From: Escherichia coli | GTDB lineage: Bacteria; Pseudomonadota; Gammaproteobacteria; Enterobacterales; Enterobacteriaceae | Length of the DNA: 64,000 nt | NCBI RefSeq assembly: GCF_044647545.1 | Contig: NZ_CP172818.1 | Reading direction: 5' to 3' (one strand) | In this document: positions 1 to 64,000 of the stretch, piece by piece | Position numbering within the stretch: the first letter of the stretch is position 1 | How the letters are laid out: each line of letters opens with the position of its first letter | Notes under the pieces: generated by a model | Told to the model about the DNA's origin: nothing | Databases searched by the model: none | The model's input: only the letters and a program-made list of their open reading frames with translations | Position numbers and translations under genes: made by a program

Positions 1-35
1 AACAACATTAAGGGTAATCCTTTAATAAATGTCAT
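1..35 (-). CDS. ybgP: Fimbrial periplasmic chaperone, 5' end only (gene continues left of the window)
   Basis: ATG at 35-33 on minus strand reads MTFIKGLPLML; lies 14 bp downstream of the ybgQ stop with an AGGA-like RBS; chaperone-usher operon context. Confidence 0.6.
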   Translation of the reverse strand, partial: MTFIKGLPLML

Positions 36-49
36 TCTCTTTTCCTTAA

Positions 50-2497
50 TTAATGACAAGGTAAAATCAGGCGTTTGGTCGTGTCTTCCAGACGTTCTGG
101 CAGATGAATAATGCAGCTTTGCTCACCCCAGACCACGGTAAACAGTTGATTTTCAGCGACACCGCTTAACCAGGCATGTCCTTCCTCGCCAACCATACCC
201 ACGCTAATGCCGCTGTCATCCTGGCGGATATCCGCACCGAGGGGAGGGAACTGACCGCTGGCGTTGCGTATGATGACGTTAACGTCTTTACCGGAACGGG
301 AAGCCAGTGATTTGTAACCTATCGCGCCTTCAATCCATGTTTCCTTGATGACGTTTTCTGCAACTGTTACGCCGTCGGGTAAGTCATTCATGTTCACCGC
401 CACGGTGGAAGGCTGGTAACTGGAAATCAACGGCACCACCGCAATGCCAAAATGGTTGGTGTAGTCGAGATTGCCCTGAACCGGAATATCTGCCACGCCA
501 TCGGTGCTGACCATCAGGCGTGGTTCATTGGTGGAGCTGCGGCGATGAAATGCTGCACCATATTGGGTTGCGGTGAAAGAACCGCTCCAGCTGCTGCTGA
601 CGGAACTGTAATCACTGGCGGCATAGGTACCAGAAATATCCCACTCACCCGCTGAACTCAGGTGCTGATAGTTACCGCTCACCTGGGCTCCATTGTCCGG
701 ACGATCGGATTGCAGTCCGGCAGACATGCCCCAGCTATTACGTTCATCCAGCGTATCGTTCCACGACATGCGGTGTATGGTGCTGTGGCTACTGTTTTGC
801 ATGTCATAGCCAACCCGACCACCGTTACCGAAGGGGAGCGAAATCGACAGATAAATCTGGTTGTCGCGATCTTTATCTTCGTAGTGGGTCGTATTGAATG
901 ACGTCGAAATCGAGATATCTCTCCAGTCACCAATATCAACATTAAAACCTGCTGTGATGTTGGCGGTCGTGGAGGCGTCTGCATTCCACCAGGTTTGATG
1001 TAGCAGGTTGGCGTAAAGATTGAGGTTTAGTGGGGTAATCGGTTGGCCCACGGATAAGCTGATCGTCTGTTTTTCGTCCTGCGCATCGCTGTCGTTGTAT
1101 TTGTGATCCAGATAGTTGGCGTAGCTGTGAAAATGACGATCTGAGAAGCGATAAGCGGCGAGCGAAATCGTGCTGTTGGTGGCATCCACTTGTTTGCTGT
1201 AATTAAAACGGTAGCTTAAGCCCCGCTCGTCCTGCTGAGTATCAAAATGGCTACTGGCCCAGGTGACATCAAAGGACAGTGCGCCAAGCCACAGCATATT
1301 TTGCCCGATACCCATTGCGGCAGAATGGTAGTCATCATCAGAAATCAGCAGGCCGCCGTACAGCGAGGTGTTTGAGAGCATCCCCCAGGAAACTTCATTG
1401 CTAAAAAAGGTTTCATTTTCAGTTTGATGTGACATGGAAGGCCGTGGCTGACCCGCGGCCAATTTATAGCGAACCTGTCCCTGGCGAGTCAGGAAGGGCG
1501 TCGATGCTGCCGAAACCTGGAAATTGTTCACCCGACCATCTTCTTCCGTCACTTTGACATCCAGCGTGCCCTGAACAGACTGATTGAGGTCATCAATAAT
1601 AAACGGGCCTGGCGGGACTTTTTTCTGGTAAATGACGCGGCCTGATTGACTGATCGTCACCGTGGCATTGGTCTGTGCAATACCGCTAATTTGTGGGGCG
1701 TAGCCACGCAGCTCCCACGGTAACATTCGATCGTCACTCGCCAGTGCCGCGCCGGTATAAGAAAAACCATCGAAAATATTGGAACTGAAATCGGTTTCGC
1801 CGAGGGTTAACTTAGAGCCTAATTGCGGTAATGGACGAAAAAGATAGGTGCGCGATATTCCGCCTGACTGGTCATGGTTATCTTCGCTATCGGTCTTATT
1901 AAGCTGGTAATCACTGCGTAAGCGCCATGCCCCGGCGTTAATTCCGGCGGTACCGTAGGCATTCAGGTTAGTGCTGCTGCTGCCGTCCTGTGGGCGGTAG
2001 CTGCTGGCAAACAAGTTGTAATCCATCAGGACACCGGCAACACCTTCTTTCCATGTAGAGGGGGGAGCCCAGTTTTCTGAGTGCCACGCCAGCCAGGCTT
2101 GCGGAATACTAATATTCAGTTGCTGATTGGCTTGATCGAAATTGAAGAGCATTTCAGGTCGGGAACTGAAATCAATACACCGATCTATCTGTGGCAAGGA
2201 CTGACGGATATCTGGTTTTAAACCAAATTTATCGACCAGTGAATCATTGATGCATGGAATGGTTTTGTCACCCTTTTTTTGCCAGTTAATTTTTTGCCCA
2301 TTACTGATTTTGTTGTTATTCACCGCAACGCTAACAAAATATTCACCGGGAGCAATGACTCCTTTTTCCTTTAATAATGAAATATCAATGCGGTCGCGCA
2401 TTGATTTATCGAGAACATTCAGATTGAATTCGACCGCCATTGCGCAAGGCATCGCCATGACCAGGCAGGATACAAAAGAGAGTCGATAAATATTCAC
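50..2497 (-). CDS. ybgQ: Outer-membrane fimbrial usher protein (815 aa from GTG; an in-frame ATG at 2506 is an alternative start)
   Basis: ORF track 50..2548; product recognised as PapC/FimD-type usher; ORF track N-terminal extension trimmed. Confidence 0.85.
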   Translation of the reverse strand: MNIYRLSFVSCLVMAMPCAMAVEFNLNVLDKSMRDRIDISLLKEKGVIAPGEYFVSVAVNNNKISNGQKINWQKKGDKTIPCINDSLVDKFGLKPDIRQSLPQIDRCIDFSSRPEMLFNFDQANQQLNISIPQAWLAWHSENWAPPSTWKEGVAGVLMDYNLFASSYRPQDGSSSTNLNAYGTAGINAGAWRLRSDYQLNKTDSEDNHDQSGGISRTYLFRPLPQLGSKLTLGETDFSSNIFDGFSYTGAALASDDRMLPWELRGYAPQISGIAQTNATVTISQSGRVIYQKKVPPGPFIIDDLNQSVQGTLDVKVTEEDGRVNNFQVSAASTPFLTRQGQVRYKLAAGQPRPSMSHQTENETFFSNEVSWGMLSNTSLYGGLLISDDDYHSAAMGIGQNMLWLGALSFDVTWASSHFDTQQDERGLSYRFNYSKQVDATNSTISLAAYRFSDRHFHSYANYLDHKYNDSDAQDEKQTISLSVGQPITPLNLNLYANLLHQTWWNADASTTANITAGFNVDIGDWRDISISTSFNTTHYEDKDRDNQIYLSISLPFGNGGRVGYDMQNSSHSTIHRMSWNDTLDERNSWGMSAGLQSDRPDNGAQVSGNYQHLSSAGEWDISGTYAASDYSSVSSSWSGSFTATQYGAAFHRRSSTNEPRLMVSTDGVADIPVQGNLDYTNHFGIAVVPLISSYQPSTVAVNMNDLPDGVTVAENVIKETWIEGAIGYKSLASRSGKDVNVIIRNASGQFPPLGADIRQDDSGISVGMVGEEGHAWLSGVAENQLFTVVWGEQSCIIHLPERLEDTTKRLILPCH

Positions 2498-2556
2498 GGT
2501 GTCCATACCTGATAAATATTTTATGAAAGGCGGCGATGATGCCGCCAAAATAATAC

Positions 2557-3123
2557 TTATTTATAATCCAGCACGTAGGTTGCGTTAGCGGTTACTTCAC
2601 CTGCCGTGACATCGACTGCATTATCAATTTGTTCCATCCAGGCGAAAAAGTTCAGCGTCTGTTCTGATGAGCTTGCATCCAGGTCAAGATCTGGCGCGGC
2701 TGAACCTAATACGATGTTACCGTCATTTTTGTCCATCAGTCGTACACCGACCCCAGTTGCTTCGCCTGCACTGGTGTTGCTCAACAAAGGCGTAGCACCA
2801 GTTGTCTTAGCCGTGCTATCGAAGGTTACGCCAACTTTGGATACCGGCATTCCGCTACCGTTGTCAGAAGCAGGCAGATCACAGTTGATCAAGCGAATGT
2901 CGACGGCCACTTTATTGCTATGATGCTCCCGGTTTATATGGGTTGTCGTGACTTGTCCAAGATCTATGTTTTTATCAATATCTTCTGGATGAATTTCACA
3001 AGGTGCTTCAATAACCTCCCCCTTAAAGTGAATTTCGCCAGAACCTTCATCAGCAGCATAAACAGGTGCAGTGAACAGCAGAGATACGGCCAGTGCGGCC
3101 AATGTTTTTTGTCCTTTAAACAT
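2557..3123 (-). CDS. ybgD: Fimbrial-like subunit protein, 188 aa, signal peptide
   Basis: ORF track 2557..3123; N-terminal signal peptide MFKGQKTLAALAVSLLFTAPVYA; first gene of chaperone-usher operon. Confidence 0.85.
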   Translation of the reverse strand: MFKGQKTLAALAVSLLFTAPVYAADEGSGEIHFKGEVIEAPCEIHPEDIDKNIDLGQVTTTHINREHHSNKVAVDIRLINCDLPASDNGSGMPVSKVGVTFDSTAKTTGATPLLSNTSAGEATGVGVRLMDKNDGNIVLGSAAPDLDLDASSSEQTLNFFAWMEQIDNAVDVTAGEVTANATYVLDYK

Positions 3124-3505
3124 AACAGAGTCCTTTAAGGATATAGAATAGGGGTATAGCTACGCCAGAATATCGTATTTGATTATTGCTAGTTTTTAGT
3201 TTTGCTTAAAAATATTGTTAGTTTTATTAAATGCAAAACTAAATTATTGGTATCATGAATTTGTTGTATGATGAATAAAATATAGGGGGGTATAGATAGA
3301 CGTCATTTTCATAGGGTTATAAATGCGACTACCATGAAGTTTTTAATTGAAAGTATTGGGTTGCTGATAATTTGAGCTGTTCTATTCTTTTTAAATATCT
3401 ATATAGGTCTGTTAATGGATTTAATTTTTACAATTTTTTATGTTCAGCCATATAAAAAGAACCCGCTCTATTAAAGGCGGGTCCGGAAAGTAAACGGCTT
3501 AGCAA

Positions 3506-4795
3506 TCAATCATTAACGCTTGATATCGCTTTTAAAGTCGCGTTTTTCATACCTGTGTAAAGCTGACGCGGACGGGCAATCTTCATACCGTCACTGTGCA
3601 TTTCGCTCCAGTGGGCGATCCAGCCAACGGTACGCGCCATCGCGAAGATCACGGTGAACATAGAAGACGGAATACCCATCGCTTTCAGGATGATACCAGA
3701 GTAGAAATCGACGTTCGGGTAGAGTTTCTTCTCGATAAAGTACGGGTCGTTCAGCGCGATGTTTTCCAGCTCCATAGCCACTTCCAGCAGGTCATCTTTG
3801 GTACCCAGCTCTTTCAGCACTTCATGGCAGGTTTCACGCATTACGGTGGCGCGCGGGTCGTAATTTTTGTACACGCGGTGCCCGAAGCCCATCAGGCGGA
3901 AAGAGTCATTTTTGTCTTTCGCACGACGAACAAATTCCGGAATGTGTTTAACGGAGCTGATTTCTTCCAGCATTTTCAGCGCCGCTTCGTTAGCACCACC
4001 GTGCGCAGGTCCCCACAGTGAAGCAATACCTGCTGCGATACAGGCAAACGGGTTCGCCCCCGAAGAGCCAGCGGTACGCACGGTGGAGGTAGAGGCGTTC
4101 TGTTCATGGTCAGCGTGCAGGATCAGAATACGGTCCATAGCACGTTCCAGAATCGGATTAACTTCATACGGTTCGCACGGCGTGGAGAACATCATATTCA
4201 GGAAGTTACCGGCATAGGAGAGATCGTTGCGCGGGTAAACGAATGGCTGACCAATGGAATACTTGTAACACATCGCGGCCATGGTCGGCATTTTCGACAG
4301 CAGGCGGAACGCGGCAATTTCACGATGACGAGGATTGTTAACATCCAGCGAGTCGTGATAGAACGCCGCCAGCGCGCCGGTAATACCACACATGACTGCC
4401 ATTGGATGCGAGTCGCGACGGAAAGCATGGAACAGACGGGTAATCTGCTCGTGGATCATGGTATGACGGGTCACCGTAGTTTTAAATTCGTCATACTGTT
4501 CCTGAGTTGGTTTTTCACCATTCAGCAGGATGTAACAAACTTCCAGGTAGTTAGAATCGGTCGCCAGCTGATCGATCGGGAAACCGCGGTGCAGCAAAAT
4601 ACCTTCATCACCATCAATAAAAGTAATTTTAGATTCGCAGGATGCGGTTGAAGTGAAGCCTGGGTCAAAGGTGAACACACCTTTTGAACCGAGAGTACGG
4701 ATATCAATAACATCTTGACCCAGCGTGCCTTTCAGCACATCCAGTTCAACAGCTGTGTCCCCGTTGAGGGTGAGTTTTGCTTTTGTATCAGCCAT
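3506..4795 (-). CDS. gltA: Citrate synthase, with a 1-nt deletion frameshifting the C-terminus (429 aa here vs canonical 427 aa)
   Basis: ORF track protein matches GltA through ...RPRQLYTG, then reads [14 protein letters not shown]; canonical [16 protein letters not shown] is present in the adjacent frame. Confidence 0.93.
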
Positions 4796-5503
4796 TTAAG
4801 GTCTCCTTAGCGCCTTATTGCGTAAGACTGCCGGAACTTAAATTTGCCTTCGCACATCAACCTGGCTTTACCCGTTTGTTATTTGGCTCGCCGCTCTGTG
4901 AAAGAGGGGAAAACCTGGGTACAGAGCTCTGGGCGCTTGCAGGTAAAGGATCCATTGATGACGAATAAATGGCGAATCAAGTACTTAGCAATCCGAATTA
5001 TTAAACTTGTCTACCACTAATAACTGTCCCGAATGAATTGGTCAATACTTCCACACTGTTACATAAGTTAATCTTAGGTGAAATACCGACTTCATAACTT
5101 TTACGCATTATATGCTTTTCCTGGTAATGTTTGTAACAACTTTGTTGAATGATTGTCAAATTAGATGATTAAAAATTAAATAAATGTTGTTATCGTGACC
5201 TGGATCACTGTTCAGGATAAAACCCGACAAACTATATGTAGGTTAATTGTAATGATTTTGTGAACGGCCTATACTGCCGCCAGGTCTCCGGAACACCCTG
5301 CAATCCCGAGCCACCCAGCGTTGTAACGTGTCGTTTTCGCATCTGGAAGCAGTGTTTTGCATGACGCGCAGTTATAGAAAGGACGCTGTCTGACCCGCAA
5401 GCAGACCGGAGGAAGGAAATCCCGACGTCTCCTGGTAACAGAAAGTTAACCTCTGTGCCCGTAGTCCCCAGGGAATAATAAGAACAGCATGTGGGCGTTA
5501 TTC

Positions 5504-5893
5504 ATGATAAGAAATGTGAAAAAACAAAGACCTGTTAATCTGGACCTACAGACCATCCGGTTCCCCGTCACGGCGATAGCGTCCATTCTCCATCGCGTTT
5601 CCGGTGTGATCACCTTTGTTGCAGTGGGCATCCTGCTGTGGCTTCTGGGTACCAGCCTCTCTTCCCCTGAAGGTTTCGAGCAAGCTTCTGCGATTATGGG
5701 CAGCTTCTTCGTCAAATTTATCATGTGGGGCATCCTTACCGCTCTGGCGTATCACGTCGTCGTAGGTATTCGCCACATGATGATGGATTTTGGCTATCTG
5801 GAAGAAACATTCGAAGCGGGTAAACGCTCCGCCAAAATCTCCTTTGTTATTACTGTCGTGCTTTCACTTCTCGCAGGAGTCCTCGTATGGTAA
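5504..5893 (+). CDS. sdhC: Succinate dehydrogenase cytochrome b556 large membrane subunit
   Basis: ORF track 5489..5893; canonical start [15 protein letters not shown] at 5504; 129 aa. Confidence 0.95.
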
Positions 5894-6234
5894 GCAACGC
5901 CTCCGCATTAGGACGCAATGGCGTACATGATTTCATCCTCGTTCGCGCTACCGCTATCGTCCTGACGCTGTACATCATTTATATGGTCGGTTTTTTCGCT
6001 ACCAGTGGCGAGCTGACATATGAAGTCTGGATTGGTTTCTTCGCCTCTGCGTTCACCAAAGTGTTCACCCTGCTGGCGCTGTTTTCTATCTTGATTCATG
6101 CCTGGATCGGCATGTGGCAGGTGTTGACCGACTACGTTAAACCGCTGGCCTTGCGCCTGATGCTGCAACTGGTGATTGTCGTTGCTCTGGTGGTTTACGT
6201 GATTTATGGATTCGTTGTGGTGTGGGGTGTGTGA
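5887..6234 (+). CDS. sdhD: Succinate dehydrogenase hydrophobic membrane anchor subunit
   Basis: ORF track 5887..6234; 115 aa; overlaps sdhC end and sdhA start (TGATG). Confidence 0.95.
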
Positions 6235-8000
6235 TGAAATTGCCAGTCAGAGAATTTGATGCAGTTGTGATTGGTGCCGGTGGCGCAGGTATGCGCGCGG
6301 CGCTGCAAATTTCCCAGAGCGGTCAGACCTGTGCGCTGCTCTCTAAAGTCTTCCCGACCCGTTCCCATACCGTGTCTGCGCAAGGCGGCATTACCGTTGC
6401 GCTGGGTAATACCCATGAAGATAACTGGGAATGGCATATGTACGACACCGTAAAAGGTTCGGACTATATCGGTGACCAGGACGCAATTGAATATATGTGT
6501 AAAACCGGGCCGGAAGCGATTCTGGAACTCGAACACATGGGCCTGCCGTTCTCGCGCCTTGATGATGGTCGTATCTATCAACGTCCGTTTGGCGGCCAGT
6601 CGAAAAACTTCGGCGGCGAGCAGGCGGCACGCACTGCGGCGGCAGCTGACCGTACCGGTCACGCACTGTTGCACACCCTTTATCAGCAGAACCTGAAAAA
6701 CCATACAACCATTTTCTCCGAGTGGTATGCGCTGGATCTGGTGAAGAACCAGGATGGCGCAGTGGTCGGTTGTACCGCATTGTGCATCGAAACTGGTGAA
6801 GTGGTTTATTTCAAAGCCCGCGCTACCGTGCTGGCGACTGGCGGGGCAGGGCGTATTTATCAGTCCACCACTAACGCCCACATTAACACTGGCGACGGCG
6901 TCGGCATGGCTATCCGCGCAGGCGTACCGGTGCAGGATATGGAAATGTGGCAGTTCCACCCGACCGGCATTGCAGGTGCGGGCGTACTGGTCACCGAAGG
7001 TTGCCGTGGTGAAGGCGGTTATCTGCTGAACAAACATGGCGAACGCTTTATGGAGCGTTATGCGCCGAACGCCAAAGACCTGGCGGGCCGTGACGTGGTG
7101 GCGCGTTCCATCATGATCGAAATCCGTGAAGGTCGCGGCTGTGATGGTCCGTGGGGGCCACACGCGAAACTGAAACTCGATCACCTGGGTAAAGAAGTTC
7201 TCGAATCCCGTCTGCCGGGTATTCTGGAACTCTCCCGTACCTTCGCTCACGTTGATCCGGTGAAAGAGCCGATTCCGGTTATCCCAACCTGTCACTACAT
7301 GATGGGCGGTATTCCGACCAAAGTGACCGGTCAGGCGCTGACGGTGAACGAGAAAGGCGAAGATGTGGTTGTTCCGGGGCTGTTTGCCGTTGGTGAAATC
7401 GCTTGTGTATCGGTACACGGCGCTAACCGTCTGGGCGGCAACTCGCTGCTGGACCTGGTGGTCTTTGGTCGCGCAGCGGGTCTGCATCTGCAAGAGTCTA
7501 TCGCCGAGCAGGGCGCACTGCGCGATGCCAGCGAGTCTGATGTTGAAGCGTCTCTGGATCGCCTGAACCGCTGGAACAATAACCGTAACGGTGAAGATCC
7601 GGTGGCGATCCGTAAAGCACTGCAAGAATGTATGCAGCATAACTTCTCGGTCTTCCGTGAAGGTGATGCGATGGCGAAAGGGCTTGAGCAGTTGAAAGTT
7701 ATCCGCGAGCGTCTGAAAAATGCCCGTCTGGATGACACTTCCAGCGAGTTCAACACCCAGCGCGTTGAGTGCCTGGAACTGGATAACCTGATGGAAACGG
7801 CGTATGCAACGGCTGTTTCTGCCAACTTCCGTACCGAAAGCCGTGGCGCGCATAGCCGCTTCGACTTCCCGGATCGCGATGATGAAAACTGGCTGTGCCA
7901 CTCCCTGTATCTGCCAGAGTCGGAATCCATGACGCGCCGAAGCGTCAACATGGAACCGAAACTGCGCCCGGCATTCCCGCCGAAGATTCGTACTTACTAA
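6234..8000 (+). CDS. sdhA: Succinate dehydrogenase flavoprotein subunit
   Basis: ORF track 6222..8000; start [19 protein letters not shown] with FAD-binding motif; 588 aa. Confidence 0.96.
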
Positions 8001-8015
8001 TGCGGAGACAGGAAA

Positions 8016-8732
8016 ATGAGACTCGAGTTTTCAATTTATCGCTATAACCCGGATGTTGATGATGCTCCGCGTATGCAGGATTACACCCTGGAAGCGGAAG
8101 AAGGTCGCGACATGATGCTGCTGGATGCGCTTATCCAGCTGAAAGAGAAAGATCCCAGCCTGTCGTTCCGTCGCTCCTGCCGTGAAGGTGTGTGCGGTTC
8201 CGACGGTCTGAACATGAACGGTAAGAATGGTCTGGCCTGTATTACCCCGATTTCGGCACTCAACCAGCCGGGCAAGAAGATTGTGATTCGCCCGCTGCCA
8301 GGTTTACCGGTGATCCGCGATTTGGTGGTAGACATGGGACAATTCTATGCGCAATATGAGAAAATTAAGCCTTACCTGTTGAATAATGGACAAAATCCGC
8401 CAGCTCGCGAGCATTTACAGATGCCAGAGCAGCGCGAAAAACTCGACGGGTTGTATGAATGTATTCTCTGCGCATGTTGTTCAACCTCTTGTCCGTCTTT
8501 CTGGTGGAATCCCGATAAGTTTATCGGCCCGGCAGGCTTGTTAGCGGCATATCGTTTCCTGATCGATAGCCGTGATACCGAGACTGACAGCCGCCTCGAC
8601 GGTTTGAGCGATGCATTCAGTGTATTCCGCTGTCACAGCATCATGAACTGCGTCAGTGTATGTCCGAAGGGGCTGAACCCGACGCGCGCCATCGGCCATA
8701 TCAAGTCGATGTTGTTGCAACGTAATGCGTAA
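8016..8732 (+). CDS. sdhB: Succinate dehydrogenase iron-sulfur subunit
   Basis: ORF track; 238 aa; Cys clusters CxxxxCxxC and CxxCxxCxxxCP. Confidence 0.96.
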   Translation: MRLEFSIYRYNPDVDDAPRMQDYTLEAEEGRDMMLLDALIQLKEKDPSLSFRRSCREGVCGSDGLNMNGKNGLACITPISALNQPGKKIVIRPLPGLPVIRDLVVDMGQFYAQYEKIKPYLLNNGQNPPAREHLQMPEQREKLDGLYECILCACCSTSCPSFWWNPDKFIGPAGLLAAYRFLIDSRDTETDSRLDGLSDAFSVFRCHSIMNCVSVCPKGLNPTRAIGHIKSMLLQRNA

Positions 8733-8912
8733 TTAATGTCGGGAATTCAGGAAATCTTTAAAAACTGCCCCTGACACTAAGACAGTTTTTAAAGGTTCCT
8801 TCGCGAGCCACTACGTAGACAAGAGCTCGCAAGTGAACCCCGGCACGCACATCACTGTGCGTGGTAGTATCCACGGCGAAGTAAGCATAAAAAAGATGCT
8901 TAAGGGATCACG

Positions 8913-11714
8913 ATGCAGAACAGCGCTTTGAAAGCCTGGTTGGACTCTTCTTACCTCTCTGGCGCAAACCAGAGCTGGATAGAACAGCTCTATGAAGACT
9001 TCTTAACCGATCCTGACTCGGTTGACGCTAACTGGCGTTCGACGTTCCAGCAGTTACCTGGTACGGGAGTCAAACCGGATCAATTCCACTCTCAAACGCG
9101 TGAATATTTCCGCCGCCTGGCGAAAGACGCTTCACGTTACTCTTCAACGATCTCCGACCCTGACACCAATGTGAAGCAGGTTAAAGTCCTGCAGCTCATT
9201 AACGCATACCGCTTCCGTGGTCACCAGCATGCGAATCTCGATCCGCTGGGACTGTGGCAGCAAGATAAAGTGGCCGATCTGGATCCGTCTTTCCACGATC
9301 TGACCGAAGCAGACTTCCAGGAGACCTTCAACGTCGGTTCATTTGCCAGCGGCAAAGAAACCATGAAACTCGGCGAGCTGCTGGAAGCCCTCAAGCAAAC
9401 CTACTGCGGCCCGATTGGTGCCGAGTATATGCACATCACCAGCACCGAAGAAAAACGCTGGATCCAACAGCGTATCGAGTCTGGTCGCGCGACTTTCAAT
9501 AGCGAAGAGAAAAAACGCTTCTTAAGCGAACTGACCGCCGCTGAAGGCCTTGAACGTTACCTCGGCGCAAAATTCCCTGGCGCAAAACGCTTCTCGCTGG
9601 AAGGCGGTGACGCGTTAATCCCGATGCTTAAAGAGATGATCCGCCACGCTGGCAACAGCGGCACCCGCGAAGTGGTTCTCGGGATGGCGCACCGTGGTCG
9701 TCTGAACGTGCTGGTGAACGTGCTGGGTAAAAAACCGCAAGACTTGTTCGACGAGTTTGCCGGTAAACATAAAGAACACCTCGGCACGGGCGACGTGAAA
9801 TACCACATGGGCTTCTCGTCTGACTTCCAGACCGATGGCGGCCTGGTGCACCTGGCGCTGGCGTTTAACCCGTCTCACCTTGAGATTGTCAGCCCGGTAG
9901 TTATCGGTTCTGTTCGTGCCCGTCTGGACAGACTCGATGAGCCGAGCAGCAACAAAGTGCTGCCAATCACCATCCACGGTGACGCCGCAGTGACCGGGCA
10001 GGGCGTGGTTCAGGAAACCCTGAACATGTCGAAAGCGCGTGGTTATGAAGTTGGCGGTACGGTACGTATCGTTATCAACAACCAGGTTGGCTTCACCACC
10101 TCTAACCCGCTGGATGCCCGTTCGACGCCGTACTGTACTGATATCGGTAAGATGGTTCAGGCACCGATTTTCCACGTTAATGCGGATGATCCGGAAGCCG
10201 TTGCCTTTGTTACCCGTCTGGCGCTCGATTTCCGTAACACCTTTAAACGTGATGTCTTCATCGACCTGGTATGCTACCGCCGTCACGGCCACAACGAAGC
10301 CGACGAGCCGAGCGCAACCCAGCCGCTGATGTATCAGAAAATCAAAAAACATCCGACGCCGCGCAAAATCTACGCTGACAAGCTGGAGCAGGAAAAAGTC
10401 GCGACGCTGGAAGATGCCACCGAGATGGTTAACCTGTACCGCGATGCGCTGGATGCTGGCGATTGCGTGGTAGCAGAGTGGCGTCCGATGAACATGCACT
10501 CCTTCACCTGGTCGCCGTACCTCAACCACGAATGGGACGAAGAGTACCCGAACAAAGTTGAGATGAAGCGCCTGCAGGAGTTGGCTAAACGCATCAGTAC
10601 GGTGCCGGAAGCCATTGAAATGCAGTCTCGCGTTGCCAAGATTTATGGCGACCGTCAGGCGATGGCAGCCGGTGAAAAACTGTTCGACTGGGGCGGCGCG
10701 GAAAACCTCGCTTACGCCACGCTGGTTGACGAAGGCATTCCGGTTCGCCTGTCGGGTGAAGACTCCGGTCGCGGTACCTTCTTCCACCGCCACGCGGTGA
10801 TCCACAACCAGTCTAACGGTTCAACTTACACGCCGCTGCAACATATCCATAACGGTCAGGGCGCGTTCCGTGTCTGGGATTCCGTACTGTCAGAAGAAGC
10901 CGTGCTGGCGTTTGAATACGGTTATGCCACCGCAGAACCGCGCACACTGACTATCTGGGAAGCACAGTTCGGTGACTTTGCCAACGGTGCTCAGGTGGTT
11001 ATCGACCAGTTCATCTCTTCTGGCGAGCAGAAATGGGGCCGGATGTGTGGCCTGGTGATGTTGTTGCCGCACGGTTACGAAGGGCAGGGGCCGGAGCACT
11101 CCTCCGCGCGTCTGGAACGTTATCTGCAACTTTGCGCTGAGCAAAACATGCAGGTGTGCGTACCGTCTACCCCGGCACAGGTTTACCACATGCTGCGTCG
11201 TCAGGCGCTGCGCGGGATGCGTCGTCCGCTGGTCGTGATGTCGCCGAAATCCCTGCTGCGTCATCCGCTGGCGGTTTCCAGCCTCGAAGAACTGGCGAAC
11301 GGCACCTTCCTGCCAGCCATCGGTGAAATCGACGAGCTTGATCCGAAGGGCGTGAAGCGCGTAGTGATGTGTTCTGGTAAGGTTTATTACGACCTGCTGG
11401 AACAACGTCGTAAGAACAATCAACACGATGTCGCCATTGTGCGTATCGAGCAACTCTACCCGTTCCCGCATAAAGCGATGCAGGAAGTGTTGCAGCAGTT
11501 TGCTCACGTCAAGGATTTTGTCTGGTGCCAGGAAGAGCCGCTCAATCAGGGCGCATGGTACTGCAGCCAGCATCATTTCCGTGAAGTGATTCCGTTTGGG
11601 GCTTCTCTGCGTTATGCAGGCCGCCCGGCCTCCGCCTCTCCGGCGGTAGGGTATATGTCCGTTCACCAGAAACAGCAACAAGATCTGGTTAATGACGCGC
11701 TGAACGTCGAATAA
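8913..11714 (+). CDS. sucA: 2-oxoglutarate dehydrogenase E1 component
   Basis: ORF track; 933 aa; recognised SucA sequence. Confidence 0.96.
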
Positions 11715-11728
11715 ATAAAGGATACACA

Positions 11729-12946
11729 ATGAGTAGCGTAGATATTCTGGTCCCTGACCTGCCTGAATCCGTAGCCGATGCCACCGTCGCAACCTGGCAT
11801 AAAAAACCCGGCGACGCAGTCGTACGTGATGAAGTGCTGGTAGAAATCGAAACTGACAAAGTGGTACTGGAAGTACCGGCATCAGCAGACGGCATTCTGG
11901 ATGCGGTTCTGGAAGATGAAGGTACAACGGTAACGTCTCGTCAGATCCTTGGTCGCCTGCGTGAAGGCAACAGCGCGGGTAAAGAAACCAGCGCCAAATC
12001 TGAAGAGAAAGCGTCCACTCCGGCGCAACGCCAGCAGGCGTCTCTGGAAGAGCAAAACAACGATGCGTTAAGCCCGGCGATCCGTCGCCTGCTGGCTGAA
12101 CATAACCTCGACGCCAGCGCCATTAAAGGCACCGGTGTGGGTGGTCGTCTGACCCGTGAAGATGTGGAAAAACATCTGGCGAAAGCCCCGGCGAAAGAGT
12201 CTGCTCCGGCAGCGGCTGCTCCGGCGGCGCAACCGGCCCTGGCTGCACGTAGCGAAAAACGTGTGCCGATGACTCGCCTGCGTAAGCGTGTGGCAGAGCG
12301 TCTGCTGGAAGCGAAAAACTCCACCGCCATGCTGACCACGTTCAACGAAGTCAACATGAAGCCGATTATGGATCTGCGTAAGCAGTACGGTGAAGCGTTT
12401 GAAAAACGCCACGGCATCCGTCTGGGCTTTATGTCCTTCTACGTGAAAGCGGTGGTTGAAGCCCTGAAACGTTACCCGGAAGTGAATGCTTCTATCGACG
12501 GCGATGACGTGGTTTACCACAACTATTTCGACGTCAGCATGGCGGTTTCTACGCCGCGCGGCCTGGTGACGCCGGTACTGCGTGATGTCGATACCCTCGG
12601 TATGGCAGACATTGAGAAGAAAATTAAAGAGCTGGCTGTTAAAGGCCGTGACGGCAAGCTGACGGTTGAAGATCTGACCGGTGGCAACTTCACCATCACC
12701 AACGGTGGTGTGTTCGGTTCCCTGATGTCTACGCCTATCATCAACCCGCCGCAGAGCGCAATTTTGGGTATGCACGCTATCAAAGATCGTCCGATGGCCG
12801 TGAATGGTCAGGTTGAGATCCTGCCGATGATGTACCTGGCGCTGTCCTACGATCACCGTCTGATCGATGGTCGCGAATCCGTGGGCTTCCTGGTAACGAT
12901 CAAAGAGTTGCTGGAAGATCCGACGCGTCTGCTGCTGGACGTGTAG
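11729..12946 (+). CDS. sucB: Dihydrolipoyllysine-residue succinyltransferase (E2) of 2-oxoglutarate dehydrogenase
   Basis: ORF track; 405 aa; lipoyl domain, Ala/Pro linker, catalytic domain with DHRLIDG. Confidence 0.96.
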
Positions 12947-13035
12947 TAGTTTAAGTTTCACCTGCACTGTAGACCGACGGGATGTGTCGGTCTACGGTTT
13001 AAAAGATAACGATTACTGAAGGATGGACAGAACAC

Positions 13036-14202
13036 ATGAACTTACATGAATATCAGGCAAAACAACTTTTTGCCCGCTATGGCTTACCAGCACCGGTGGG
13101 TTATGCCTGTACTACTCCGCGCGAAGCAGAAGAAGCCGCTTCAAAAATCGGTGCCGGTCCGTGGGTAGTGAAATGTCAGGTTCACGCTGGTGGCCGCGGT
13201 AAAGCGGGCGGTGTGAAAGTGGTAAACAGCAAAGAAGACATCCGTGCTTTTGCAGAAAACTGGCTGGGCAAGCGTCTGGTAACGTATCAAACAGATGCCA
13301 ATGGCCAACCGGTTAACCAGATTCTGGTTGAAGCAGCGACCGATATCGCTAAAGAGCTGTATCTCGGTGCCGTTGTAGACCGTAGTTCACGTCGCGTGGT
13401 CTTTATGGCCTCCACCGAAGGCGGCGTGGAAATCGAAAAAGTGGCGGAAGAAACTCCGCACCTGATCCACAAAGTTGCGCTTGATCCGCTGACTGGCCCG
13501 ATGCCGTATCAAGGACGCGAGCTGGCGTTCAAACTGGGTCTGGAAGGTAAACTGGTTCAGCAGTTCACCAAAATCTTCATGGGCCTGGCGACCATTTTCC
13601 TGGAGCGCGACCTGGCGCTGATCGAAATCAACCCGCTGGTCATCACCAAACAGGGCGATCTGATTTGCCTCGACGGCAAACTGGGCGCTGATGGCAACGC
13701 ACTGTTCCGCCAGCCTGATCTGCGCGAAATGCGTGACCAGTCGCAGGAAGATCCGCGTGAAGCACAGGCTGCACAGTGGGAACTGAACTACGTTGCGCTG
13801 GACGGTAACATCGGTTGTATGGTTAACGGCGCAGGCCTGGCGATGGGCACCATGGACATCGTTAAACTGCACGGCGGCGAACCAGCTAACTTCCTGGACG
13901 TTGGCGGCGGCGCAACCAAAGAGCGCGTAACCGAAGCGTTCAAAATCATCCTCTCTGACGACAAAGTGAAAGCCGTTCTGGTTAACATCTTCGGCGGTAT
14001 CGTTCGTTGCGACCTGATCGCTGACGGTATCATCGGCGCGGTAGCGGAAGTGGGTGTTAACGTACCGGTCGTGGTACGTCTGGAAGGTAACAACGCCGAA
14101 CTCGGCGCGAAGAAACTGGCTGACAGCGGCCTGAATATTATTGCAGCAAAAGGTCTGACGGATGCAGCTCAGCAGGTTGTTGCCGCAGTGGAGGGGAAAT
14201 AA
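13036..14202 (+). CDS. sucC: Succinyl-CoA synthetase beta subunit
   Basis: ORF track; 388 aa; [15 protein letters not shown]-grasp N-terminus. Confidence 0.96.
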
Positions 14203-15071
14203 TGTCCATTTTAATTGATAAAAACACCAAGGTTATCTGCCAGGGCTTTACCGGTAGCCAGGGGACTTTCCACTCAGAACAGGCTATTGCATACGGCACT
14301 AAAATGGTTGGCGGCGTAACCCCAGGTAAAGGCGGCACCACCCACCTCGGCCTGCCGGTGTTCAACACCGTGCGTGAAGCTGTTGCTGCTACTGGCGCTA
14401 CCGCTTCTGTTATCTACGTACCAGCACCGTTCTGCAAAGACTCCATTCTGGAAGCTATTGATGCAGGCATCAAACTGATTATCACCATCACTGAAGGCAT
14501 CCCGACGCTGGATATGCTGACCGTGAAGGTGAAACTGGATGAAGCGGGCGTTCGCATGATCGGCCCGAACTGCCCAGGCGTTATCACTCCGGGTGAATGC
14601 AAAATCGGTATCCAGCCTGGTCACATTCACAAACCGGGTAAAGTGGGTATCGTTTCCCGTTCCGGTACACTGACCTATGAAGCGGTTAAACAGACCACGG
14701 ATTACGGTTTCGGTCAGTCGACCTGTGTTGGTATCGGCGGCGACCCGATCCCTGGCTCTAACTTTATCGACATCCTCGAAATGTTCGAAAAAGATCCGCA
14801 GACCGAAGCGATCGTGATGATCGGTGAGATCGGCGGTAGCGCTGAAGAAGAAGCGGCTGCGTACATCAAAGAGCACGTTACCAAGCCTGTTGTGGGTTAC
14901 ATCGCTGGTGTGACTGCGCCGAAAGGCAAACGTATGGGCCACGCGGGTGCGATCATTGCCGGTGGGAAAGGGACTGCGGATGAGAAATTCGCTGCTCTGG
15001 AAGCCGCAGGCGTGAAAACCGTTCGCAGCCTGGCTGATATCGGTGAAGCACTGAAAACTGTTCTGAAATAA
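14202..15071 (+). CDS. sucD: Succinyl-CoA synthetase alpha subunit
   Basis: ORF track; 289 aa; start overlaps sucC stop. Confidence 0.96.
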
Positions 15072-15170
15072 ATATCTGTAATAAGAAATAGCCCTCGCCG
15101 CTTCCCTCTACAGGAATGGCGAAGGGCTGTCGGTTTCGACATGGTTGGCCATCATATGATGGCCTTTTTT
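15072..15170 (+). ncRNA. sdhX: 3'-UTR-derived small RNA SdhX (RybD), ending at the sucD terminator
   Basis: Sequence immediately after the sucD stop, ending in hairpin GGCCATCATATGATGGCC plus T6; matches my recollection of the sucD 3'UTR sRNA. Confidence 0.6.
15147..15170. terminator. Bidirectional rho-independent terminator between sucD and mngR
   Basis: Palindrome GGCCATCATATGATGGCC followed by TTTTTT; convergent genes on both sides. Confidence 0.75.
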
Positions 15171-15174
15171 ATGC

Positions 15175-15897
15175 TTATCGCGATGATTTTCGCTGCGCTA
15201 TCAGGGTAAATTTATAGTCATCGGTATTAAAAGCGTTGCGGCTATATTCAAACACCCGACCATCAACTAAATATCCACGCGATACTTTTTCAAGAATCGG
15301 CTTTGTCTGGCTGATATTAAGCAGACGGCTCATCTCTTCGGTTGGCATCAGAGGAATGATTTCCTGTTCGCTACGATCGATAACCATTTTCTTCACTTCT
15401 TCGATAAAGTGATATTTCGAATTTTCCATGACCTGCCAGGTGAGATCCGGGAACAACGCAAGCGGCATCCAGGTTTCTTCCAGCGCCATTGGCTTTTGCT
15501 TGCGATAGCGCACGCGCTTCACATGCCACACACGATCCTGCGGGGTGATTTGTAGCTGTTGCTGAAGAAAATCGTCAGCCGGAATCACTTCGAATATCAG
15601 AACTTCACTGTGTGTATCGACGTGACGGTCCGACAGTTTTTCATCAAAACTGGTTAACTGAAAAATATCGTAATTGACCCGCTCTTCTTTGACGTAAGTC
15701 CCGCTGCCCTGAATGCTTTCGAGGATCTGCTGCTCGACTAGCTGGCGCAAAGCCTGACGCACCGTAACCCGGCTGACGCCAAACTCTGTTTGTAGCGCTG
15801 ATTCAGTGGGTAACGCATCGCCAGGTTTAAGCTCGCCACGCGCAATTTGTTCACGAATGCGATCGGCAATCTGCCGGTATAAGGGCTTGTGTCCCAT
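15175..15897 (-). CDS. mngR: GntR-family transcriptional repressor of the mannosyl-D-glycerate operon
   Basis: ORF track; 240 aa; N-terminal GntR HTH, UTRA C-domain; divergent from mngA. Confidence 0.92.
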   Translation of the reverse strand: MGHKPLYRQIADRIREQIARGELKPGDALPTESALQTEFGVSRVTVRQALRQLVEQQILESIQGSGTYVKEERVNYDIFQLTSFDEKLSDRHVDTHSEVLIFEVIPADDFLQQQLQITPQDRVWHVKRVRYRKQKPMALEETWMPLALFPDLTWQVMENSKYHFIEEVKKMVIDRSEQEIIPLMPTEEMSRLLNISQTKPILEKVSRGYLVDGRVFEYSRNAFNTDDYKFTLIAQRKSSR

Positions 15898-16005
15898 TTT
15901 TAGTATCTCATTAATACGAATTTAACCATTATGCCCGATAAATTCATCCTGTAAATAATACAAATACAATACAAATAATTTCAATCAAGTGAAATTGATC
16001 ACATA

Positions 16006-17982
16006 ATGGTATTGTTTTATCGGGCACACTGGCGCGACTATAAAAACGATCAAGTGAGGATCATGATGAATCTGACGACTCTGACCCACCGCGATGCGTT
16101 GTGTCTGAATGCGCGCTTTACCAGCCGTGAAGAGGCCATCCACGCGTTGACTCAACGTCTTGCTGCTCTGGGGAAAATTTCCAGTACTGAGCAATTTCTG
16201 GAAGAAGTGTATCGCCGTGAAAGCCTTGGCCCGACCGCCTTAGGTGAAGGGTTGGCTGTGCCGCATGGCAAAACTGCTGCGGTAAAAGAAGCGGCGTTTG
16301 CGGTCGCCACACTCAGCGAGCCGCTTCAGTGGGAAGGCGTTGATGGCCCGGAAGCAGTTGATTTAGTGGTGCTGCTGGCGATTCCCCCCAATGAAGCGGG
16401 TACTACGCATATGCAACTGCTGACAGCGCTGACCACGCGCCTTGCGGATGATGAGATTCGGGCGCGTATACAGTCGGCGACGACGCCTGATGAGTTGCTC
16501 TCGGCGCTGGATGACAAGGGAGGCACGCAACCTTCTGCCTCTTTTTCCAACGCGCCAACTATCGTCTGCGTAACGGCCTGTCCGGCGGGTATTGCTCACA
16601 CCTATATGGCTGCGGAATATCTGGAAAAAGCCGGACGCAAACTCGGCGTAAATGTTTACGTTGAAAAACAAGGCGCTAACGGCATTGAAGGGCGTTTAAC
16701 GGCGGATCAACTCAATAGTGCAACCGCCTGTATTTTTGCGGCTGAAGTCGCCATCAAGGAGAGTGAGCGTTTTAATGGCATTCCCGCGCTTTCAGTGCCT
16801 GTTGCCGAGCCGATTCGCCATGCAGAAGCGTTGATCCAACAAGCGCTTACCCTCAAGCGTAGCGATGAGACGCGTACCGTACAGCAAGATACGCAACCGG
16901 TGAAAAGTGTCAAAACGGAGCTGAAACAGGCACTGTTGAGCGGAATCTCTTTTGCCGTACCGTTGATTGTCGCGGGGGGCACGGTGCTGGCGGTCGCGGT
17001 ATTACTGTCGCAAATCTTCGGGCTACAAGATCTGTTTAATGAAGAAAACTCCTGGCTGTGGATGTACCGCAAGCTGGGCGGCGGGCTGCTCGGAATTTTG
17101 ATGGTACCGGTGCTCGCGGCCTATACCGCCTATTCTCTGGCAGATAAACCGGCGTTAGCGCCAGGCTTTGCGGCTGGACTTGCCGCCAACATGATCGGCT
17201 CCGGGTTTCTCGGCGCGGTCGTTGGCGGATTGATAGCCGGTTACTTGATGCGCTGGGTGAAAAATCACTTGCGTCTTAGCAGTAAATTCAATGGATTCCT
17301 GACTTTTTATCTCTACCCGGTGCTCGGTACGTTGGGAGCGGGCAGTCTGATGCTGTTTGTGGTGGGGGAACCTGTCGCCTGGATCAATAACTCGCTTACC
17401 GCCTGGCTGAACGGTCTGTCAGGAAGTAACGCGCTGTTGCTGGGTGCCATTCTCGGTTTTATGTGTTCCTTTGACCTTGGAGGGCCAGTGAATAAAGCCG
17501 CTTATGCATTCTGCCTGGGCGCAATGGCGAACGGCGTTTACGGCCCGTATGCCATTTTCGCCTCCGTCAAAATGGTTTCGGCATTTACCGTAACCGCTTC
17601 CACGATGCTCGCACCGCGCCTGTTTAAAGAGTTTGAAATTGAGACCGGGAAATCCACCTGGCTGTTAGGGCTGGCAGGTATTACCGAAGGGGCGATCCCG
17701 ATGGCGATTGAAGATCCGCTGCGGGTTATTGGTTCGTTTGTGCTGGGCTCTATGGTAACGGGCGCTATTGTCGGTGCGATGAATATCGGCCTTTCGACAC
17801 CCGGTGCCGGCATTTTCTCGCTCTTTTTACTTCATGATAATGGCGCGGGCGGTGTTATGGCGGCAATTGGCTGGTTTGGCGCGGCATTGGTGGGGGCTGC
17901 AATCTCGACTGCAATTCTCCTGATGTGGCGGCGTCACGCGGTTAAGCATGGCAACTATCTGACTGATGGCGTAATGCCATAA
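16006..17982 (+). CDS. mngA: PTS 2-O-alpha-mannosyl-D-glycerate-specific EIIABC component
   Basis: ORF track; 658 aa; EIIA-EIIB-EIIC fructose-family PTS architecture. Confidence 0.92.
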
Positions 17983-17999
17983 ACAAAAAGGAAACGACG

Positions 18000-20633
18000 A
18001 TGAAAGCAGTATCTCGCGTTCACATCACCCCGCATATGCACTGGGATCGAGAGTGGTATTTCACCACCGAAGAGTCACGTATTCTGCTGGTCAATAATAT
18101 GGAAGAGATCCTGTGCCGACTGGAACAGGACAACGAATACAAATATTACGTACTCGACGGGCAAACGGCGATCCTCGAAGATTATTTCGCGGTGAAACCG
18201 GAAAACAAAGACCGTGTGAAGAAACAGGTAGAAGCCGGCAAGTTGATTATCGGCCCCTGGTATACCCAGACCGATACCACGATTGTTTCTGCGGAATCCA
18301 TCGTCCGTAATCTGATGTACGGAATGCGTGACTGCCTCGCGTTTGGCGAGCCGATGAAAATAGGTTATTTACCAGATTCCTTTGGCATGTCCGGGCAACT
18401 GCCGCATATCTACAATGGATTTGGCATTACCCGCACCATGTTCTGGCGCGGATGTTCGGAGCGCCACGGTACTGATAAAACCGAGTTTTTGTGGCAAAGC
18501 AGTGACGGTAGCGAAGTGACGGCGCAGGTGCTGCCGCTGGGCTACGCCATCGGTAAGTACTTACCTGCCGACGAAAACGGATTACGTAAACGCCTCGACA
18601 GTTATTTTGACGTGCTGGAAAAAGCGTCTGTAACCAAAGAGATTTTGCTGCCGAATGGGCATGACCAGATGCCATTGCAGCAAAATATCTTCGAAGTGAT
18701 GGATAAGCTACGTGAGATCTACCCTCAACGTAAGTTTGTGATGAGCCGCTTTGAAGAGGTATTTGAGAAGATCGAAGCGCAGCGAGATAATCTGGCAACC
18801 CTGAAAGGGGAATTTATTGATGGCAAATATATGCGCGTGCATCGCACCATCGGTTCTACGCGTATGGATATCAAAATTGCCCACGCGCGTATTGAAAATA
18901 AGATTGTTAATCTGCTGGAACCGCTGGCAACACTGGCCTGGACGTTGGGTTTTGAATACCACCACGGCTTGCTGGAGAAAATGTGGAAAGAGATCTTAAA
19001 AAATCATGCCCACGACAGTATCGGCTGCTGCTGTAGTGACAAAGTTCATCGCGAAATCGTCGCCCGCTTCGAACTGGCTGAAGACATGGCGGATAATCTG
19101 ATTCGTTTCTACATGCGCAAAATTGCCGACAACATGCCGCAGAGCGACGCCGACAAACTCGTCCTGTTTAACCTGATGCCCTGGCCGCGTGAAGAAGTTA
19201 TCAACACCACTGTGCGGCTGCGCGCCAGCCAGTTTAATTTGCGGGACGATCGCGGTCAGCCTGTACCGTATTTTATTCGCCATGCCCGTGAGATCGATCC
19301 AGGCCTAATCGATCGGCAAATAGTTCATTACGGTAATTACGATCCCTTTATGGAGTTTGATATACAGATCAACCAGATTGTCCCTTCTATGGGCTATCGC
19401 ACGCTTTATATCGAAGCGAATCAGCCTGGCAACGTAATTGCGGCAAAAAGTGACGCTGAAGGGATACTGGAAAATGCTTTCTGGCAAATTGCGCTCAATG
19501 AGGATGGTTCTCTGCAACTGGTAGATAAAGACAGCGGTGTGCGCTATGACCGGGTATTGCAAATTGAAGAAAGCTCTGATGATGGTGATGAATATGACTA
19601 TTCACCCGCAAAAGAAGAGTGGGTAATTACCGCAGCGAACGCGAAACCGCAATGCGATATTATTCATGAAGCCTGGCAGAGCAGGGCTGTTATCCGCTAT
19701 GACATGGCAGTGCCGCTCAATTTGTCAGAACGCAGCGCCCGGCAATCCACTGGCAGAGTAGGGGTGGTGTTGGTTGTCACTCTTAGTCATAACAGCAGGC
19801 GTATTGATGTGGATATCAATCTTGATAACCAGGCTGACGATCATCGCCTTCGTGTCCTGGTCCCTACACCTTTTAACACCGACAGTGTTCTGGCAGATAC
19901 GCAGTTTGGTTCGCTAACGCGCCCCGTGAACGACAGTGCAATGAACAACTGGCAGCAAGAAGGCTGGAAAGAAGCGCCGGTTCCGGTATGGAATATGCTC
20001 AACTATGTTGCCTTACAGGAAGGGCGTAACGGCATGGCTGTCTTTAGCGAAGGGTTACGTGAATTTGAAGTCATCGGTGAAGAGAAGAAAACCTTTGCCA
20101 TTACGTTGCTGCGTGGCGTGGGCTTACTGGGCAAAGAAGATCTGCTTTTAAGGCCTGGGCGGCCTTCGGGAATTAAAATGCCAGTCCCGGACTCACAACT
20201 ACGTGGTCTGCTTTCTTGTCGCCTAAGTTTATTGAGTTATACCGGTACGCCAACCGCCGCTGGTGTAGCTCAGCAGGCGCGAGCATGGCTGACTCCAGTA
20301 CAGTGTTACAACAAAATCCCATGGGATGTGATGAAGCTCAACAAAGCCGGATTCAACGTGCCGGAAAGTTATAGTTTGTTGAAAATGCCCCCAGTGGGAT
20401 GCCTGATAAGCGCACTTAAGAAAGCTGAAGACCGACAAGAAGTGATTTTACGGCTGTTTAATCCGGCTGAATCAGCAACCTGTGATGCGACTGTTGCTTT
20501 CAGTCGCGAGGTGATTTCTTGCTCAGAAACGATGATGGATGAACACATTACCACCGAGGAAAATCAAGGTTCAAATCTATCGGGGCCTTTTTTACCCGGC
20601 CAGTCACGGACGTTCAGTTACCGGCTTGCCTGA
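18000..20633 (+). CDS. mngB: Mannosylglycerate hydrolase (GH38 alpha-mannosidase)
   Basis: ORF track; 877 aa; downstream of mngA. Confidence 0.92.
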
Positions 20634-20689
20634 ATAGCAATCAAACCGAAGCCACATATGCGCGGCCAGATTGTTGACAAAGGGCGCTT

Positions 20690-20800
20690 TGTTCATGCCG
20701 GATACGGCATGAACGCTTTATTCGGTCTACAAAAGCAGGCAAATTCAATATATTGCAGAGATGATGTAGACACTGGCAAGCGTAGCGCATCAGGTAATTT
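20690..20800. repeat. Degenerate REP-like palindromic units downstream of mngB
   Basis: GCCGGATACGGCATGAACGCTTTATTCGGTCTAC and AAGCGTAGCGCATCAGG resemble REP consensus with several mismatches. Confidence 0.4.
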
Positions 20801-20885
20801 TGCGTTTATCTTCACTCTCAAGCCACGTATATGTGGCTTTATTTTTAACAAAATAATAACCCTGGGTGAGTTAATTATAATATAA

Positions 20886-21479
20886 TTATAAGTTAACTAA
20901 ATGTTAATATTGGCGGGGTGGATTTATGCCTTTATTAGTAATCCTGAAACTCTGCGTCGTATTAGCCAGTGACCAAAAAAAGAATTAAGGTCAACCGTGC
21001 TGTTTTTGCTTCGTCTCTTTTTATCTTTAATTGCCAACCGAAACTAATTTCAGCCTTATAACTCACACATTTTAAACATAAATGTCACTAAAGTTACCTT
21101 ATTGAAACATAATTAACATATTTGGTTGGTTTTGATATAAATCAATTTTTAATTCTTGAAAAAAATCTGCAAAACACGATAAATTGTCGTAGATCAAATT
21201 GGTGAGATCGTGACAATTTCGCTATAAATTGATCACTGTCGAAAAATGCAAATTTGCTCAATAAAAACCTGTTTATTGTAAGGATTTTGCGGCGTAATAT
21301 AATTACGGGATCAATTTGGTTTATTCATTAACATATTTGTAACTTTTTTATCATTGTCTTTTCCTCTTTTGATGAAATGGCAACGATAGAGGCGAGCAAA
21401 TAATTTTGTATTGGGGCATGCGTGTGACCCTTTCTAACGGGGTTCACTCTCGGAGTCTTCATGCGATGAGCAAGGAGTC
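20886..21479 (+). promoter_or_regulatory. cydAB multi-promoter control region (AT-rich, FNR/ArcA-regulated)
   Basis: About 600 bp AT-rich non-coding DNA upstream of cydA; contains the FNR-consensus sites listed separately. Confidence 0.6.
21132..21145. promoter_or_regulatory. FNR box (perfect TTGAT-N4-ATCAA) upstream of cydA
   Basis: TTGATATAAATCAA read directly; a second near-consensus TTGTCGTAGATCAA at about 21184-21197. Confidence 0.6.
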
Positions 21480-21482
21480 ATG

Positions 21483-23051
21483 ATGTTAGATATAGTCGAA
21501 CTGTCGCGCTTACAGTTTGCCTTGACCGCGATGTACCACTTCCTTTTTGTGCCACTGACGCTCGGTATGGCGTTCCTGCTGGCCATTATGGAAACGGTCT
21601 ACGTCCTTTCCGGCAAACAGATTTATAAAGATATGACCAAGTTCTGGGGCAAGTTGTTTGGTATCAACTTCGCTCTGGGTGTGGCTACCGGTCTGACCAT
21701 GGAGTTCCAGTTCGGGACTAACTGGTCTTACTATTCCCACTATGTAGGGGATATCTTCGGTGCGCCGCTGGCAATCGAAGGTCTAATGGCCTTCTTCCTC
21801 GAATCCACCTTTGTAGGTCTGTTCTTCTTCGGTTGGGATCGTCTGGGTAAAGTTCAGCATATGTGTGTCACCTGGCTGGTGGCGCTCGGTTCAAACCTGT
21901 CCGCACTGTGGATTCTGGTTGCGAACGGCTGGATGCAAAACCCAATCGCGTCCGATTTCAACTTTGAAACTATGCGTATGGAGATGGTGAGCTTCTCCGA
22001 GCTGGTGCTTAACCCGGTTGCTCAGGTGAAATTCGTTCACACTGTAGCGTCTGGTTATGTGACTGGCGCGATGTTCATCCTCGGTATCAGCGCATGGTAT
22101 ATGCTGAAAGGTCGTGACTTCGCCTTCGCTAAACGCTCCTTTGCTATCGCTGCCAGCTTCGGTATGGCTGCCGTTCTGTCTGTTATTGTTCTGGGTGATG
22201 AATCTGGTTACGAAATGGGCGACGTGCAGAAAACCAAACTGGCTGCTATTGAAGCCGAGTGGGAAACGCAACCTGCGCCTGCTGCCTTTACTCTGTTCGG
22301 CATTCCTGATCAGGAAGAGGAGACGAACAAATTTGCGATCCAGATCCCTTACGCGCTGGGCATCATTGCAACGCGTTCCGTGGATACTCCAGTTATCGGC
22401 CTGAAAGAACTGATGGTGCAGCATGAAGAACGCATTCGTAACGGGATGAAGGCGTACTCTCTGCTCGAGCAACTGCGTTCTGGTTCTACCGACCAGGCGG
22501 TTCGTGACCAGTTCAATAGCATGAAGAAAGACCTCGGTTACGGTCTGCTGCTGAAACGCTATACGCCAAACGTGGCTGATGCGACTGAAGCGCAGATTCA
22601 ACAGGCAACCAAAGACTCCATTCCGCGTGTAGCGCCGCTGTACTTCGCGTTCCGTATTATGGTGGCGTGTGGCTTCCTGCTGCTGGCAATCATCGCGCTC
22701 TCTTTCTGGAGTGTCATCCGCAACCGCATTGGCGAGAAAAAATGGCTGCTGCGCGCCGCGCTGTACGGTATTCCGCTGCCGTGGATTGCTGTAGAAGCGG
22801 GCTGGTTTGTGGCTGAATATGGCCGCCAACCGTGGGCTATCGGTGAAGTGCTGCCGACAGCTGTGGCGAACTCGTCACTGACCGCAGGCGATCTCATCTT
22901 CTCAATGGTGCTGATTTGCGGCCTGTATACCCTGTTCCTGGTGGCAGAATTGTTCTTAATGTTCAAGTTTGCACGCCTCGGCCCAAGCAGCCTGAAAACC
23001 GGTCGCTATCACTTTGAGCAGTCTTCCACGACTACTCAGCCGGCACGCTAA
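21483..23051 (+). CDS. cydA: Cytochrome bd-I ubiquinol oxidase subunit I
   Basis: ORF track 21480..23051; canonical start [12 protein letters not shown]; 522 aa. Confidence 0.96.
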
Positions 23052-23066
23052 GACAGGAGTCGTCAA

Positions 23067-24206
23067 ATGATCGATTATGAAGTATTGCGTTTTATCTGGT
23101 GGCTGCTGGTTGGCGTTCTGCTGATTGGTTTTGCAGTCACTGACGGTTTCGACATGGGGGTGGGCATGCTCACCCGTTTCCTCGGTCGTAACGACACCGA
23201 GCGTCGAATTATGATTAACTCCATTGCACCACACTGGGACGGTAACCAGGTTTGGCTGATCACCGCGGGCGGCGCACTCTTTGCTGCCTGGCCGATGGTC
23301 TATGCCGCTGCGTTCTCCGGCTTCTATGTGGCGATGATCCTCGTGCTGGCGTCTTTGTTCTTCCGTCCGGTCGGTTTTGACTACCGCTCCAAGATTGAAG
23401 AAACCCGCTGGCGTAACATGTGGGACTGGGGCATCTTCATTGGTAGCTTCGTTCCGCCGCTGGTGATTGGTGTAGCGTTCGGTAACCTGTTGCAGGGCGT
23501 ACCGTTCAACGTTGATGAATATCTGCGTCTGTACTACACCGGTAACTTTTTCCAGCTGCTTAACCCGTTCGGCCTGCTGGCAGGCGTGGTGAGCGTAGGG
23601 ATGATCATTACTCAGGGCGCAACCTATCTGCAAATGCGTACCGTGGGTGAACTGCACTTGCGTACCCGTGCAACGGCTCAGGTGGCGGCACTGGTGACAC
23701 TGGTCTGCTTCGCACTGGCTGGCGTATGGGTGATGTACGGTATCGATGGTTATGTTGTGAAATCAACAATGGACCATTACGCAGCCTCTAACCCGCTGAA
23801 TAAAGAAGTGGTTCGTGAAGCTGGCGCATGGCTGGTTAACTTCAACAACACGCCAATTCTGTGGGCTATTCCGGCACTGGGTGTGGTTCTGCCGCTGCTG
23901 ACCATCCTGACTGCACGTATGGATAAAGCCGCGTGGGCGTTTGTGTTCTCCTCCCTGACGCTGGCCTGCATCATCCTGACTGCCGGTATCGCAATGTTCC
24001 CGTTTGTGATGCCGTCCAGCACCATGATGAACGCAAGTCTGACAATGTGGGATGCAACTTCCAGCCAGCTGACGCTTAACGTCATGACCTGGGTTGCGGT
24101 GGTTCTGGTACCGATCATTCTGCTCTACACCGCCTGGTGCTACTGGAAAATGTTCGGTCGTATCACCAAAGAAGATATTGAACGTAACACCCACTCTCTG
24201 TACTAA
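23067..24206 (+). CDS. cydB: Cytochrome bd-I ubiquinol oxidase subunit II
   Basis: ORF track; 379 aa. Confidence 0.96.
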   Translation: MIDYEVLRFIWWLLVGVLLIGFAVTDGFDMGVGMLTRFLGRNDTERRIMINSIAPHWDGNQVWLITAGGALFAAWPMVYAAAFSGFYVAMILVLASLFFRPVGFDYRSKIEETRWRNMWDWGIFIGSFVPPLVIGVAFGNLLQGVPFNVDEYLRLYYTGNFFQLLNPFGLLAGVVSVGMIITQGATYLQMRTVGELHLRTRATAQVAALVTLVCFALAGVWVMYGIDGYVVKSTMDHYAASNPLNKEVVREAGAWLVNFNNTPILWAIPALGVVLPLLTILTARMDKAAWAFVFSSLTLACIILTAGIAMFPFVMPSSTMMNASLTMWDATSSQLTLNVMTWVAVVLVPIILLYTAWCYWKMFGRITKEDIERNTHSLY

Positions 24207-24220
24207 GTAAGGAGCTAAAA

Positions 24221-24334
24221 ATGTGGTATTTCGCATGGATTCTGGGAACGCTTCTTGCCTGTTCGTTTGGGGTAATCACCGCGCTGGCGCTTGAGCACGT
24301 CGAATCAGGCAAAGCCGGTCAAGAAGACATCTGA
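24221..24334 (+). CDS. cydX: Cytochrome bd-I oxidase small accessory subunit (37 aa)
   Basis: ATG 14 bp after cydB stop behind AGGAG RBS; reads MWYFAWILGTLLACSFGVITALALEHVESGKAGQEDI; stop overlaps ybgE start; below ORF-track size cutoff. Confidence 0.9.
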   Translation: MWYFAWILGTLLACSFGVITALALEHVESGKAGQEDI

Positions 24335-24627
24335 TGAGTAAGATTATCGCAACCTTGTATGCGGTAATGGACAAGCGCCCCCTGCGGGCGCTTTCCTTCG
24401 TGATGGCGCTTCTGTTAGCAGGATGTATGTTTTGGGACCCATCACGTTTCGCCGCGAAGACCAGTGAACTGGAAATCTGGCATGGTTTATTGCTGATGTG
24501 GGCCGTCTGTGCTGGTGTGATTCACGGCGTGGGCTTTCGTCCGCAGAAGGTTCTCTGGCAAGGGATTTTTTGCCCTTTGCTTGCCGATATTGTTCTCATT
24601 GTCGGGCTGATTTTCTTCTTCTTTTAA
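24334..24627 (+). CDS. ybgE: Small inner-membrane protein of the cyd operon
   Basis: ORF track; 97 aa; hydrophobic. Confidence 0.88.
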   Translation: MSKIIATLYAVMDKRPLRALSFVMALLLAGCMFWDPSRFAAKTSELEIWHGLLLMWAVCAGVIHGVGFRPQKVLWQGIFCPLLADIVLIVGLIFFFF

Positions 24628-24643
24628 ATCAGAATTCTCTTTA

Positions 24644-24678
24644 AAAATTTATGGGCCGCTTCAGGCCCATAAATTTTT
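24644..24678. terminator. Bidirectional rho-independent terminator after ybgE
   Basis: 13-bp perfect stem AAATTTATGGGCC/GGCCCATAAATTT flanked by A-run and T-run. Confidence 0.7.
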
Positions 24679-24776
24679 ACGCTCCCTTAACTTGCCCTCA
24701 TTCCCAAACCTCAATCGCGCGCGTATAGTAGCAGCGTTTAAAAGCTCTAACTTTTGTTGCATTACCGGGATGTAAA

Positions 24777-25870
<1,094 letters not shown>

Positions 25871-25873
25871 GCC

Positions 25874-26302
25874 ATGGCCAGAGCGCGTGGACGAGGTCGT
25901 CGCGATCTCAAGTCCGAAATCAACATTGTACCGTTGCTGGACGTACTGCTGGTGCTGTTGCTGATCTTTATGGCGACAGCGCCCATCATTACCCAGAGCG
26001 TGGAGGTCGATCTGCCAGACGCTACTGAATCACAGGCGGTGAGCAGTAACGATAATCCGCCAGTGATTGTTGAAGTGTCTGGTATTGGTCAGTACACCGT
26101 GGTGGTTGAGAAAGATCGCCTGGAGCGTTTACCACCAGAGCAGGTGGTGGCGGAAGTGTCCAGCCGTTTCAAGGCCAACCCGAAAACGGTCTTTCTGATC
26201 GGTGGCGCAAAAGATGTGCCTTACGATGAAATAATTAAAGCACTGAACTTGTTACATAGTGCGGGTGTGAAATCGGTTGGTTTAATGACGCAGCCTATCT
26301 AA
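25874..26302 (+). CDS. tolR: Tol-Pal system protein TolR
   Basis: ORF track; 142 aa; ExbD/MotB-like. Confidence 0.95.
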   Translation: MARARGRGRRDLKSEINIVPLLDVLLVLLLIFMATAPIITQSVEVDLPDATESQAVSSNDNPPVIVEVSGIGQYTVVVEKDRLERLPPEQVVAEVSSRFKANPKTVFLIGGAKDVPYDEIIKALNLLHSAGVKSVGLMTQPI

Positions 26303-26366
26303 ACATCTGCGTTTCCCTTGCTTGAAAGAGAGCGGGTAACAGGCGAACAGTTTTTGGAAACCGAGA

Positions 26367-27632
26367 GTGTCAAAGGCAACCGAACAAAACGACAAGCTCA
26401 AACGGGCGATAATTATTTCAGCAGTGCTGCATGTCATCTTATTTGCGGCGCTGATCTGGAGTTCGTTCGATGAGAATATAGAAGCTTCAGCCGGAGGCGG
26501 CGGTGGTTCGTCCATCGACGCTGTCATGGTTGATTCAGGTGCGGTAGTTGAGCAGTACAAACGCATGCAAAGCCAGGAATCAAGCGCGAAGCGTTCTGAT
26601 GAGCAGCGCAAGATGAAGGAACAGCAGGCTGCTGAAGAACTGCGTGAGAAACAAGCGGCTGAACAGGAACGCCTGAAGCAACTTGAGAAAGAGCGGTTAG
26701 CGGCTCAGGAACAGAAAAAGCAGGCTGAAGAAGCCGCAAAACAGGCCGAGTTAAAGCAGAAGCAAGCGGAAGAAGCGGCAGCGAAAGCGGCGGCAGATGC
26801 TAAAGCGAAGGCTGAAGCGGATGCAAAAGCTGCGGAAGAAGCAGCGAAGAAAGCGGCTGCAGACGCGAAGAAAAAAGCAGAAGCAGAAGCCGCCAAAGCC
26901 GCAGCCGAAGCGCAGAAAAAAGCCGAGGCAGCCGCGGCGGCACTGAAGAAGAAAGCGGAAGCGGCAGAAGCAGCTGCAGCTGAAGCAAGAAAGAAAGCGG
27001 CAACTGAAGCTGCTGAAAAAGCCAAAGCAGAAGCTGAGAAGAAAGCGGCTGCTGAAAAGGCTGCAGCTGATAAGAAAGCGGCAGCAGAGAAAGCGGCAGC
27101 CGACAAAAAAGCAGCAGAAAAAGCGGCTGCTGAAAAGGCAGCAGCTGATAAGAAAGCAGCGGCAGAAAAAGCCGCCGCAGACAAAAAAGCGGCAGCGGCA
27201 AAAGCAGCAGCTGAAAAAGCCGCTGCAGCAAAAGCTGCCGCAGAGGCAGATGATATTTTCGGTGAGCTAAGCTCTGGTAAGAATGCACCGAAAACGGGGG
27301 GAGGGGCGAAAGGGAACAATGCTTCGCCAGCCGGGAGTGGTAATACTAAAAACAATGGCGCATCAGGGGCCGATATCAATAACTATGCCGGGCAGATTAA
27401 ATCTGCTATCGAAAGTAAGTTCTATGACGCATCGTCCTATGCAGGCAAAACCTGTACGCTGCGCATAAAACTGGCACCCGATGGTATGTTACTGGATATC
27501 AAACCTGAAGGTGGCGATCCCGCACTTTGTCAGGCTGCGTTGGCAGCAGCTAAACTTGCGAAGATCCCGAAACCACCAAGCCAGGCAGTATATGAAGTGT
27601 TCAAAAACGCGCCATTGGACTTCAAACCGTAA
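26367..27632 (+). CDS. tolA: Tol-Pal system protein TolA
   Basis: ORF track; 421 aa; GTG start; long Ala/Lys/Glu-rich helical domain II. Confidence 0.95.
   Translation: MSKATEQNDKLKRAIIISAVLHVILFAALIWSSFDENIEASAGGGGGSSIDAVMVDSGAVVEQYKRMQSQESSAKRSDEQRKMKEQQAAEELREKQAAEQERLKQLEKERLAAQEQKKQAEEAAKQAELKQKQAEEAAAKAAADAKAKAEADAKAAEEAAKKAAADAKKKAEAEAAKAAAEAQKKAEAAAAALKKKAEAAEAAAAEARKKAATEAAEKAKAEAEKKAAAEKAAADKKAAAEKAAADKKAAEKAAAEKAAADKKAAAEKAAADKKAAAAKAAAEKAAAAKAAAEADDIFGELSSGKNAPKTGGGAKGNNASPAGSGNTKNNGASGADINNYAGQIKSAIESKFYDASSYAGKTCTLRIKLAPDGMLLDIKPEGGDPALCQAALAAAKLAKIPKPPSQAVYEVFKNAPLDFKP
26650..27260 (+). repeat. Low-complexity tandem coding repeats within tolA domain II
   Basis: Repeated AAEKAAADKKAA-type units (GCGGCAGC/AAAGC motifs) visible in protein and DNA. 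Confidence 0.8.
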
Positions 27633-27764
27633 TCGCGATGTTGACTGTTCCGACGGTCAACATCAGGCACCGGTTGCCACGGGGTTCTGGTAGTTTTGTG
27701 TATTTTAGTTTGTTAACATTCTGCTAAATTATCGTGGGCCATCGGTCCAGATAAGGGAGATATG

Positions 27765-29057
27765 ATGAAGCAGGCATTACGAGTAGCATTTGGTTTTCTC
27801 ATACTGTGGGCATCAGTTCTGCATGCTGAAGTCCGCATTGTGATCGACAGCGGTGTAGATTCCGGTCGTCCTATTGGAGTTGTTCCTTTCCAGTGGGCGG
27901 GCCCTGGTGCGGCACCTGAAGATATTGGCGGCATCGTTGCTGCCGACTTGCGTAACAGCGGTAAATTTAATCCGTTAGATCGCGCTCGTCTGCCACAGCA
28001 GCCGGGTAGTGCGCAGGAAGTACAACCAGCTGCATGGTCCGCGCTGGGTATTGACGCTGTAGTTGTCGGTCAGGTCACTCCGAATCCGGATGGTTCTTAC
28101 AATGTTGCTTATCAACTTGTTGACACTGGCGGCGCACCGGGTACTGTACTTGCTCAGAACTCGTACAAAGTGAACAAGCAGTGGCTGCGTTATGCTGGTC
28201 ATACCGCCAGTGATGAAGTGTTTGAAAAACTGACCGGCATTAAAGGTGCGTTTCGTACCCGTATTGCCTACGTTGTTCAGACCAACGGCGGTCAGTTCCC
28301 GTATGAACTGCGCGTATCTGACTATGACGGTTACAACCAGTTTGTCGTTCACCGTTCACCGCAGCCGCTGATGTCTCCGGCGTGGTCACCAGACGGTTCT
28401 AAACTGGCTTATGTGACCTTCGAAAGCGGTCGTTCCGCGCTGGTTATTCAGACGCTGGCAAATGGCGCTGTACGTCAGGTGGCTTCATTCCCGCGTCACA
28501 ACGGTGCACCTGCATTCTCGCCAGACGGCAGCAAACTGGCATTCGCCTTGTCGAAAACCGGTAGTCTGAACCTGTACGTAATGGATTTGGCTTCTGGTCA
28601 GATCCGCCAGGTGACTGATGGTCGCAGTAACAATACCGAACCGACCTGGTTCCCGGATAGCCAGAACCTTGCATTTACTTCTGACCAGGCCGGTCGTCCA
28701 CAGGTTTATAAAGTGAATATCAACGGCGGTGCGCCACAACGTATTACCTGGGAAGGTTCGCAGAACCAGGATGCGGATGTCAGCAGCGACGGTAAATTTA
28801 TGGTAATGGTTAGCTCCAACGGTGGACAGCAGCACATTGCCAAACAAGATCTGGCAACGGGAGGCGTACAAGTTCTGTCGTCCACGTTCCTGGATGAAAC
28901 GCCAAGTCTGGCACCTAACGGCACTATGGTAATCTACAGCTCTTCTCAGGGGATGGGATCCGTGCTGAATTTGGTTTCTACAGATGGGCGTTTCAAAGCG
29001 CGTCTTCCGGCAACTGATGGACAGGTCAAATTCCCTGCCTGGTCGCCGTATCTGTGA
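27765..29057 (+). CDS. tolB: Tol-Pal system periplasmic beta-propeller protein TolB
   Basis: ORF track 27762..29057 (two adjacent ATGs); 430 aa from the second; signal peptide. Confidence 0.95.
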
Positions 29058-29067
29058 TAATAATTAA

Positions 29068-29613
<546 letters not shown>

Positions 29614-29622
29614 GAGAATTGC

Positions 29623-30414
29623 ATGAGCAGTAACTTCAGACATCAACTATTGAGTCTGTCGTTACTGGTTGGTATAGCGGCCCCCTGGGCCGCTTTTGCT
29701 CAGGCACCAATCAGTAGTGTCGGCTCAGGCTCGGTCGAAGACCGCGTCACTCAACTTGAGCGTATTTCTAATGCTCACAGCCAGCTTTTAACCCAACTCC
29801 AGCAACAACTCTCTGATAATCAATCCGATATTGATTCCCTGCGTGGTCAGATTCAGGAAAATCAGTATCAACTGAATCAGGTCGTGGAGCGGCAAAAGCA
29901 GATCCTGTTGCAGATCGACAGCCTCAGCAGCGGTGGTGCAGCGGCGCAATCAACCAGCGGTGATCAAAGCGGTGCGGCGGCATCAACGACGCCGACAGCT
30001 GATGCTGGTACTGCGAATGCTGGCGCGCCGGTGAAAAGCGGTGATGCAAACACGGATTACAATGCAGCTATTGCGCTGGTGCAGGATAAATCCCGCCAGG
30101 ATGACGCAATGGTGGCATTTCAGAATTTCATCAAAAATTACCCTGATTCAACTTACCTGCCAAACGCCAATTATTGGCTGGGTCAGTTAAACTACAACAA
30201 GGGTAAAAAAGATGATGCGGCGTATTATTTTGCTTCGGTAGTGAAAAACTATCCGAAGTCACCGAAGGCTGCAGATGCGATGTTTAAAGTCGGCGTCATC
30301 ATGCAGGACAAAGGTGACACCGCAAAAGCGAAAGCCGTATACCAGCAGGTTATCAGTAAATACCCTGGTACTGATGGCGCTAAACAGGCGCAAAAACGTC
30401 TGAACGCGATGTAA
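29623..30414 (+). CDS. cpoB: Cell division coordinator CpoB (YbgF), TPR protein
   Basis: ORF track; 263 aa; signal peptide, coiled coil, TPR-like C-terminus. Confidence 0.93.
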   Translation: MSSNFRHQLLSLSLLVGIAAPWAAFAQAPISSVGSGSVEDRVTQLERISNAHSQLLTQLQQQLSDNQSDIDSLRGQIQENQYQLNQVVERQKQILLQIDSLSSGGAAAQSTSGDQSGAAASTTPTADAGTANAGAPVKSGDANTDYNAAIALVQDKSRQDDAMVAFQNFIKNYPDSTYLPNANYWLGQLNYNKGKKDDAAYYFASVVKNYPKSPKAADAMFKVGVIMQDKGDTAKAKAVYQQVISKYPGTDGAKQAQKRLNAM

Positions 30415-30422
30415 TGCATAAC

Positions 30423-30456
30423 ACACGACCAGAAGTCGCATTATTTCTGGTCGTGT
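30423..30456 (+). terminator. Rho-independent terminator after cpoB
   Basis: Hairpin CACGACCAGAA...TTCTGGTCGTG immediately after the cpoB stop. Confidence 0.6.
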
Positions 30457-30578
30457 CGTGCGAATCATAAGCAGTTGAGTGATCTACATCGAAATTTTTG
30501 TTGCGCTCAAGTCTGAAATCAGTAATATATGCCGCCGTTGCCACGGGATATCAAACAAACCGAAAGCAACGAAAAAGT

Positions 30579-30654
30579 GGGTCGTTAGCTCAGTTGGTAG
30601 AGCAGTTGACTTTTAATCAATTGGTCGCAGGTTCGAATCCTGCACGACCCACCA
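30579..30654 (+). tRNA. lysT: tRNA-Lys (UUU)
   Basis: 76-nt GGGTCGTTAGCTCAGTTGGTAGAGCAGTTGACTTTTAATCAATTGGTCGCAGGTTCGAATCCTGCACGACCCACCA; anticodon loop CTTTTAA. Confidence 0.97.
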
Positions 30655-30730
30655 ATCGCTAAGGTGGAAGCGGTAGTAAAACGTGAAGGATAACGTTGCG
30701 TCAGCAACGGCCCGAAGGGCGAGACGAAGT

Positions 30731-30754
30731 CGAGTCATCCTGCACGACCCACCA
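30731..30754 (+). other. 3' fragment of tRNA-Lys (acceptor/T-arm remnant) in the lysT-valT spacer
   Basis: ATCCTGCACGACCCACCA is identical to the last 18 nt of the tRNA-Lys genes, with no 5' half. Confidence 0.6.
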
Positions 30755-30789
30755 CTAACATAGTTAGTTGTAGTATCCAGCGTAGTATC

Positions 30790-30865
30790 GGGTGATTAGC
30801 TCAGCTGGGAGAGCACCTCCCTTACAAGGAGGGGGTCGGCGGTTCGATCCCGTCATCACCCACCA
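30790..30865 (+). tRNA. valT: tRNA-Val (UAC)
   Basis: 76-nt GGGTGATTAGCTCAGCTGGGAGAGCACCTCCCTTACAAGGAGGGGGTCGGCGGTTCGATCCCGTCATCACCCACCA. Confidence 0.97.
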
Positions 30866-30867
30866 CC

Positions 30868-30943
30868 GGGTCGTTAGCTCAGTTGGTAGAGCAGTTGACT
30901 TTTAATCAATTGGTCGCAGGTTCGAATCCTGCACGACCCACCA
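30868..30943 (+). tRNA. lysW: tRNA-Lys (UUU)
   Basis: Identical to lysT, 76 nt. Confidence 0.97.
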
Positions 30944-30994
30944 CTAATTACGGTGGGTTCGGTGGAAGTAGTTTGTAGTATCCAGCGCAGTATC

Positions 30995-31070
30995 GGGTGA
31001 TTAGCTCAGCTGGGAGAGCACCTCCCTTACAAGGAGGGGGTCGGCGGTTCGATCCCGTCATCACCCACCA
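30995..31070 (+). tRNA. valZ: tRNA-Val (UAC)
   Basis: Identical to valT, 76 nt. Confidence 0.97.
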
Positions 31071-31073
31071 CTC

Positions 31074-31148
31074 GGGTCGTTAGCTCAGTTGGTAGAGCAG
31101 TTGACTTTTAATCAATTGGTCGCAGGTTCGAACCTGCACGACCCACCA
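31074..31148 (+). tRNA. lysY: tRNA-Lys (UUU) variant copy, 75 nt, with a 1-nt shorter T-loop
   Basis: Same as lysT except T-arm reads GGTTCGAACCTGC instead of GGTTCGAATCCTGC. Confidence 0.85.
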
Positions 31149-31196
31149 ATTTTAAAGATTGGTTCCGAGTAGAAATCTTTCAGGTAACACCCGTAT

Positions 31197-31272
31197 GGGT
31201 CGTTAGCTCAGTTGGTAGAGCAGTTGACTTTTAATCAATTGGTCGCAGGTTCGAATCCTGCACGACCCACCA
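31197..31272 (+). tRNA. lysZ: tRNA-Lys (UUU)
   Basis: Identical to lysT, 76 nt. Confidence 0.97.
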
Positions 31273-31305
31273 TCCTGAATGATTAAAGCAGCATAATCCC
31301 GCAAG

Positions 31306-31381
31306 GGGTCGTTAGCTCAGTTGGTAGAGCAGTTGACTTTTAATCAATTGGTCGCAGGTTCGAATCCTGCACGACCCACCA
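31306..31381 (+). tRNA. lysQ: tRNA-Lys (UUU)
   Basis: Identical to lysT, 76 nt. Confidence 0.97.
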
Positions 31382-31384
31382 ATG

Positions 31385-31412
31385 TAAAAAAGCGCCCTAA
31401 AGGCGCTTTTTT
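31385..31412 (+). terminator. Rho-independent terminator of the tRNA operon
   Basis: AAAAAAGCGCCCTAAAGGCGCTTTTTTG hairpin plus T-run directly after lysQ. Confidence 0.85.
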
Positions 31413-31538
31413 GCTATTCAGGCATCCTCAATTTCACTGTGTAACCTGATGACATCTTCAGAGCTTACTGTGCAAGCAACTCTACGTCGGTGGAATTAGG
31501 CGTAATTCGAGTGACTTTTCCCCACCATTCGACTATCT

Positions 31539-31556
31539 TGTTTAGCATATAAAACA
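31539..31556. promoter_or_regulatory. Putative NadR operator (NAD box) upstream of nadA
   Basis: TGTTTAGCATATAAAACA resembles TGTTTA-N6-TAAACA; about 75 bp upstream of nadA. Confidence 0.5.
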
Positions 31557-31628
31557 AATTTCACCGATAACAGCGAATATTACGCTCATGTCGGTTTTAA
31601 CGTTAAGCCTGTAAAACGAGATGGTAAG

Positions 31629-32672
31629 ATGAGCGTGATGTTTGATCCTGAAGCGGCGATTTATCCTTTCCCCCCGAAGCCGACGCCGTTAAGTATTGAT
31701 GAAAAAGCGTATTACCGTGAGAAGATAAAACGTCTGCTAAAAGAACGTAATGCGGTGATGGTTGCCCACTACTACACCGATCCCGAAATTCAACAACTGG
31801 CAGAAGAAACCGGTGGCTGTATTTCTGATTCTCTGGAAATGGCGCGCTTCGGTGCAAAGCATCCCGCTTCTACGTTGTTAGTCGCGGGGGTGAGATTTAT
31901 GGGAGAAACCGCCAAAATTCTCAGTCCGGAAAAAACAATTCTGATGCCGACACTTCAGGCTGAATGTTCACTGGATCTCGGCTGCCCTGTTGAAGAATTT
32001 AACGCATTTTGCGATGCCCATCCCGATCATACTGTCGTCGTCTACGCCAACACTTCTGCTGCGGTAAAAGCGCGGGCAGATTGGGTGGTAACTTCAAGCA
32101 TTGCCGTCGAACTTATTGATCATCTGGATAGTTTGGGTGAAAAAATCATCTGGGCACCCGACAAACATCTGGGGCGTTACGTGCAAAAACAGACGGGCGC
32201 AGACATTTTATGTTGGCAGGGTGCCTGCATTGTGCATGATGAGTTTAAGACTCAGGCGTTAACCCGCTTGCAAGAAGAATACCCGGATGCTGCCATACTG
32301 GTGCATCCAGAATCACCGCAAGCTATTGTCGATATGGCGGATGCGGTCGGTTCCACCAGTCAACTGATCGCTGCTGCGAAAACATTGCCACATCAGCGAC
32401 TTATCGTGGCAACCGATCGGGGCATTTTCTACAAAATGCAGCAGGCGGTGCCAGATAAAGAGTTACTGGAAGCACCAACCGCGGGTGAGGGTGCAACCTG
32501 CCGCAGCTGCGCGCATTGTCCGTGGATGGCCATGAATGGCCTTCAGGCCATCGCAGAGGCATTAGAACAGGAAGGAAGCAATCACGAGGTTCATGTTGAT
32601 GAAAGGCTGCGAGAGAGGGCGCTGGTGCCGCTCAATCGTATGCTGGATTTTGCGGCTACACTACGTGGATAA
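31629..32672 (+). CDS. nadA: Quinolinate synthase A
   Basis: ORF track; 347 aa. Confidence 0.95.
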
Positions 32673-32709
32673 CGAATAATAAGGCGTAACGTTACGCTTT
32701 GGGGGAAAG

Positions 32710-33429
32710 ATGGATTTTTTTAGTGTGCAGAATATCCTGGTACATATACCAATAGGAGCAGGCGGTTATGATCTCTCATGGATCGAAGCGGTAGGCACGA
32801 TCGCCGGGTTGTTGTGTATTGGCCTTGCCAGTCTGGAGAAGATCAGCAACTACTTCTTTGGCCTGATCAACGTCACCTTGTTTGGCATTATTTTCTTTCA
32901 GATTCAGCTGTATGCCAGCCTGCTATTACAGATGTTTTTCTTTGCCGCGAATATTTACGGCTGGTATGCGTGGTCGCGACAAACCAGTCAGAACGAGGCG
33001 GAGTTGAAAATTCGCTGGTTGCCATTGCCGAAGGCGCTATGCTGGTTGGCGGTTTGCGTTGTTTCGATTGGTCTGATGACGGTATTTATCAATCCGGTGT
33101 TTGCATTTTTGACCCGCGTGGCAGTCATCATCATGCAAGCATTAGGATTACAGGTTGCGATGCCTGAACTGCAACCGGACGCTTTCCCGTTCTGGGATTC
33201 CTGCATGATGGTGTTATCTATCGTGGCAATGATTCTGATGACGCGTAAATATGTGGAAAACTGGCTGTTGTGGGTGATTATTAACGTGATTAGCGTCGTT
33301 ATTTTTGCACTTCAGGGCGTTTACGCCATGTCTCTGGAGTACATCATCCTGACCTTTATTGCGCTCAACGGCAGCCGGATGTGGATCAACAGCGCACGCG
33401 AAAGAGGCTCACGCGCGCTGTCCCATTAA
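32710..33429 (+). CDS. pnuC: Nicotinamide riboside transporter PnuC
   Basis: ORF track; 239 aa; polytopic membrane protein downstream of nadA. Confidence 0.93.
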
Positions 33430-34367
33430 TGGTGATGATGTGAATGGCCAGACACCCCTTCATTCAGGTGGCAGTCTGGCCCATGACAAGGTTGATATTC
33501 CATCTGAATAGTGGCGTGCTCAATCTGATAGTGATCCATCAGGTAGTGTTGGATCTGATCTAACAAGGCATCGTGATCGTGTGGCGGGATCACCTGCACA
33601 TGCAGCGTCATCACCGGCTTCTCGCCTACCATCCATACATGTACATGGTGCACATTGCGGACTTCCGGGATTTCCCGGCACATACGACGCTTCAGTTCGG
33701 CGATATCCAGCGATACCGGTGCACCTTCAAGTAATTCATTCACGCTATCTTTCAACAGTCGCCACGCGCTACGCAGAACCAGAAGCGACACCAGTATTGA
33801 GAGAATGGGGTCAGCAGGTGTCCAGCCGGTCCAGATAATAATCAACGCGGCAATAATAGCCCCAACCGAACCCAGCAGGTCCCCGAGCACATGCAGTGCC
33901 GCTGCTCGCACGTTGAGGTTTTTCTCTTCGCTGCCGTGATGAAGTAACCAGAAAGAAAGTATATTTGCCAGCAGCCCAGCCACGGCAATTGCCATCATCA
34001 TGCCGCCCTCGACCGGACGCGGAGTGCGGAAGCGTTCTATCGCCTCCCAGACAATCAAAATAGTAATCACCACCAGGGCGATGGCATTCACAAACGCCGC
34101 GAGCGTGGTCAATCTTAGCCAACCGAAAGTGTGGCGAATGGTGGGAGGACGACGGGAAAATTGCACTGCGAGTAGGGCGAAAAGCAGGGCGGCAGTATCG
34201 GTCAACATATGACCCGCATCGGCCAGCAATGCCAGAGAACCGGAAAGAAAACCACCAATGACTTCTACGAGCATAAACCCGGCAGTCACGCCGAAAGCAT
34301 ACAACAAGCGACGAGCATTATTATCTTCTGGCAGGTGTGAGGAAGTGTGTGAGTGTGAGTGCGCCAT
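33426..34367 (-). CDS. zitB: Zn(II) efflux transporter of the cation diffusion facilitator family
   Basis: ORF track; 313 aa; His-rich termini; convergent 4-bp overlap with pnuC. Confidence 0.93.
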
Positions 34368-34480
34368 GACGAGTCATCCCTTAATTATTCTCACTTAACT
34401 TTATGACATCATACTGCTTTTAGAAGGGAAAAATTAAAAGGGAGAGACTCCGCTCTCCCATTATTGGCTATTTCGCAGGG

Positions 34481-34861
34481 TTACTGCGTGGTACCGTCGG
34501 TTTTGGTATCGACATCATTGTTGATGCCATCACCGGTTTGGACTTTTTTATTGATATCAGGACAGCGGCCATCTTTGCACATGGTGTTCTTGTGCTCTTC
34601 ATCTTTGGTCATTCCGTCATTGTTCATTGAAGAACCATCCGAATGCAGCATTGTGCCACCAGAACCGGTATTTACCCCGTTATTGTCGACGTTATTTGGC
34701 GCGACATTTTCACGGGCGTCAGGGGCTACCTGGCCCGCATCAGCTGCGGCGTTTGCCTGGCCGTTATTAGTTTGTGCTCCGCTATCGGCAGCCAGTGCGG
34801 CACCGCTGGCAAGGCTTAGAGTGGCAGTCAAAAATAGTGTGGCCAGTTTTGTCATTTTCAT
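34481..34861 (-). CDS. ybgS: Secreted low-complexity (Asn/Asp/Gly-rich) protein of unknown function
   Basis: ORF track; 126 aa; signal peptide [24 protein letters not shown]. Confidence 0.85.
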
Positions 34862-35088
34862 AGGATGCTCCTGTTATGGTCGTTATGTCGGATAACCTCT
34901 TCCAACAGTGCATTTGCAGGTGAATATAAGGCAATGGTTTAAGATTTCAGCCAGGCAAAGATACCCAGCAGAGAATCTTGAAATAATTAACAAACAAAGG
35001 AGTTACAGTTAGAAATTGTAGGAGAGATCTCGTTTTTCGCGACAATCTGGCGTTTTTCTTGCTAATTCCAGGATTAATCCGTTCATAG

Positions 35089-35106
35089 TGTAAAACCCCG
35101 TTTACA
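35089..35106. promoter_or_regulatory. TyrR box in the aroG promoter
   Basis: TGTAAAACCCCGTTTACA is a perfect TGTAAA-N6-TTTACA palindrome about 70 bp upstream of aroG. Confidence 0.7.
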
Positions 35107-35176
35107 CATTCTGACGGAAGATATAGATTGGAAGTATTGCATTCACTAAGATAAGTATGGCAACACTGGAACAGAC

Positions 35177-36229
35177 ATGAATTATCAGAACGACGATTTA
35201 CGCATCAAAGAAATCAAAGAGTTACTTCCTCCTGTCGCATTGCTGGAAAAATTCCCCGCTACTGAAAATGCCGCGAATACGGTCGCCCATGCCCGAAAAG
35301 CGATCCATAAGATCCTGAAAGGTAATGATGATCGCCTGTTGGTGGTGATTGGCCCATGCTCAATTCATGATCCTGTCGCAGCAAAAGAGTATGCCACTCG
35401 CTTGCTGGCGCTGCGTGAAGAGCTGAAAGATGAGCTGGAAATCGTAATGCGCGTCTATTTTGAAAAGCCGCGTACAACGGTGGGCTGGAAAGGGCTGATT
35501 AACGATCCGCATATGGATAACAGCTTCCAGATCAACGACGGTCTGCGTATTGCCCGCAAATTGCTGCTCGATATTAACGACAGCGGTCTGCCAGCGGCGG
35601 GTGAATTCCTGGATATGATCACCCCACAATATCTCGCTGACCTGATGAGCTGGGGCGCAATTGGCGCACGTACTACGGAATCGCAGGTGCACCGCGAACT
35701 GGCGTCTGGTCTTTCTTGCCCGGTAGGCTTCAAAAATGGCACTGATGGTACGATTAAAGTGGCTATCGATGCTATTAATGCCGCCGGTGCGCCGCACTGC
35801 TTCCTGTCCGTAACGAAATGGGGGCATTCGGCGATTGTGAATACCAGCGGTAACGGCGATTGCCATATCATTCTGCGCGGCGGTAAAGAGCCTAACTACA
35901 GCGCGAAGCACGTTGCTGAAGTGAAAGACGGGCTGAACAAAGCAGGTCTGCCAGCGCAGGTGATGATCGATTTCAGCCACGCCAACTCGTCCAAACAATT
36001 CAAAAAGCAGATGGATGTTTGTGCTGACGTTTGCCAGCAGATTGCCGGTGGCGAAAAGGCTATTATTGGCGTGATGGTGGAAAGCCATCTGGTGGAAGGC
36101 AATCAGAGCCTCGAGAGTGGGGAACCGCTGGCCTATGGCAAGAGCATCACCGATGCCTGCATTGGCTGGGATGATACCGATGCTCTGTTACGTCAACTGG
36201 CGAATGCAGTAAAAGCGCGTCGCGGGTAA
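35177..36229 (+). CDS. aroG: Phe-sensitive 3-deoxy-7-phosphoheptulonate (DAHP) synthase
   Basis: ORF track; 350 aa. Confidence 0.96.
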   Translation: MNYQNDDLRIKEIKELLPPVALLEKFPATENAANTVAHARKAIHKILKGNDDRLLVVIGPCSIHDPVAAKEYATRLLALREELKDELEIVMRVYFEKPRTTVGWKGLINDPHMDNSFQINDGLRIARKLLLDINDSGLPAAGEFLDMITPQYLADLMSWGAIGARTTESQVHRELASGLSCPVGFKNGTDGTIKVAIDAINAAGAPHCFLSVTKWGHSAIVNTSGNGDCHIILRGGKEPNYSAKHVAEVKDGLNKAGLPAQVMIDFSHANSSKQFKKQMDVCADVCQQIAGGEKAIIGVMVESHLVEGNQSLESGEPLAYGKSITDACIGWDDTDALLRQLANAVKARRG

Positions 36230-36239
36230 AGTTTAATTG

Positions 36240-36313
36240 TCGGATGCGCCGTCAGAGTGGCGTATCCGATTAATCACCGGAGGCCTGATAAGACGCGCAG
36301 CGTCGCATCAGGC
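36240..36313. repeat. REP/BIME-type palindromic units between aroG and gpmA
   Basis: CGGATGCGCCGTCAGAGTGGCGTATCCG and GCCTGATAAGACGCGCAGCGTCGCATCAGGC. Confidence 0.65.
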
Positions 36314-36342
36314 AATGTGCTCCATTGTTAGCAACGACAAAC

Positions 36343-36381
36343 AAAAAAGCCGACTCACTTGCAGTCGGCTTTCTCATTTTT
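36343..36381. terminator. Bidirectional rho-independent terminator (aroG/gpmA)
   Basis: AAAAAAGCCGACTCACTTGCAGTCGGCTTTCTCATTTTT. Confidence 0.8.
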
Positions 36382-36394
36382 AAACGAATGACGT

Positions 36395-37147
36395 TTACTT
36401 CGCTTTACCCTGGTTCGCAACGGCTGCTGCTTTCGCCGCGATCTCATCAGCATTACCCAGATAATAGCGTTTCAGCGGTTTGAAGTTCTCGTCAAACTCA
36501 TAAACCAGCGGCACGCCGGTCGGGATATTCAGCTCAAGAATCTCTTCTTCGCTCATGTTATCGAGATATTTCACCAGCGCACGTAACGAGTTACCGTGTG
36601 CAGCGATGATGACGCGCTCACCGCTCTTCATACGCGGCAGAATGGTTTCATTCCAGTAAGGGATCACGCGGTCAATGGTCAGCGCCAGGCTTTCCGTCAG
36701 TGGCAGCTCTTTCTCGCTCAGTTTCGCGTAACGCGGATCGTGACCCGGATAACGCTCATCATCTTTAGTCAGTTCCGGCGGAGTCACCGCAAAACCACGA
36801 CGCCACTGTTTCACCTGCTCGTCGCCATACTTTTCAGCGGTTTCCGCTTTGTTCAGACCCTGCAATGCACCGTAGTGACGTTCGTTCAGTTTCCAGGATT
36901 TCTCAACGGGCAGCCATGCCTGATCCAGTTCGTCCAGCACATTCCATAGGGTATGAATAGCGCGTTTCAGCACAGAGGTGTAAGCAAAGTCAAAGCTGTA
37001 ACCTTCCTCTTTCAGCAGCTTACCTGCTGCTTTTGCTTCGCTTACGCCTTTCTCAGACAGATCCACGTCGTACCAACCGGTGAAACGGTTTTCTTTGTTC
37101 CACTGACTTTCGCCATGACGAACCAGAACCAGCTTAGTTACAGCCAT
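36395..37147 (-). CDS. gpmA: 2,3-bisphosphoglycerate-dependent phosphoglycerate mutase
   Basis: ORF track 36395..37162; canonical start [17 protein letters not shown]; 250 aa. Confidence 0.95.
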
Positions 37148-37349
37148 ATACTTACTCCTCAAATCATCTTTTAATGATAATAATTCTCATTATATTGCCG
37201 TGACGAAGCAACAGCAATGCTTACGCATAACCATAGCGAAAATAGTGTCGCAGTGTAAGGTTGTTGTGAATATTGAGTTGCAAATATGTCGGTGTTTGCT
37301 GGTGATTTGAACAATATGAGGATAAAGCCCTCATGACGAGGGCTTAACA

Positions 37350-38390
37350 TTACTGAGCAATAAACTGATATTCCGTCAGGCTGGAATACTCTTCGCCAGG
37401 ACGCAGGAAGCAGTCCGGTTGCGGCCATTCAGGGTGGTTCGGGCTGTCCGGCAGAAATTCGCTTTCCAGAGCCAGCCCTTGCCAGTCGGCGTAAGGTTCG
37501 GTTCCCCGCGACGGTGTGCCGCCGAGGAAGTTGCCGGAGTAGAATTGCAGAGCCGGAGCGGTGGTGTAGACCTTCAGCTGCAATTTTTCATCTGCTGACC
37601 AGACATGCGCCGCCACTTTCTTGCCATCGCCTTTGGCCTGTAACAAGAACGCGTGATCGTAACCTTTCACTTTGCGCTGATCGTCGTCGGCAAGAAACTC
37701 ACTGGCGATGATTTTGGCGCTGCGGAAATCAAAAGAGGTTCCGGCGACAGATTTCAGACCGTCGTGCGGAATGCCGCCTTCATCAACCGGCAGATATTCG
37801 TCCGCCAGAATCTGCAACTTATGATTGCGCGCGTCAGACTGCTCGCCGTCAAGATTGAAATAGACGTGATTAGTCATATTCACCGGGCAAGGTTTATCAA
37901 CTGTGGCGCGATAAGTAATGGAGATACGGTTATCGTCGGTCAGACGATATTGCACCGTCGCGCCGAGATTACCCGGGAAGCCCTGATCGCCATCATCTGA
38001 ACTCAGGGCAAATAGCACCTGACGATCATTCTGGTTCACAATCTGCCAGCGACGTTTGTCGAACCCTTCCGGGCCGCCGTGCAGCTGGTTAACGCCCTGA
38101 CTTGGCGAAAGCGTCACGGTTTCACCGTCAAAGGTATAACGGCTATTGGCGATGCGGTTGGCATAACGACCAATAGAGGCCCCCAGAAATGCGGCCTGAT
38201 CCTGATAGCATTCCGGGCTGGCGCAGCCAAGCAGCGCCTCGCGGACGCTGCCATCGGAAAGCGGAATACGGGCGGAAAGTAAAGTCGCACCCCAGTCCAT
38301 CAGCGTGACTACCATCCCTGCGTTGTTACGCAAAGTTAACAGTCGGTACGGCTGACCATCGGGTGCCAGTGCGGGAGTTTCGTTCAGCAC
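37350..38390 (-). CDS. galM: Galactose mutarotase (aldose 1-epimerase)
   Basis: ORF track; 346 aa. Confidence 0.95.
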
Positions 38391-39532
38391 TGTCCTGCTC
38401 CTTGTGATGGTTTACAAACGTAAAAAGTCTCTTTAATACCTGTTTTTGCTTCATATTGTTCAGCGACAGCTTGCTGTACTGCAGGCACCAGCTCTTCCGG
38501 GATCAGCGCGACGATGCAGCCGCCAAATCCGCCGCCGGTCATGCGTACGCCACCTTTGTCGCCAATCACAGCTTTGACGATTTCTACCAGAGTGTCAATT
38601 TGCGGCACGGTGATTTCGAAATCATCGCGCATAGAGGCATGAGACTCCGCCATCAACTCGCCCATACGTTTCAGGTCGCCTTGCTCCAGCGCGCTGGCAG
38701 CTTCAACGGTGCGGGCGTTTTCAGTCAGGATATGACGCACGCGTTTCGCCACGATTGGGTCCAGTTCATGCGCAACAGCGTTGAACTCTTCAATGGTGAC
38801 ATCGCGCAGAGCTGGCTGCTGGAAGAAACGCGCACCGGTTTCGCACTGTTCACGACGGGTGTTGTATTCGCTGCCAACCAGGGTACGTTTGAAGTTACTG
38901 TTAATGATGACGACAGCCACACCTTTCGGCATGGAAACTGCTTTAGTCCCCAGTGAGCGGCAGTCAATCAGCAAGGCATGATCTTTCTTGCCGAGTGCGG
39001 AAATTAGCTGATCCATGATCCCGCAGTTACAGCCAACAAACTGGTTTTCTGCTTCCTGACCGTTAAGCGCGATTTGTGCGCCGTCCAGCGGCAAATGATA
39101 AAGCTGCTGCAATACGGTTCCGACCGCGACTTCCAGTGAAGCGGAAGAACTTAACCCGGCACCCTGCGGCACATTGCCGCTGATCACCATGTCCACGCCG
39201 CCGAAGCTGTTGTTACGCAGTTGCAGATGTTTCACCACGCCACGAACGTAGTTAGCCCATTGATAGCTTTCATGCGCGACAATGGGCGCATCGAGGGAAA
39301 ACTCGTCGAGCTGATTTTCATAATCGGCTGCCATCACGCGAACTTTACGGTCATCGCGTGGTGCACAACTGATCACGGTTTGATAATCAATCGCGCAGGG
39401 CAGAACGAAACCGTCGTTGTAGTCGGTGTGTTCACCAATCAAATTCACGCGGCCAGGCGCCTGAATGGTGTGAGTGGCAGGGTAGCCAAATGCGTTGGCA
39501 AACAGAGATTGTGTTTTTTCTTTCAGACTCAT
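38384..39532 (-). CDS. galK: Galactokinase
   Basis: ORF track; 382 aa; GHMP kinase motifs. Confidence 0.96.
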
Positions 39533-39535
39533 TTC

Positions 39536-40582
39536 TTACACTCCGGATTCGCGAAAATGGATATCGCTGACTGCGCGCAAACGCTCTGCTGCCTGTTCTG
39601 CGGTCAGGTCTCGCTGGGTTTCTGCCAGCATTTCATAACCAACCATAAATTTACGTACGGTGGCGGAGCGCAACAGAGGCGGATAAAAGTGCGCGTGCAG
39701 CTGCCAGTGTTGATTCTCTTCGCCATTAAATGGCGCGCCGTGCCAGCCCATAGAGTAGGGGAAGGAGCACTGGAAGAGGTTGTCATAACGACTGGTCAGC
39801 TTTTTCAACGCCAGTGCCAAATCGCTGCGCTGGGCGTCGGTCAAATCGGTGATCCGCAAAACGTGGGCTTTGGGCAGCAGTAGCGTTTCGAACGGCCAGG
39901 CAGCCCAGTAAGGTACAACGGCTAACCAGTGTTCGGTTTCGACAACGGTACGGCTACCGTCTGCCAGCTCGCGCTGAACATAATCCACCAGCATTGGTGA
40001 TTTCTGCCCGGCGAAATATTCTTTTTGCAGGCGGTCTTCGCGCTCAGCTTCGTTAGGCAGGAAGCTATTTGCCCAAATCTGTCCGTGCGGATGCGGGTTA
40101 GAGCAGCCCATCGCCGCGCCTTTGTTTTCAAAGACCTGTACCCACGGGTACGTTTTTCCCAGCTCTGCGGTTTGCTCCTGCCAGGTTTTGACGATTTCCG
40201 TCAATGCCGCAACGCTCAGTTCTGGCAACGTTTTACTGTGATCCGGTGAAAAGCAGATCACCCGGCTGGTACCGCGCGCGCTCTGGCAACCCATTAGCGG
40301 ATCGTTGCTTTCTGGCGCATCTGGCGTGTCAGACATCAAGGCCGCAAAGTCATTAGTGAAAACGTAAGTCCCGGTGTAATCGGGGTTTTTATCGCCTGTC
40401 ACCCGTACATTACCTGCGCAGAGGAAGCAATTTGGATCGTGCGCAGGTAACACCTGTTTGGCTGGCGTTTCCTGCGCCCCCTGCCAGGGGCGCTTAGCGC
40501 GGTGCGGTGAAACCAGAATCCATTGCCCGGTGAGCGGGTTGTAGCGGCGATGTGGATGATCAACGGGGTTAAATTGCGTCAT
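39536..40582 (-). CDS. galT: Galactose-1-phosphate uridylyltransferase
   Basis: ORF track; 348 aa; HPHGQ active-site motif. Confidence 0.96.
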
Positions 40583-40591
40583 GGTCGTTCC

Positions 40592-41608
40592 TTAATCGGG
40601 ATATCCCTGTGGATGGCGTGACTGCCAGTGCCAGGTGTCCTGCGCCATTTCATCGAGTGTGCGCGTTACGCGCCAGTTCAGTTCACGGTCGGCTTTGCTG
40701 GCGTCCGCCCAGTAGGCCGGAAGGTCGCCCTCGCGACGCGGTGCAAAATGATAATTAACCGGTTTGCCGCAGGCTTTGCTGAAGGCATTAACCACGTCCA
40801 GCACGCTGCTGCCTACGCCAGCGCCGAGGTTGTAGATGTGTACGCCTGGCTTGTTCGCCAGTTTCTCCATCGCCACGACGTGACCGTCCGCCAGATCCAT
40901 TACGTGGATGTAATCGCGCACGCCAGTACCGTCTTCGGTCGGATAATCGTTACCAAAAATCGCCAGCGAGTCGCGACGGCCTACAGCAACCTGGGCGATG
41001 TATGGCATCAGGTTATTTGGAATGCCTTGCGGATCTTCGCCCATATCGCCCGACGGATGTGCGCCAACCGGGTTGAAGTAGCGCAGCAGGGCAATGCTCC
41101 AGTCCGGCTGGGCTTTTTGCAGATCGGTGAGGATCTGTTCCACCATCAGCTTGCTTTTGCCGTAAGGGCTTTGCGGTGTGCCGGTCGGGAAGCTTTCAAC
41201 ATATGGAATTTTGGGCTGATCGCCATAAACGGTGGCGGAGGAGCTAAAGATAAAGTTTTTGACGTTAGCGGCGCGCATGGCGCTAATCAGGCGCAGAGTA
41301 CCGTTGACATTGTTGTCGTAATATTCAAGCGGTTTTTGTACCGATTCGCCAACGGCTTTCAGCCCGGCGAAGTGGATCACGGTGTCGATAGCGTGATCGT
41401 GCAGGATCTCGGTCATCAACGCTTCGTTACGGATATCGCCTTCAACAAACGTTGGATGTTTGCCGCCTAAACGCTCGATAACAGGCAGTACGCTGCGCTT
41501 ACTGTTACAGAGGTTATCAAGAATGATGACATCATGACCGTTTTGCAGTAATTGCACACAGGTATGACTTCCAATGTAACCGCTACCACCGGTAACCAGA
41601 ACTCTCAT
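40592..41608 (-). CDS. galE: UDP-glucose 4-epimerase
   Basis: ORF track 40592..41650; canonical start MRVLVTGGSGYIGSH; 338 aa. Confidence 0.96.
   Translation of the reverse strand: MRVLVTGGSGYIGSHTCVQLLQNGHDVIILDNLCNSKRSVLPVIERLGGKHPTFVEGDIRNEALMTEILHDHAIDTVIHFAGLKAVGESVQKPLEYYDNNVNGTLRLISAMRAANVKNFIFSSSATVYGDQPKIPYVESFPTGTPQSPYGKSKLMVEQILTDLQKAQPDWSIALLRYFNPVGAHPSGDMGEDPQGIPNNLMPYIAQVAVGRRDSLAIFGNDYPTEDGTGVRDYIHVMDLADGHVVAMEKLANKPGVHIYNLGAGVGSSVLDVVNAFSKACGKPVNYHFAPRREGDLPAYWADASKADRELNWRVTRTLDEMAQDTWHWQSRHPQGYPD
41574..41589. promoter_or_regulatory. gal internal operator OI (GalR/GalS site) within galE
   Basis: Minus-strand GTGGTAGCGGTTACAT within galE codons 7-12; 113 bp centre-to-centre from OE. 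Confidence 0.75.
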
Positions 41609-41626
41609 AATTCGCTCCATTAGGCT

Positions 41627-41686
41627 TATGGTATGAAATAACCATAGCATAACAAAGATGCGAAAAGTGTGACATGGAATAAATTA
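41627..41686 (-). promoter_or_regulatory. gal P1/P2 overlapping promoters with CRP site
   Basis: Minus-strand -10 elements TATGGTTAT and TATGCTA; CRP-like TGTGACATGGAATAAATT at about 41664-41685. Confidence 0.75.
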
Positions 41687-41702
41687 GTGGAATCGTTTAC
41701 AC
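41687..41702. promoter_or_regulatory. gal external operator OE
   Basis: GTGGAATCGTTTACAC read directly; known GalR operator palindrome. Confidence 0.8.
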
Positions 41703-41868
41703 AAGAATTTAGCCGTTTTTTATGTGCGATTAAGTGATTATAAAACAGAGGGTTTATGAATGATTGCGCTTTTTATCTGAAAAAAGTCTCGGTTTTATGC
41801 CTGGATGCGTCTAACTGTAGGCCGGAGAGGGCGCTTAGGCCGCCTCCGGTACAGTCAGCATTACCGAC

Positions 41869-43341
41869 TCAGTTTATTTTTGTCAGCGCATAGCGATAAA
41901 AGTCACCGTCCGGCACGAACTCCAGACGATGGGTAATACAGGCAGGCGCATCTTCAGCGTGGTGCGAAACAAACAACAATTGCGTTTCACCTTCGCTAAT
42001 CAGCACATCAACAAAACGGCGGATAAGCTGGCGATTGAGCGGGTCCAGCCCCTGTAGTGGTTCATCGAGAATAAGCAACGTCGGATGTTTCACCAGTGCG
42101 CGGACGATCAGCGCCAGACGCTGCTGTCCCCAGGAAAGACTATGGAACGGAGCGTCAGCCGTGCGTTTATCAATACCGAGAATATCCAGCCACTGCTGCA
42201 CCAGTTTTTGCTGGCGATCCGAAACGGCCTGATAAATGCCAATCGAATCAAAATAGCCAGAAAGAATCACATTACGCACGGTAGTGCTGACCCGGTAATC
42301 CAGATGCAAACTACTGCTGACGTAACCGATATGCTTTTTGATATCCCAGATGGTTTCGCCGCTGCCGCGACGTCGTCCGAAAAGCGTCAAATCGTTGCTG
42401 TAACCTTGCGGATGATCGCCAGTAATCAGGCTTAATAACGTCGATTTTCCCGCGCCATTTGGCCCGACAATTTGCCAGTGTTCGCCTGGATTCACCTGCC
42501 AGCTAAGGTTATTAAGAATGGGGCGATCGTTATAAGAAACCACGCCGTTGTTCAGCACAATGCGCGGTTCGTTGGCGGGTAAGGCGTGACGTGCTGAAGG
42601 TTCATCCGGCTCCGGCAGTTGCACACCTTCAAGCTGTTCGCTATGTGCCAGTTGCGCGACGAGTGCTTGTTGGAGCAGTTCTTCTTTAGCGCCAGTTTCC
42701 GCTAACGTGCAATCCGCCAGCACGCCAGCAAACTGGACAAATTCTGGGATCTCATCGAAGCGATTGAGCACCAGTACCAGAGTAATACCGGACTGATGTA
42801 ACGAGGCGAGTAGCTCAGCCAGCTGCTGACGTGAGGCAACATCCAGGCCATCGAACGGCTCATCAAGAATCAACAAGTCAGGCTCCGACATCAGCGCCTG
42901 ACACAGCAGGGTTTTTCGCGTCTCGCCAGTGGAAAGGTATTTAAAGCGTCGGTCGAGGAGGGCGGTAATACCGAACTGCTGCGCCAGTTGCATGCAACGC
43001 GGAGTATCCTTTACTTCATCCTGAATGATCTCAGCCGTGGTACGCCCGGTGTCATCTTCGCCAGGACTAAGCATATCGGTGTTATTCCGCTGCCATTCGT
43101 CGCTGACGAGCTTTTGCAATTGCTCGAAGGAGAGACGAGTGATGTGGGAAAACTGGCTTTGCCGTTCACCTTTCAAAAGCGGAAGTTCCCCCGACAGCGC
43201 GCGGGCCAGCGCCGATTTCCCGCTTCCATTCGAACCGACAAACGCCCAACTATCACCCGCGTTTAACGTTAGCCGAGGCAATTGCAGCGTTTTTGTGTCG
43301 CCAAGACGAAACGTGCCTTGCAAAATTTGCAACGATGACAT
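41869..43341 (-). CDS. modF: Tandem ABC ATPase of the mod regulon (two ATP-binding domains)
   Basis: ORF track 41869..43353; canonical start MSSLQILQGTF; 490 aa; two Walker A motifs. Confidence 0.92.
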   Translation of the reverse strand: MSSLQILQGTFRLGDTKTLQLPRLTLNAGDSWAFVGSNGSGKSALARALSGELPLLKGERQSQFSHITRLSFEQLQKLVSDEWQRNNTDMLSPGEDDTGRTTAEIIQDEVKDTPRCMQLAQQFGITALLDRRFKYLSTGETRKTLLCQALMSEPDLLILDEPFDGLDVASRQQLAELLASLHQSGITLVLVLNRFDEIPEFVQFAGVLADCTLAETGAKEELLQQALVAQLAHSEQLEGVQLPEPDEPSARHALPANEPRIVLNNGVVSYNDRPILNNLSWQVNPGEHWQIVGPNGAGKSTLLSLITGDHPQGYSNDLTLFGRRRGSGETIWDIKKHIGYVSSSLHLDYRVSTTVRNVILSGYFDSIGIYQAVSDRQQKLVQQWLDILGIDKRTADAPFHSLSWGQQRLALIVRALVKHPTLLILDEPLQGLDPLNRQLIRRFVDVLISEGETQLLFVSHHAEDAPACITHRLEFVPDGDFYRYALTKIN

Positions 43342-43408
43342 TTTATATCCCATTTTGTGCAGCGATTACTGACAGGGATACGTGTTTCATAACAAATTGT
43401 CAACACGC

Positions 43409-44197
43409 TTAGCACAGCGTGGCGATAATCACGCTGTCGGCATTAAAGTAGGCCGTGACATTCTGTCCTTGCTGAAGAGAAGTCGCTTCATTTACCGGCA
43501 CTGTGGCGCACAGTGTTTGCCCGTCGGGTAGCGCCATTAATACTTCGCACTGCTCTGCGCCGCGCTCAATATGACTAATAATACCCGGTAATTGGTTGTC
43601 AGCGTTTTGCGCGACCGCCTCGTCCTGAGTAATGCCTACCCACGGCGCTTTTAGCAATATCAACACTTCTTTGCCTTCATCCAGCCCCAGACGTGCGCCG
43701 CTTTGTGCGGTAATTGCGACTTTCAGGCGTGTTTTTCCATCAGCCAGTAAGACATCAACATGCTGTTGAACGTCATCATGATCGCGGGCGGTGATGGTAC
43801 CGAACCACTGGTTACGGGCGCTGGTTTGCAGTGAAAAACGTGAGATCGCGGCCAGCAGGCTGTTCAGCGGCAGGGCGTCATCGTCACTTAACACATCAAA
43901 GGCTTTTTGCTGGATTTGCGCCAGTAAGTCATAGAGCTGAATCAGTCGCTGACCATAGCGGGTCAGTACTGCGCCGCCGCCACCTTTACCGCCTGTTGCG
44001 CGCTCAACCAGAATATGCTCACTTAACTGATTCATCTCGTTAATGGCATCCCAGGCGCTTTTATAGCTGATACCGGCATCTTTCGCTCCCTGGCTAATGG
44101 AACCGGAAAGCGCAATGTGTTTTAGTAGCGAAATGCGGCGCGGGTCGGCGAATAATTTTTGTTGGAGCTTAAGGGTGAGAAGGATTTCGGCCTGCAT
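43409..44197 (-). CDS. modE: Molybdate-responsive transcriptional regulator ModE
   Basis: ORF track; 262 aa. Confidence 0.95.
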   Translation of the reverse strand: MQAEILLTLKLQQKLFADPRRISLLKHIALSGSISQGAKDAGISYKSAWDAINEMNQLSEHILVERATGGKGGGGAVLTRYGQRLIQLYDLLAQIQQKAFDVLSDDDALPLNSLLAAISRFSLQTSARNQWFGTITARDHDDVQQHVDVLLADGKTRLKVAITAQSGARLGLDEGKEVLILLKAPWVGITQDEAVAQNADNQLPGIISHIERGAEQCEVLMALPDGQTLCATVPVNEATSLQQGQNVTAYFNADSVIIATLC

Positions 44198-44307
44198 AAC
44201 AATGTCCTGGCAAAAGTCTTATTGTGACGGAAAACGAACGCCACGCAAAGCTGACCGCACAAAAGGGGAGTGCTTTTCTGTGCTTAGCGGTTAGAATAGT
44301 CTCATGA

Positions 44308-44475
<168 letters not shown>

Positions 44476-44598
44476 TTCCCTGAATGCCCGCTTAGTCGGG
44501 CATTTTCTTTTTCTCAACTTCCTGCTTTTCCTGCCGATATTTTTTCTCATCTACCTCACAAAGGTTAGCAATAACTGCTGGGAAAATTCCGAACTTGC

Positions 44599-44622
44599 CG
44601 TTATATTGACGCCTACATAACG
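44599..44622. promoter_or_regulatory. Putative ModE operator in the modA promoter
   Basis: CGTTATATTGACGCCTACATAACG imperfect palindrome 20 bp upstream of modA. Confidence 0.55.
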
Positions 44623-44641
44623 TTACATTAAGGGGTTACCA

Positions 44642-45415
44642 ATGGCTCGTAAATGGTTGAACTTGTTTACCGGGGCGGCACTCTCTTTCGCTGTTGCTGG
44701 CAATGCACTGGCAGATGAAGGGAAAATCACGGTGTTCGCCGCCGCATCACTGACTAACGCAATGCAGGACATTGCTACGCAGTATAAAAAAGAGAAAGGC
44801 GTGGATGTGGTTTCTTCTTTCGCTTCGTCATCTACTTTGGCCCGTCAGATTGAAGCGGGTGCGCCTGCGGATCTGTTTATTTCTGCCGATCAGAAATGGA
44901 TGGATTATGCGGTTGATAAAAAAGCGATCGATACGGCTTCGCGCCAGACACTGCTCGGCAATAGCCTGGTCGTTGTAGCACCGAAAGCCAGCGAGCAGAA
45001 AGATTTCACCATCGACAGCAAAACTAACTGGACTTCGCTGCTGAATGGCGGTCGCCTCGCGGTTGGCGATCCGGAACATGTCCCTGCTGGCATTTATGCA
45101 AAAGAAGCACTGCAAAAACTGGGCGCATGGGATACGCTCTCCCCGAAACTGGCTCCGGCGGAAGATGTTCGTGGCGCGCTGGCGTTGGTCGAACGCAATG
45201 AAGCGCCGCTGGGTATTGTTTACGGTTCTGACGCAGTTGCCAGCAAAGGGGTAAAAGTGGTTGCCACCTTCCCGGAAGATTCACATAAAAAAGTGGAATA
45301 TCCGGTTGCTGTTGTGGAAGGGCATAATAATGCGACAGTGAAAGCATTTTATGATTATCTGAAGGGGCCGCAGGCTGCGGAAATCTTTAAACGTTACGGA
45401 TTTACAACCAAGTAA
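44642..45415 (+). CDS. modA: Molybdate ABC transporter periplasmic binding protein
   Basis: ORF track; 257 aa; signal peptide. Confidence 0.95.
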   Translation: MARKWLNLFTGAALSFAVAGNALADEGKITVFAAASLTNAMQDIATQYKKEKGVDVVSSFASSSTLARQIEAGAPADLFISADQKWMDYAVDKKAIDTASRQTLLGNSLVVVAPKASEQKDFTIDSKTNWTSLLNGGRLAVGDPEHVPAGIYAKEALQKLGAWDTLSPKLAPAEDVRGALALVERNEAPLGIVYGSDAVASKGVKVVATFPEDSHKKVEYPVAVVEGHNNATVKAFYDYLKGPQAAEIFKRYGFTTK

Positions 45416-46104
45416 TGATACTGACCGATCCAGAATGGCAGGCAGTTTTATTAAGCCTGAAAGTTTCTTCCCTGGCTGTGCTGTTTAGCCTGCCGTTTGG
45501 GATCTTTTTTGCCTGGTTACTGGTACGTTGCACGTTTCCGGGCAAAGCTCTGCTCGACAGCGTACTGCATCTACCGCTGGTGTTACCGCCCGTGGTCGTC
45601 GGTTACTTATTATTAGTTTCGATGGGACGGCGCGGATTTATCGGTGAACGTCTGTATGACTGGTTTGGTCTTTCTTTCGCGTTTAGCTGGCGTGGTGCGG
45701 TTCTCGCTGCCGCTGTCATGTCTTTTCCGCTGATGGTGCGGGCGATTCGTCTGGCGCTGGAAGGTGTTGATATCAAACTGGAGCAGGCCGCAAGAACGTT
45801 GGGTGCCGGGCGCTGGCGTGTCTTCTTCACTATTACCTTACCGCTGACGTTGCCGGGAATTATTGTTGGTACGGTACTGGCATTCGCTCGTTCGCTCGGT
45901 GAATTTGGCGCAACCATCACCTTTGTGTCGAACATTCCTGGTGAAACGCGAACCATTCCTTCTGCTATGTATACCCTGATCCAGACCCCAGGCGGGGAAA
46001 GTGGCGCGGCGAGACTGTGTATTATTTCTATTGCGCTGGCGATGATCTCCCTGTTGATTTCAGAATGGCTGGCCAGAATCAGCCGTGAACGGGCGGGGCG
46101 CTAA
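45415..46104 (+). CDS. modB: Molybdate ABC transporter permease
   Basis: ORF track; 229 aa. Confidence 0.95.
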
Positions 46105-46106
46105 TC

Positions 46107-47165
46107 ATGCTGGAACTGAATTTTTCCCAGACGTTGGGCAACCATTGCCTGACCATTAATGAAACGCTGCCCGCCAATGGCATCACCGCTATTTTTGGTG
46201 TCTCTGGTGCTGGAAAAACCTCGCTGATTAACGCCATCAGTGGGCTGACGCGCCCGCAAAAAGGGCGGATTGTCCTCAATGGTCGGGTACTAAATGATGC
46301 CGAAAAAGGTATCTGCCTGACGCCAGAAAAGCGTCGCGTTGGCTATGTGTTTCAGGATGCACGGCTGTTTCCGCATTATAAAGTGCGTGGCAATTTGCGC
46401 TACGGCATGGCAAAAAGCATGGTCAATCAGTTCGATAAGCTGGTGGCGCTTTTAGGCATTGAACCGTTGCTTGATCGTTTACCAGGCGGCCTGTCCGGAG
46501 GCGAAAAACAGCGCGTGGCGATTGGTCGGGCTTTGCTGACAGCACCGGAATTGCTGTTGCTGGATGAACCGCTGGCGTCACTGGATATTCCGCGTAAACG
46601 CGAACTGTTGCCTTATCTGCAACGTCTGACGCGGGAAATCAACATTCCGATGTTGTATGTCAGCCATTCGCTGGATGAGATCCTCCATCTGGCAGACAGA
46701 GTGATGGTACTGGAAAACGGTCAGGTGAAAGCCTTTGGCGCGCTGGAAGAAGTGTGGGGCAGTAGCGTGATGAATCCGTGGCTGCCGAAAGAGCAACAAA
46801 GTAGCATTCTGAAAGTGACGGTGCTTGAGCATCATCCGCATTACGCGATGACCGCGCTGGCGCTGGGCGATCAGCATTTGTGGGTCAATAAGCTGGACGA
46901 ACCGCTGCAAGCTGCGCTACGTATCCGCATTCAGGCTTCCGATGTTTCTCTGGTTTTACAACCGCCGCAGCAAACCAGCATTCGTAACGTATTGCGGGCA
47001 AAAGTTGTTAATAGTTATGACGACAACGGCCAGGTGGAAGTGGAGCTGGAAGTCGGCGGTAAAACGCTGTGGGCGCGTATCAGCCCGTGGGCCAGGGATG
47101 AACTGGCGATCAAACCAGGCCTGTGGCTGTACGCGCAAATTAAAAGTGTGTCGATAACCGCCTGA
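46107..47165 (+). CDS. modC: Molybdate ABC transporter ATP-binding protein
   Basis: ORF track; 352 aa; Walker [10 protein letters not shown]. Confidence 0.95.
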
Positions 47166-58733: not shown

Positions 58734-59774
58734 ATGGCTCACCGCCCACGCTGGACATTGTCGCAAGTCACAGAATTATTTGAAAAACCGTTGCTGGATC
58801 TGCTGTTTGAAGCGCAGCAGGTGCATCGTCAGCATTTCGATCCTCGTCAGGTGCAGGTCAGCACTTTGCTGTCAATTAAGACCGGAGCTTGTCCGGAAGA
58901 TTGCAAATACTGCCCGCAAAGCTCGCGCTACAAAACCGGGCTGGAAGCCGAGCGGTTGATGGAAGTTGAACAGGTGCTGGAGTCGGCGCGCAAAGCGAAA
59001 GCGGCAGGATCGACGCGCTTCTGCATGGGCGCGGCGTGGAAGAATCCCCACGAACGCGATATGCCGTACCTGGAACAAATGGTGCAGGGGGTAAAAGCGA
59101 TGGGGCTGGAGGCGTGTATGACGCTGGGCACGTTGAGTGAATCTCAGGCGCAGCGCCTGGCGAATGCCGGGCTGGATTACTACAACCACAACCTCGACAC
59201 CTCGCCGGAGTTTTACGGCAATATCATCACCACGCGTACCTATCAGGAACGCCTCGATACGCTGGAAAAAGTGCGCGACGCCGGGATCAAAGTCTGCTCG
59301 GGCGGCATTGTGGGCTTAGGCGAAACAGTAAAAGATCGCGCCGGATTATTGCTGCAACTGGCAAACCTGCCAACGCCGCCGGAAAGCGTACCAATCAACA
59401 TGCTGGTGAAGGTGAAAGGCACGCCGCTTGCTGATAACGATGATGTCGATGCCTTTGATTTTATTCGCACCATTGCAGTTGCGCGGATCATGATGCCGAC
59501 CTCTTACGTACGCCTTTCTGCCGGACGCGAGCAGATGAACGAACAGACTCAGGCGATGTGCTTTATGGCTGGCGCAAACTCGATTTTCTACGGTTGCAAA
59601 CTGCTGACCACGCCGAATCCGGAAGAAGATAAAGACCTGCAACTGTTCCGCAAACTGGGGCTAAATCCGCAGCAAACTGCCGTGCTGGCGGGCGATAACG
59701 AACAACAGCAGCGTCTGGAGCAGGCGCTGATGACCCCGGACACTGACGAATATTACAACGCGGCAGCACTATGA
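58734..59774 (+). CDS. bioB: Biotin synthase (radical SAM)
   Basis: ORF track; 346 aa; CxxxCxxC motif. Confidence 0.96.
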
Positions 59775-60925
59775 GCTGGCAGGAGAAAATCAACGCGGCG
59801 CTCGATGCGCGGCGTGCTGCCGATGCCCTGCGTCGCCGTTATCCAGTGGCGCAAGGAGCCGGACGCTGGCTGGTGGCGGACGATCGCCAGTATCTGAACT
59901 TTTCCAGTAACGATTATTTAGGTTTAAGCCATCATCCGCAAATTATCCGTGCCTGGAAGCAGAGTGCGGAGCAATTTGGCGTCGGTAGCGGCGGCTCCGG
60001 TCACGTCAGCGGTTATAGCGTGGCGCATCAGGCGCTGGAAGAAGAACTGGCCGAGTGGCTGGGCTATTCGCGGGCACTGCTGTTTATCTCTGGTTTTGCC
60101 GCTAATCAGGCGGTCATTGCCGCGATGATGGCAAAAGAGGACCGCATTGTTGCTGACCGGCTTAGCCATGCCTCATTGCTGGAAGCTGCCAGTTTAAGCC
60201 CGTCGCAGCTTCGCCGTTTTGCTCATAACGATGTCACTCATCTGGCGCGACTGCTTGCTTCCCCCTGTCCGGGGCAGCAACTGGTGGTGACAGAAGGCGT
60301 GTTCAGCATGGACGGCGATAGTGCGCCACTGGCGGAAATCCAGCAAGTAACGCAACAGCACAATGGCTGGTTGATGGTCGATGATGCCCACGGCACGGGC
60401 GTTATCGGGGAGCAGGGGCGTGGCAGCTGCTGGCTGCAAAAGGTAAAACCAGAATTGCTGGTGGTGACTTTTGGCAAAGGATTTGGCGTCAGTGGGGCAG
60501 CGGTGCTTTGCTCCAGTACGGTGGCGGATTATCTGCTGCAATTCGCCCGCCATCTTATCTACAGCACCAGTATGCCGCCCGCTCAGGCGCAGGCATTACG
60601 TGCGTCGCTGGCGGTCATTCGCAGTGATGAGGGTGATGCACGGCGCGAAAAACTGGTGTCACTCATTGCGCGTTTTCGTGCCGGAGTGCAGGATTTGCCG
60701 TTTACGCTTGCTGATTCATGGAGCGCCATCCAGCCATTGATCGTCGGTGATAACAGCCGTGCGTTACAACTGGCAGAAAAACTGCGCCAGCAAGGCTGCT
60801 GGGTCACGGCGATTCGCCCGCCAACCGTACCTGCTGGTACTGCGCGACTGCGCTTAACACTAACTGCCGCGCATGAAATGCAGGATATCGACCGTCTGCT
60901 GGAGGTGCTGCATGGCAACGGTTAA
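59771..60925 (+). CDS. bioF: 8-amino-7-oxononanoate synthase
   Basis: ORF track; 384 aa. Confidence 0.96.
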
Positions 60926-61667
60926 TAAACAAGCCATTGCAGCGGCATTTGGTCGGGCAGCCGCGCACTATGAGCAACATGCGGATCTACAGCGCCAGAG
61001 TGCTGACGTCTTACTGGCAATGCTCCCACAGCGTAAATACACCCACGTACTGGATGCGGGTTGTGGACCTGGCTGGATGAGCCGCCACTGGCGTGAACGT
61101 CACGCGCAGGTGACGGCGTTAGATCTCTCGCCGCCAATGCTTGTTCAGGCACGCCAGAAGGATGCCGCAGACCATTATCTGGCGGGAGATATCGAATCCC
61201 TGCCGTTAGCGACTGCAACCTTCGATCTTGCATGGAGCAATCTCGCGGTGCAGTGGTGCGGTAATTTATCCACGGCACTTCGCGAGCTGTATCGCGTGGT
61301 GCGCCCCGGAGGCGTGGTCGCGTTTACCACGCTGGTGCAGGGATCGCTCCCTGAATTACATCAGGCGTGGCAGGCGGTGGACGAGCGCCCGCATGCTAAT
61401 CGCTCTTTACCGCCAGATGAAATCGAACAGTCGCTGAACGGCCTGCATTATCAACATCATATTCAGCCCATCACGCTGTGGTTTGATGATGCGCTCAGTG
61501 CCATGCGTTCGCTGAAAGGCATCGGTGCCACGCATCTTCATGAAGGGCGCGACCCGCGGATATTAACGCGTTCGCAGTTGCAGCGATTGCAACTGGCCTG
61601 GCCACAAAAACAGGGGCGATATCCTCTGACGTATCATCTTTTTTTGGGAGTGATTGCTCGTGAGTAA
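60912..61667 (+). CDS. bioC: Malonyl-ACP O-methyltransferase
   Basis: ORF track 60873..61667; canonical start [23 protein letters not shown]; 251 aa. Confidence 0.95.
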
Positions 61668-62337
61668 ACGTTATTTTGTCACCGGAACGGATACCGAAGT
61701 GGGGAAAACCGTCGCCAGTTGTGCACTTTTACAAGCCGCAAAGGCAGCAGGCTACCGGACGGCAGGTTACAAACCGGTGGCCTCTGGCAGCGAAAAGACC
61801 CCGAAAGGCTTACGTAATAGTGACGCGCTGGCGTTACAGCGCAACAGTAGCCTGCAGCTGGATTACGCAACGGTAAATCCTTACACCTTCGCAGAACCCA
61901 CCTCGCCGCACATCATCAGCGCGCAAGAGGGCAGGCCGATAGAAGCATTGGTAATGAGCGCCGGATTACGCGCGCTTGAACAACAGGCTGACTGGGTGTT
62001 AGTGGAAGGCGCTGGCGGCTGGTTTACGCCGCTTTCTGACACTTTCACTTTTGCGGATTGGGTAACACAGGAACAACTGCCGGTGATACTGGTAGTTGGT
62101 GTGAAACTCGGCTGTATTAATCACGCGATGTTGACGGCACAGGCAATACTACACGCCGGACTGACTCTGGCGGGTTGGGTGGCGAACGATGTCACGCCTC
62201 CGGGAAAACGTCACGCTGAATATATGACCACGCTCACCCGCATGATTCCCGCTCCGCTGCTGGGCGAAATTCCCTGGCTTGCAGAAAATCCAGAAAATGC
62301 GGCAACCGGAAAGTACATCAATCTTGCCTTAATGTAG
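61660..62337 (+). CDS. bioD: Dethiobiotin synthetase
   Basis: ORF track 61654..62337; GTG start giving [17 protein letters not shown] (P-loop); 225 aa. Confidence 0.95.
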
Positions 62338-62348
62338 TCATCCTGTAC

Positions 62349-62400
62349 TTGGTTAAATTGCGAGCGAGATCGCGTCTTCGATTGACTGCAATTTAACCAA
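62349..62400. repeat. 13-bp perfect inverted repeat with 26-nt spacer downstream of bioD
   Basis: TTGGTTAAATTGC ... GCAATTTAACCAA, hand-counted. Confidence 0.6.
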
Positions 62401-62496
62401 TTAAATTCTAAAAAAATCACGAAAAAAATTTTACCTCCGCATCATGCGGTGAATGTGGGAATTGCCCAGGCGGCGGGGGATAGGGGCTGCAGACAG

Positions 62497-62519
62497 TTAT
62501 CCACTATTCCTGTGGATAA
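62497..62519. promoter_or_regulatory. Inverted pair of DnaA boxes upstream of uvrB
   Basis: TTATCCACT ... TGTGGATAA match the TTATNCACA consensus. Confidence 0.65.
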
Positions 62520-62821
62520 CCATGTGTATTAGAGTTAGAAAACACGAGGCAAGCGAGAGAATACGCGGCTTGCACGCGAATTGGCGTTAAAGACGGCTCA
62601 AAGAAATATCTTTTATTTTTTAACTGGTTAGATAATTGCAATGGCAGTCACTGAAGAGGCATCTCTTGCCATAAAACTGTCATCACTCATCTTGACAAAT
62701 GTTAAAAAAGCCGTTGCTTTGGGGATAACCCGGTAAGGCCGGAGTTTTATCTCGCCACAGAGTAAATTTTGCTCATGATTGACAGCTGAGTTTACGCTGT
62801 AACAGAAATATTATGGTGAGA

Positions 62822-62845
62822 AACTGTTTTTTTATCCAGTATAAT
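62822..62845 (+). promoter_or_regulatory. uvrB LexA box (SOS operator) overlapping a -10 element
   Basis: CTGT-N8-CCAG motif AACTGTTTTTTTATCCAGTA followed by TATAAT, about 85 bp upstream of uvrB. Confidence 0.8.
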
Positions 62846-62915
62846 TTGTTGGCATAATTAAGTACGACGAGTAAAATTACATACCTGCCCGCCCAACTCC
62901 TTCAGGTAGCGACTC

Positions 62916-64000
62916 ATGAGTAAACCGTTCAAACTGAATTCCGCTTTTAAACCTTCTGGCGATCAGCCAGAGGCGATTCGACGTCTCGAAGAGGGGCTGG
63001 AAGATGGCCTGGCGCACCAGACGTTACTTGGCGTGACTGGCTCCGGGAAAACCTTCACCATTGCCAATGTCATTGCTGACCTTCAGCGCCCTACCATGGT
63101 ACTTGCGCCCAACAAAACGCTGGCGGCCCAGCTGTATGGCGAAATGAAAGAGTTCTTCCCGGAAAACGCGGTGGAGTATTTCGTCTCCTACTACGACTAT
63201 TATCAGCCGGAAGCCTATGTACCGAGTTCCGACACCTTCATTGAGAAAGATGCCTCGGTAAACGAACATATCGAGCAGATGCGTTTGTCCGCCACCAAAG
63301 CGATGCTGGAGCGGCGTGATGTGGTTGTGGTGGCATCGGTTTCCGCGATTTATGGTCTGGGCGATCCTGATTTATATCTCAAGATGATGCTCCATCTTAC
63401 GGTCGGTATGATTATCGATCAGCGCGCGATCCTGCGTCGACTGGCGGAGCTGCAATACGCTCGTAATGATCAAGCCTTCCAGCGCGGTACTTTCCGCGTT
63501 CGTGGGGAGGTGATTGACATCTTCCCGGCAGAATCGGATGACATTGCACTTCGCGTGGAACTGTTTGACGAGGAAGTGGAACGATTGTCGTTATTTGATC
63601 CGCTCACCGGGCAGATTGTTTCCACTATTCCACGTTTTACCATCTACCCGAAAACGCACTACGTCACACCGCGCGAGCGCATTGTGCAGGCGATGGAAGA
63701 AATTAAAGAAGAACTGGCTGCCAGACGCAAGGTGCTGTTGGAAAACAACAAACTGCTGGAAGAGCAGCGGCTGACCCAGCGTACCCAGTTTGATCTGGAG
63801 ATGATGAACGAGCTGGGCTACTGTTCGGGGATTGAAAACTACTCGCGCTTCCTCTCCGGTCGTGGACCGGGTGAGCCACCGCCGACGCTGTTTGATTACC
63901 TGCCTGCCGATGGGCTGCTGGTGGTCGATGAATCTCACGTTACCATTCCGCAAATTGGCGGCATGTATCGCGGTGACCGGGCGCGTAAAGAGACGCTGGT
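62916..64000 (+). CDS. uvrB: Excinuclease ABC subunit B, 5' portion (runs off the window end)
   Basis: ATG at 62916; translation [48 protein letters not shown] stays in frame to position 64000; absent from ORF track because no stop in window. Confidence 0.95.

Follow-up and report, generated by a model that had tools for sequence, protein, structure and literature searches.

The 64,000-nt stretch of Escherichia coli DNA analysed here (the window) begins with fimbrial genes that lie next to gltA behind a very AT-rich spacer, and the locus raises the questions of what these genes specify, what keeps them silent, and whether they belong to the chromosome in which they appear. On the first 2 questions, we consider it very probable that we are dealing with the promoter-proximal portion of the four-gene operon ybgDQPO, which encodes a chaperone-usher system of the pi class, is present as its K-12 allele and, with H-NS coating its upstream stretch in K-12, is nearly silent in laboratory culture. 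The third question has a less settled answer, which we describe after the genes and their upstream region.

The first-pass annotation had read the region as a minus-strand ybgD-ybgQ-ybgP operon beside gltA. Open reading frames, Pfam searches and the K-12 annotation all agree with this arrangement, and its gene assignments are supported. The coordinates are collected in Table 1. YbgD, which comprises 188 aa by ORF reading, matches the Fimbrial family PF00419 over residues 31-188 (8e-32) and displays a signal peptide ending in VYA, an N-terminal donor strand, a Cys pair and a C-terminal VLDYK with its penultimate Tyr; among solved chains, FimA and PapA come nearest, and FimA aligns best. Counted from its annotated start codon, an ATG, YbgQ is 818 aa long (the mechanical ORF reaches further, to a TTG at 2548), and it contains the Pfam domains PapC_N (8e-35), Usher (5e-189) and PapC_C (8e-12). 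We observed a full-length match of YbgQ to the PapC chain 7lhg_C with 522 bits (1.7e-155), and scores of 267-273 bits, below that value, with FimD-type ushers. Judged by bit scores rather than by a tree, YbgQ thus resembles PapC more closely than FimD, in line with the pi class to which ybg has been assigned in the literature (PMC5216030). Of ybgP, just 35 nt fall inside the window, amounting to 11 codons and 2 further nt with the start codon at 35-33; we identify the gene because these 35 nt are 100% identical to K-12 DNA, in which the annotated ybgP begins at that very base. Full-length K-12 YbgP yields PapD_N and PapD_C matches in Pfam.

Table 1. Features of the ybg region and its gltA flank, in window coordinates
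Feature	Position	Strand	Evidence or remark
ybgP 5' end, periplasmic PapD-type chaperone	1-35	-	K-12 identity; remainder of ybgP and whole of ybgO off window
ybgQ, outer-membrane usher, pi class	50-2506	-	Pfam domains, PapC similarity, mature N-terminus VEFN
Cluster of H-NS consensus matches, 5' ybgQ	2226-2492		exact at 2226-2235; one mismatch at 2403-2412 and 2483-2492
Hairpin between ybgD and ybgQ	2529-2546	-	GGCGGC-N6-GCCGCC, then UUUC
ybgD, major fimbrial subunit	2557-3123	-	PF00419; FimA and PapA nearest solved chains
AT-rich region upstream of ybgD, K-12 'promoter island'	3124-3419 (296 bp)	-	composition, promoter scan, K-12 literature
Switch point, K-12-identical (left) to phylogroup-F-type (right)	3420-3423		deletion scar of ybg-less strains joins here
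gltA intrinsic terminator	3454-3484	-	hairpin 3484-3459, U run 3458-3454
gltA (context)	3506-4795	-	co-directional with ybgD and upstream of it

In the operon as we picture it, YbgD acts as the major subunit that polymerises, and YbgQ is the usher in the outer membrane. Beyond the edge of the window, YbgP would serve as the chaperone and YbgO, a subunit of 353 aa that carries an additional domain at its N-terminus, would presumably be the tip adhesin. Transcription would start at a putative promoter within the AT-rich 296 bp that precede ybgD.

The whole spacer between ybgD and gltA (3124-3505, 382 bp) is 30% G+C. The segment 3124-3450 had been singled out earlier as strongly AT-rich, and we found its 27.8% G+C, compared with 51.3% for the window, to be the minimum for any stretch of that size; equally low values occur in only 0.16% of the 327-bp segments of the 64 kb. 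TpA frequency in this segment is 13.5% versus 4.4% window-wide (about 3-fold), and A/T tracts in the spacer are 3.5 times as frequent as the window average. Because gltA precedes ybgD in the same orientation, the element at 3454-3484 is the gltA terminator, and the AT-rich part specific to ybg is therefore limited to approximately 3124-3419. A ribosome-binding site, AAGGA at 3131-3135, is conserved among the compared alleles. We found no plausible small regulator ORF in the spacer, and an Rfam scan of positions 1-6000 at E values up to 1 gave no match, so that the spacer holds no known sRNA or riboswitch. A fim-like invertible promoter was rejected: the spacer has no convincing inverted repeats, those present being AT-rich, 10-16 nt long, 75-100% identical and unsuitably spaced, and no recombinase gene lies within or adjoining the region. 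Phase variation of the Pap type, which depends on Dam and Lrp, was excluded since GATC sites are absent from the spacer in 7 of 7 alleles; genes for papI/papB-type regulators are also lacking here.

Studies of K-12 bear directly on the earlier suggestion of H-NS silencing. The ybgD(-)/gltA(-) region of K-12 is listed as a 413-bp promoter island linked to genes gained by horizontal transfer, and it bears the mark 'A', meaning H-NS-bound in the ChIP-chip data sets of Grainger, Kahramanoglou and Oshima (PMC3661553, Table 1). Genomic SELEX has assigned a site for RpoD holoenzyme and another for H-NS to the spacer between gltA and ybgD (PMC3946193). The suggestion agrees with these binding data, which were obtained for the identical sequence. 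The AT-rich stretch is thus coated by H-NS in K-12 despite the binding of RNA polymerase, and the operon would therefore be almost silent in laboratory culture. Papers citing Korea et al. (2010) summarize the cryptic chaperone-usher operons of K-12 as poorly expressed, repressed by H-NS and functional under a constitutive promoter, with derepression upon loss of hns stated for several of them, which is in keeping with the earlier proposal that the operon is normally silent. As cited in PMC6033998, the same study is credited with assembled K-12 Ybg fimbriae and an adhesion phenotype, expression of Ybg raising adherence to bladder cells. Our inference is that ybg in particular owes its silence to H-NS. 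The statement that no activator of the operon is known holds only in part, since overproduction of BolA increases the ybgD transcript (PMC4337573), and higher expression of all 4 ybg genes has been reported in the literature for STEC isolates associated with HUS.

We turn to the origin of the block. The only K-12-identical blocks in the window are 1-3422 (ybg) and approximately 15178-21106 (mngRAB). Compared with strain 98203, positions 21107-64000 are at least 99.9% identical and positions 3416-15177 are 98.7% identical; the 49.8-64 kb segment is 99.99% identical to F-like genomes that share its BioF, whereas the TolA and SdhA alleles are too widespread to tell genomes apart. At the positions of the 2 blocks, both 98203 and SMS-3-5 differ from the window: ybg is reduced to the scar of a deletion, and the mng locus is taken up by another cassette, of 23.6 kb. 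We lean, with some reserve, towards the view that the ybg block is non-native, that is, K-12 or K-12-type sequence introduced into an F-like backbone through gap filling, through assembly guided by a reference, or as a chimera made deliberately or in silico. This view concerns provenance only and leaves the encoded content as described above. At each of the 3 visible junctions, the changeover comes no more than 4 nt from the point where the 2 lineages cease to align. There, stretches identical between the K-12 and F flanks are just 3-16 nt long at the ybg junction, and at the right mng junction the flanks differ every few bases. Neither the 3330-3500 junction (best full-length match 93.5%) nor the 21020-21200 junction (best match 87.3%) occurs in any of 5426 complete E. 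coli genomes; the left mng junction, on the other hand, has near matches of 99.4%. Moreover, all 926 genomes with a K-12-type spacer have a K-12-type gltA terminator, whereas the terminator here is of a different type, found also in LR24, GPEC856, 98200 and SMS-3-5. The 3' end of gltA has 3 private changes in 10 nt, one of them a frameshift; a private 1-nt deletion at 3551 alters the C-terminus, and we found no identical protein on record for the 429-aa GltA.

Other features of the window fit a non-native block less well. Smaller differences from K-12, namely REP deletions of 120 and 185 bp and the tRNA cluster, are F-type, so that a simple read-mapping consensus would not account for everything. 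Also, the 5.5-15 kb segment has a best match of only about 98.8% among the sampled genomes, which leaves room for an unsampled natural lineage. Two particular routes were set aside. Synthetic recoding as the source of divergence from K-12 was rejected because the differences are about 90% at third codon positions, mostly synonymous, and match natural alleles; a mixed-strain de Bruijn graph chimera is less likely than alignment-based filling because the 2 lineages share almost no identical sequence near the junctions. On balance, the ybg and mngRAB blocks look like reference fill or a chimera and not like recombination.

Whatever its provenance, the block contains 2 elements downstream of the promoter region that may take part in regulation. 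We scanned for the high-affinity H-NS consensus TCGATAAATT, a 10-mer, and found no match within 2 mismatches in 3124-3450. The only exact match in the 64 kb belongs to a cluster at the 5' end of ybgQ, which holds 3 of the 12 sites in the window with at most one mismatch and lies in a local stretch of 39% G+C. Under uniform placement, a model that ignores local AT content, such clustering has P of about 0.012, and all 3 motifs are retained in 5 of 6 alleles. This cluster may have a role in silencing. The second element is the hairpin between ybgD and ybgQ (-16 kcal/mol, z = -4.1). Across 6 alleles, among them that of O157 with 78% identity, its stem stays unchanged and its loop varies. It is a candidate attenuator or mRNA stabiliser that would tune the ratio of subunit to usher, and it probably lowers expression of usher and chaperone relative to the subunit. 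Silencing might then extend beyond the promoter, with the H-NS sites and the hairpin together forming a downstream element for silencing and attenuation, as at proU or bgl, and H-NS forming a bridge between the upstream island and the beginning of ybgQ. We regard this extension as unlikely. If it were true, usher, chaperone and adhesin would be under-expressed even after replacement or activation of the ybgD promoter.

We have also considered that ybg might be expressed chiefly through read-through from gltA, without a promoter of its own, and find this highly improbable. The strongly transcribed gltA is co-directional and ends 382 bp upstream, and we found no mapped ybgD transcription start site. 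The promoter scan of the spacer gave a sole minus-strand match, a weak one (9 of 12 positions, -35/-10 at 3306-3279), promoter and terminator consensus counts were no higher than expected from shuffling, and the hexamers TAAACA-16-TAAAAT, in the form given by Shimada et al., were absent from both strands of the spacer. However, both types of gltA terminator are stable, intrinsic and equipped with a U run; the one present here folds at -22 kcal/mol (z = -3.5) and was missed by the consensus scan because its loop exceeds 8 nt. It would shield the operon against read-through, and any read-through should be more prone to terminate within the AT-rich tract with its coat of H-NS. In addition, RpoD holoenzyme binds the spacer in vitro, as cited above.

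We give least credence to the proposal that ybg is a decaying, functionless relic, silent for want of selection rather than through regulation, for although the locus is missing from about 1229 of 5426 complete E. coli genomes (about 23%), leaves a ybgO remnant in F-type ybg-less strains, carries IS1, IS26 or ISEc35 insertions in some genomes and has ybgO as a pseudogene in S. flexneri 2457T, ybgD and ybgQ are intact in 6 of 6 compared alleles with dN/dS of 0.06-0.13 despite dS of up to 1.2-1.7, the ribosome-binding site and intercistronic hairpin are conserved, and the increased adherence reported on Ybg expression, noted above, argues for function. The module of ybgD and its spacer is hypervariable across E. 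coli, with dS above 1. The low dN/dS across 6 intact alleles shows purifying selection for function, and the allele comparison adds modest evidence that selection keeps cryptic fimbriae.

The preferred reading, a K-12-type Ybg operon silenced by H-NS, is accordingly the interpretation already given in the first-pass annotation, which is supported, though not new. Points that weigh against this reading are the missing Shimada hexamers, the spacer's lack of an H-NS consensus match within 2 mismatches, and the absence of the locus, or its interruption by IS elements, in part of the complete genomes. The experiments suggested there have reportedly been published for cryptic K-12 fimbrial operons, ybg included, by Korea and co-workers in 2010. 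Earlier publications already cover the operon and its class, the fact that it is silent, the binding of H-NS to its promoter island and its patchy distribution in E. coli. As a discovery the finding matters little; its practical value lies in 2 cautions, namely that the experiments are in print and that the provenance of the block is in doubt. As the block may be reference-derived, a claim of Ybg fimbriae for this strain needs a check of the raw data. The analysis also indicates 2 small candidate cis elements, the ybgD-ybgQ hairpin and the motif cluster in 5' ybgQ.

Comparison with known systems places the locus as follows. Type 1 fimbriae (fim) also use the chaperone-usher pathway, and FimA is the solved chain to which YbgD aligns best; in contrast to fim, ybg has no invertible switch or adjoining recombinase gene, and its usher is the nearer to PapC. 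The H-NS-bound promoter islands before the cryptic K-12 operons sfmA, yadN, elfA, yraH and fimA are comparable systems. The ybg island differs from them in lying between 2 co-directional genes and abutting a terminator, and in having its nearest consensus H-NS motifs downstream, in ybgQ. P (Pap) fimbriae, the pi archetype, differ from ybg in that ybg has only 4 genes, with no papI/papB-type regulators, no spacer ORF and no GATC; the 2 systems share an usher of the PapC kind, similar over its full length, the order subunit-usher-chaperone, and a stem-loop after the major subunit gene. Closest of all is ybgDQPO of K-12 MG1655, to which positions 1-3422 are base-for-base identical: gene order and the gltA neighbour are alike, the gltA terminator and gltA, which make up the flank beginning at 3423, are F-type, and inside the block there is no difference.

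The gene coordinates and Pfam domains collected in the table below confirm a chaperone-usher fimbrial operon on the minus strand beside gltA, as had been proposed in the first-pass annotation. E. coli K-12 MG1655, in which the genes are annotated as ybgD, ybgQ, ybgP and ybgO, shows 100% base identity with window positions 1-3422, and its full-length YbgP carries both PapD domains (Pfam). YbgQ scored 522 bits for PapC and 267 bits for FimD, and the mature YbgQ N-terminus is VEFN; these features fit the pi class, which is also the family assigned to Ybg in the literature (PMC5216030). Ybg has been classified as a "core-associated" fimbria that is non-intact in many strains (Wurpel et al.).

Features of the gltA-ybg region (window coordinates)
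Feature	Coordinates	Strand	Length or product
gltA	3506-4795	minus	
gltA intrinsic terminator	hairpin 3484-3459, U run 3458-3454	minus	
gltA-ybgD spacer	3124-3505	minus	382 bp
ybg-specific AT-rich stretch	3124 to ~3419	minus	
ybgD	2557-3123	minus	188 aa; Fimbrial-domain pilin (Pfam)
ybgD-ybgQ gap		minus	50 nt
ybgQ	50-2506	minus	818 aa; three usher domains (Pfam)
ybgQ-ybgP gap		minus	14 nt
ybgP		minus	first 35 nt only in window

The promoter region had been described as strongly AT-rich from 3124 to 3450, and we observed that its G+C content of 27.8% is the minimum among all 327-bp stretches of the 64-kb window (mean 51.3%), with TpA steps at 3 times and A/T tracts at 3.5 times the window average. 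The limits of that region need amendment, however: because gltA lies upstream of ybgD and is co-directional with it, the spacer divides into a gltA terminator and a ybg-specific AT-rich part. The Lang H-NS consensus TCGATAAATT had zero matches in the gltA-ybgD spacer; its sole exact match in the window, together with two one-mismatch sites, falls within ybgQ, towards the AT-richer 5' end (2226-2492), where most alleles retain the sites. They hint at a downstream H-NS nucleation site, but the statistical support is weak and the DNA there is coding. Second in AT-richness within the window was the mngB/cydA spacer (~21041-21370; 27.2% G+C), which is on the H-NS-bound list of Shimada et al.

H-NS silencing of a normally silent operon, the reading offered earlier, is supported by published H-NS binding of the ybgD/gltA spacer. 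Panyukov and Ozoline (PMC3661553) catalogued ybgD(-)/gltA(-) as a 413-bp "promoter island" linked with horizontally acquired genes and scored H-NS-bound by all 3 ChIP-chip data sets examined, and genomic SELEX located one site for RpoD holoenzyme and one for H-NS within the spacer (Shimada et al., PMC3946193). The interpretation is thus correct and already in the literature. Korea et al. in 2010 are said to have placed constitutive promoters ahead of the K-12 cryptic chaperone-usher operons, ybg included, and to have examined fimbriation, adhesion and H-NS control, so that the tests suggested earlier already exist. By later papers' summaries, the K-12 operons were reportedly cryptic, H-NS-repressed and functional, and by one citing paper's account Ybg increases adherence to bladder cells. 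The activator had been called unknown, which holds only in part: BolA overproduction raises the ybgD transcript (PMC4337573).

The ybg locus is highly polymorphic in E. coli. Among 5426 complete genomes, identity to window 1-3422 was at least 99% in 924, 95-99% in 33, 90-95% in 2205, 80-90% in 621 and 60-80% (e.g. O157:H7) in 414, with ~1229 unmatched. When the K-12 allele was compared with five others, ybgD had a dS of 1.2-1.7 and an amino-acid identity of 78-79%, whereas gltA had a dS of 0.04-0.11 and an essentially invariant protein. Every copy was intact, and dN/dS was ~0.09-0.13 in ybgD and 0.06-0.12 in ybgQ. The spacer, though scrambled in sequence between alleles, retained its ribosome-binding site, a length of 382-390 bp and 26-33% G+C. 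The silent promoter/major-subunit module is thus hypervariable yet kept by selection, which argues against simple decay. In all allele classes compared over 2557-3419 (L005-L009), the conserved gltA flank turns allele-specific at one base (~3419-3422), a switch point shared with the deletion scar described below, so that the module acts as one unit whose right-hand edge is fixed. In an ENA metagenome scaffold (L021, 1-7232), a cluster encoding a TRAP transporter and a sugar-acid dehydratase replaces ybg downstream of gltA, making this slot a variable insertion point beyond ybg alleles.

The window comes from a source other than K-12: ~90% of the differences from K-12 are at third codon positions, a pattern that points to natural divergence. 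The phylogroup-F-like strain 98203 has at least 99.9% identity with 21107-64000. The backbone diverges from K-12 by 1-3%, and only two blocks, 1-3422 (ybgP'-ybgQ-ybgD and spacer) and ~15178-21106 (mngR, mngA, mngB), are 100.0% identical to MG1655. They coincide exactly with the two loci of structural difference in strains 98203 and SMS-3-5, which carry a deletion scar at ybg, with a ybgO remnant joined at ~3420, and a 23.6-kb hut and methylaspartate cassette at mng. At all 3 visible junctions the lineage switches within 4 nt of the edge of K-12/F alignability. Identity runs between the K-12 and F flanks are just 3-16 nt at ybg, and at the mng right junction the flanks mismatch every few bases; such shared identity is insufficient for homologous recombination. 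Neither the 3330-3500 junction (best full-length match 93.5%) nor the 21020-21200 junction (best match 87.3%) occurred in the 5426 complete genomes. We therefore think it more probable than not that the blocks were placed at alignment-block boundaries, by reference-guided assembly, gap filling or other chimerism, rather than inherited, although smaller indels match the F type, unlike K-12, and 5.5-15 kb has no close match among sampled genomes.

The Lys/Val tRNA cluster (30943-31495), ~480 bp shorter than in K-12, has the F-type arrangement. The mngB/cydA spacer, which sits at the right edge of the K-12-identical mng block, differs strongly between K-12 and F-type strains (74 differences over the following 1 kb). 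Two patches in sdhA and sucA (6500-7000 and 10000-11000) diverge by 3.8-4.8% per 500 bp, nearly all synonymously, from both K-12 and SMS-3-5, lack a close match among sampled genomes and are probably recombination imports from a donor lineage outside the sample. At the gltA 3' end (3551-3560), three private changes in 10 nt, namely a 1-nt deletion at 3551 and two synonymous changes, exchange the final 12 residues for 14 unrelated ones. None of the three occurs in any of the 5426 genomes, and the resulting 429-aa GltA is encoded by no gene on record. GltA is otherwise 100% conserved in 4 of 5 other lineages compared (O157 allele, 99.5%). The three changes may stem from an error in sequencing or assembly.

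Directly 3' of ybgD is a hairpin, GGCGGC-N6-GCCGCC, whose stem is invariant across all 6 alleles while its loop varies freely; it may attenuate or stabilise the mRNA so that subunit exceeds usher, the usual role in fimbrial operons. The spacer had 0 GATC sites in 7 of 7 alleles and contained no convincing inverted repeats, regulator-sized ORF or Rfam match, which excludes a phase switch of either the Pap or the fim type.

Follow-up and report, generated by a model that had tools for sequence, protein, structure and literature searches.

The citrate synthase of Escherichia coli, GltA, is a type II enzyme, hexameric and regulated by NADH (WP_000785834.1; PDB 1NXE/1NXG, 1OWB, 4G6B, 4JAD). Two natural and intact 3' ends of its gene are encountered in this species, one of K-12 type, located beside the ybg fimbrial operon or its remnants, and one encoding WP_000785832.1, located beside a TRAP-transporter/UxaA island. 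The second tail lies at positions 8715-8760 of the segment extracted from strain MS6198, whose gltA is intact (427 aa, WP_000785832.1), with the TRAP-transporter genes directly after it in place of ybgD; its 3' end reads CAG CTT TAC ACC GGC TAC GCG CAG CGT GAT TTT AAG TCG GAT ATT AAG AAG TAA. The same intact 427-aa protein is encoded beside TRAP permease genes in strains ECONIH1 and WP4-S18-ESBL-09, and MS6198 and ECONIH1 are strains that we take to be ST648, phylogroup F. K-12-type strains, as well as those carrying the intergenic variant referred to below as haplotype 2, encode intact WP_000785834.1, and both parental types considered here thus have an intact 427-aa gltA. On sequence grounds, it looks as if the TRAP island had come with its own gltA end, through a crossover in the highly conserved block coding for ARPRQL. 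Between the two natural tails, 18 of 46 nucleotides are changed and just 3 of 12 residues; this part of the protein is therefore under purifying selection, and a scrambled tail is not expected to persist and would probably be costly to the cell. A literature search on the citrate synthase C-terminus returned nothing directly relevant.

Here, we analysed a 64-kb stretch of E. coli DNA (the window, meaning the whole stretch), in which gltA carries a frameshift close to its 3' end. The features of this end are the following.

3506..4795, minus strand: gltA (citrate synthase) as recorded, an ORF of 429 aa with residues 1-415 canonical and the last 14 out of frame
between 3551 and 3552: position of the lost base, a T on the plus strand corresponding to the A of the Gly415 codon GGA; G/C in MS6198-type genomes
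3513..3551, minus strand: intact K-12-type gltA tail and its TAA, displaced into the neighbouring frame
3557..3560: 3557 G and 3560 A, synonymous markers read as CTT TAC on the coding strand, shared with the MS6198-type tail and with none of the K-12-type genomes

An earlier note on this DNA had proposed that one base was missing around 3549-3552. Alignment to K-12 MG1655, Z1323CEC0014 and SMS-3-5 places the absent base between 3551 and 3552 (ATA[T]CCTG on the plus strand, GG[A]TAT on the coding strand), and with an A restored at the gap the product is exactly K-12 GltA, 427 aa long; an alignment to K-12 gltA free of any indel had been named as the outcome that would overturn the claim, and the indel is present. 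The recorded GltA and K-12 GltA (WP_000785834.1) agree at every position up to residue 415, the first difference being residue 416. The conserved C-terminus does survive in the adjacent frame, as had been noticed, in the form of the 12-residue K-12-type tail (3513-3551, TAA included) followed by two stops. This ending, described as canonical, is so for K-12-type strains, WP_000785832.1 providing a second natural and intact tail. In the record, the last 12 residues are swapped for 14 out-of-frame ones, the end of the ORF comes 6 nt later, and no in-frame tail of the form Y-x-x-R-D-F... ends at residue 427. That the protein is a citrate synthase, catalytic core included, is established by phmmer matches to PDB 4G6B, 1OWB and 1NXE with E-values of ~1e-287. 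The ARPRQ arginine and the catalytic core are upstream of the frameshift and unchanged, and with a core intact to residue 415 the 429-aa GltA might still work as an enzyme.

The body of gltA (3561-4795) is 100% identical to that of SMS-3-5, its closest K-12-type gltA, and the two sequences then show three changes within 10 nt, namely the deletion plus 3557 G and 3560 A, two synonymous substitutions (CTG to CTT and TAT to TAC). Positions 3540-3565 of the window read CTTTACACAGGTATGAAAAAC as written. The "single-nucleotide deletion" initially reported is real insofar as a base is missing, and it shares its junction with two neighbouring substitutions. The coding strand reads CAG CTT TAC AC/A GG- TAT GAA AAA CGC, where the slash marks a change of haplotype, the window being of MS6198 type to 3555 and of K-12 type leftwards from 3554. 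As the last K-12-type marker is 3554 T and the first MS6198-type one 3557, the switch interval is 3555-3556. The deletion is only 3-6 nt from this switch and does not lie on the single continuous haplotype expected of a real allele. The lost base is a position with A in K-12 and C in MS6198, and in a BLAST comparison with 88 kb of MS6198 (NZ_CP015834.1, 766-854 kb) the homology stops at 3552-3555, at the deletion.

The window as a whole was tiled by exact-match extension against K-12 and MS6198, which resolved it into alternating blocks.

1..3422: block identical to K-12 MG1655 (ybgQ, ybgD and the left portion of the spacer), a region absent from MS6198-type genomes
3423..3512: spacer between gltA and ybgD, containing the gltA terminator hairpin, haplotype 2, like E. 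coli C, HS-01 and SMS-3-5, and neither K-12 nor MS6198
3555..8736: block identical base for base to MS6198 (gltA body, sdhCDAB)
8745-12979 and 12984-15174: exact MS6198 blocks
15172..21110: block identical to K-12 (mngR, mngA, mngB), where MS6198 and SMS-3-5 have a hut/methylaspartate island instead; at either end, the switch is confined to 3-4 nt
21107..64000: MS6198-type block, with exact runs 21107-31132 and 31133-64000, the exceptions being a tRNA deletion and the SNP at 53848

No mismatch to K-12 occurs across the ~9.3 kb of K-12 blocks and a single SNP to MS6198 across ~55 kb, while outside the K-12 blocks most 1-kb bins show 10-70 mismatches per kb to K-12. BLAST identity to the 88 kb of MS6198 is 99.995% over 21107-64000 and 99.8% over 3552-15177, and positions 36000-60000 are 100.0% identical to a set of strains including MS6198, ECONIH1 and DFL.5. 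The SNP at 53848 alters residue 265 of YbhJ (T265 variant), and the exact YbhJ is also present in many genomes, DFL.5 among them. Gene order from ybgD through gltA and sdhCDAB to sucABCD is as in the K-12-type context. The K-12-type blocks coincide exactly with the regions that MS6198 lacks, which are the ybg fimbrial operon (the TRAP island takes its place) and mngRAB (the hut/methylaspartate island takes its place). SMS-3-5 also lacks mngRAB and has only a partial fimbrial gene beside gltA.

The two switches around mngRAB are as sharp as the one in gltA. At the sucD/mngR border, MS6198-type markers run to 15171 and K-12-type ones begin at 15175; at the mngB/cydA border, K-12-type markers run to 21106 and MS6198-type ones resume at 21111. 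All switch intervals are of 2-4 nt and lie at the edge of alignable sequence, and this alternation of blocks is what a chimeric assembly would display. Homologous recombination needs tens of identical bases and normally leaves flanking markers of the incoming DNA; the 2-4 nt shared at the switches are therefore too little for it. The sucD-cydA interval is a hotspot of replacement, occupied by mngR-mngA-mngB in K-12-type strains, by a ~24-kb hut and methylaspartate (glutamate mutase) island in MS6198 and by a shorter version of that island in SMS-3-5; these islands were located at 6396-29551 of one comparison segment and at 8260-21236 of another.

The gltA frameshift had been described as the only one detectable in the window, and this holds for protein-coding genes. 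It does not extend to a tRNA-Lys gene that is also one base short, nor to two intergenic hairpins with deletions.

8737..8744: sdhB-sucA intergenic scar, with ~22 nt of an MS6198-type hairpin missing, in a version found in no complete E. coli genome
12980..12983: sucB-sucC intergenic hairpin scar, with four nt of the hairpin loop missing, in a version found in no complete E. coli genome
31074..31148, plus strand: tRNA-Lys of 75 nt instead of 76, inside a tRNA array, with one T of the T-loop missing after 31132

In both hairpins, what remains is a ragged subset of the MS6198 sequence that single deletions cannot explain, and at both sites K-12 has long REP clusters. A search with the concatenated hairpins found neither version in 5,426 complete E. 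coli genomes, the best match being the ordinary 100-nt sucB-sucC form (96.0%). The damaged tRNA-Lys is the fifth tRNA of a Lys/Val array whose spacer lengths differ between K-12 and MS6198; its T-loop reads GGTTCGAA-CC, whereas all other copies have 76 nt, as does its counterpart in MS6198. This deletion was compared with MS6198 only, the gltA junction and the hairpins with the 5,426 genomes. Within the aligned blocks, the differences from MS6198, the SNP at 53848 aside, are all deletions, and all of them fall at structural differences between K-12 and MS6198. All four private indels thus fall in zones of structural difference, which by a rough estimate make up ~1% of the window, and ~55 kb contain no private SNP. 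This placement, with no private SNP beside it, is not the pattern of a mutational process. Private indels at structural differences, in places where the parents are intact, are on the other hand what a chimeric assembly would leave.

A real allele could be expected to recur in independent genomes, and the same lesion was found in none of those searched. The gltA junction is present in 0 of 5,426 complete RefSeq E. coli genomes, a set that does not include the source record, with best matches of 96.9% for 3506-3600 and 98.3% for 3421-3720, and none of the three changes (the deletion, 3557 G and 3560 A) was seen in this context in any of these genomes. Exact searches for the hybrid gltA tail, both as recorded and with the base put back, gave no hit in 241 million metagenome records or in 100,044 species-representative genomes. 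A degenerate pattern of the tail retrieved 23 E. coli-type metagenome contigs, all reading CTG TAT ACA GGA TAT and in frame, and 24 species representatives of Enterobacterales, all in frame as well. The exact 429-aa product occurs once in the protein collection, on one NCBI contig of 4,499,902 bp and without a protein accession. This is a K-12-like size, the listed MS6198-type genomes being of 5.0-5.3 Mb.

Beside the mosaic observed here, with its exact switch points, its scars and the intact genes of both parents, the gltA frameshift is very probably a junction artefact of a reference-assisted or mixed-strain assembly, real in the record and no real mutation. We infer that the joining was done by software, be it a reference-guided consensus, polishing on a foreign backbone or the collapse of mixed strains, and not in a cell. 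The record would then combine two or more types of E. coli genome, one serving as a K-12-like backbone and another coming from an MS6198-like strain. MS6198-like sequence would have been carried exactly wherever it could be aligned to the backbone, and backbone sequence would have been kept where the MS6198-like genome has no counterpart, as for the ybg fimbrial operon and mngRAB. As the MS6198-type genome has its own gltA 3' end and the TRAP island, its similarity to the backbone would end within the last 15 codons of gltA, and the join from the MS6198-type sequence (CTT TAC AC) to that of the backbone type (A GG- TAT GAA AAA...) would have lost one base, producing a shift of the reading frame that is found in neither parent. 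If so, MS6198-type continuity from CTTTACAC to CGGCTACGCGCAG and the TRAP genes, or a second read population with CTGTATACAGGATATG, would be expected. A series of crossovers within ~21 kb, all of them at borders of heterology, is not credible as a cellular event, while alignment-driven software yields such a pattern. The earlier note had left the choice between a real allele and a base-calling or assembly error; error is indeed favoured, in the form of a seam scar in a mosaic record and not of a lone miscall.

The identity of the backbone requires a qualification. The intergenic stretch 3423-3512 belongs to the widespread haplotype 2; a single A in a run of A is all that separates it from E. 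coli C and HS-01, and 2 SNPs separate it from SMS-3-5. Together with the K-12-type gltA tail, it forms a 132-nt stretch (3423-3554) between the K-12 and MS6198 blocks. No complete RefSeq genome joins K-12-identical ybgQD with haplotype 2 (best 99.4%), and no complete genome joins haplotype 2 with MS6198-type sdh genes (best 99.5%). A simple two-source model with K-12 MG1655 as the backbone does not explain 3423-3512. Since this stretch is neither K-12 nor MS6198 and no complete genome combines it with the adjacent blocks, either the backbone came from a K-12-like strain that is not yet sampled or a third source took part. The K-12-type alleles of ybgQD and mngRAB are frequent in natural isolates, and their presence is therefore no proof that K-12 itself was used; the idea that this mngRAB is specific to laboratory K-12 was ruled out, as many natural isolates are 100% identical to it. 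A natural junction near 3420 is known in strain 1919D62, and the seam near 3420 may be a natural feature of the backbone. The ybgD-gltA spacer is in itself hypervariable, with at least three unalignable types (K-12, E. coli C/HS-01 and 1919D62) and a deletion type (SMS-3-5) upstream of ~3420 (window 3124-3422), and two types, with compensating differences in the gltA terminator hairpin, downstream of it (window 3423-3512). Our reading of the gltA junction is unaffected by the gap at 3423-3512, because both candidate parents have intact genes.

All alternatives to an assembly artefact, taken together, retain a small share of the probability. The best of them is that the junction is a real allele, in which the TRAP island of an MS6198-like ancestor was replaced by DNA of K-12 type or haplotype 2, and a microhomology (illegitimate) join in the diverged gltA tail, at the right-hand junction, lost one base. 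We consider it improbable, our overall rating being low and our detailed one somewhat lower. The MS6198-type markers at 3557 and 3560, followed by the K-12-type tail and the haplotype-2 spacer, are just the residue expected of such an imprecise replacement. The further consequence, a citrate synthase in this strain whose C-terminus ends in 14 foreign residues and is tolerated by the cell, is equally improbable, even if a core untouched to residue 415, ARPRQ arginine included, leaves room for a working enzyme; the purifying selection on the tail speaks against it. The replacement would also need the same type of 2-4-nt junction at both ends of mngRAB, along with independent and unique deletions in two hairpins and a tRNA and not one private SNP, and it has no counterpart in the 5,426 genomes or in the metagenome scan. 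If the junction were true, the conserved tail of a central TCA-cycle enzyme would be dispensable, and the locus would document homology-facilitated illegitimate recombination occurring naturally in E. coli, of which examples are rare.

Two further routes to this junction were set aside. The first, an in-silico excision, would have left the displaced K-12-type tail and intergenic region, attR-like, at the far end of the TRAP island in MS6198, and BLAST of 3380-3600 against the 88 kb of MS6198 returned only 49 nt inside gltA. There are 4,332 genomes matching 3400-3556 and 4,332 matching at least 80% of 3506-3600; these equal counts suggest that MS6198-type genomes carry no copy of haplotype 2 anywhere. 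Quasi-palindrome template switching, considered in view of the ancestral CTGTATACAG, a perfect 10-nt palindrome destroyed in the window, was dropped as both substitutions are exactly the MS6198-type states.

Still less probable is the framing of the earlier note, by which an otherwise correctly assembled natural genome contains a lone error of sequencing or base calling, or lost 1 nt recently by spontaneous deletion. One base does restore the frame perfectly, and the remainder of gltA is identical to known alleles; however, the site GGATAT contains no homopolymer, the deletion is one of three changes in 10 nt that mark a haplotype switch, and the mosaic of the whole window is found in no complete genome. 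Least probable of all is a genuine laboratory or natural hybrid of a K-12-like recipient and an MS6198-like donor, with a chromosome that is truly mosaic, scars included: its 4.5 Mb would fit a K-12-like recipient, and it is general knowledge that mosaic E. coli chromosomes can arise by conjugation or transduction between strains, but donor tracts would bring donor islands or leave flanking recipient markers, the recipient islands are here retained with donor sequence reaching the very last alignable base at either flank, and at least six crossovers within 21 kb would be needed, all at identities of 2-4 nt.

The assembly artefact being the preferred reading, and both parental strains having an intact citrate synthase, the frameshift itself carries little biological weight. 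Its significance is one of quality control, since calls of mutations, pseudogenes and gene content made from the source record become suspect, particularly near strain-specific islands. The record is unsuited as a strain reference, and other anomalies found in it should first be checked against its composite origin. More generally, frameshifts flagged from sequence alone admit a simple diagnostic, namely whether the lesion sits where one haplotype gives way to another and whether further private indels occur at places of structural difference.

Compared with the systems described at the outset, the window shares residues 1-415 with the E. coli type II citrate synthase and departs from it by the replacement of the last 12 residues with 14 out-of-frame ones. 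With the natural WP_000785832.1 allele of MS6198, ECONIH1 and WP4-S18-ESBL-09, it shares the gltA body and the CTT TAC markers; it differs in lacking the continuation ACC GGC TAC GCG... and the TRAP genes, jumping instead to the K-12-type tail minus one base. The window most resembles reference-guided or mixed-strain chimeric assemblies, in which the backbone is likewise kept only where the other type has no counterpart, the switches fall at the last alignable base, hairpins appear as partial sub-sequences and the differences specific to the record are indels only, with no SNPs. Its one departure from such assemblies is the haplotype-2 stretch at 3423-3512, which would call for a backbone other than MG1655 or for a third contributor.

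Follow-up and report, generated by a model that had tools for sequence, protein, structure and literature searches.

Conserved hairpins in the sdhB-sucA spacer of Escherichia coli: a structured intercistronic RNA with a probable relation to mRNA processing

The spacer between sdhB and sucA of Escherichia coli encodes four hairpins (HP1 to HP4, Table 1) that are real and evolutionarily conserved elements of a structured plus-strand RNA under purifying selection. Together they probably form one conserved structured intercistronic RNA of about 165 nt on the read-through mRNA, whose role is related to processing and not to termination. The window, i.e. the whole stretch of 64,000 nucleotides that was analysed, contains a spacer of 180 nt, and of the 5,426 complete E. 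coli genomes, 5,425 have a near-identical locus with the same annotation of sdhB and sucA. The feature as such is already known, because RNase III processing, an internal promoter and GlnZ pairing in this spacer have been published. New in this analysis are the family-wide covariation, the lack of an Rfam family for the structured core, the insertion hot spot in the HP1 loop, the location of HP1 to HP3 upstream of the internal transcription start site (TSS), and a testable switch model.

Table 1. Features of the sdhB-sucA region (positions of the window)
Feature	Position	Strand	Description	Basis
sdhB	8016-8732	+	gene	ORF listing and RefSeq annotation of near-identical E. coli loci
Variable sdhB-proximal spacer	8733-8749	+	17-nt remnant TTAATGTCGGGAATTCA	alignment with three E. 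coli variants and orthologs
HP1, full	8750-8799	+	A/U-rich helix of about 17-19 bp, GGAA-A-UCUUUAAAAACUG / CAGUUUUUAAAGGUUCC, 15-nt loop	
HP1, core	8756-8767/8783-8794	+	perfect 12 bp, CTTTAAAAACTG/CAGTTTTTAAAG	
GGUUCCUU	8794-8801	+	invariant base of the HP1 3' arm plus two nt; can pair with AAG-U-GAACC at 8831-8839	
HP2	8803-8808/8825-8830	+	6-bp GC-rich hairpin GCGAGC/GCUCGC (DNA GCGAGC/GCTCGC), variable 16-nt loop	
GUGAACCC, candidate anti-Shine-Dalgarno	8833-8840	+	complementary to GGGAUCAC at 8904-8911	
HP3	8844-8851/8856-8863	+	8-bp hairpin CACGCACA/TGTGCGTG (RNA 3' arm UGUGCGUG), loop UCAC (DNA TCAC)	
Extended -10-like element TGGTAGTAT	8862-8870	+	overlaps the 3' end of HP3	read from the sequence
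GlnZ seed complement UCCACGGC	8870-8877	+	single-stranded between HP3 and HP4, just 5' of the internal TSS	
Primary TSS of the internal suc promoter	8878	+	G	Cappable-seq 757894(+) of U00096.2 (PMC4782308 supplement)
HP4	8882-8888/8896-8902	+	7-bp hairpin UAAGCAU/AUGCUUA (DNA TAAGCAT/ATGCTTA), directly 5' of the sucA Shine-Dalgarno	
sucA Shine-Dalgarno AGGGA, spacer and ATG	8903-8907 (AGGGA), 8913-8915 (ATG)	+	ribosome-binding site and start codon	ORF and annotation
sucA	8913-11714	+	gene	ORF listing and RefSeq annotation of near-identical E. coli loci

The three palindromes that a sequence-only reading had placed between sdhB and sucA are all present. Its first one, AAAACTG...CAGTTTT, is contained in the longer HP1 helix (17-19 bp with one bulge), the coordinates given for GCGAGC/GCTCGC of HP2 are exact, and the third palindrome exists as HP3 with its true start one base to the left of the proposed one. 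HP4, the internal promoter with its TSS at 8878, the GlnZ target between HP3 and HP4 and the prior description of the region were absent from that reading. RNA folding, which it had proposed as a check, bears the structures out. The minimum free energy (MFE) of the whole spacer is -55.5 kcal/mol compared with -39.9 +/- 4.1 kcal/mol in 200 dinucleotide shuffles (z -3.81), none of which was as good. Each hairpin likewise folds better than shuffles (z -2.3 to -5.2), as shown for HP1 alone (-17.4 kcal/mol, z -5.2), the extended form of HP2 (-17.5 kcal/mol, z -3.75), HP3 alone (-12.9 kcal/mol, z -2.3; 6 of 200 shuffles as good) and HP4 alone (-5.7 kcal/mol, z -4.1).

Our comparative analysis is based on the 80 Enterobacterales sdhB-sucA loci among the matches listed, a set without representatives of E. 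coli and S. enterica subsp. enterica. The spacer length of these listed loci ranges from 198 to 660 nt, and positions 8748-8924 of the window align at 73-93% identity throughout the Enterobacteriaceae among them. The identity of the core amounts to 81.6% over 46 Enterobacteriaceae orthologs versus 57.3% at four-fold sites in the first 300 sucA codons, and the sucA Shine-Dalgarno (SD) region AAGGGATCA is invariant in all loci aligned. Covariation was tested in a 47-sequence Enterobacteriaceae alignment with trimmed long HP1 loops, where 94.4% of the cells are paired under the four-hairpin model versus 23-48% with partners slid by 1-3 columns, and 12 pairs show double-sided changes. Five measures of the whole structure were compared with 500 shuffles; on four of them no shuffle came up to the alignment, and on the fifth, which counts further pair types, 30 of 500 did.

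HP2, with 97.9% of its cells paired in the 47 sequences, shows GC/GU/AU covariation at two pairs, at which 11 and 9 sequences have changed both sides; its variants are GCGAGC/GCUCGC, GCGGGC/GCUCGC and GCGGAC/GUCCGC, the last one being found e.g. in E. albertii, Salmonella and Citrobacter. Double-sided changes occur across genera at all five inner pairs of HP3 (95.7% of cells paired), and HP4 (99.1%) exhibits the compensatory forms AAGCCU/AGGCUU in Mangrovibacter and AAGCUU/AAGCUU in Yersinia and Serratia. The HP1 helix is found in 79 of the 80 listed loci including Pantoea, Yersinia, Serratia and Rahnella, one locus with a misidentified 5' arm having been dropped from the count. It has 91.4% of its cells paired versus at most 61% in slid controls, a percentage that is somewhat inflated because the 5' arms of distant genera were located via complementarity to the 3' arm, and nine of its 18 pairs show double-sided changes. 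G-U pairs are frequent, with 17 GU at one pair of HP2, 14-19 at pairs of HP3 and 22 UG in HP1. As such pairs work only on the plus strand, selection acts on the pairing of the plus-strand RNA.

The HP1 loop carries insertions of 43-165 nt in 36 of 58 loci, and both arms are kept. The Klebsiella, Raoultella, Lelliottia and Kosakonia groups have ERIC-like inserts, whereas those of Enterobacter, Pseudocitrobacter and Leclercia are a palindromic, GC-rich repeat that resembles boxC; relatives of each insert are present elsewhere in the same spacer. The distance between the HP1 arms ranges from 5 to 165 nt, which rules out a DNA operator of fixed spacing and fits a helix with an unconstrained apical part. 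HP1 tolerates large mobile-repeat insertions, and so does the stretch from the GlnZ site to HP4. Many genera have such elements in this spacer, which is a hot spot for them, and K-12 harbors three REPs immediately upstream of the hairpins, so one could regard HP1 to HP4 as decayed mobile repeats, i.e. REP, ERIC or boxC relics without a function of their own. This origin is nevertheless scarcely credible, since the hairpins are single-copy, orthologous and syntenic across the family, covarying, and conserved far above the level of synonymous sites. The ERIC-like and boxC-like copies are insertions in other genera; mobile elements have entered the hairpin scaffold and did not give rise to it. 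The HP1 arm is unique in the window, and the sequence occurs at a median of one place per genome in 5,425 E. coli genomes, unlike the many dispersed copies with a shared consensus that characterize REP/BIME, ERIC or boxC. The single-copy state shows that HP1 to HP4 are not a repeat family. A small ORF was considered as well, because an ATG stands in frame with CAG GAA ATC TTT AAA AAC TGC CCC TGA in the window and in K-12. It was rejected as a conserved peptide, because the triplet before CAG is AAG, TAG, TGG, ACG or CGG in other genera.

The distal 165 nt of the spacer, from position 8748 to the sucA ATG and including HP1 to HP4, are 100% identical to those of K-12 MG1655, and published K-12 data for the four hairpins therefore apply directly to the window (window position + 749,793 = NC_000913.3). 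The spacer itself comprises 300 nt in K-12 versus 180 nt here, because the window lacks the three REP elements of K-12, a cluster of about 130 nt directly past the sdhB stop codon in which REP1 and REP2 can form a duplex of about 30 bp according to folding. Other strains and genera exhibit a GC-rich hairpin GCCGGGGAA..TTCCCCGGC at the sdhB-proximal position, or remnants in the case of E. coli strains. None of the complete E. coli genomes, 5,426 in number, has the exact sdhB-proximal junction of the window (best match 90.9%). A 3-kb stretch elsewhere in the window likewise reaches at most 97.2% identity to any of these genomes, and the DNA probably stems from a divergent lineage of Escherichia. 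The REP-less spacer provides a natural test case for separating the effects of REPs from those of the conserved hairpins.

The only 3' ends that Term-seq located in the K-12 spacer are 758531 and 758707 (PMC7815308 supplement). The former lies 4-5 nt past the third REP, which is absent in the window, and the latter corresponds to position 8914, the T of the sucA ATG; these K-12 data contain no 3' ends at HP1, HP2 or HP3, whose sequence is identical. This observation bears on the proposal that the hairpins are partial transcription attenuators, which would stop a fraction of the RNA polymerases and thereby set the sdh:suc ratio. An 'internal terminator' with partial read-through has indeed been reported for the operon (PMC4161252; PMC6393394), and HP1 has the A-tract, stem and U-tract layout of bidirectional terminators. 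Its central stem is weak in G+C, however, and the sole U5 run (8786-8790) is located within this stem, paired with an A5 run. The tails after HP1, HP2 and HP3 are GGUUCCUU, AAGUGAAC and GUAGUAUC instead of U-runs, and a consensus scan of 8400-9300 detected no terminator-like site. The earlier statements that there is no clear U-run and that the hairpins are not full terminators thus hold. The partial attenuator that had accompanied them is not supported for HP1 to HP3, because no Term-seq 3' ends follow them, and we consider this role very unlikely.

The TSS of the internal suc promoter was placed under the assumption of an offset of 777 nt between U00096.2 and U00096.3, which puts the Cappable-seq signal at 758,671 and hence at window position 8878; the U00096.3 coordinates were checked against the annotation and the Term-seq positions. 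It is located 35 nt 5' of the sucA ATG, 15 nt past HP3 and 7 nt downstream of the extended -10-like element, in agreement with a TGnTAnnnT motif that precedes a mapped primary 5' end by 5-9 nt. In the ortholog alignment, its TAGT(A/T)T core is conserved. A strict consensus promoter scan of 8400-9300 returned nothing in the spacer, missing TGGTAGTAT, and gave no -35 match; the promoter was recognised by eye and then confirmed with the Cappable-seq data. Its position downstream of HP1 to HP3 and of the GlnZ site has the consequence that all of these occur only on the read-through sdh-suc mRNA. RNA from the internal promoter holds only HP4 and the ribosome-binding site.

The vicinity of this promoter allows for a different reading of the palindromes at the DNA level, namely as protein-binding sites or as architecture of the internal suc promoter, with IHF as one example. 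HP3 reaches with its 3' arm into the TG of the extended -10-like element, the TSS is 15 nt past the hairpin, and the near-invariant GGTTCCTT and GTGAACCCCGG exceed what pairing alone demands. Cunningham and Guest are said to have described the suc promoter in 1998 as IHF-repressed and partly sigma-38 dependent. We nonetheless regard a DNA element as unlikely, since the G-U pairs through which the compensatory changes pass would correspond to A-C mismatches in DNA cruciforms or on the opposite strand, the HP1 arms are 5-165 nt apart, and the TSS lies 80-130 nt downstream of HP1 and HP2. Inspection by eye showed no WATCAANNNNTTR IHF consensus in HP1 to HP3, and a candidate IHF site in HP1 was rejected for lack of such a match.

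The segment UCCACGGC between HP3 and HP4 complements GCCGUGGA of the GlnZ seed (5'-UUGCCGUGGAAA-3'), which identifies a neighbouring segment, and not the hairpins, as sRNA target. GlnZ represses sucA by pairing in the leader, and the seed and its experimental validation have been reported for K-12 (PMC9731577; Walling et al. preprint 10.1101/2022.04.01.486790). This repression of SucA requires RNase III and is lost in an rnc mutant (Walling et al. preprint 10.1101/2022.04.01.486790).

Processing of the 10-kb sdhCDAB-sucABCD mRNA in the spacer by RNase III as well as RNase E goes back to Cunningham & Guest 1998, as relayed by later papers (PMC9731577, PMC5371410, PMC6393394). The same work, to the extent that it is cited there, described the internal suc promoter, a 10-kb read-through transcript that could be seen in mutants of rnc and rne only, and, via PMC9731577, three RNase III sites that precede the GlnZ site in the spacer. 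Internal termination, an extra promoter and RNase III/E processing of the operon are also described in PMC6393394 and PMC4161252, and nothing on the sdhB-sucA spacer was found in PMC10197701, PMC2759082 and PMC8708148. In K-12 an RNase III-dependent coverage hole is located at 758515 (Gordon et al., PMC5371410), a position in the loop of the third REP and 28 nt upstream of HP1. The interpretation of the hairpins as RNA processing or stability structures, which the sequence-only reading had favored, is accordingly backed by the published RNase III/E processing in the spacer and by the strand-specific G-U covariation, and it is essentially the published view.

An RNase III processing site is expected to have a stem of some two helical turns (about 20-22 bp), and the minimum duplex is often quoted as about 22 bp (PMC5371410). 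HP1 with its 17-19 bp falls slightly below this value and is the only duplex in the window near the length of an RNase III substrate; HP2 (6 bp, or 14 bp in its extended form), HP3 (8 bp) and HP4 (7 bp) are too short. HP1 is probably the RNase III entry site, and it fits such a target because it combines a conserved helix of about 18 bp and an unconstrained loop with palindromic insertions that lengthen the stem. The published RNase III sites could also be situated in REP DNA that is absent here, given that 758515 lies in the third REP and that the REP1:REP2 duplex is at least as good a substrate. The most probable scenario is that the structured RNA (8750-8912) would be carried only by the sdhCDAB-sucABCD mRNA from the sdh promoter, with RNase III entering at the HP1 helix of about 18 bp. 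After processing, HP2 and HP3 would be located near the new 5' end of the suc mRNA and may protect it, a protective or insulating role being conceivable for HP4 as well; HP2 and HP3 would also keep the GlnZ/Hfq target at 8870-8877 single-stranded between HP3 and HP4. Cleavage would control the translation of sucA, and it has been reported that SucA is lower and SucB unaffected in an rnc14 strain (PMC9731577).

The way in which cleavage might act on translation is suggested by two alternative helices. The segment GGUUCCUU is invariant in 47 of 47 Enterobacteriaceae and retained in Yersinia, Serratia and Pantoea, and the extended HP2 that it can form represents the MFE structure of the isolated segment 8794-8839. 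The second one is a long-range helix between GUGAACCC and GGGAUCAC, which is part of both the RNAalifold consensus and the K-12 MFE structure and covers the SD together with its spacer. It is 99.1% paired in the 47 sequences, with no compensatory change. Since the columns are invariant, there is no covariation for or against either alternative helix. Pair probabilities (P) for serial 5' truncations of the window distinguish three predicted states (Table 2).

Table 2. Predicted pairing in RNAs of the window with successively truncated 5' ends
RNA 5' end	State of HP1	P of anti-SD helix (C8839-G8905)	P of extended HP2 (G8795-C8838)
<=8748	intact	about 0.87	0.01-0.03
8757-8793	5' arm gone, GGUUCC kept	<=0.07	0.91-0.99
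8796-8832	3' arm gone too	0.61-0.91	0

The same behavior is predicted for many orthologs: of 49 RNAs, 38 have the anti-SD helix at P above 0.5 when intact, and 33 have the extended HP2 above this value once the 5' arm is removed. Simulated cleavage of HP1 clearly raises the accessibility of the SD in the window, Citrobacter and Salmonella arizonae. The gain is small in many other genera (mean unpaired probability 0.12), where folding predicts different pairing partners for the SD once the switch has occurred, and a switch is therefore not robustly supported family-wide.

On the basis of these modelled structures, it is conceivable, though we propose it only tentatively, that the spacer functions as an RNase III-gated translational switch of three mutually exclusive helices. 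In the intact read-through mRNA, HP1 would sequester GGUUCCUU (8794-8801), leaving GUGAACCC free to pair with the SD region of sucA (8904-8911) and to silence this gene. A cut of RNase III in HP1 would remove the 5' arm, whereupon the freed GGUUCCUU could pair with AAG-U-GAACC, extend HP2 and release the SD. The polycistronic RNA would thus be translated into SucA only after processing, whereas the RNA that starts at 8878 would always be open and lacks the GlnZ site. Such a switch, if true, would explain the lower SucA and the normal SucB of the rnc mutant as well as the invariance of GGUUCCUU, GUGAACCC and AAGGGAUCAC across Enterobacteriaceae. It would also account for the loss of the GlnZ effect in rnc, because only the RNA from the internal promoter without a GlnZ site would then be translated. 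A direct anti-SD function of GGUUCCUU (8 bp with AAGGGAUC) is possible on paper and perfect in Pantoea (UCCCUU:AAGGGA); it was rejected because the partition function prefers GUGAACCC as the partner of the SD.

The combination of four hairpins, several invariant segments that are single-stranded or alternatively paired, and a predicted anti-SD helix would also fit a riboswitch-like sucA leader that senses a ligand or protein, with the conserved unpaired segments as binding pocket. Rfam describes structured motifs that are conserved ahead of sucA in Burkholderiales and Pseudomonadales, which would be analogous orphan motifs of other proteobacteria. A cmscan search of 8400-9300 against Rfam revealed no sucA-family match even at E<=10, and the whole window is free of matches to these families at the gathering threshold. 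The matches at E<=10 (E 2.7-6.2), two miRNA over HP1 and one Mycobacterium sRNA inside sucA, were dismissed as chance. A sensing leader is quite unlikely, because the invariant segments are already accounted for by the mutually exclusive helices, the promoter and the GlnZ site, the element lacks a conserved multi-helix junction, and insertions of large mobile repeats are tolerated both within HP1 and in the stretch from the GlnZ site to HP4.

The preferred reading, a processing-related RNA on the read-through mRNA, concerns a spacer that sets the output of 2-oxoglutarate dehydrogenase versus succinate dehydrogenase from one operon of the TCA cycle and represents the entry point of nitrogen status, via the sRNA GlnZ, into carbon flux. 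The hairpins themselves add little to this picture, as processing in the spacer has been known since 1998. What is useful is the structured core with Enterobacterales-wide covariation and no Rfam family, and the location of HP1 to HP3 and the GlnZ site upstream of the internal TSS, due to which they act on the read-through mRNA only. A concrete switch model could moreover reconcile two puzzling published rnc phenotypes.

The closest known system is the published processing region of the E. coli sdhCDAB-sucABCD operon itself, which corresponds to the window in locus, gene pair, internal promoter and GlnZ target, but differs in K-12 by the three REP elements that are missing here. REP/BIME elements at operon-internal 3' ends are likewise stable extragenic palindromes of the same spacer, and a K-12 Term-seq 3' end is situated 4-5 nt beyond the third REP. 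The spacer of the window contains no REP, and HP1 to HP3 differ from these elements in being single-copy, devoid of the REP consensus and conserved by orthology. The target of GlnZ, an sRNA from the glnA 3'UTR, is present as UCCACGGC and has the same surroundings in the window and in K-12; it adjoins the hairpins HP1 to HP3 but is identical with none of them, and lies upstream of the internal TSS. The motifs sucA (RF01070) and sucA-II (RF01758) are conserved multi-hairpin RNAs that directly precede sucA and include the ribosome-binding site in their pairing. The enterobacterial element resembles them in its multi-hairpin structure directly upstream of sucA and in the predicted pairing of the ribosome-binding site. 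It differs in lacking any match in sequence or structure, in the lineages concerned and in its intercistronic position downstream of sdhB. In the adhE leader, cleavage by RNase III is needed to unmask an occluded ribosome-binding site (PMC5371410 introduction). In parallel to adhE, folding predicts that a complementary segment farther upstream sequesters the SD of sucA, and RNase III raises the amount of protein, as SucA is lower in rnc14 (PMC9731577). Unlike in adhE, the predicted release would be indirect, with GGUUCCUU capturing the anti-SD segment after the cut in HP1, and the site is located between two cistrons instead of in a 5' leader.

The loop of HP1, one of the conserved RNA hairpins of the sdhB-sucA spacer, is a recurrent insertion site of mobile palindromic repeats. 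Inserts of 43-165 nt, with both hairpin arms left intact, are present in 36 of the 58 loci. Their kinds are ERIC-like copies of ~130-140 nt, a truncated form of ~70 nt, and GC-rich repeats of ~55 nt resembling boxC.

Coordinates of spacer variants and further features (L numbers, sdhB-sucA loci fetched from other genomes; L004, K-12)
Feature	Sequence	Position or loci
HP1 empty site	window	8768-8782
HP1-loop insertions	loci	L008, L010-L014, L016, L018, L020-L033, L039-L044, L048, L051, L053, L069, L073
ERIC copies, GlnZ target-HP4 interval	Citrobacter	L015 166-293; L017 ~205-332
ERIC within HP3-equivalent hairpin	Serratia, two species	L075, L082
sdhB-proximal spacer end	window	8733-8749
Counterpart of this end	K-12	NC_000913.3 758406-758540 = L004 307-441
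GUCGGG:CCCGGC pairing	window	8738-8743:8839-8844
Small ORF	window	8736-8774
Tandem BIME units	E. albertii	L005 951-1320
Tandem REP-bearing units	Superficieibacter electus	L027 841-1290
HP1 3' arm ending in GGUUCCCUU	Erwiniaceae	L050, L056-L067, L070-L072, L077
Rfam gathering-threshold matches: CpoB/ybgF intercistronic RNA thermometer (142 bits); seven-gene tRNA cluster; RtT RNA	window	29514-29652 and 30579-31378

Next to sdhB, the spacer differs greatly across Escherichia. This part carries three REP elements in K-12, the GC hairpin GCCGGGGAAATCCCCCGGC in strain 503025 and a remnant left by deletion in strain BS-01; the remnant of the window, GTCGGGAATTC, is even shorter than the latter and was not found in any of the 5,426 E. 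coli genomes available as complete assemblies. Part of this remnant forms the GUCGGG:CCCGGC helix in the predicted minimum free energy fold of the window, where it competes with the predicted anti-SD helix. The same end opens a small ORF of 12 codons (ATG TCG GGA ATT CAG GAA ATC TTT AAA AAC TGC CCC TGA) with an in-frame counterpart of nine codons in K-12, and both extend into the 5' arm of HP1. This ORF is probably fortuitous, because its start codon is not conserved among other genera. Units containing REP elements are amplified in tandem after sdhB in two other species, with four BIME units of ~97 nt in E. albertii (spacer 550 nt) and about five REP-bearing units of ~89 nt in Superficieibacter electus (spacer 660 nt).

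For the mngB-cydA region (20000-23000), the best match among the 5,426 genomes is only 97.2% identical, although the spacer core is the same in the window and K-12 and residues 1-300 of SucA match those of E. albertii exactly. The window may stem from a divergent or cryptic Escherichia lineage. No Rfam family reached the gathering threshold over any part of the sdh-suc operon, and the matches in the window lie outside it.

In Erwiniaceae (Pantoea, Mixta and relatives) the element that terminates the HP1 3' arm, GGUUCCCUU, is a perfect complement of the Shine-Dalgarno sequence AAGGGA, and the GUGAACCC element is absent from these loci; the regulatory logic may be different or even inverted there.

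At the distal end of the spacer, the Term-seq data for K-12 (PMC7815308) include an RNA 3' end at 758707 that is reproducible and insensitive to bicyclomycin. It corresponds to window position 8914, the middle nucleotide of the sucA ATG, 12 nt past HP4. An exonuclease halted by HP4 could produce this end, as could cleavage tied to translation or sRNA control.

Insertions are not confined to HP1: two Serratia species harbor an ERIC within the HP3-equivalent hairpin, and a second spacer insertion site lies between the GlnZ target and HP4, occupied in two Citrobacter species by an ERIC copy that shares 80% identity with the one in locus L012. This insertion places the GlnZ site ~130 nt farther from the start codon, in agreement with the published layout of Salmonella Typhimurium, whose GlnZ target is located at -166.

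Follow-up and report, generated by a model that had tools for sequence, protein, structure and literature searches.

A near-identical copy of the K-12 sdhX small RNA gene at the sdhCDAB-sucABCD operon's 3' end in an Escherichia coli genome

Results

The sdhX locus and its surroundings

The window, a 64,000-nt stretch of Escherichia coli DNA numbered from its first nucleotide, is Escherichia-like: over 25 kb it shares approximately 98.7% identity with the nearest complete genomes of E. coli. It contains the whole sdhCDAB-sucABCD transcription unit (Table 1), the last cistron of which encodes a SucD protein that is 100% identical to that of E. albertii. Two intercistronic spacers vary in length: the sucB-sucC spacer (12947-13035) is 89 nt in the window, 365 nt in strain VR50 and 93 nt in FDAARGOS_497, and the sdhB-sucA spacer (8733-8912) is 180 nt in the window and 300 nt in VR50. 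Such differences resemble the gain or loss of repeated extragenic elements inside the operon; a survey of REP elements records sdhX itself as without a REP and without a RIT.

Directly after sucD, on the same strand, lies a 101-nt segment that matches 99 of the 101 nucleotides of the K-12 MG1655 ncRNA gene sdhX (b4764, NC_000913.3 765050-765150, "small regulatory RNA SdhX"), which follows sucD in the same way in K-12. The first of the two mismatches is A15154 (SdhX position 83), a G in K-12, which falls in the terminator loop at a position that is A, G or T among Escherichia; the second is A15171 (SdhX position 100), also a G in K-12 and located past the U-tract. Neither touches a pairing element: K-12 SdhX has an identical seed, G62, C34 region, stem-loop 1 and terminator stem. 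The experimentally mapped elements (seed, G62, C34 region and terminator) are all intact. The preliminary description, which read the roughly 100 nt between the sucD stop codon and the terminator hairpin as SdhX, is supported by this identity to a curated ncRNA in the same position with every mutationally tested nucleotide retained. Its interval, 15072-15170, begins just after the stop codon, finishes with the last nucleotide of the U-tract and is 2 nt shorter than the equivalent of the curated K-12 gene. Because the identity occurs at a syntenic position, with the whole parent operon upstream on the same strand, the segment is almost certainly the sdhX gene, encoding an Hfq-dependent sRNA from the 3' end of the operon mRNA. 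This sRNA gene is well characterised and already known; the copy in the window is an ordinary one and contains no new biology.

Table 1. Coordinates of the parent operon, the SdhX elements and the convergent neighbour in the window
Feature	Position	Strand	Basis or remark
sdhCDAB-sucABCD, parent transcription unit	5489-15071	+	ORF list matched to E. coli VR50 annotation, 98.7% identity
sdhC (start 5489), sdhD, sdhA, sdhB (end 8732)	5489-8732	+	ORF list compared with VR50 annotation
sucA	8913-11714	+	ORF list compared with VR50 annotation
sucB	11729-12946	+	ORF list compared with VR50 annotation
sucC	13036-14202	+	ORF list compared with VR50 annotation
sucD, succinyl-CoA synthetase alpha subunit, last cistron	14202-15071	+	TAA stop at 15069-15071
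Full-length SdhX (sdhX; earlier name RybD)	15072-15172	+	101 nt by K-12 annotation
5' stem-loop 1, Escherichia-specific variable part of SdhX	15090-15128	+	-22 kcal/mol, z = -4.1
katG-pairing region GCUUCCCUCUACAG, including C34 = C15105	15100-15113	+	Mapping from PMC6393394
Putative RNase E site GG↓UUU, cut at 15133/15134 giving the short form	15132-15136	+	Loop of the 15128-15141 hairpin
G62 = G15133, used for fdoG	15133	+	Mapping from PMC6393394
Predicted short form, SdhX2-like, ~38 nt: seed and terminator	15134-15171	+	Fold; 38-nt form reported in PMC6393394
Conserved seed UUCGACAUGGU	15135-15145	+	Exact match, 1 nt before the terminator stem
Rho-independent terminator/Hfq-binding module	15147-15170	+	7-bp stem and 4-nt loop (15147-15164), U6 tail 15165-15170
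mngR, convergent	15175-15897	-	Follows sdhX

Of 5426 complete E. coli genomes, 5425 contain the sdhX segment. The preliminary description was right that six-frame ORF analysis would miss it: E. coli genomes annotated with PGAP list no feature at this position. It had also staked the identification on a match to Rfam or by homology. Homology gave the clear match described above. When the whole window was searched with Rfam release 15 at the gathering score, no family was found at the sdhX site, and a scan of 14950-15300 at E <= 10 returned chance matches only, such as RyhB at 15 bits (gathering score 55) through the terminator. Since a sequence almost identical to the K-12 prototype receives no match, Rfam 15 is without a matching family, and the Rfam half of the check is uninformative rather than negative. 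Elsewhere in the window, Rfam gave a full-length match to the CpoB/ybgF intercistronic RNA thermometer at 29514-29652 (RF02782, 142 bits) and a match to RtT RNA at 30586-30754 (RF00391, 60.6 bits); the latter overlaps the first tRNA, and its spacer, of a cluster of seven tRNA genes at 30579-31378.

Synteny breaks immediately after the SdhX U-tract (window 15171-15180). The convergent mngR follows in the window and in K-12, an RtcB-family gene and then hutU in FDAARGOS_497, a TPR-protein pseudogene in Nissle 1917, and another sequence in E. albertii; a query extending from sucD to mngR was covered to at least 80% in only 3866 of the 5426 E. coli genomes. In E. coli FDAARGOS_944 (locus L089, NZ_CP065613.1, 1501-2330), an IS1 is inserted inside sdhX after nt 73 (...GACAUGG), equivalent to 15144/15145 in the window. 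The insertion separates the seed from the terminator, with loss of the SdhX terminator/Hfq module, and this strain is probably a natural sdhX knockout.

Predicted structure of SdhX

The predicted folding energy of the 101-nt RNA (15072-15172) is -41.3 kcal/mol (z = -5.4), a stability that none of 200 shuffled sequences equals; what is observed at 15072-15172 is far beyond chance expectation. The fold has three parts: the long 5' stem-loop 1, a short weak hairpin and the terminator. In stem-loop 1, the pair formed by nt 28 and nt 47 shows a compensatory change between the window (C-G) and E. albertii (U-A), and in other genera this region is replaced by unrelated hairpins. The short hairpin (15128-15141, UGUCG-GUUU-CGACA) has 5 bp and a stability of -5.3 kcal/mol, which is not significant, and it pairs half of the seed. 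AUGUC...GACAU-like complementarity recurs in the 3' UTRs of Enterobacter, Pluralibacter and Kluyvera, and is absent in some genera.

No terminator-like site other than the terminator itself, GGCCATC-ATAT-GATGGCC followed by TTTTTT, occurs in 14500-16200. In an alignment of 22 species, the terminator helix is paired in 100% of its cells and four of the seven pairs show compensatory changes, a covariation score reached by none of 500 shuffles. When the predicted short form is folded by itself, its nt 1-13, including the whole seed, are single-stranded and the terminator remains closed.

Conservation of the seed beside the terminator

To follow the segment across species independently of its seed, we collected sucD loci from 80 species through the SucD protein: 43 Enterobacterales, including three unclassified or Enterobacter MAGs with enterobacterial-type 3' UTRs, and 37 other Gammaproteobacteria. 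Nine named genera of Enterobacteriaceae have the exact seed, placed 12 nt upstream of the terminator stem, represented by Escherichia albertii, Mangrovibacter, Phytobacter, Enterobacter, Pluralibacter, Superficieibacter, Citrobacter, Kluyvera and Cedecea. The spacing between seed and terminator is constant across the surveyed seed-bearing Enterobacteriaceae loci; the distance from stop codon to seed varies from 27 to 64 nt, and each exact-seed genus has 5' hairpins unrelated to those of the others. Variants of the seed with one or two changes occupy the same position in Serratia, Dickeya, Rahnella and Hafnia. In this 80-species survey the seed is absent, and a short 3' UTR with the terminator alone is found, in Erwiniaceae, Photorhabdus, Arsenophonus, Budvicia and all 37 outgroup species. 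The sRNA core is confined, among the sampled species, to Enterobacteriaceae together with Serratia, Rahnella, Dickeya and Hafnia, which reproduces and extends the conservation picture of PMC6393394 and PMC9438474.

Individual loci depart from this pattern. Enterobacter sp. BIGb0383 (locus L020, 2071-2160) has a degenerate seed, TTGCGACTTAACT, which appears lost; Serratia grimesii (locus L025, 2074-2140) has an unrelated terminator and the seed appears lost; and Yersinia artesiana (locus L047, 2080-2145) has GTTCGACAC and, after it, a hairpin that lacks a U-tract. The occurrence of seedless members in seed-bearing genera or families suggests repeated loss or turnover of SdhX.

A covariance model, R1, built from 19 non-Escherichia sequences, matches 15127-15171 of the window over its full length with 55.1 bits (E = 3e-10), the next best match in the 64 kb scoring 14.5 bits. 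Seedless taxa match the terminator half of R1 alone. Could the segment then be merely the 3' UTR and intrinsic terminator of the sdh-suc operon, without any trans function and conserved because termination requires it? A canonical terminator does fill 15147-15170, and the many Enterobacterales and all outgroups that have only a short 3' UTR and a terminator, matched as such by R1, fit this reading. However, the UTR exceeds by 75 nt what termination needs, and the unpaired 11-13 nt on the 5' side of the stem have no role in termination, yet in the terminator-anchored alignment positions -13 to -1 are 68-96% conserved, compared with 32-52% at -24 to -14, while the stem co-varies. For K-12 and Salmonella the reading was refuted by reporter assays with seed mutants and compensatory mutants (PMC6393394), which attribute trans regulation to precisely these nucleotides, and we consider it very improbable for the window.

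Less probable still, with a chance close to nil, is that the hairpin serves mainly as a bidirectional terminator for the convergent mngR, or that mngR read-through is an antisense regulator of SdhX. The mngR stop codon is only 3 nt from the sdhX 3' end and the hairpin also folds on the - strand (-11.7 kcal/mol), but there it is followed by AACCAUGUCG and no U-tract. Furthermore, mngR is missing from this position in many E. coli, where the RtcB-family gene or the TPR pseudogene replaces it, and in E. albertii, with sdhX unchanged; because the downstream neighbour varies and sdhX is constant, the hairpin is tied to sucD and not to mngR. Equally negligible is a small protein encoded by the 33-amino acid ORF at 15116-15217 (+) or the 81-amino acid ORF at 14897-15142 (-), both present in the mechanical ORF list, because neither is annotated in any genome examined, the - strand ORF is antisense to the highly conserved 3' end of sucD, and the + strand ORF has a part upstream of the seed that is unrelated in other genera and continues past the terminator, where Nissle 1917, FDAARGOS_497 and E. 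albertii have completely different sequences, leaving its C-terminal half unconserved.

Complementarity to known targets

The ackA, fdoG and katG genes of the window strain are outside the 64 kb, and pairing was assessed as the longest contiguous helix between SdhX and the K-12 target leaders. RNAduplex takes no account of intramolecular structure; applied to full-length SdhX and 120-nt leaders, it therefore paired them end to end in a meaningless way, and was replaced by the contiguous-helix test. SdhX 15135-15144 forms a 10-bp helix with ackA -2 to +8, which 40 of 500 shuffles equal; 15133-15142 forms a 10-bp helix with fdoG -22 to -13, in which G62 pairs with C-13 and which 24 of 500 shuffles reach; and 15100-15113 forms a 14-bp helix with katG -20 to -7, in the Shine-Dalgarno region, which no shuffle out of 500 reaches. 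The pairing sites in the leaders are CCAUGUCGAG for ackA, AUGUCGAAAC for fdoG and CUGUAGAGGGGAGC for katG. The ackA and fdoG helices alone are only marginally better than shuffles, and their weight comes from coincidence with mutationally mapped nucleotides: the best local helices to all three K-12 leaders fall exactly on the nucleotides validated in PMC6393394, where compensatory mutations in E. coli established the requirement of fdoG repression for G62 and of katG repression for the C34 region.

Sites complementary to the seed with at most one mismatch number seven in the window, against an expectation of 4.75 +/- 1.8, and were treated as chance. Within this chance-level count, a 9/10 site (ACAUGUCGAA) at 10024-10033 (+) lies inside sucA of the parent operon. 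An exact match at 23148-23157 in cydB was rejected as a target, being a sense copy of the seed.

Discussion

The position, identity, structure and conservation pattern of the segment, and its complementarity to the K-12 targets, are observed directly in this analysis. Processing, Hfq dependence and regulation are drawn from the literature on K-12 and Salmonella, and we infer that they are the same in the window strain. RNase E releases SdhX from the mRNA of the operon; SdhX binds Hfq and represses ackA through the seed, and a 38-nt 3' fragment is enough for ackA repression (PMC6393394). Independent published support comes from Hfq co-immunoprecipitation and from RIL-seq and CLASH chimeras with ackA and katG (PMC9438474; PMC7213987).

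How might SdhX be produced in the window strain? No promoter-like site was found within about 400 nt upstream of the SdhX 5' end. On the + strand, 14500-16200 contains a single such site, at 14626 (9/12 match), and shuffled sequence yields at least as many. The Hfq-dependent sRNA would consist of the final ~100 nt of the operon mRNA, which is ~10 kb long, and because SdhX would have no promoter of its own, its level should track transcription of the TCA-cycle operon, which responds to Crp and ArcA. A cut by RNase E near the sucD stop codon would yield the ~101-nt form. The consensus for RNase E cleavage is RN↓WUU, and a second cut at GG↓UUU in the loop of the short hairpin would yield the ~38-nt form. 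The exact cleavage point in the window strain is probably 15133/15134; at the matching position in Salmonella, a UUU to CCC mutation blocks processing (PMC6393394). Both forms would end at the terminator, whose hairpin and U-tail would bind Hfq.

It is likely that the single-stranded seed then pairs over the ackA start codon and blocks translation, sparing the co-transcribed pta, and repression of AckA would tie the metabolism of acetate and acetyl-phosphate to expression of the TCA cycle. As described for E. coli, a seed lengthened to include G62 would also repress fdoG, and the Escherichia-specific stem-loop 1, around C34, would repress katG by pairing with the Shine-Dalgarno region. Two further and separate ideas are speculative, and we regard them as unlikely: that the short hairpin hides half of the seed in the full-length form, making RNase E processing to 38 nt the activating step, and that read-through from the convergent mngR supplies an antisense RNA that titrates SdhX. 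If the first were true, seed availability would be set both by transcription of the operon and by the activity of RNase E; antisense titration, if true, would be confined to strains with the convergent mngR arrangement.

A close counterpart outside Escherichia is the experimentally studied Salmonella SdhX, with its 87-nt SdhX1 and 38-nt SdhX2 forms, which likewise comes from the 3' end of the operon, has the same seed beside the terminator and targets ackA, and for which dependence on RNase E and Hfq has been demonstrated (PMC6393394). Unlike E. coli SdhX, it has a U at the G62 position and is missing the stem-loop region that pairs with katG, which explains why it represses fumB and yfbV and not fdoG or katG (PMC6393394). 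The window SdhX carries the E. coli-type features. CpxQ, SroC, NarS, MalH and GlnZ are similar in being 3' UTR-derived, RNase E-processed Hfq sRNAs without their own promoter, in having a seed just 5' of the terminator and in cross-regulating other mRNAs (PMC9438474), but they differ in parent genes, seeds and targets, and have no sequence relationship to SdhX.

Because sdhX is absent from PGAP and Rfam 15 annotation, it is silently missing in nearly all E. coli genome records. A simple sucD-anchored model recovers it cleanly. SdhX is a textbook 3' UTR-derived sRNA, by which an operon of central metabolism regulates another pathway, from the TCA cycle to acetate and acetyl-phosphate.

Follow-up and report, generated by a model that had tools for sequence, protein, structure and literature searches.

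The stretch of DNA between mngB and cydA in the window (the whole 64,000-nucleotide piece of the Escherichia coli contig NZ_CP172818.1 that was analysed) corresponds to the known oxygen-responsive control region of the cytochrome bd-I operon (cydAB), preceded by a tail of mngB made up of a repeat and a terminator. Very probably, this gap is long as a result of three functional units being placed end to end: (i) the 3' tail of the mngAB transcript (20634-20847), which consists of a BIME-1 repeat followed by an intrinsic terminator; (ii) an AT-rich, multi-promoter cydABX control region (about 20880-21410), at which FNR and ArcA would act; and (iii) a structured mRNA leader (21411-21485), with a first hairpin of conserved shape and a second, invariant one in which the Shine-Dalgarno sequence would be paired. 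The presence of an FNR/ArcA control region before cydA is already textbook knowledge from K-12, and the leader RNA is apparently undescribed. Directly observed are the identity or alignment to the K-12 sites, the membership of the repeat in its family, the fold statistics, and the conservation and covariation across genera; what is inferred is that the O-type allele of the window is regulated like that of K-12, and that the leader has a role.

The gene order of the window (gltA-sdh-suc-mngRAB-cydABX-tol-pal) is that of an Escherichia/Shigella-type chromosome, with an overall identity of 98-99% to K-12 and, for the upstream 20.6 kb, a top identity among E. coli of 99.0%. The open reading frame of mngB ends at 20633 and the first in-frame ATG of cydA is at 21480, which gives a gap of 846 bp (20634-21479), in agreement with the unusual length of about 850 bp pointed out in the initial annotation. 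RefSeq places the start of cydA at the second ATG (21483), with a gap of 849 bp (20634-21482). In the alignment, this second ATG is kept across genera (for instance, ATAATG in Enterobacter mori and AAGATG in Trabulsiella) and it is separated by 5 nt from the Shine-Dalgarno GGAG upstream of it. Due to this conservation and better spacing, 849 bp is taken as the true extent of the gap and 21483 as the start. Downstream, the gap directly abuts cydA-cydB-cydX, as in the K-12 model: it is followed by the open reading frames 21480/21483-23051 and 23067-24206, which match the cydA, cydB and cydX of the RefSeq records used for alignment. The distal 477 bp of the gap and its final 74 bp are identical to K-12. 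The possibility that the whole gap is a single foreign insertion was rejected, since the mngB-cydA adjacency is common to Kluyvera, Enterobacter, Superficieibacter and RIT691, and the gap that was measured in Kluyvera is of roughly 800 bp. The features of the gap are collected in Table 1.

Table 1. Features of the mngB-cydA gap and of the start of cydA (positions are those of the window).
Feature	Position	Strand	Description	Basis
Candidate decayed duplicate of the mngB terminator	20649-20681	+	AAGCCACATATGCGCGGCC...; left side of BIME-1	
BIME-1 (RIP/RIB-type) dispersed repeat	about 20676-20816	+	copy mutated but complete	paralogue alignment
Inverted y-REP of BIME-1	20697-20730		ends in CTAC (20727-20730)	alignment
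Sigma-70 promoter-like sequence within BIME-1	20726-20754	+	TCTACA-17-TATATT	consensus scan
L linker of BIME-1	20731-20765		35 nt, contains GCAAATTCAATATATTGCAG; IHF-like core ATTCAATATATTG at 20743-20755	
REP of BIME-1	20766-20795		opens with GTAG (20766-20769)	alignment
Intrinsic terminator of mngAB	20820-20847	+	stem AAGCCAC/GTGGCTT, loop GTATAT, T-run	fold and terminator scan
ArcA site 1	20880-20910	+	three direct repeats; identical to K-12 cydA1 site ATATAATTATAAGTTAACTAAATGTTAATAT	predicted
ArcA site 2 region	21059-21110	.	core CTCACACATTTTAAACAT at 21062-21079; identical to K-12 cydA2 site	predicted
Recombination crossover	21107-21110	.	ACAT; left as in K-12, right as in O157:H7	
Divergent "O-type" core of the cydA control region	21111-21408	+	identical to O157:H7, about 75% to K-12	
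FNR-1 site	21132-21145	.	TTGATATAAATCAA; centre at -53.5 of P1	predicted; scan and K-12 alignment
Promoter P1	21156-21192	+	-35 TTGAAA 21156-21161, -10 TAAATT 21180-21185, inferred start ~21192	consensus scan
FNR-2 site	21184-21197	.	TTGTCGTAGATCAA; covers P1 -10 element and start	predicted; K-12 alignment
Most conserved promoter block	21216-21303	+	contains GCTATAAATTGATCAC and the downstream promoter	alignment
Downstream promoter	21276-21281 and 21298-21303	+	TTGTAA-16-TATAAT	consensus scan
ArcA site 3	21325-21357	-	GTTACAAATATGTTAA at 21328-21343; allelic variant of K-12 cydA3 site	predicted
cydA leader RNA	21411-21485	+	sole match in the window	covariance model, 102.9 bits
Leader helix 1	21424-21430 with 21440-21447	+		
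Leader GGA motifs	21452-21454 and 21474-21476	+	22 nt apart; second inside Shine-Dalgarno	
Leader helix 2	21455-21464 with 21470-21479	+	CUUC (21457-21460) pairs with GGAG (21474-21477)	
Shine-Dalgarno sequence	21472-21477	+	AAGGAG; GGAG inside helix 2	

In the mngB-proximal part of the gap, the initial annotation had noticed REP-like debris at 20690-20800. The palindromes are real, but they do not correspond to debris: they belong to a whole, though mutated, BIME-1, an element defined by a REP and an inverted REP around a long conserved L linker (PMC3333891). Like the BIME-1/RIP/RIB elements, the window element contains an inverted y-REP, a 35-nt IHF-like linker and a REP, its inverted REPs bear the CTAC and GTAG tags, and it has many dispersed relatives per genome: in 5,425 E. 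coli genomes, a 121-bp query (20686-20806) is found at 18-49 places per genome among the matches listed, with a median of at least 40. The copy aligns end to end with five paralogues (satP-mog, rnpB-yhaC, tsx-yajD, yvcK-uvrB and psuK-fruA). It differs from the paralogue consensus by about ten substitutions, which weaken both canonical REP stems and yield a new perfect 10-bp palindrome (20691-20714). A y-REP consensus found no match in the region at up to three mismatches, and no repeat features are annotated in the mngB-cydA gap of NC_000913.3; the recognition of the element as a diverged copy comes from the BLAST search for paralogues. Within the linker, 20743-20755 is a predicted IHF-type core that matches the IHF-binding consensus (WATCAANNNNTTR) with one mismatch.

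Repeats of the BIME-1 type mostly occur at transcription-unit 3' ends, and the single copy of the gap is located between the mngB stop codon and a terminator. The near-perfect hairpin described earlier (AAGCCACGTATATGTGGCTT) is present, one base away from the position given for it (20820-20839 instead of 20821-20840), and is followed by TTTATTTTT. With a 7-bp stem, a 6-nt loop, a folding energy of -10.2 kcal/mol (z = -4.4) and a U-run, it has the form of an intrinsic terminator, situated 187 nt past the mngB stop codon. Terminator-like hairpins, without a BIME, are found at the equivalent place after mngB in Kluyvera, Enterobacter and RIT691. This shared placement supports the earlier suggestion that the REP element and the hairpin mark the end of the mngB transcript. 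Further upstream, 20649-20681 is a direct repeat of 20820-20852 (73% over 33 nt) which has lost its folding (z = +0.8), and is possibly a decayed duplicate of the terminator.

BIME-1 and its surroundings might, alternatively, act on cydA, as an IHF-bound architectural element holding an internal, far-upstream and oxygen-independent cydA promoter. The promoter-like TCTACA-17-TATATT within the repeat is listed for cydAB in K-12, as a constitutive RpoD promoter of the mngB-cydA spacer, a region with several RpoD holoenzyme peaks (Shimada 2014); an aerobic sigma-70 ChIP peak of K-12 (v2 770039) maps to about 20838 (Myers 2013); and ArcA site 1 begins just ~40 bp beyond the mngAB terminator. That same terminator, however, separates TCTACA-17-TATATT from cydA. 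Besides, BIME-1 is absent from the E. coli genomes in which cydA is preceded by other genes (roughly 2,250) and from the other genera with mngB-cydA, yet all of these conserve the proximal control region. In the published K-12 sources that were compared, no transcription start was found for this promoter-like sequence. On balance, an action on cydA is rather unlikely, and the preferred reading of 20634-20847 is that of a 3' tail of the mngAB transcript.

It is far less probable that the gap hides an unannotated protein gene. In some genomes PGAP calls a 75-aa hypothetical protein from the 75-codon open reading frame at 20658-20885, but this frame is largely BIME-1 repeat and terminator sequence, has no Pfam match on record and is unannotated in NC_000913.3. 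Two short frames located in the leader of cydA were also considered and rejected: (i) a 21-codon frame (21418-21483) which ends in TGATG, overlapping the cydA start, but is disrupted in Enterobacter and RIT691 by indels of 1-2 nt; and (ii) an ATG-CGA-TGA mini-frame of two codons (21461-21469) which has its own GGAG, but whose ATG is replaced by CTG in other families (Serratia, Photorhabdus and Hafnia among them), while the surrounding nucleotides are invariant.

In K-12, two FNR motifs, TTGATATTTATCAA (770333) and TTGTTCTCGATCAA (770385), lie under the FNR ChIP peak of cydA, and an FNR site is placed at -53.5 of the cydA promoter (Myers 2013). When the offset between K-12 v2 and the window is set by the identical ArcA site 1, 770333 becomes 21132 and 770385 becomes 21184, and the predicted FNR boxes of the window align column for column with both K-12 motifs. 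FNR-1, reported in the initial annotation as a consensus box, is an exact and perfect match, the only perfect TTGAT-N4-ATCAA within the 64-kb window. FNR-2 is the second, near-consensus box of that annotation and the counterpart of TTGTTCTCGATCAA; it agrees with the consensus at 8 of the 10 half-site positions and its centre is 52 bp from that of FNR-1, which in the alignment falls at -53.5 of promoter P1. At a tolerance of one mismatch, the window shows no enrichment of the FNR consensus (6 matches versus 2.6 expected); in consequence, the case for FNR rests on the perfect match, on the alignment with the K-12 ChIP-peak motifs and on conservation in an enterobacterial alignment of 18 sequences. 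In this alignment, the half-sites of FNR-1 are kept in 16 of the 18 sequences, and the TTG and ATCAA of FNR-2 are conserved. The spacers and flanks vary freely while the half-sites are fixed, and the same is true between the two E. coli alleles described below.

Both hexamers of P1 (TTGAAA-18-TAAATT) are likewise conserved across genera in the 18-sequence alignment. Position -288 of K-12, which we take to be the published transcription start of P1, maps to 21192, a placement consistent with FNR-1 at -53.5; the cydAB promoters of K-12 are numbered P1 to P5. Footprinting and promoter mapping of K-12 cydAB were reportedly carried out by Cotter in 1997, Govantes in 2000, and Lynch and Lin in 1996. 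Since FNR-2 overlaps P1 at both its -10 element and its start, the location of this box fits repression by occlusion: under anoxia, FNR bound to the downstream box would block RNA polymerase at P1.

Three ArcA ChIP-seq peaks with predicted sites have been described at cydA of K-12 (Park 2013), and the three corresponding direct-repeat sites are all present in the gap of the window. Site 1 holds the window's only perfect GTTAA-N6-GTTAA (20892-20907) and is partly conserved in the genera with mngB-cydA synteny; the AACAT...TTAACAT repeats of site 2 are conserved across genera; and the variant found at site 3 keeps the direct repeats, with TTATTAACAT.TTTGTAAC conserved across genera. Over the whole window, the ArcA direct-repeat consensus gives 12 matches versus 3.1 expected, a number reached by none of 100 shuffles, and 4 of these matches are in the gap. 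The G+C content of the cydA control region is 26-35%. In K-12, H-NS has been flagged for the mngB-cydA spacer (Shimada 2014), and the activation of cydAB by ArcA reportedly consists mainly in the relief of H-NS silencing.

In a region so rich in AT, FNR and ArcA motifs might arise as chance matches, the gap then being a mere spacer, and the unremarkable number of one-mismatch FNR matches would suit this view. Nevertheless, the 64 kb contain a single perfect FNR box, the two FNR boxes and the three ArcA sites all fall on K-12 sites located under ChIP peaks, and the half-sites are fixed while the spacers vary, both between two E. coli alleles and across 18 sequences. A chance origin is thus hardly credible, and the reading of 20880-21410 as an oxygen-responsive control region is followed here.

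For the comparison across genera, a degenerate CydA N-terminus pattern was used, which retrieved 120 Enterobacterales loci, and 18 sequences were aligned. In these loci, the homology to the window upstream of cydA is limited to about 420 bp next to the gene. Conservation is seen in these blocks: (i) the ArcA-type repeats at 21066-21080 and 21105-21116; (ii) both halves of FNR-1; (iii) the -35 and -10 of P1; (iv) the TTG/ATCAA of FNR-2; (v) 21216-21303; (vi) GGGATCAATTTG; and (vii) ArcA site 3. The block 21216-21303 has 96.5% identity between the two E. coli alleles and is near-invariant across genera. A K-12 transcription start at -174 (Mendoza-Vargas 2009) maps to 21305, beside the conserved TTGTAA-16-TATAAT, and the anaerobic sigma-70 ChIP peak of K-12 maps to about 21308 (Myers 2013).

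The layered oxygen regulation that had been proposed for the gap is therefore borne out by two FNR boxes and three ArcA sites that align with the K-12 sites under ChIP peaks. Of the checks suggested with that proposal, the comparison with published cydAB maps finds the FNR and ArcA sites where the K-12 data put them, and the cross-genus footprint gives the result expected of a weight-matrix scan, namely conserved FNR and ArcA sites with varying spacers. Phosphorylated ArcA would bind direct-repeat sites at three places, and FNR repression and ArcA activation would together lead to a peak of cydABX expression at low oxygen. By this reasoning, the allele of the window is probably regulated like that of K-12.

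The two alleles are, in any case, different. The gap as a whole finds no full-length match above 91.6% identity among 5,426 complete E. coli genomes. From 15172 to 21110 the window is base-for-base identical to K-12 (5.9 kb without a difference), while the flanks of this tract diverge by 1-2%. Differences from K-12 begin at 21111, and those from O157:H7 end at 21106. Between 21111 and 21408, 82 aligned positions differ from K-12, with an identity of 71% over 21111-21215, and from 21409 onward all strains agree. The hybrid allele has the junction sequence GTCACTAAAGTTACCTTATTGAAACATAATTAACATATTTGGTTGG; in JGI metagenome contigs the junction, taken as 46 nt, does not appear, and the combination of a K-12 left side and an O157:H7 right side occurs in none of the 5,426 complete E. 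coli genomes.

According to rough counts from BLAST coverage and identity bands, together with inspected loci, E. coli genomes can be divided into: (i) mng upstream and a K-type core (about 3,170 genomes); (ii) other upstream genes and an O-type core (about 2,250 genomes); (iii) other upstream genes and a K-type core (9 genomes, for instance HH97); and (iv) mng upstream and an O-type core, the arrangement of the window (0 genomes). The O-type core is carried by O157:H7, by B2 strains and by the window. Judging from these sequence comparisons, the gap of the window is a rare recombinant allele. Given a 5.9-kb tract identical to K-12 and flanks that are 1-2% divergent, the mngR-mngAB block looks like a recent import by recombination, with its right crossover in the ACAT of 21107-21110. 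The identity of the O-type core is 97% with "E. coli E69", 94% with E. albertii and 84% with Citrobacter; that of the K-type core of K-12 is 79-80% with each of these three, and about 80% with every genus sampled. Since the O-type core is the closer of the two to E. albertii, E69 and Citrobacter, the cydAB promoter of K-12 appears to be an imported allele, foreign to Escherichia.

Compared with cydAB(X) of K-12, the window shares the general layout: two FNR boxes 52 bp apart, FNR-1 at -53.5 of P1, three ArcA sites, an AT-rich tract of the H-NS type and a downstream promoter at about -174. By contrast, the central 298 bp (21111-21408) are a different allele, the spacers of both FNR boxes differ, FNR-2 matches the consensus at 8/10 positions instead of the 9/10 of K-12, and ArcA site 3 departs less from the consensus than its K-12 counterpart. 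Due to the weaker FNR-2 and to the 71% identity over 21111-21215, the quantitative behaviour of the window allele may differ from that of K-12. For 30 years, work on the cydAB promoter has dealt with the K-12 allele, from which the second allele diverges by about 25%; in view of this divergence, models of the oxygen response quantified on K-12 may not transfer to O157:H7, to B2 strains or to the window.

Switched intergenic regions and horizontal regulatory transfer have been described in E. coli (Piggy; Thorpe 2018), and the cydA promoter fits this pattern. As in switched regions, the cydA promoter core is far more divergent than the neighbouring genes and exists as discrete alleles reshuffled by recombination; unlike them, the cydA alleles are homologous and keep all the known sites, and in the window the crossover (21107-21110) falls within the control region. 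Oren reportedly also described horizontal regulatory transfer in E. coli, in 2014.

The final ~75 nt before the start of cydA are the most conserved stretch of the region, nearly invariant in the 18 sequences. In Enterobacteriaceae, all the distinct leaders (37/37) fold a hairpin at the equivalent place, with differing stem sequences. An anchor-based count gives 78% pairing versus 70% in permutations (maximum of 75% in 1,000), and in an unfitted MAFFT alignment 6 of the 8 pairs of helix 1 have changed on both sides, with a covariation score reached by none of 500 shuffles. In an alignment fitted to the model, and for this reason biased towards the structure, helix 1 is 96% paired and 7 of its 8 pairs are compensated. 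With the covariance model, 63 of 100 Enterobacterales loci have a match, exactly one each and always next to cydA; these loci extend to Serratia, Hafnia, Edwardsiella, Providencia, Photorhabdus, Xenorhabdus and Proteus. RNAalifold on the plain MAFFT alignment missed helix 1 due to register shifts; the helix was recovered by single-sequence folds, by the anchor-based count and by the covariance model. Helix 2 is invariant in 56 distinct sequences and, hence, without covariation; this invariance could reflect the binding of a protein or of the ribosome instead of pairing.

In Salmonella, CsrA raises the translation of cydABX 3.5-fold. The leader would set the translation of cydA, possibly via CsrA acting on the two GGA motifs, and CsrA bound to the upstream GGA might free the Shine-Dalgarno sequence; this possible link to CsrA is an indirect one, drawn from a different genus, and the two GGA motifs are candidate binding sites. 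The leader is similar to leaders that sequester the Shine-Dalgarno sequence or are controlled by CsrA (glgC; moaA for activation), in that CUUC can pair with GGAG and two GGA motifs are found 22 nt apart, one of them within the Shine-Dalgarno sequence. It differs from those systems in having no match to an Rfam family and a helix 2 without covariation. With the support of covariation in helix 1, the leader is a candidate for the element behind the post-transcriptional regulation of cytochrome bd-I known from Salmonella.

A broader proposal is put forward tentatively, with the balance still leaning somewhat against it: that the leader is an undescribed cis-regulatory element of Enterobacterales and a possible CsrA or sRNA target for cytochrome bd-I and, besides, that the K-12 promoter was imported while the core of the window is the ancestral Escherichia one, fused to a K-12-type mng block. 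The recombinant allele and the conserved leader are, in any case, two modest and checkable leads. In a scan of 19500-22500 against Rfam 15 (E <= 1), the cydA leader reached no family threshold; the sole match was a weak, sub-threshold fragment of ES036, which lies within the linker of the BIME.

The mng block of the window, which comprises mngR, mngA, mngB and the cydA-distal part of the gap upstream of cydA (5.9 kb), shows zero differences from K-12 MG1655, while the flanks on either side are 1-2% divergent from that reference strain. On the basis of this contrast, the block looks like a recent recombination import. In E. coli strains without mngAB, among them the O157-type loci L002 and L005, other genes are found 5' of cydA, i.e., (i) a tetratricopeptide-repeat gene, as in L004, L006 and L007, provisionally placed in phylogroup B2 by their serotype and context; or (ii) glm-linked hypothetical genes. 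The non-coding gaps upstream of cydA in these strains measure 0.8-1.5 kb. Immediately 5' of the cydA control region there appears to be a hotspot at which gene content changes.

Coordinates of the features in the window
Feature	Position
sdhB-sucA spacer	8732-8744
sucB-sucC spacer	12976-12987
mng block	15172-21110
Direct repeat, left copy	20649-20681
ORF (WP_001324497.1)	20658-20885
ES036 (CssrF) match	20739-20756
Direct repeat, right copy	20820-20852
Third FNR-like sequence	21229-21243
cydA leader	21411-21485
lysT-valT-lysW cluster	30575-31505

Within the gap, the dispersed REP-pair repeat BIME-1 is flanked by a 33-nt direct repeat (73% identical copies), which may be a trace of BIME insertion or may have arisen by chance. 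The left of the two copies resembles a duplicate of the mngB terminator that has since decayed. A 75-codon ORF, which RefSeq lists as a hypothetical protein for some E. coli genomes, consists mostly of BIME-1 repeat and terminator sequence and, in consequence, is probably a spurious call. The sub-threshold Rfam match to the ES036 (CssrF) sRNA in the BIME-1 linker (21.9 bits vs. a threshold of 37.6) probably reflects the overlap of that sRNA family with a BIME.

Closer to cydA, a third FNR-like sequence, TTGATCACTGTCGAA, has a perfect left half-site and a weak right half. It falls within the most conserved promoter block and is absent among the published FNR sites accessible to this analysis. 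The cydA leader RNA, for which no matching family was found in Rfam, is conserved and structured, as seen from the window and the loci L015-L121 compared with it: of its two hairpins, helix 1 shows covariation and helix 2 is invariant and pairs with the Shine-Dalgarno sequence. A single copy of the leader was found at each of 63 loci out of the 100 from Enterobacterales.

Length differences from K-12 were observed elsewhere in the window. The sdhB-sucA and sucB-sucC spacers have ~130 and ~195 bp fewer, respectively, probably owing to REP/BIME copy-number differences. Finally, alignment of the lysT-valT-lysW tRNA cluster with K-12 yields several overlapping pieces and a shorter span, which points to a tRNA-Lys/Val repeat number other than that of K-12.

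Follow-up and report, generated by a model that had tools for sequence, protein, structure and literature searches.

CydX, the small subunit of the cytochrome bd-I oxidase of Escherichia coli, has been the subject of genetic, biochemical and structural work for more than ten years. The protein is recovered together with CydAB on purification, and activity depends on it (PMC4325964; PMC12648545); a 2025 review brings together co-purification and phenotypes in E. coli, Salmonella and Brucella (PMC12648545). Within the complex, CydX lies next to the quinol site, close to haem b558, where it touches CydA transmembrane (TM) helices 1, 4, 5, 6 and 7, and a 2022 structural review describes its role as mainly structural (PMC8951039). 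In the genetic work of Hobson et al. 2018 (PMC6005532), a chromosomal cydX M1P allele acted like a deletion, none of the residues proved essential singly, the N-terminal block 2–11 was required and the protein could do without its last six residues; the same study used immunoblots of SPA-tagged CydX made from the chromosomal locus (PMC6005532). Allen et al. (PMC4325964) collected more than 300 CydX homologues, all from Alpha-, Beta- and Gammaproteobacteria, and reported that an E. coli cydX deletion is complemented by divergent homologues and that residues at the C-terminus tolerate free replacement. In the main text of the Weaver 2019 preprint, cydX goes unmentioned.

AppX (CbdX) of the bd-II oxidase (7OSE chain C) is likewise a single-helix subunit, encoded after two large oxidase genes and sharing the motif MWY.xW..G, and it binds its subunit-I homologue nearly as CydX does (PMC8951039); unlike CydX, it has 30 residues, is without the long polar tail and belongs to a different operon. 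One-helix analogues that occupy the same face of subunit I are CydS, in the bd oxidase of Geobacillus thermodenitrificans, and CioY/CioZ, in cyanide-insensitive oxidases (PMC8951039; PMC12648545), which according to the same two sources have no detectable sequence similarity to CydX.

Here we describe the cyd locus in a 64,000-nt stretch of DNA (hereafter, the window) from a non-K-12 strain of E. coli, which spans the chromosome from ybgQ/gltA to uvrB and is ~97–99% identical to MG1655, with some indels. [quoted passage not shown] The two genes differ by one synonymous nucleotide, G in the window versus A in K-12 at 24295, the third position of codon 25 (GAG/GAA). On the evidence set out below, the window ORF is almost certainly cydX, the third gene of a cydABX-ybgE operon, whose product would be a structural bd-I subunit made from its own SD.

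The cydX reading frame and its identity

The genes and signals of the operon, in window coordinates, are:

21483–23051, plus strand: cydA, cytochrome bd-I subunit I (PF01654, 570.7 bits; K-12 annotation)
23067–24206, plus strand: cydB, cytochrome bd-I subunit II (PF02322, 369.5 bits; annotation)
24208–24214, plus strand: SD sequence TAAGGAG of cydX, read off the sequence, 6 nt 5′ of the ATG
24221–24334, plus strand: cydX (formerly ybgT), 37-aa single-helix cytochrome bd-I subunit
24334–24627, plus strand: ybgE, 97-aa cyd-operon membrane protein (PF09600, 116.1 bits; NF007881, 185.2 bits)
24642–24679, plus strand: perfect 16-bp hairpin with a 6-nt loop, 3′ of ybgE, with an A-run in the left arm and a T-run in the right arm

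The cydX frame consists of ATG, 36 sense codons and TGA, and translates into MWYFAWILGTLLACSFGVITALALEHVESGKAGQEDI. A preliminary description of the window had pointed to a 37-codon ORF at this place, with a good ribosome-binding site, lying between cydB and ybgE and overlapping the ybgE start with its stop, and these particulars were all borne out. The SD stands at a suitable distance from the ATG, the cydB stop TAA (24204–24206) leaves an intergenic gap of 14 nt, and the TGA of cydX (24332–24334) and the ATG of ybgE (24334–24336) form TGATG, in which base 24334 is common to both genes. The product had also been called a single-helix membrane peptide, in agreement with what we observed: residues 1–24 carry no charge at all and have a mean Kyte–Doolittle hydropathy of +1.80, and residues 25–37 average −1.21 and include five charged residues (E, E, K, E and D) together with a His between the first two. 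The composition is that of one hydrophobic helix followed by a polar tail.

The assignment of this peptide to CydX, the accessory subunit of cytochrome bd named in the preliminary description, is carried by a full-length match to 6RKO chain X (“Cytochrome bd-I ubiquinol oxidase subunit X”; 37/37 residues, E = 8.9e-22), a chain that occurs identically in nine PDB entries (6RKO, 6RX4 and seven more). The peptide also passes the NCBIfam equivalog model for CydX (TIGR02106, 70.7 bits vs a cutoff of 31.6) and the Pfam family YbgT_YccB (PF08173, 53.9 bits vs 26.2). Furthermore, the gene lies 3′ of cydB in an operon of bd-I type, and its product has the shape of the CydX/YbgT_YccB family, i.e. ~30–55 residues with an uncharged N-terminal TM helix starting from MWYFxW, a conserved Glu near position 25 and a polar tail that varies. 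By its sequence identity to the solved chain, the peptide would be a physical subunit of the CydAB complex.

Existing annotation places the gene in the same position. In NZ_CP033850.1, the CDS WP_000270282.1 corresponds to window positions 24221–24334 and ybgE to 24334–24627, and in the K-12 reference cydX (b4515, “cytochrome bd-I accessory subunit CydX”) has the same offsets. Of 5426 complete E. coli genomes, 5425 match an 801-nt query covering the cydB–cydX–ybgE segment; the records listed carry annotations of cydB, cydX and ybgE under the match, with cydX in 22 of the 22, and the 140 nt spanning cydX are at least 99% identical in 5395 of the 5425 genomes. The single remaining genome has no match to this segment, and two of the matches are plasmid-borne. 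The cydX gene found here is already known, and the window holds nothing new about it.

The two small subunits of the E. coli bd oxidases have the N-terminal pattern MWY..W..G in common, and the window peptide indeed gives a weak match to AppX (7OSE chain C, E = 0.015, 18.9 bits) and to the AppX/CbdX model NF011333. To the reading that the ORF encodes AppX/CbdX of bd-II rather than CydX of bd-I we nevertheless give practically no credence: with NF011333 the peptide reaches 21.7 bits, far short of the cutoff of 57, compared with 70.7 against 31.6 for TIGR02106, and both large subunits encoded next to it score above the bd-I equivalog cutoffs and below those for bd-II. CydA scores 1179.1 bits with NF011677 (bd-I subunit I; cutoff 968) and falls below the cutoff of the bd-II model NF011609, and CydB scores 867.9 bits with NF011579 (cutoff 718) and falls below that of the bd-II model NF011602. 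The gene order, mngB-cydAB...ybgE-ybgC-tolQRA by annotation, is that of the cyd locus. The annotated start of cydA is 21483, and its ORF opens one Met earlier, at 21480.

Conservation of CydX and selection on helix and tail

The length of the ORF carries no weight by itself as evidence for cydX. Over all six frames of the window, 274 ORFs start with ATG and run for 37 codons or longer, and 107 ORFs of at least 20 aa fall within 7 kb, an abundance that would suit an untranslated, chance open frame in the cydB–ybgE spacer. What lifts the cydX ORF above chance is the combination of its SD, its family-model scores, its identity to a solved chain and its conservation, in frame and in position, across species.

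For the last of these, each bacterial species was represented by one genome and searched with a DNA pattern built on codons 1–9 (MWYFAWILG), which gave at least 120 loci in species-representative genomes of Alpha-, Beta- and Gammaproteobacteria. As the pattern fixes codons 1–9, independent tests are provided by codon 10 onward, by the position of the stop and by the context. Among the matches listed, the 119 cydX ORFs that are complete on their contig all stop after 32–56 codons, and an SD core is present at −17 to −4 in 115 of the 119, compared with 5.7% of positions drawn at random from these loci. Every one of the 94 listed matches with at least 1300 nt of upstream sequence has a CydB homologue immediately 5′ of cydX in the same orientation, with a cydB–cydX gap of mostly 9–17 nt among the matches listed (14 nt in the window). 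On the other side, a YbgE homologue is found 3′ of cydX in 36 of 107 matches listed, and the 1-nt cydX/ybgE overlap recurs in 14 enterobacterial loci among them. Two residues of the orthologues listed are almost fixed, A13 (119/119) and E25 (117/119). Conservation in related species had been proposed beforehand as a point on which the assignment could fail, and the same ORF is found directly after cydB in at least 119 other proteobacterial species.

Substitutions were counted in 13 genomes, from 13 genera, chosen by CydB identity (at least 75%) and not by CydX, which avoids circularity, with the window as reference. In helix codons 10–25, differences at codon positions 1, 2 and 3 number 29, 4 and 92, and codon changes comprise 73 synonymous and 24 non-synonymous ones, where single random changes would be expected to be synonymous in 29% of cases. 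In tail codons 26–32, the corresponding counts are 34, 23 and 40, with 15 synonymous and 40 non-synonymous changes, close to the 24% synonymous expected. The contrast between the helix (73:24) and the tail (15:40) therefore indicates strong purifying selection on the helix and a tail nearly unconstrained in sequence; at the amino-acid level the polar tail (codons 26–37, 24296–24331) evolves almost neutrally. This result independently reproduces the finding of Allen et al. on the C-terminal residues (PMC4325964).

Taken with the perfect SD at the right distance from the cydX ATG, these data make an untranslated chance frame extremely improbable: the frame is open in 119 of 119 matches listed and in 13 of 13 CydB-selected genomes, its helix shows the synonymous excess of 73:24, and its peptide is identical to a chain that cryo-EM of the purified enzyme resolved. 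Ribosome occupancy, the other point on which the preliminary description could have failed, also speaks for the gene, as RiboReport manually labelled E. coli cydX as translated in Ribo-seq, where it was called by DeepRibo, REPARATION_blast and SPECtre (PMC8921622). Judging from the identical sequence in the strains studied, cydX is presumably expressed in the window strain as well.

Three ORFs run antisense to cydX in the ORF listing, one of them longer than cydX itself:

24163–24312, minus strand: antisense ORF, 49 aa
24215–24298, minus strand: antisense ORF, 27 aa
24276–24374, minus strand: antisense ORF, 32 aa

That one of these is the real gene and the plus-strand frame incidental is vanishingly unlikely, given that the equivalent intervals are interrupted by in-frame stops in 8, 5 and 9 genomes, respectively, out of the 13 selected by CydB, that the plus-strand frame has its highest number of substitutions at third codon positions, and that none of the three is annotated in RefSeq or K-12.

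An exhaustive HMMER scan with CydX returned 87 representatives at E ≤ 1e-3 among 1.84 billion. Among the predicted proteins were four of 83–126 aa (P0001, P0003, P0005 and P0006) in which a CydX start runs into ybgE-derived sequence, and P0005 has both PF08173 and PF09600. Such CydX–YbgE run-on proteins most likely reflect indels or assembly errors at the TGATG junction and not real fusions.

The cyd operon, YbgE and CydX-GGDEF fusions

According to the literature, CydX is required for the assembly and activity of bd-I. In the mechanism we propose, cydX would be translated from its own strong SD, 14 nt after cydB, into a 37-residue peptide of which residues ~1–24 would form one TM helix and the last ~13 a polar tail. 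Following published work, the helix would pack on the TM helices of CydA near haem b558, beside the quinol site, and loss of CydX would leave the haem b595/d site not stably assembled, with loss of oxidase activity. The C-terminal polar tail would be cytoplasmic, an orientation in keeping with the CydX-GGDEF fusions described below, since the nucleotide-binding domain of these proteins has to face the cytoplasm.

Downstream, we infer that ybgE is translationally coupled to cydX through TGATG. An extension of this idea is that the junction may couple the synthesis of YbgE to CydX translation and that YbgE is an unrecognised, perhaps transient, assembly partner of bd-I. The basis cited for this extension is that the TGATG overlap is kept in 14 enterobacterial genera and that YbgE lies beside cydX in 36 of the 107 matches listed. 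Two observations count against it: strains with a kanamycin cassette inserted at the cydX–ybgE boundary showed no phenotype related to bd (PMC6005532), and no PDB chain matches YbgE. We consider YbgE unlikely to be such a partner. The hairpin at 24642–24679 folds as RNA with −22.7 kcal/mol (z = −6.44; 0 of 200 shuffles were as stable) and is likely a bidirectional intrinsic terminator that closes cydABX-ybgE; a simple terminator scan did not list it because its T-run sits inside the stem.

Outside the window, the CydX search matched two longer proteins, P0059 (212 aa) and P0087 (197 aa), in which an N-terminal CydX helix is joined to a GGDEF domain (PF08173, 56 and 55 bits; PF00990, 51 and 58 bits, respectively). 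A search with P0059 recovered 60 clusters of 165–217 aa, all with both PF08173 and PF00990, at identities down to ~33%; the named clusters come from Methylococcales and other gammaproteobacterial MAGs, and their source label is just “CydX”. In nine loci, representing five members, the fusion gene occupies the cydX slot, 8–15 nt after cydB:

L124:5001–5639, fusion gene, outside the window
L126:1180–1773, fusion gene, outside the window
L128, L129, L130, L131:6001–6630, fusion genes, outside the window
L125, L127 and L132, further fusion loci, outside the window

In the four loci with enough upstream contig (three members), the fusion is preceded by a cydP-cydA-cydB operon. The 61-aa CydP gene (PF28236, precomputed annotation) of such operons overlaps the cydA start (L128:3107–3292; L129, L131:3103–3288). 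A tblastn search for a CydP-like gene upstream of cydA in the window (20640–21480) gave no convincing counterpart: a 35-aa match at ~20841–20945 (31–34% identity, E = 0.02–0.3 in a 1.1-kb target) was treated as noise, and nothing was found at E ≤ 1 against the whole window.

In an alignment of 61 fusion members, residues 1–28 are almost invariant, and ~57 of the 61 have a conserved RYDAxTF where the catalytic GG[D/E]EF signature would stand. With RYDAxTF in place of GG[D/E]EF, the domain is conserved yet degenerate in its signature and therefore probably not a cyclase. Allen et al. (PMC4325964) do not mention CydX-GGDEF fusions, and no description of them was found in the literature searched. 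The existence of these proteins suggests that a cytoplasmic domain can be anchored to the bd oxidase by way of the CydX helix, used as a docking module.

Small genes below the ORF cutoff and what cydX offers

The preliminary description had further stated that cydX is invisible to the ORF track of the window and that ORFs below the cutoff need inspection. An equivalent listing with the default cutoff of 60 aa indeed omits cydX; the entries that it gives for this stretch are cydB, ybgE and an antisense ORF of 157 aa. The second statement likewise stands, as three more genes annotated in the window encode products shorter than 60 aa:

4985–5017, minus strand: ybgV, 10 aa, exact DNA match to the K-12 small gene, between gltA and sdhC
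5001–5108, minus strand: ybgU, 35 aa, exact DNA match to the K-12 small gene, between gltA and sdhC
44326–44475, plus strand: acrZ, 49 aa, exact DNA match to K-12, between modE and modA

AcrZ is a small-protein partner of the AcrB efflux pump. Two RNA features of the window were also recorded:

15072–15170, plus strand: sdhX small RNA at the 3′ end of sucD, by BLAST against K-12 (99% over 99 nt)
30579–31381, plus strand: tRNA array lysT-valT-lysW-valZ-lysY-lysZ-lysQ, the same seven genes as in K-12

Rfam gave no match at gathering score in window positions 14500–15600, the sdhX region. The tRNA array keeps the K-12 order (Lys, Val, Lys, Val, Lys, Lys, Lys), is ~300 nt more compact and has different spacers; between collinear blocks, the window is ~480 nt shorter than K-12.

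Biologically, the cydX finding brings nothing new for E. coli. The conservation analysis, made independently, reproduces the published picture, in which the N-terminal helix is under constraint and the tail evolves freely. For the reading of genomic windows such as this one, cydX is a useful positive control, a functionally required gene below the 60-aa ORF cutoff, a cutoff that also hides three other annotated genes in the same 64 kb.

Follow-up and report, generated by a model that had tools for sequence, protein, structure and literature searches.

The window, by which we mean the whole 64,000-nucleotide stretch of Escherichia coli DNA that was analysed, carries the gene order ybgC-tolQ-tolR-tolA-tolB-pal-cpoB, with tolA sitting between tolR and tolB. 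All six neighbours scored above the cut-offs of their own equivalog models, and RefSeq concurs with these assignments. The product of tolA was matched over its full length by two TolA equivalog models, NF007065 with 554 bits (cut-off 213) and TIGR02794 with 308 bits (cut-off 59). The RefSeq annotation of K-12 MG1655 gives tolA exactly the same span as the window ORF. At the nucleotide level, the allele of the window is 100% identical to those of FDAARGOS_497 and 21AR0303 and differs from that of K-12 by 14 substitutions and no indel. It has the 13-unit architecture of K-12, with an identical order of protein repeats. Over the last 380 nt of the gene, which include domain III, the 10 alleles compared differ from the O157 reference by 0–1 SNPs, the 15 alleles aligned are free of indels, and no length variation was seen in domain III. 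The features of the locus are collected in Table 1.

Table 1. Features of tolA and of its repeat region, with positions in the window.
Feature	Position	Strand	Description
tolA coding sequence	26367..27632	+	GTG start, 421 aa; cell envelope integrity protein TolA
Most of TolA domain II (aa 95–298)	26650..27260	+	Helical spacer rich in Ala (48%), Lys (22%) and Glu (15%); T content of the sense strand 6.7%
TolA C-terminal domain III (aa 325–419)	27339..27623	+	Pfam PF06519, E = 2e-38
Degenerate upstream repeat zone	26754..27044	+	Weak 9/12/24-nt periodicity, scores 37–70, not above codon-composition chance
Core tandem-repeat array	27045..27248	+	13 imperfect in-frame units; Tandem Repeats Finder, codon shuffles, in-frame parse
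Higher-order duplication	27045..27200	+	Two 78-nt copies: units 1–5 (27045..27122) and units 6–10 (27123..27200)
12-nt direct repeat AAGAAAGCGGCA	26991..27002 and 27072..27083	+	Bounds the 81-nt deletion of the 1185-nt allele
Antisense ORF, 224 aa	26705..27379	-	ORF list; Ala/Phe/Ser low-complexity (AAAFSAAAFLS...)
Antisense ORF, 162 aa	26800..27288	-	ORF list; Leu/Gln/Pro-rich

Two side observations concern the neighbouring genes. The listed ORF starts of pal and tolB differ from the annotated starts: the mechanical ORF of pal (29068..29613; TTG start, 181 aa) exceeds RefSeq pal (522 nt, 173 aa), and that of tolB (27762..29057; 431 aa) exceeds RefSeq tolB (1293 nt, 430 aa). Just downstream of cpoB, seven tRNA genes at 30579..31381 follow each other in the order Lys-Val-Lys-Val-Lys-Lys-Lys, with anticodons UUU and UAC, and a 205-nt tandem duplication (30768..31148; 1.9 copies, 98% matches) covers the Val-Lys pairs. 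This cluster presumably resembles the lysT-valT-lysW-valZ-lysY-lysZ-lysQ operon of K-12, and its copy number could also vary between strains.

The initial annotation had taken the whole of 26650–27260 for a tandem array of near-identical units of 12–15 codons. Tandem Repeats Finder reported arrays only from 26754 onward, with the strong ones within 27024..27244 (period 15 with 12.3 copies, period 33 with 3.5–4 copies, and period 78 with 2.0 copies, 88% matches and a score of 255). As a control for chance, codons were shuffled 300 times, and the array and the part upstream of it were each compared with their own composition. Within 27039..27245, the best autocorrelation was 0.75, against a shuffle maximum of 0.66, and 34 positions lay in repeated 12-mers, against 4.3 on average and at most 24 in the shuffles. 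The upstream part (26652..27038) showed no excess over the codon shuffles, with an autocorrelation of 0.52 against a maximum of 0.54, and with repeated 12-mers covering 2 positions where the shuffles averaged 3.7. Since the array exceeds its shuffled controls whereas the upstream part does not, the repeats are real but confined to approximately the last third of 26650..27260. Head-to-tail repetition beyond what composition provides was thus found for 27045..27248 and not for 26652..27038, and the upstream two-thirds of the span are only Ala/Lys/Glu low-complexity sequence. The interpretation of the entire span as a tandem array was accordingly rejected, as only 27039..27245 surpasses the codon-shuffled controls. 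Natural indels are nonetheless present in the degenerate zone.

The units of the array follow each other in the order AAAEK, AAADKK, AAAEK, AAADKK, AAEK, AAAEK, AAADKK, AAAEK, AAADKK, AAAAK, AAAEK, AAAAK and AAAEA. They measure 15 or 18 nt, except for one of 12 nt, and hence 4–6 codons instead of 12–15, and 12 of the 13 have distinct nucleotide sequences. An 11-codon compound unit, AAAEKAAADKK, occurs four times, with 33-nt copies that are identical at 24–32 of 33 positions in DNA, a range that the description as near-identical overstated. The motif KAAAEKAAADKK is likewise found four times, at aa 226, 237, 252 and 263. At the next level of organisation, the two 78-nt copies match at 66 of 78 positions in the register given in Table 1 and at 32 of 33 over their first 33 nt.

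The two long antisense ORFs over domain II exist exactly as the initial annotation had listed them, but their attribution to the repeats did not hold. For a stop to arise in antisense, the sense strand must contain TTA, CTA or TCA, and this strand is poor in T over aa 95–298. Such trinucleotides are absent from phase 2 over 26705–27383 and from phase 0 over 26751–27267, and phase 1 has a single one (26800) between 26524 and 27346. When the codons of aa 95–298 were shuffled, which destroys the repeats, the antisense open stretches averaged 219 aa (range 103–338), and those of the non-repetitive tolB and tolQ reach 190 and 203 aa. Because shuffles devoid of repeats keep long antisense stretches, composition and not tandem repetition is the cause, and the ORFs arise as by-products of a codon usage (GCN/AAR/GAR) that is poor in T. 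Repeat organisation was therefore rejected as their origin, given that shuffled codons and non-repetitive neighbours match their lengths. Antisense ORFs of 190, 206 and 125 aa also lie over tolQ (25259..25831, minus strand), pal (29026..29646, minus strand) and tolB (27975..28352, minus strand), respectively, so that long antisense ORFs characterise the region in general and are not peculiar to the repeats of tolA.

It is highly improbable that either antisense ORF of Table 1 is a real overlapping gene. The larger one is long, and natural SNPs in its frame are synonymous in 34 of 43 cases (34 synonymous/9 non-synonymous), as in tolA; however, it has its third codon positions in common with tolA, which makes the two frames inseparable, so that the SNP test cannot discriminate between them. 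Its low-complexity product and the equal length of the shuffled and neighbouring antisense stretches also speak against a gene. By the same comparison, 4 SNPs are synonymous and 39 non-synonymous in the frame of the 162-aa ORF, compared with 34 and 9, respectively, in that of tolA. No antisense gene is annotated at this place in the 17 RefSeq records inspected, and long antisense ORFs over the tolA repeats should not be annotated as genes.

To survey length variation, 5,426 complete E. coli genomes were searched by megablast with tolA; 5,425 of them contained the gene, and one gave no tolA match at all. Lengths were read from the record coordinates of 118 full-length records, which were obtained as two systematic samples, evenly spaced along the ranked matches, with two query alleles. 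Fourteen lengths, from 1185 to 1347 nt, were found. The commonest, 1266 nt, was present in 80 genomes (68%), and the 38 others had 1311 nt (12 genomes), 1299 nt (5), 1185 nt (4), 1251 nt (3), 1215 nt (3), 1275 nt (2), 1281 nt (2), 1290 nt (2), or 1221, 1233, 1278, 1335 and 1347 nt (1 each). These frequencies describe the database and not the species because the collection is skewed towards laboratory K-12 derivatives and outbreak clones. All differences from 1266 nt in the 118 genomes were multiples of 3, and in each of the 17 alleles that were fetched the ORF is intact, with differences of whole K/A/E/D units; no sign of ON/OFF frameshift switching was thus found in either set. The expected variation in length between strains was in this way borne out, as repeat number is not invariant across the sample, and so was the expansion and contraction of the array, which takes the form of in-frame gains and losses of whole units in the fetched alleles. 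The locus is consequently a VNTR, with a copy number that changes between strains in whole units. Separately, two tolA-like places were noticed on plasmids and a few genomes had two places, and in NZ_CM176349.1 tolA is split across the start of the record.

Variant alleles were aligned to the allele of the window to map the indels. Two of them fell into the degenerate upstream zone, namely a perfect duplication of 24 nt after 26792 in strain MB50 and a deletion of 45 nt at 26869..26913 in clone D i14, and all other mapped indels lay between 26991 and 27191. Five insertions duplicated the adjacent 12, 15, 24, 33 and 33 nt perfectly and in tandem, and the single-gap deletions were flanked by 5–13 nt of identity. 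The last units, AAAAK AAAEK AAAAK AAAEA, were constant in the 17 alleles, save for one duplication of unit 10. The 81-nt deletion that distinguishes the 1185-nt allele was mapped to 26991..27071 and can slide by 12 nt. It is shared by O157:H7 RIMD 0509939 and by S1-ESP-02-A, the flanks of which are B2-type, with 1–6 SNPs per segment relative to three B2-type strains and 17–21 SNPs in each 1.5-kb flank relative to O157; the two backgrounds differ by approximately 47 SNPs. The occurrence of the same deletion on B2-type and O157 flanks points to either independent recurrence or allele transfer. As a side observation, a five-unit contraction, the commonest event in the published laboratory assay, would give approximately 1188 nt if one 78-nt copy is lost; this length was absent from the 118 sampled natural genomes, and 1185 nt was seen four times.

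A closely related set of genomes made it possible to follow the array against a nearly constant background. Beyond the array, O55:H7 DEC5B and four genomes of the O157 lineage (RIMD 0509939, strain 116, strain 147 and F8797) differ by 0–1 SNPs in approximately 4 kb, made up of 1.5 kb on either side of tolA and the parts of the gene without repeats, and the tolA lengths in these five genomes are 1266, 1185, 1215, 1275 and 1335 nt. The steps of the series are -81, +30, +60 and +60 nt; they all fall within 26991..27122, and the blocks that were gained duplicate neighbouring units exactly. Five lengths accompanied by 0–1 flanking SNPs indicate that the array changes in situ, and faster than point mutations accumulate in its flanks. 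With the F8797 allele as the query, the list of best hits included the 1275-nt allele in at least 40 O157 genomes (EC4115, TW14359, SS17 and others) and the 1215-nt allele in at least 19, and among the matches listed 1335 nt was found only in F8797. As the 1275- and 1215-nt alleles are common to many O157 genomes, alleles are stable enough to mark O157 sublineages, and the locus is not hypervariable between isolates.

The O157:H7 array might even follow a regime of its own, in which an ancestral 81-nt deletion was succeeded by stepwise, exact gains of 30 or 60 nt (1185 to 1215 to 1275 to 1335 nt) that mark sublineages. The long perfect repeats could then accelerate their own expansion, and the bovine gut might favour a longer TolA, for instance through tolerance to bile salts. 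We consider this scenario rather doubtful, but if true it would give the known variation a directional pattern that is specific to one lineage. The literature yielded nothing specific on tolA as an MLVA locus of O157, the matches being concerned with Salmonella, Klebsiella and others.

Variation of the tolA repeats is itself already known and was published in 2012. The K-12 gene was described as containing '13 imperfect repeats of 15 or 18 bp' (Zhou, Michiels & Aertsen 2012, PLoS One 7:e47766, PMC3477136), and PCR sizing and sequencing of 234 isolates gave 8–16 copies, with 13 TRs in 66% (Zhou, Vanoirbeek, Aertsen & Michiels 2012, Res Microbiol 163:316, as cited in PMC3477136). The published TR region coincides with the present locus, in gene as in species. 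The 13-unit frequency of 68% obtained here agrees with the 66% quoted from the earlier study, and our range of 1185–1347 nt, which corresponds to approximately 8 to 18 units by size, is slightly wider than the 8–16 copies quoted from it. The constant last units found here agree with the report that TR12 and TR13 never join contractions (PMC3477136). There is no difference in kind from the published description, and the stepwise O157:H7 series is resolved here.

Contraction was measured by the same authors in clonal cultures, with an assay that selected for loss of a unit carrying stop codons, at 6.9e-5, mostly as a deletion of five units, and some contractions reached into the less conserved upstream units (PMC3477136). 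In a recA mutant, contraction fell to 15% of the parental value, leaving a residue of 1.0e-5; it rose 3.3-fold in uvrD, and mutS had no effect, which was read by the authors as recombination, not simple slippage, being the primary route of contraction (PMC3477136). Engineered variants with 2–39 units all kept some function: deoxycholate was tolerated better as the number of units rose between 2 and 39, 0.6 M NaCl at pH 5 was tolerated best at 6–13 units, and phage fd plated best at 13 units (PMC3477136). These statements on rate, mechanism and phenotype come from the papers of one laboratory.

Taken with the alleles described above, the region is very probably an intragenic VNTR of E. coli tolA, made up of 13 in-frame units of 12–18 nt, in which misalignment shifts whole units, contraction is mostly RecA-dependent, and the antisense ORFs are by-products. 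In this reading, the C-terminal part of domain II forms the long alpha-helical spacer by which domain III is borne across the periplasm, and it is encoded by the 13 imperfect units, all of which preserve the frame. Misalignment between units, with the two 78-nt copies, the 33-nt compound units or short direct repeats as partners, would lead to the gain or loss of whole units, such that TolA would remain functional with an altered helix length. According to the literature, contraction proceeds mostly through RecA-dependent unequal recombination, with a RecA-independent residue of the slippage type, and repeat number tunes tolerance to deoxycholate, tolerance to salt plus acid, and susceptibility to filamentous phages, with 13 units as the common compromise. 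If domain II is one continuous helix with 1.5 Å per residue, the observed range of 54 residues (394–448 aa) would correspond to approximately 80 Å of reach.

Alternative origins of the length classes were weighed against this VNTR reading. The initial annotation had named replication slippage, and some features of the natural alleles favour it, since the insertions are perfect tandem duplications of only 12–33 nt and the deletions are bounded by 5–13 nt of identity. Perfect duplications and short bounding identity are the classical footprint of slipped misalignment, and tandem-repeat deletion work in E. coli has shown short homologies to be more typical of RecA-independent misalignment. The natural breakpoints, with 5–39 nt of identity, thus also fit RecA-independent slipped misalignment, and both routes probably contribute. 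For pure slippage, that is, RecA-independent slipped-strand mispairing, to be the main source of copy-number change is conceivable, given that the recA mutant still contracts, yet on the unlikely side, as the drop in recA, the increase in uvrD and the authors' own preference for recombination argue against it (PMC3477136). The mainly RecA-dependent contraction found in that work puts a qualification on slippage as named in the initial annotation.

Horizontal exchange of old tolA alleles between lineages, instead of ongoing change at the locus, would account for common alleles being widely held, such as that of 1311 nt, in 12 of the 118 genomes, and those of 1275 and 1215 nt, in many O157 genomes. 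However, the O55:H7/O157:H7 series combines five lengths with 0–1 SNPs in approximately 4 kb and added units that are exact copies of their neighbours, the identical 81-nt deletion on two divergent flank backgrounds would indicate recurrence, and contraction was directly observed in clonal cultures (PMC3477136), all of which makes exchange an improbable explanation. More improbable by far is that the length classes are artefacts of assembly. Short-read assemblies can collapse repeats, but a read pair is longer than the variable tract of approximately 120–290 nt, every record is a complete-genome assembly, identical alleles come back in many assemblies made independently, and 118 of 118 sampled lengths preserve the frame. 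The 234 isolates, which were sized by PCR and sequenced, showed the same pattern, as reported in the paper that cites this work. The length differences of tolA among E. coli assemblies are thus real and should not be 'corrected'.

The intragenic VNTR of E. coli tolA has counterparts in other species. The tolA repeat serves as the MLVA marker SENTR1/SE-10 in Salmonella Enteritidis (PMC2430564) and as the MLVA marker locus 53 in Klebsiella pneumoniae (PMC3948817). Both are repeats of variable copy number within the orthologous stretch of tolA and serve to mark strains, although in other species and with reported periods of 45 bp and 11 bp, which were defined differently. Contingency loci, a term applied to tolA by Zhou et al., are likewise repeat-mediated, reversible and of high frequency, with a phenotypic effect. 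Phase-variable simple-sequence repeats of this kind switch ON and OFF, whereas the units of tolA are multiples of 3 and give rise to a graded protein length without the gene ever being off; moreover, the tolA alleles are stable enough to span whole O157 sublineages. An analogous periplasm-spanning spacer is found in domain II of TonB, which belongs to a paralogous force-transduction system and is built from repeated dipeptides, Glu-Pro and Lys-Pro. It has no sequence similarity to that of TolA and forms a polyproline II helix, not an alpha-helix. The two domains are partly interchangeable (PMC10666116).

The window adds no new biology to this picture, and related species are already typed by their tolA repeat. 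TolA is a rigid force transducer that spans the periplasm (PMC10666116), and the TolQR motor acts on the outer membrane through the rigid domain II spacer, so that spacer length can tune both the robustness of the envelope and the susceptibility to phages and colicins. In E. coli, the length of TolA domain II would thus be a natural, heritable and reversible means of tuning envelope robustness against bile salts, and also susceptibility to filamentous phages and colicins.

Follow-up and report, generated by a model that had tools for sequence, protein, structure and literature searches.

Introduction

The closest described relatives of the element reported here are the repeats of the tyrT-tyrV locus, which are 178 bp long and end, each of them, in the last 19 nt of tRNA-Tyr. 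Spacers of tRNA operons are also known as sources of small RNAs. The 3'ETS-leuZ of glyW-cysT-leuZ and the internal spacers of metZ-metW-metV are by-products of precursor processing, which are bound by Hfq and act as sponges via single-stranded seeds; we know of no copy of a tRNA 3' end in any of these RNAs. Integration targeted to tRNA genes has its own classic mark, a direct repeat of 16-25 bp that consists of the 3' end of the gene.

At tyrT, an RNA product is known. In two later papers, rtT RNA is presented as a by-product of tyrT operon processing (PMC2965389; bioRxiv 10.1101/2024.07.17.603846; both citing Bosl and Kersten, 1991), and a role in the stringent response has been suggested for it (PMC2965389; bioRxiv 10.1101/2024.07.17.603846). 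Transcription of the lysT operon from the lysT promoter gives a single precursor with seven tRNAs. RNase P, aided by RNase E, separates these step by step, beginning at the 3' side (PMC4176162). Northern analysis with spacer probes revealed precursor species only, a small stable band not being reported, and an RtT-type element is not mentioned in that paper, though the spacer was probed (Agrawal et al., 2014; PMC4176162).

We have analyzed a stretch of 64,000 nt of Escherichia coli DNA (contig NZ_CP172818.1 of assembly GCF_044647545.1), hereafter the window. An earlier note, made from the sequence alone, had pointed to a 3' fragment of tRNA-Lys in the spacer between lysT and valT and had called it an orphan remnant of a rearrangement of the tandem tRNA array. 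It is instead the module that regularly ends an element of the RtT type, which is conserved and structured and occurs in multiple copies. The main value of the present work is this correction: a lone tRNA tail in an enterobacterial tRNA spacer should be taken for the terminus of an RtT-type unit and not for debris.

Results

The fragment and its spacer

The ARAGORN gene map places the fragment, as had been said, in the lysT-valT spacer, which is 135 nt long (lysT ends at 30654, valT starts at 30790). A program pattern match finds there the exact 18-mer ATCCTGCACGACCCACCA, CCA end included, at 30737-30754 (+), 82 nt 3' of lysT and 35 nt 5' of valT. The fragment had been given as 30731-30754: its end was right, and its start included six extra bases (CGAGTC), the true start being 30737. 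The window has four intact tRNA-Lys genes of 76 nt, and the 18-mer is identical, at 18/18 positions, to the 3' end of each (30579-30654, 30868-30943, 31197-31272 and 31306-31381), the copy in lysT being located at 30637-30654, and it differs by one base from the tail of the fifth, 75-nt tRNA-Lys gene (31074-31148). It reproduces tRNA-Lys nt 59-76, i.e., the last two nucleotides of the T-loop, the 3' strand of the T-stem, the 3' strand of the acceptor stem, the discriminator and CCA. When compared with the 3' end of lysW and its flank, the repeat reaches 22 nt (ATCCTGCACGACCCACCACTAA). The match is far beyond chance, as had been asserted: 100 dinucleotide shuffles of the window contain no match to the 18-mer, even when up to two mismatches are allowed.

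The absence of a corresponding 5' half was also confirmed, as neither ARAGORN nor the Rfam tRNA model finds a tRNA or a tRNA 5' half in 30655-30789. A tRNA gene or pseudogene was considered for the spacer and rejected, since no cloverleaf (5' acceptor strand, D arm and anticodon arm) was found. The features of the region are as follows.

30579-30654, + strand: lysT, tRNA-Lys(UUU) (ARAGORN; Rfam tRNA model, 79.2 bits; pattern match)
30586-30754, + strand: extent of the match to RF00391, the 5' half of which is not real homology (Rfam scan)
30655-30754, + strand: 100-bp unit that is present or absent as a whole, made of 82 nt and the 18-nt repeat (comparison with empty alleles)
30655-30681, + strand: variable 5' linker of the 100-bp unit (fold; orthologue comparison)
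30682-30691, + strand: 5' strand of the predicted closing stem, CGTGAAGGAT (MFE and centroid structures; RNAalifold consensus; covariation)
30692-30720, + strand: conserved core with hairpins 1 and 2, RtT model positions ~62-95, near-invariant in 25 Lys- and Arg-host copies, the conservation of 30698-30719 being biased by the exact core pattern with which copies were gathered
30721-30736, + strand: variable hairpin 3 (GAC-GAA-GTC) and GAGTC junction (compensatory variants in other copies)
30737-30754, + strand: 18-mer, copy of the tRNA-Lys tail (pattern match; repeat comparison; fold; end of the RtT match)
30755-30789, + strand: true lysT-valT spacer, 35 nt, common to filled and empty alleles
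30790-30865, + strand: valT, tRNA-Val(UAC) (ARAGORN)
The seven tRNA genes of the operon (ARAGORN): Lys 30579-30654, Val 30790-30865, Lys 30868-30943, Val 30995-31070, Lys 31074-31148, Lys 31197-31272, Lys 31306-31381

Two further observations concern the operon. The third tRNA-Lys gene, lysY (31074-31148), is 75 nt long, with a T-loop that is one T short (GGTTCGAACCTGC and not GGTTCGAATCCTGC). None of 5,426 complete E. coli genomes contains an identical copy of this variant, the best match reaching 99.5%; it is either a private mutation, which probably cripples this tRNA copy, or a sequencing error. Upstream, between cpoB and the lysT promoter, there may be a terminator-like hairpin, in the form of a perfect 12-bp inverted repeat at 30423-30456 (ACACGACCAGAA / TTCTGGTCGTGT), directly 3' of the cpoB stop codon.

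A match to the RtT family

An Rfam scan of 30300-31600 returned the seven tRNAs and one further match, to RtT (RF00391, the family of the tyrT-operon rtT RNA), at 30586-30754 (+). The match covers model positions 1-130 with an E-value of 4.8e-11 and a score of 60.6 bits, above the curated gathering threshold of 45 bits, this score depending in part on the alignment of the ~45-nt 5' module of the model onto lysT itself. Its end coincides with the last base of the 18-mer (30754). Model positions ~62-130 align base for base with 30692-30754, where the aligned model text reads GA-AACGU.GCGUCAGC.ACGGCCCGAAGG.C.AG...CGAGU.AUCCU.C.C..CCACCA. In the cmscan alignment, the 5' half of the model is spread across lysT itself, where an insertion of 44 nt is needed, and therefore represents no real homology. 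The RtT 5' module (model positions ~22-60, GAGAAcCUUCGacc-AGGUUCGAgucgAGC...) is missing from the window unit, and direct alignment makes this short form start at GGAT-AACGTT. Judged from these alignments, the true homology to RtT is that of a compact, short-form unit at 30682-30754.

The unit has the other hallmarks of RtT: (i) it begins directly after lysT, inside the seven-tRNA lysT operon, (ii) its tail copies the 3' end of the host tRNA with CCA, over 18 nt here (18-19 nt in RtT), and (iii) a 5' strand in ...GGAU faces the AUCC... with which the tail starts. In K-12 MG1655, the RtT model matches four copies at the tyrT locus, including rttR, at 133-138 bits, and also four spacers of the lysT operon, after lysT, lysW, lysY and lysZ, at 54-60 bits, the orthologue of the lysT-valT unit scoring 58.8 bits. 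Loci of this type already carry the annotation 'RtT RNA' in Salmonella and Klebsiella records. The family and the annotation of the fragment's element are therefore already known, under the name RtT. Full-text literature searches returned no description of Lys-linked RtT units, and the short-form architecture and the matching of both stem strands to the host appear little described in the literature searched.

Predicted structure and covariation

The 73 nt of 30682-30754 have a predicted folding energy of -28.5 kcal/mol, against a mean of -18.9 for shuffled sequences (z = -3.8), and none of 200 shuffles folds as well. The predicted architecture is a closing stem around three small hairpins, with ACCCACCA left single-stranded. 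In both the MFE and the centroid structure, the partner of CGUGAAGGAU is the 10-nt beginning of the 18-mer (AUCCUGCACG), with pairing at 9 of 10 positions, the exception being an A.G mismatch; the 18-mer is in this way divided into a 3' strand of the closing stem (30737-30746) and a free tail (30747-30754). Hairpin 1 is ACGTTGC-GTCA-GCAACG (stem 30694-30699 with 30704-30709) and hairpin 2 is GCCC-GAA-GGGC (30710-30720). The lysT cloverleaf and the unit are predicted to fold independently when they are folded together. The linker contains a GGTGG (30663-30667) able to pair with the CCACC of either tRNA-type 3' end; it is kept in most orthologues, despite the variability of the linker, which is of a type typical of the lysT-valT site in other genera. 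In the predicted fold of the 100-nt version (30655-30754), this GGUGG is additionally paired with CCACC. As modeled, the unit looks like a truncated acceptor/T-stem minihelix in which the conserved core takes the place of the T-loop.

The same closing stem and three hairpins are found by RNAalifold on 25 short forms. In an alignment of 95 distinct copies, which was fitted to the covariance model, standard pairs fill 92.5% of the pair cells, compared with 32-50% after a shift of the partners by one to three columns, and 69 cells are changed on both sides, against 18.7 in shuffles. Among these copies, compensatory changes occur at 6 of the 9 pairs of the closing stem. The hairpin 3 stem is swapped as a whole with pairing kept (GAC/GUC, GGC/GCC, GCCAC/GUGGC, CUUCUC/GAGAAG, AGCGC/GCGCU), and the hairpin 1 loop varies (GTCA, ATGA, GCCA, GTTA, GACA, TTTA) on a stem that is maintained. 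Because much of the core, i.e., hairpins 1 and 2, is near-invariant, it is the closing stem and hairpin 3 that provide the covariation support. The covariation of the closing stem could have been inherited from the tRNA-derived sequence rather than selected.

Relatives in other tRNA operons

The core pattern GCGTCAGCNNCGGCCCGNAGGG was searched in one genome per species, for 100,044 species. About half of the loci returned belong to Enterobacterales (Escherichia, Salmonella, Citrobacter, Klebsiella, Raoultella, Phytobacter, Atlantibacter, Trabulsiella, Pseudocitrobacter, Superficieibacter, Pluralibacter, Pantoea, Erwinia and Serratia), the others being chance matches in GC-rich genomes and an unrelated-looking repeat in some other Gammaproteobacteria. 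All the Enterobacterales copies with a tRNA gene in reach lie 3' of tRNA-Lys(UUU), tRNA-Arg(ACG), tRNA-Pro(CGG) or tRNA-Pro(UGG), and the tail of each surveyed copy is that of its own host, over the last 18 nt; related copies also follow tRNA-Tyr genes.

A covariance model built from 25 short-form copies found 101 copies in 47 loci. Among the 93 model matches with an upstream tRNA, the tail is identical to that of the tRNA over 18/18 nt in 62 and differs at one or two positions in 13, so that a limit of two mismatches holds in 75 of 93 copies, the remainder being mostly truncated matches, copies that have decayed, or gaps in the assembly. With tails that are not cognate, 5-9 of the 18 positions differ, the exception being the two tRNA-Pro tails, which are two positions apart. 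Even a variant tRNA-Lys tail (ACGCCCC), in Citrobacter sp. MGH106, is mirrored in the element of that strain.

When copies at Tyr, proK, proM, arg and Lys are aligned, they have in common a 3' module, AACGTTGC..GCAACGGCCCGNAGGG..hairpin..GAGTMAT, followed by the tail of the host tRNA. They exist in two forms. The long form, found at Tyr, at Pro, at Arg in Serratia and, in some genera, after lysQ, has an additional module on its 5' side. This module contains a hairpin, and the hairpin's 3' strand reproduces the 5' strand of the host T-stem plus TTCGA; in the Lys long form, it reads GATTCGAACCTGC-T-GCAGGTTCGAG. The short form, found at Lys and Arg and including the window unit, runs from GGAT directly into AACGTT. 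In every form, the host-specific tail begins with the complement of the strand that ends in GGAT: the two strands of the closing stem are GGGGAAGGAU / AUCCUUCCCC with Tyr as host, CGUGAAGGAU / AUCCUGCACG with Lys, GGGAGGAU / AUCCUCCC with Arg and AGAGGAU / AUCCUCU with Pro. The closing stem and the three hairpins are predicted alike for the Tyr-, Pro-, Arg- and Lys-linked copies. The survey shows a family with short and long forms, at least four host tRNA species and ends that match the host on both strands of the closing stem.

Several loci with particular arrangements were observed. In several genera, long-form Lys-linked units follow lysQ in the order terminator, unit, tRNA-Lys tail, terminator, sometimes in tandem (L047:9507-9590(-), L063:2315-2398, L072:2812-2895(-), L051:281-517(-), L062:10065-10460 and L077:7542-7625(-)); this layout is the same as that of the 178-bp tyrT repeats, and the window and K-12 have no lysQ units. 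In E. coli GPEC1054 (L003:1188-1267), a short-form unit with the tRNA-Arg(ACG) tail ATCCTCCCGGATGCACCA is located upstream of yqaB, where it adjoins an IS4-like insertion (ISVsa5 family), and no upstream tRNA gene was detected within the 2.4-kb locus. Finally, a multi-copy repeat of non-enteric bacteria (...TTCCGGGAGAAATTTTTAACGTCGCGTCAGCGACGGCCCGAAGGG-YGGCCGCCAGGGAYGGC...), often at contig ends, shares with the RtT core ~28 nt that comprise both hairpins. Its carriers are a Rhodanobacter denitrificans MAG (L027-L032), Alloalcanivorax (L042), Alcanivorax (L059), Amnimonas (L073) and Pseudomonas sp. WN033 (L010); no tRNA genes adjoin the repeat, and an Rfam scan of the Rhodanobacter and Alloalcanivorax copies returned no family. 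This likeness might hint at a deeper origin of the core, or reflect convergence.

Age, loss and copy number

Comparison of the spacer across Enterobacteriaceae, which the earlier note had proposed as a check, finds an orthologous copy in at least seven genera, contrary to the relic reading. The lysT-valT copy, recognizable by its GGTGG linker, occupies the orthologous site in two Klebsiella species, Escherichia sp. E1V33, Salmonella enterica subsp. diarizonae, Citrobacter, Phytobacter, Pseudocitrobacter and Superficieibacter. Among these orthologues, the core is near-invariant and the linker and downstream spacer have diverged. Each of the four positions of the lysT operon has its own linker type, common across genera. 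These position-specific linkers, together with the orthologous copies, imply that the units predate the split of these genera; to judge from these sequences, Escherichia, Salmonella, Citrobacter and Klebsiella would descend from an ancestor whose lysT-valT site was already occupied by the unit.

Within E. coli, the unit comes and goes. The full 135-nt spacer is found in 3597 of 5426 complete genomes, a number that counts full-length spacers and not exact empty alleles, as BLAST coverage poorly separates empty from filled sites because both share everything from ATCC onward. About a third of the genomes are without the full-length spacer, and the unit is therefore dispensable. Empty, 35-nt spacers were read at two loci (L002 and L004). 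In E. coli AVS0935 (L004), the whole operon contains no unit, and, as far as lysY, where there is a separate indel of 1 nt, its sequence is that of the window minus 30655-30754, with one mismatch. In strain 138, the lysT-valT site is empty and a unit is present after the third Lys gene, flanked by a direct repeat that runs 7 nt into the flank and reaches 25 nt. In the empty alleles that were read, exactly 100 bp (30655-30754) are gone between the two 18-nt repeats. Since this site was filled ancestrally, deletion between these repeats is the best reading of the empty alleles, and we infer that there have been several precise losses of the unit, in which the repeats recombined or slipped. What had been suspected as an ancient duplication or deletion holds in part: the 3' end of tRNA-Lys is indeed duplicated, and a deletion does exist, in the opposite sense, as the loss of the whole 100-bp unit in some strains.

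The lysT operon of E. coli contains 0-4 copies depending on the strain, four in K-12 and one in the window strain. The spacers measure 135, 149, 146 and 132 nt in K-12 MG1655 (L090, 780554-781652) and 135, 51, 48 and 33 nt in the window (30579-31381); other strains have no units or other combinations, and strain 138 also has one Lys gene fewer. Recombinant combinations of linker types and downstream spacers are found in Klebsiella michiganensis (L078) and Superficieibacter (L033), in the latter of which the linker is partly repeated after the tail. These combinations indicate, at the level of sequence comparison, unequal recombination with tRNA genes and tails as homology. The family is ancient, yet it is lost repeatedly and precisely.

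Discussion

We consider it likely that the 18-mer is the 3' end of a short-form RtT unit, i.e., of a co-transcribed spacer RNA provided with a tRNA-like 3' end for its processing. The precursor would be cut by RNase P and RNase E and valT separated. The 3' exonucleases would then trim the spacer back to the structured unit and halt at the tail, which is identical to the mature 3' end of tRNA-Lys and would be anchored by the closing stem, as they do at a tRNA end. What is left over would be a compact, stable RNA of ~73-100 nt, by analogy with rtT RNA at tyrT. It is by this analogy only that we propose the release and stability of the Lys-linked RNA, and a function in trans is speculative. The earlier note had itself mentioned a small RNA or a processing role for the spacer, which was a reasonable guess. 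The natural filled and empty alleles offer ready-made, isogenic-like material for asking what rtT-type RNAs do.

A more far-reaching possibility, which we regard as a long shot, is that RtT units form a distinct class of tRNA-templated elements, fitted to the host tRNA on both sides and yielding host-specific acceptor/T-stem mimics along with tRNA transcription. These might act in trans as decoys of uncharged tRNA (toward RelA and the ribosome, tRNA 3' processing and repair enzymes, or tRNA-targeting toxins), or the units might spread by an undescribed copying mechanism that re-templates their ends.

An alternative to a processed spacer RNA is that the units are selfish, tRNA-templated repeats, which spread within and between tRNA operons, by conversion on tail homology or by an unknown mode of copying, to no benefit of the host. 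The family is multi-copy and limited to tRNA operons, it has been amplified in tandem together with the downstream terminator at the tyrT, proK, arg and lysQ loci, and its elements and spacers occur in recombinant combinations, with a copy number in the lysT operon that varies down to zero. However, the conservation across genera of one linker type per position points to vertical descent and not to recent movement, no demonstrably new insertion was found in the loci compared, and movement from one tRNA to another would require both ends to be re-templated, for which no mechanism is known. Selfish spread is a possible route by which the family entered several tRNA operons and formed tandem arrays; as an explanation of the window unit, we find it unlikely.

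The reading as a neutral relic, in which a partial duplication or a deletion in the tandem array left a functionless stub of tRNA-Lys and a junk spacer, is in our opinion decidedly unlikely. It accounts for a tail that is a perfect copy of the neighboring gene, in an array that recombines and varies among strains in tRNA number and spacer combinations, and for a unit with which about a third of complete E. coli genomes can dispense. It does not account for the 82 nt that precede the stub, as these carry a core that is near-invariant across genera and next to four types of host tRNA, fold better than shuffled sequences, show compensatory changes and reach the threshold of a curated RNA family. 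Nor would a neutral 100-bp segment between 18-nt repeats be expected to persist at the same site from Escherichia to Klebsiella.

The 18-nt repeat could alternatively be a duplication of the attL/attR type made by a P4-like integrase, the 82 nt then being the residue of an internally deleted island. The T-loop, where the repeat begins, is known as a crossover sublocation, presence and absence are precise, and in strain 138 the repeat extends into the flank, to 25 nt in all. Against this, only 82 nt separate the repeats and they encode no integrase, the ORFs that overlap the spacer region being at most 54 aa long, while the same core adjoins four tRNA species, each time with the matching 5' strand, and the copy is orthologous across genera. 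Searches of mobile DNA agree with this: (i) BLAST of the core against 50,697 phage records gave no genuine homologue, as the four matches are to contigs or fragments of bacteria, and one carries the annotation 'RtT RNA', (ii) BLAST against 72,556 plasmids gave 22 matching records, all non-mobilizable, of which the best ones are chromosome-sized or very large, and (iii) the core pattern has five matches in the 2.9 million viral contigs of IMG/VR, all in one unrelated coding gene. With neither an integrase-encoding element nor a phage, plasmid or viral-contig homologue, the scar of an island or prophage was rejected as a candidate, and we hold it to be very improbable.

A tiny basic peptide, kin of the 'protamine-like protein' Tpr of tyrT, is the least credible product of the unit and was discarded: there are ORFs at 30683-30763 (26 aa) and 30696-30758 (20 aa), the latter (+, MRQQRPEGRDEVESSCTTHH) having RQRPEGR in common with K-12 Tpr (L091:1588-1677(-)), but this motif is the conserved core read in the same frame, which suggests that the K-12 tpr ORF is itself the RtT core read in frame, and the start codons are GTG or TTG, the ORF passes through the tRNA tail, and indels in hairpin 3 of orthologues break the frame.

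The processed spacer RNA that we favor can finally be set beside the known systems. With the att repeats of P4-type integrases, the window unit shares a T-loop-to-CCA repeat of 18 nt (up to 25 nt) and a precise polymorphism of filled and empty sites; it differs by the lack of island, integrase and phage or plasmid homology, and by the conserved, structured core in the 82 nt between the repeats. With the acceptor/T-arm minihelices of tRNA and with tRNA-like 3' structures, it shares a helix made of the T-stem 3' strand and part of the acceptor 3' strand, and a tail ending in NCCA. However, it has only three acceptor base pairs, a free tail of 8 nt instead of 4, and a three-hairpin junction in place of the T-loop, and it is missed by tRNA models (ARAGORN and Rfam tRNA). 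Like the tRNA-spacer small RNAs, it would be a processing by-product that could persist as an RNA of its own.

The closest likeness is to the RtT of tyrT (rttR, RF00391). The tyrT RtT is known from an RNA product and the window unit from its sequence. The latter is short, without the ~45-nt 5' module (GAGAACCUUCGACCAAGGUUCGAcUCGAGCG..AGCGAGAG), and single, without a tandem array with terminator; it lies between two tRNA genes instead of after the last one, and its host is tRNA-Lys. Both nevertheless lie directly 3' of a tRNA gene in a tRNA operon and end in the last 18-19 nt of the host tRNA with CCA, and both are built on the module AACGTYGC-loop-GCRACGGCCCGAAGGGCGAG-hairpin-GAGTMAT, within a closing stem of the form xxxGAAGGAU/AUCCxxx.
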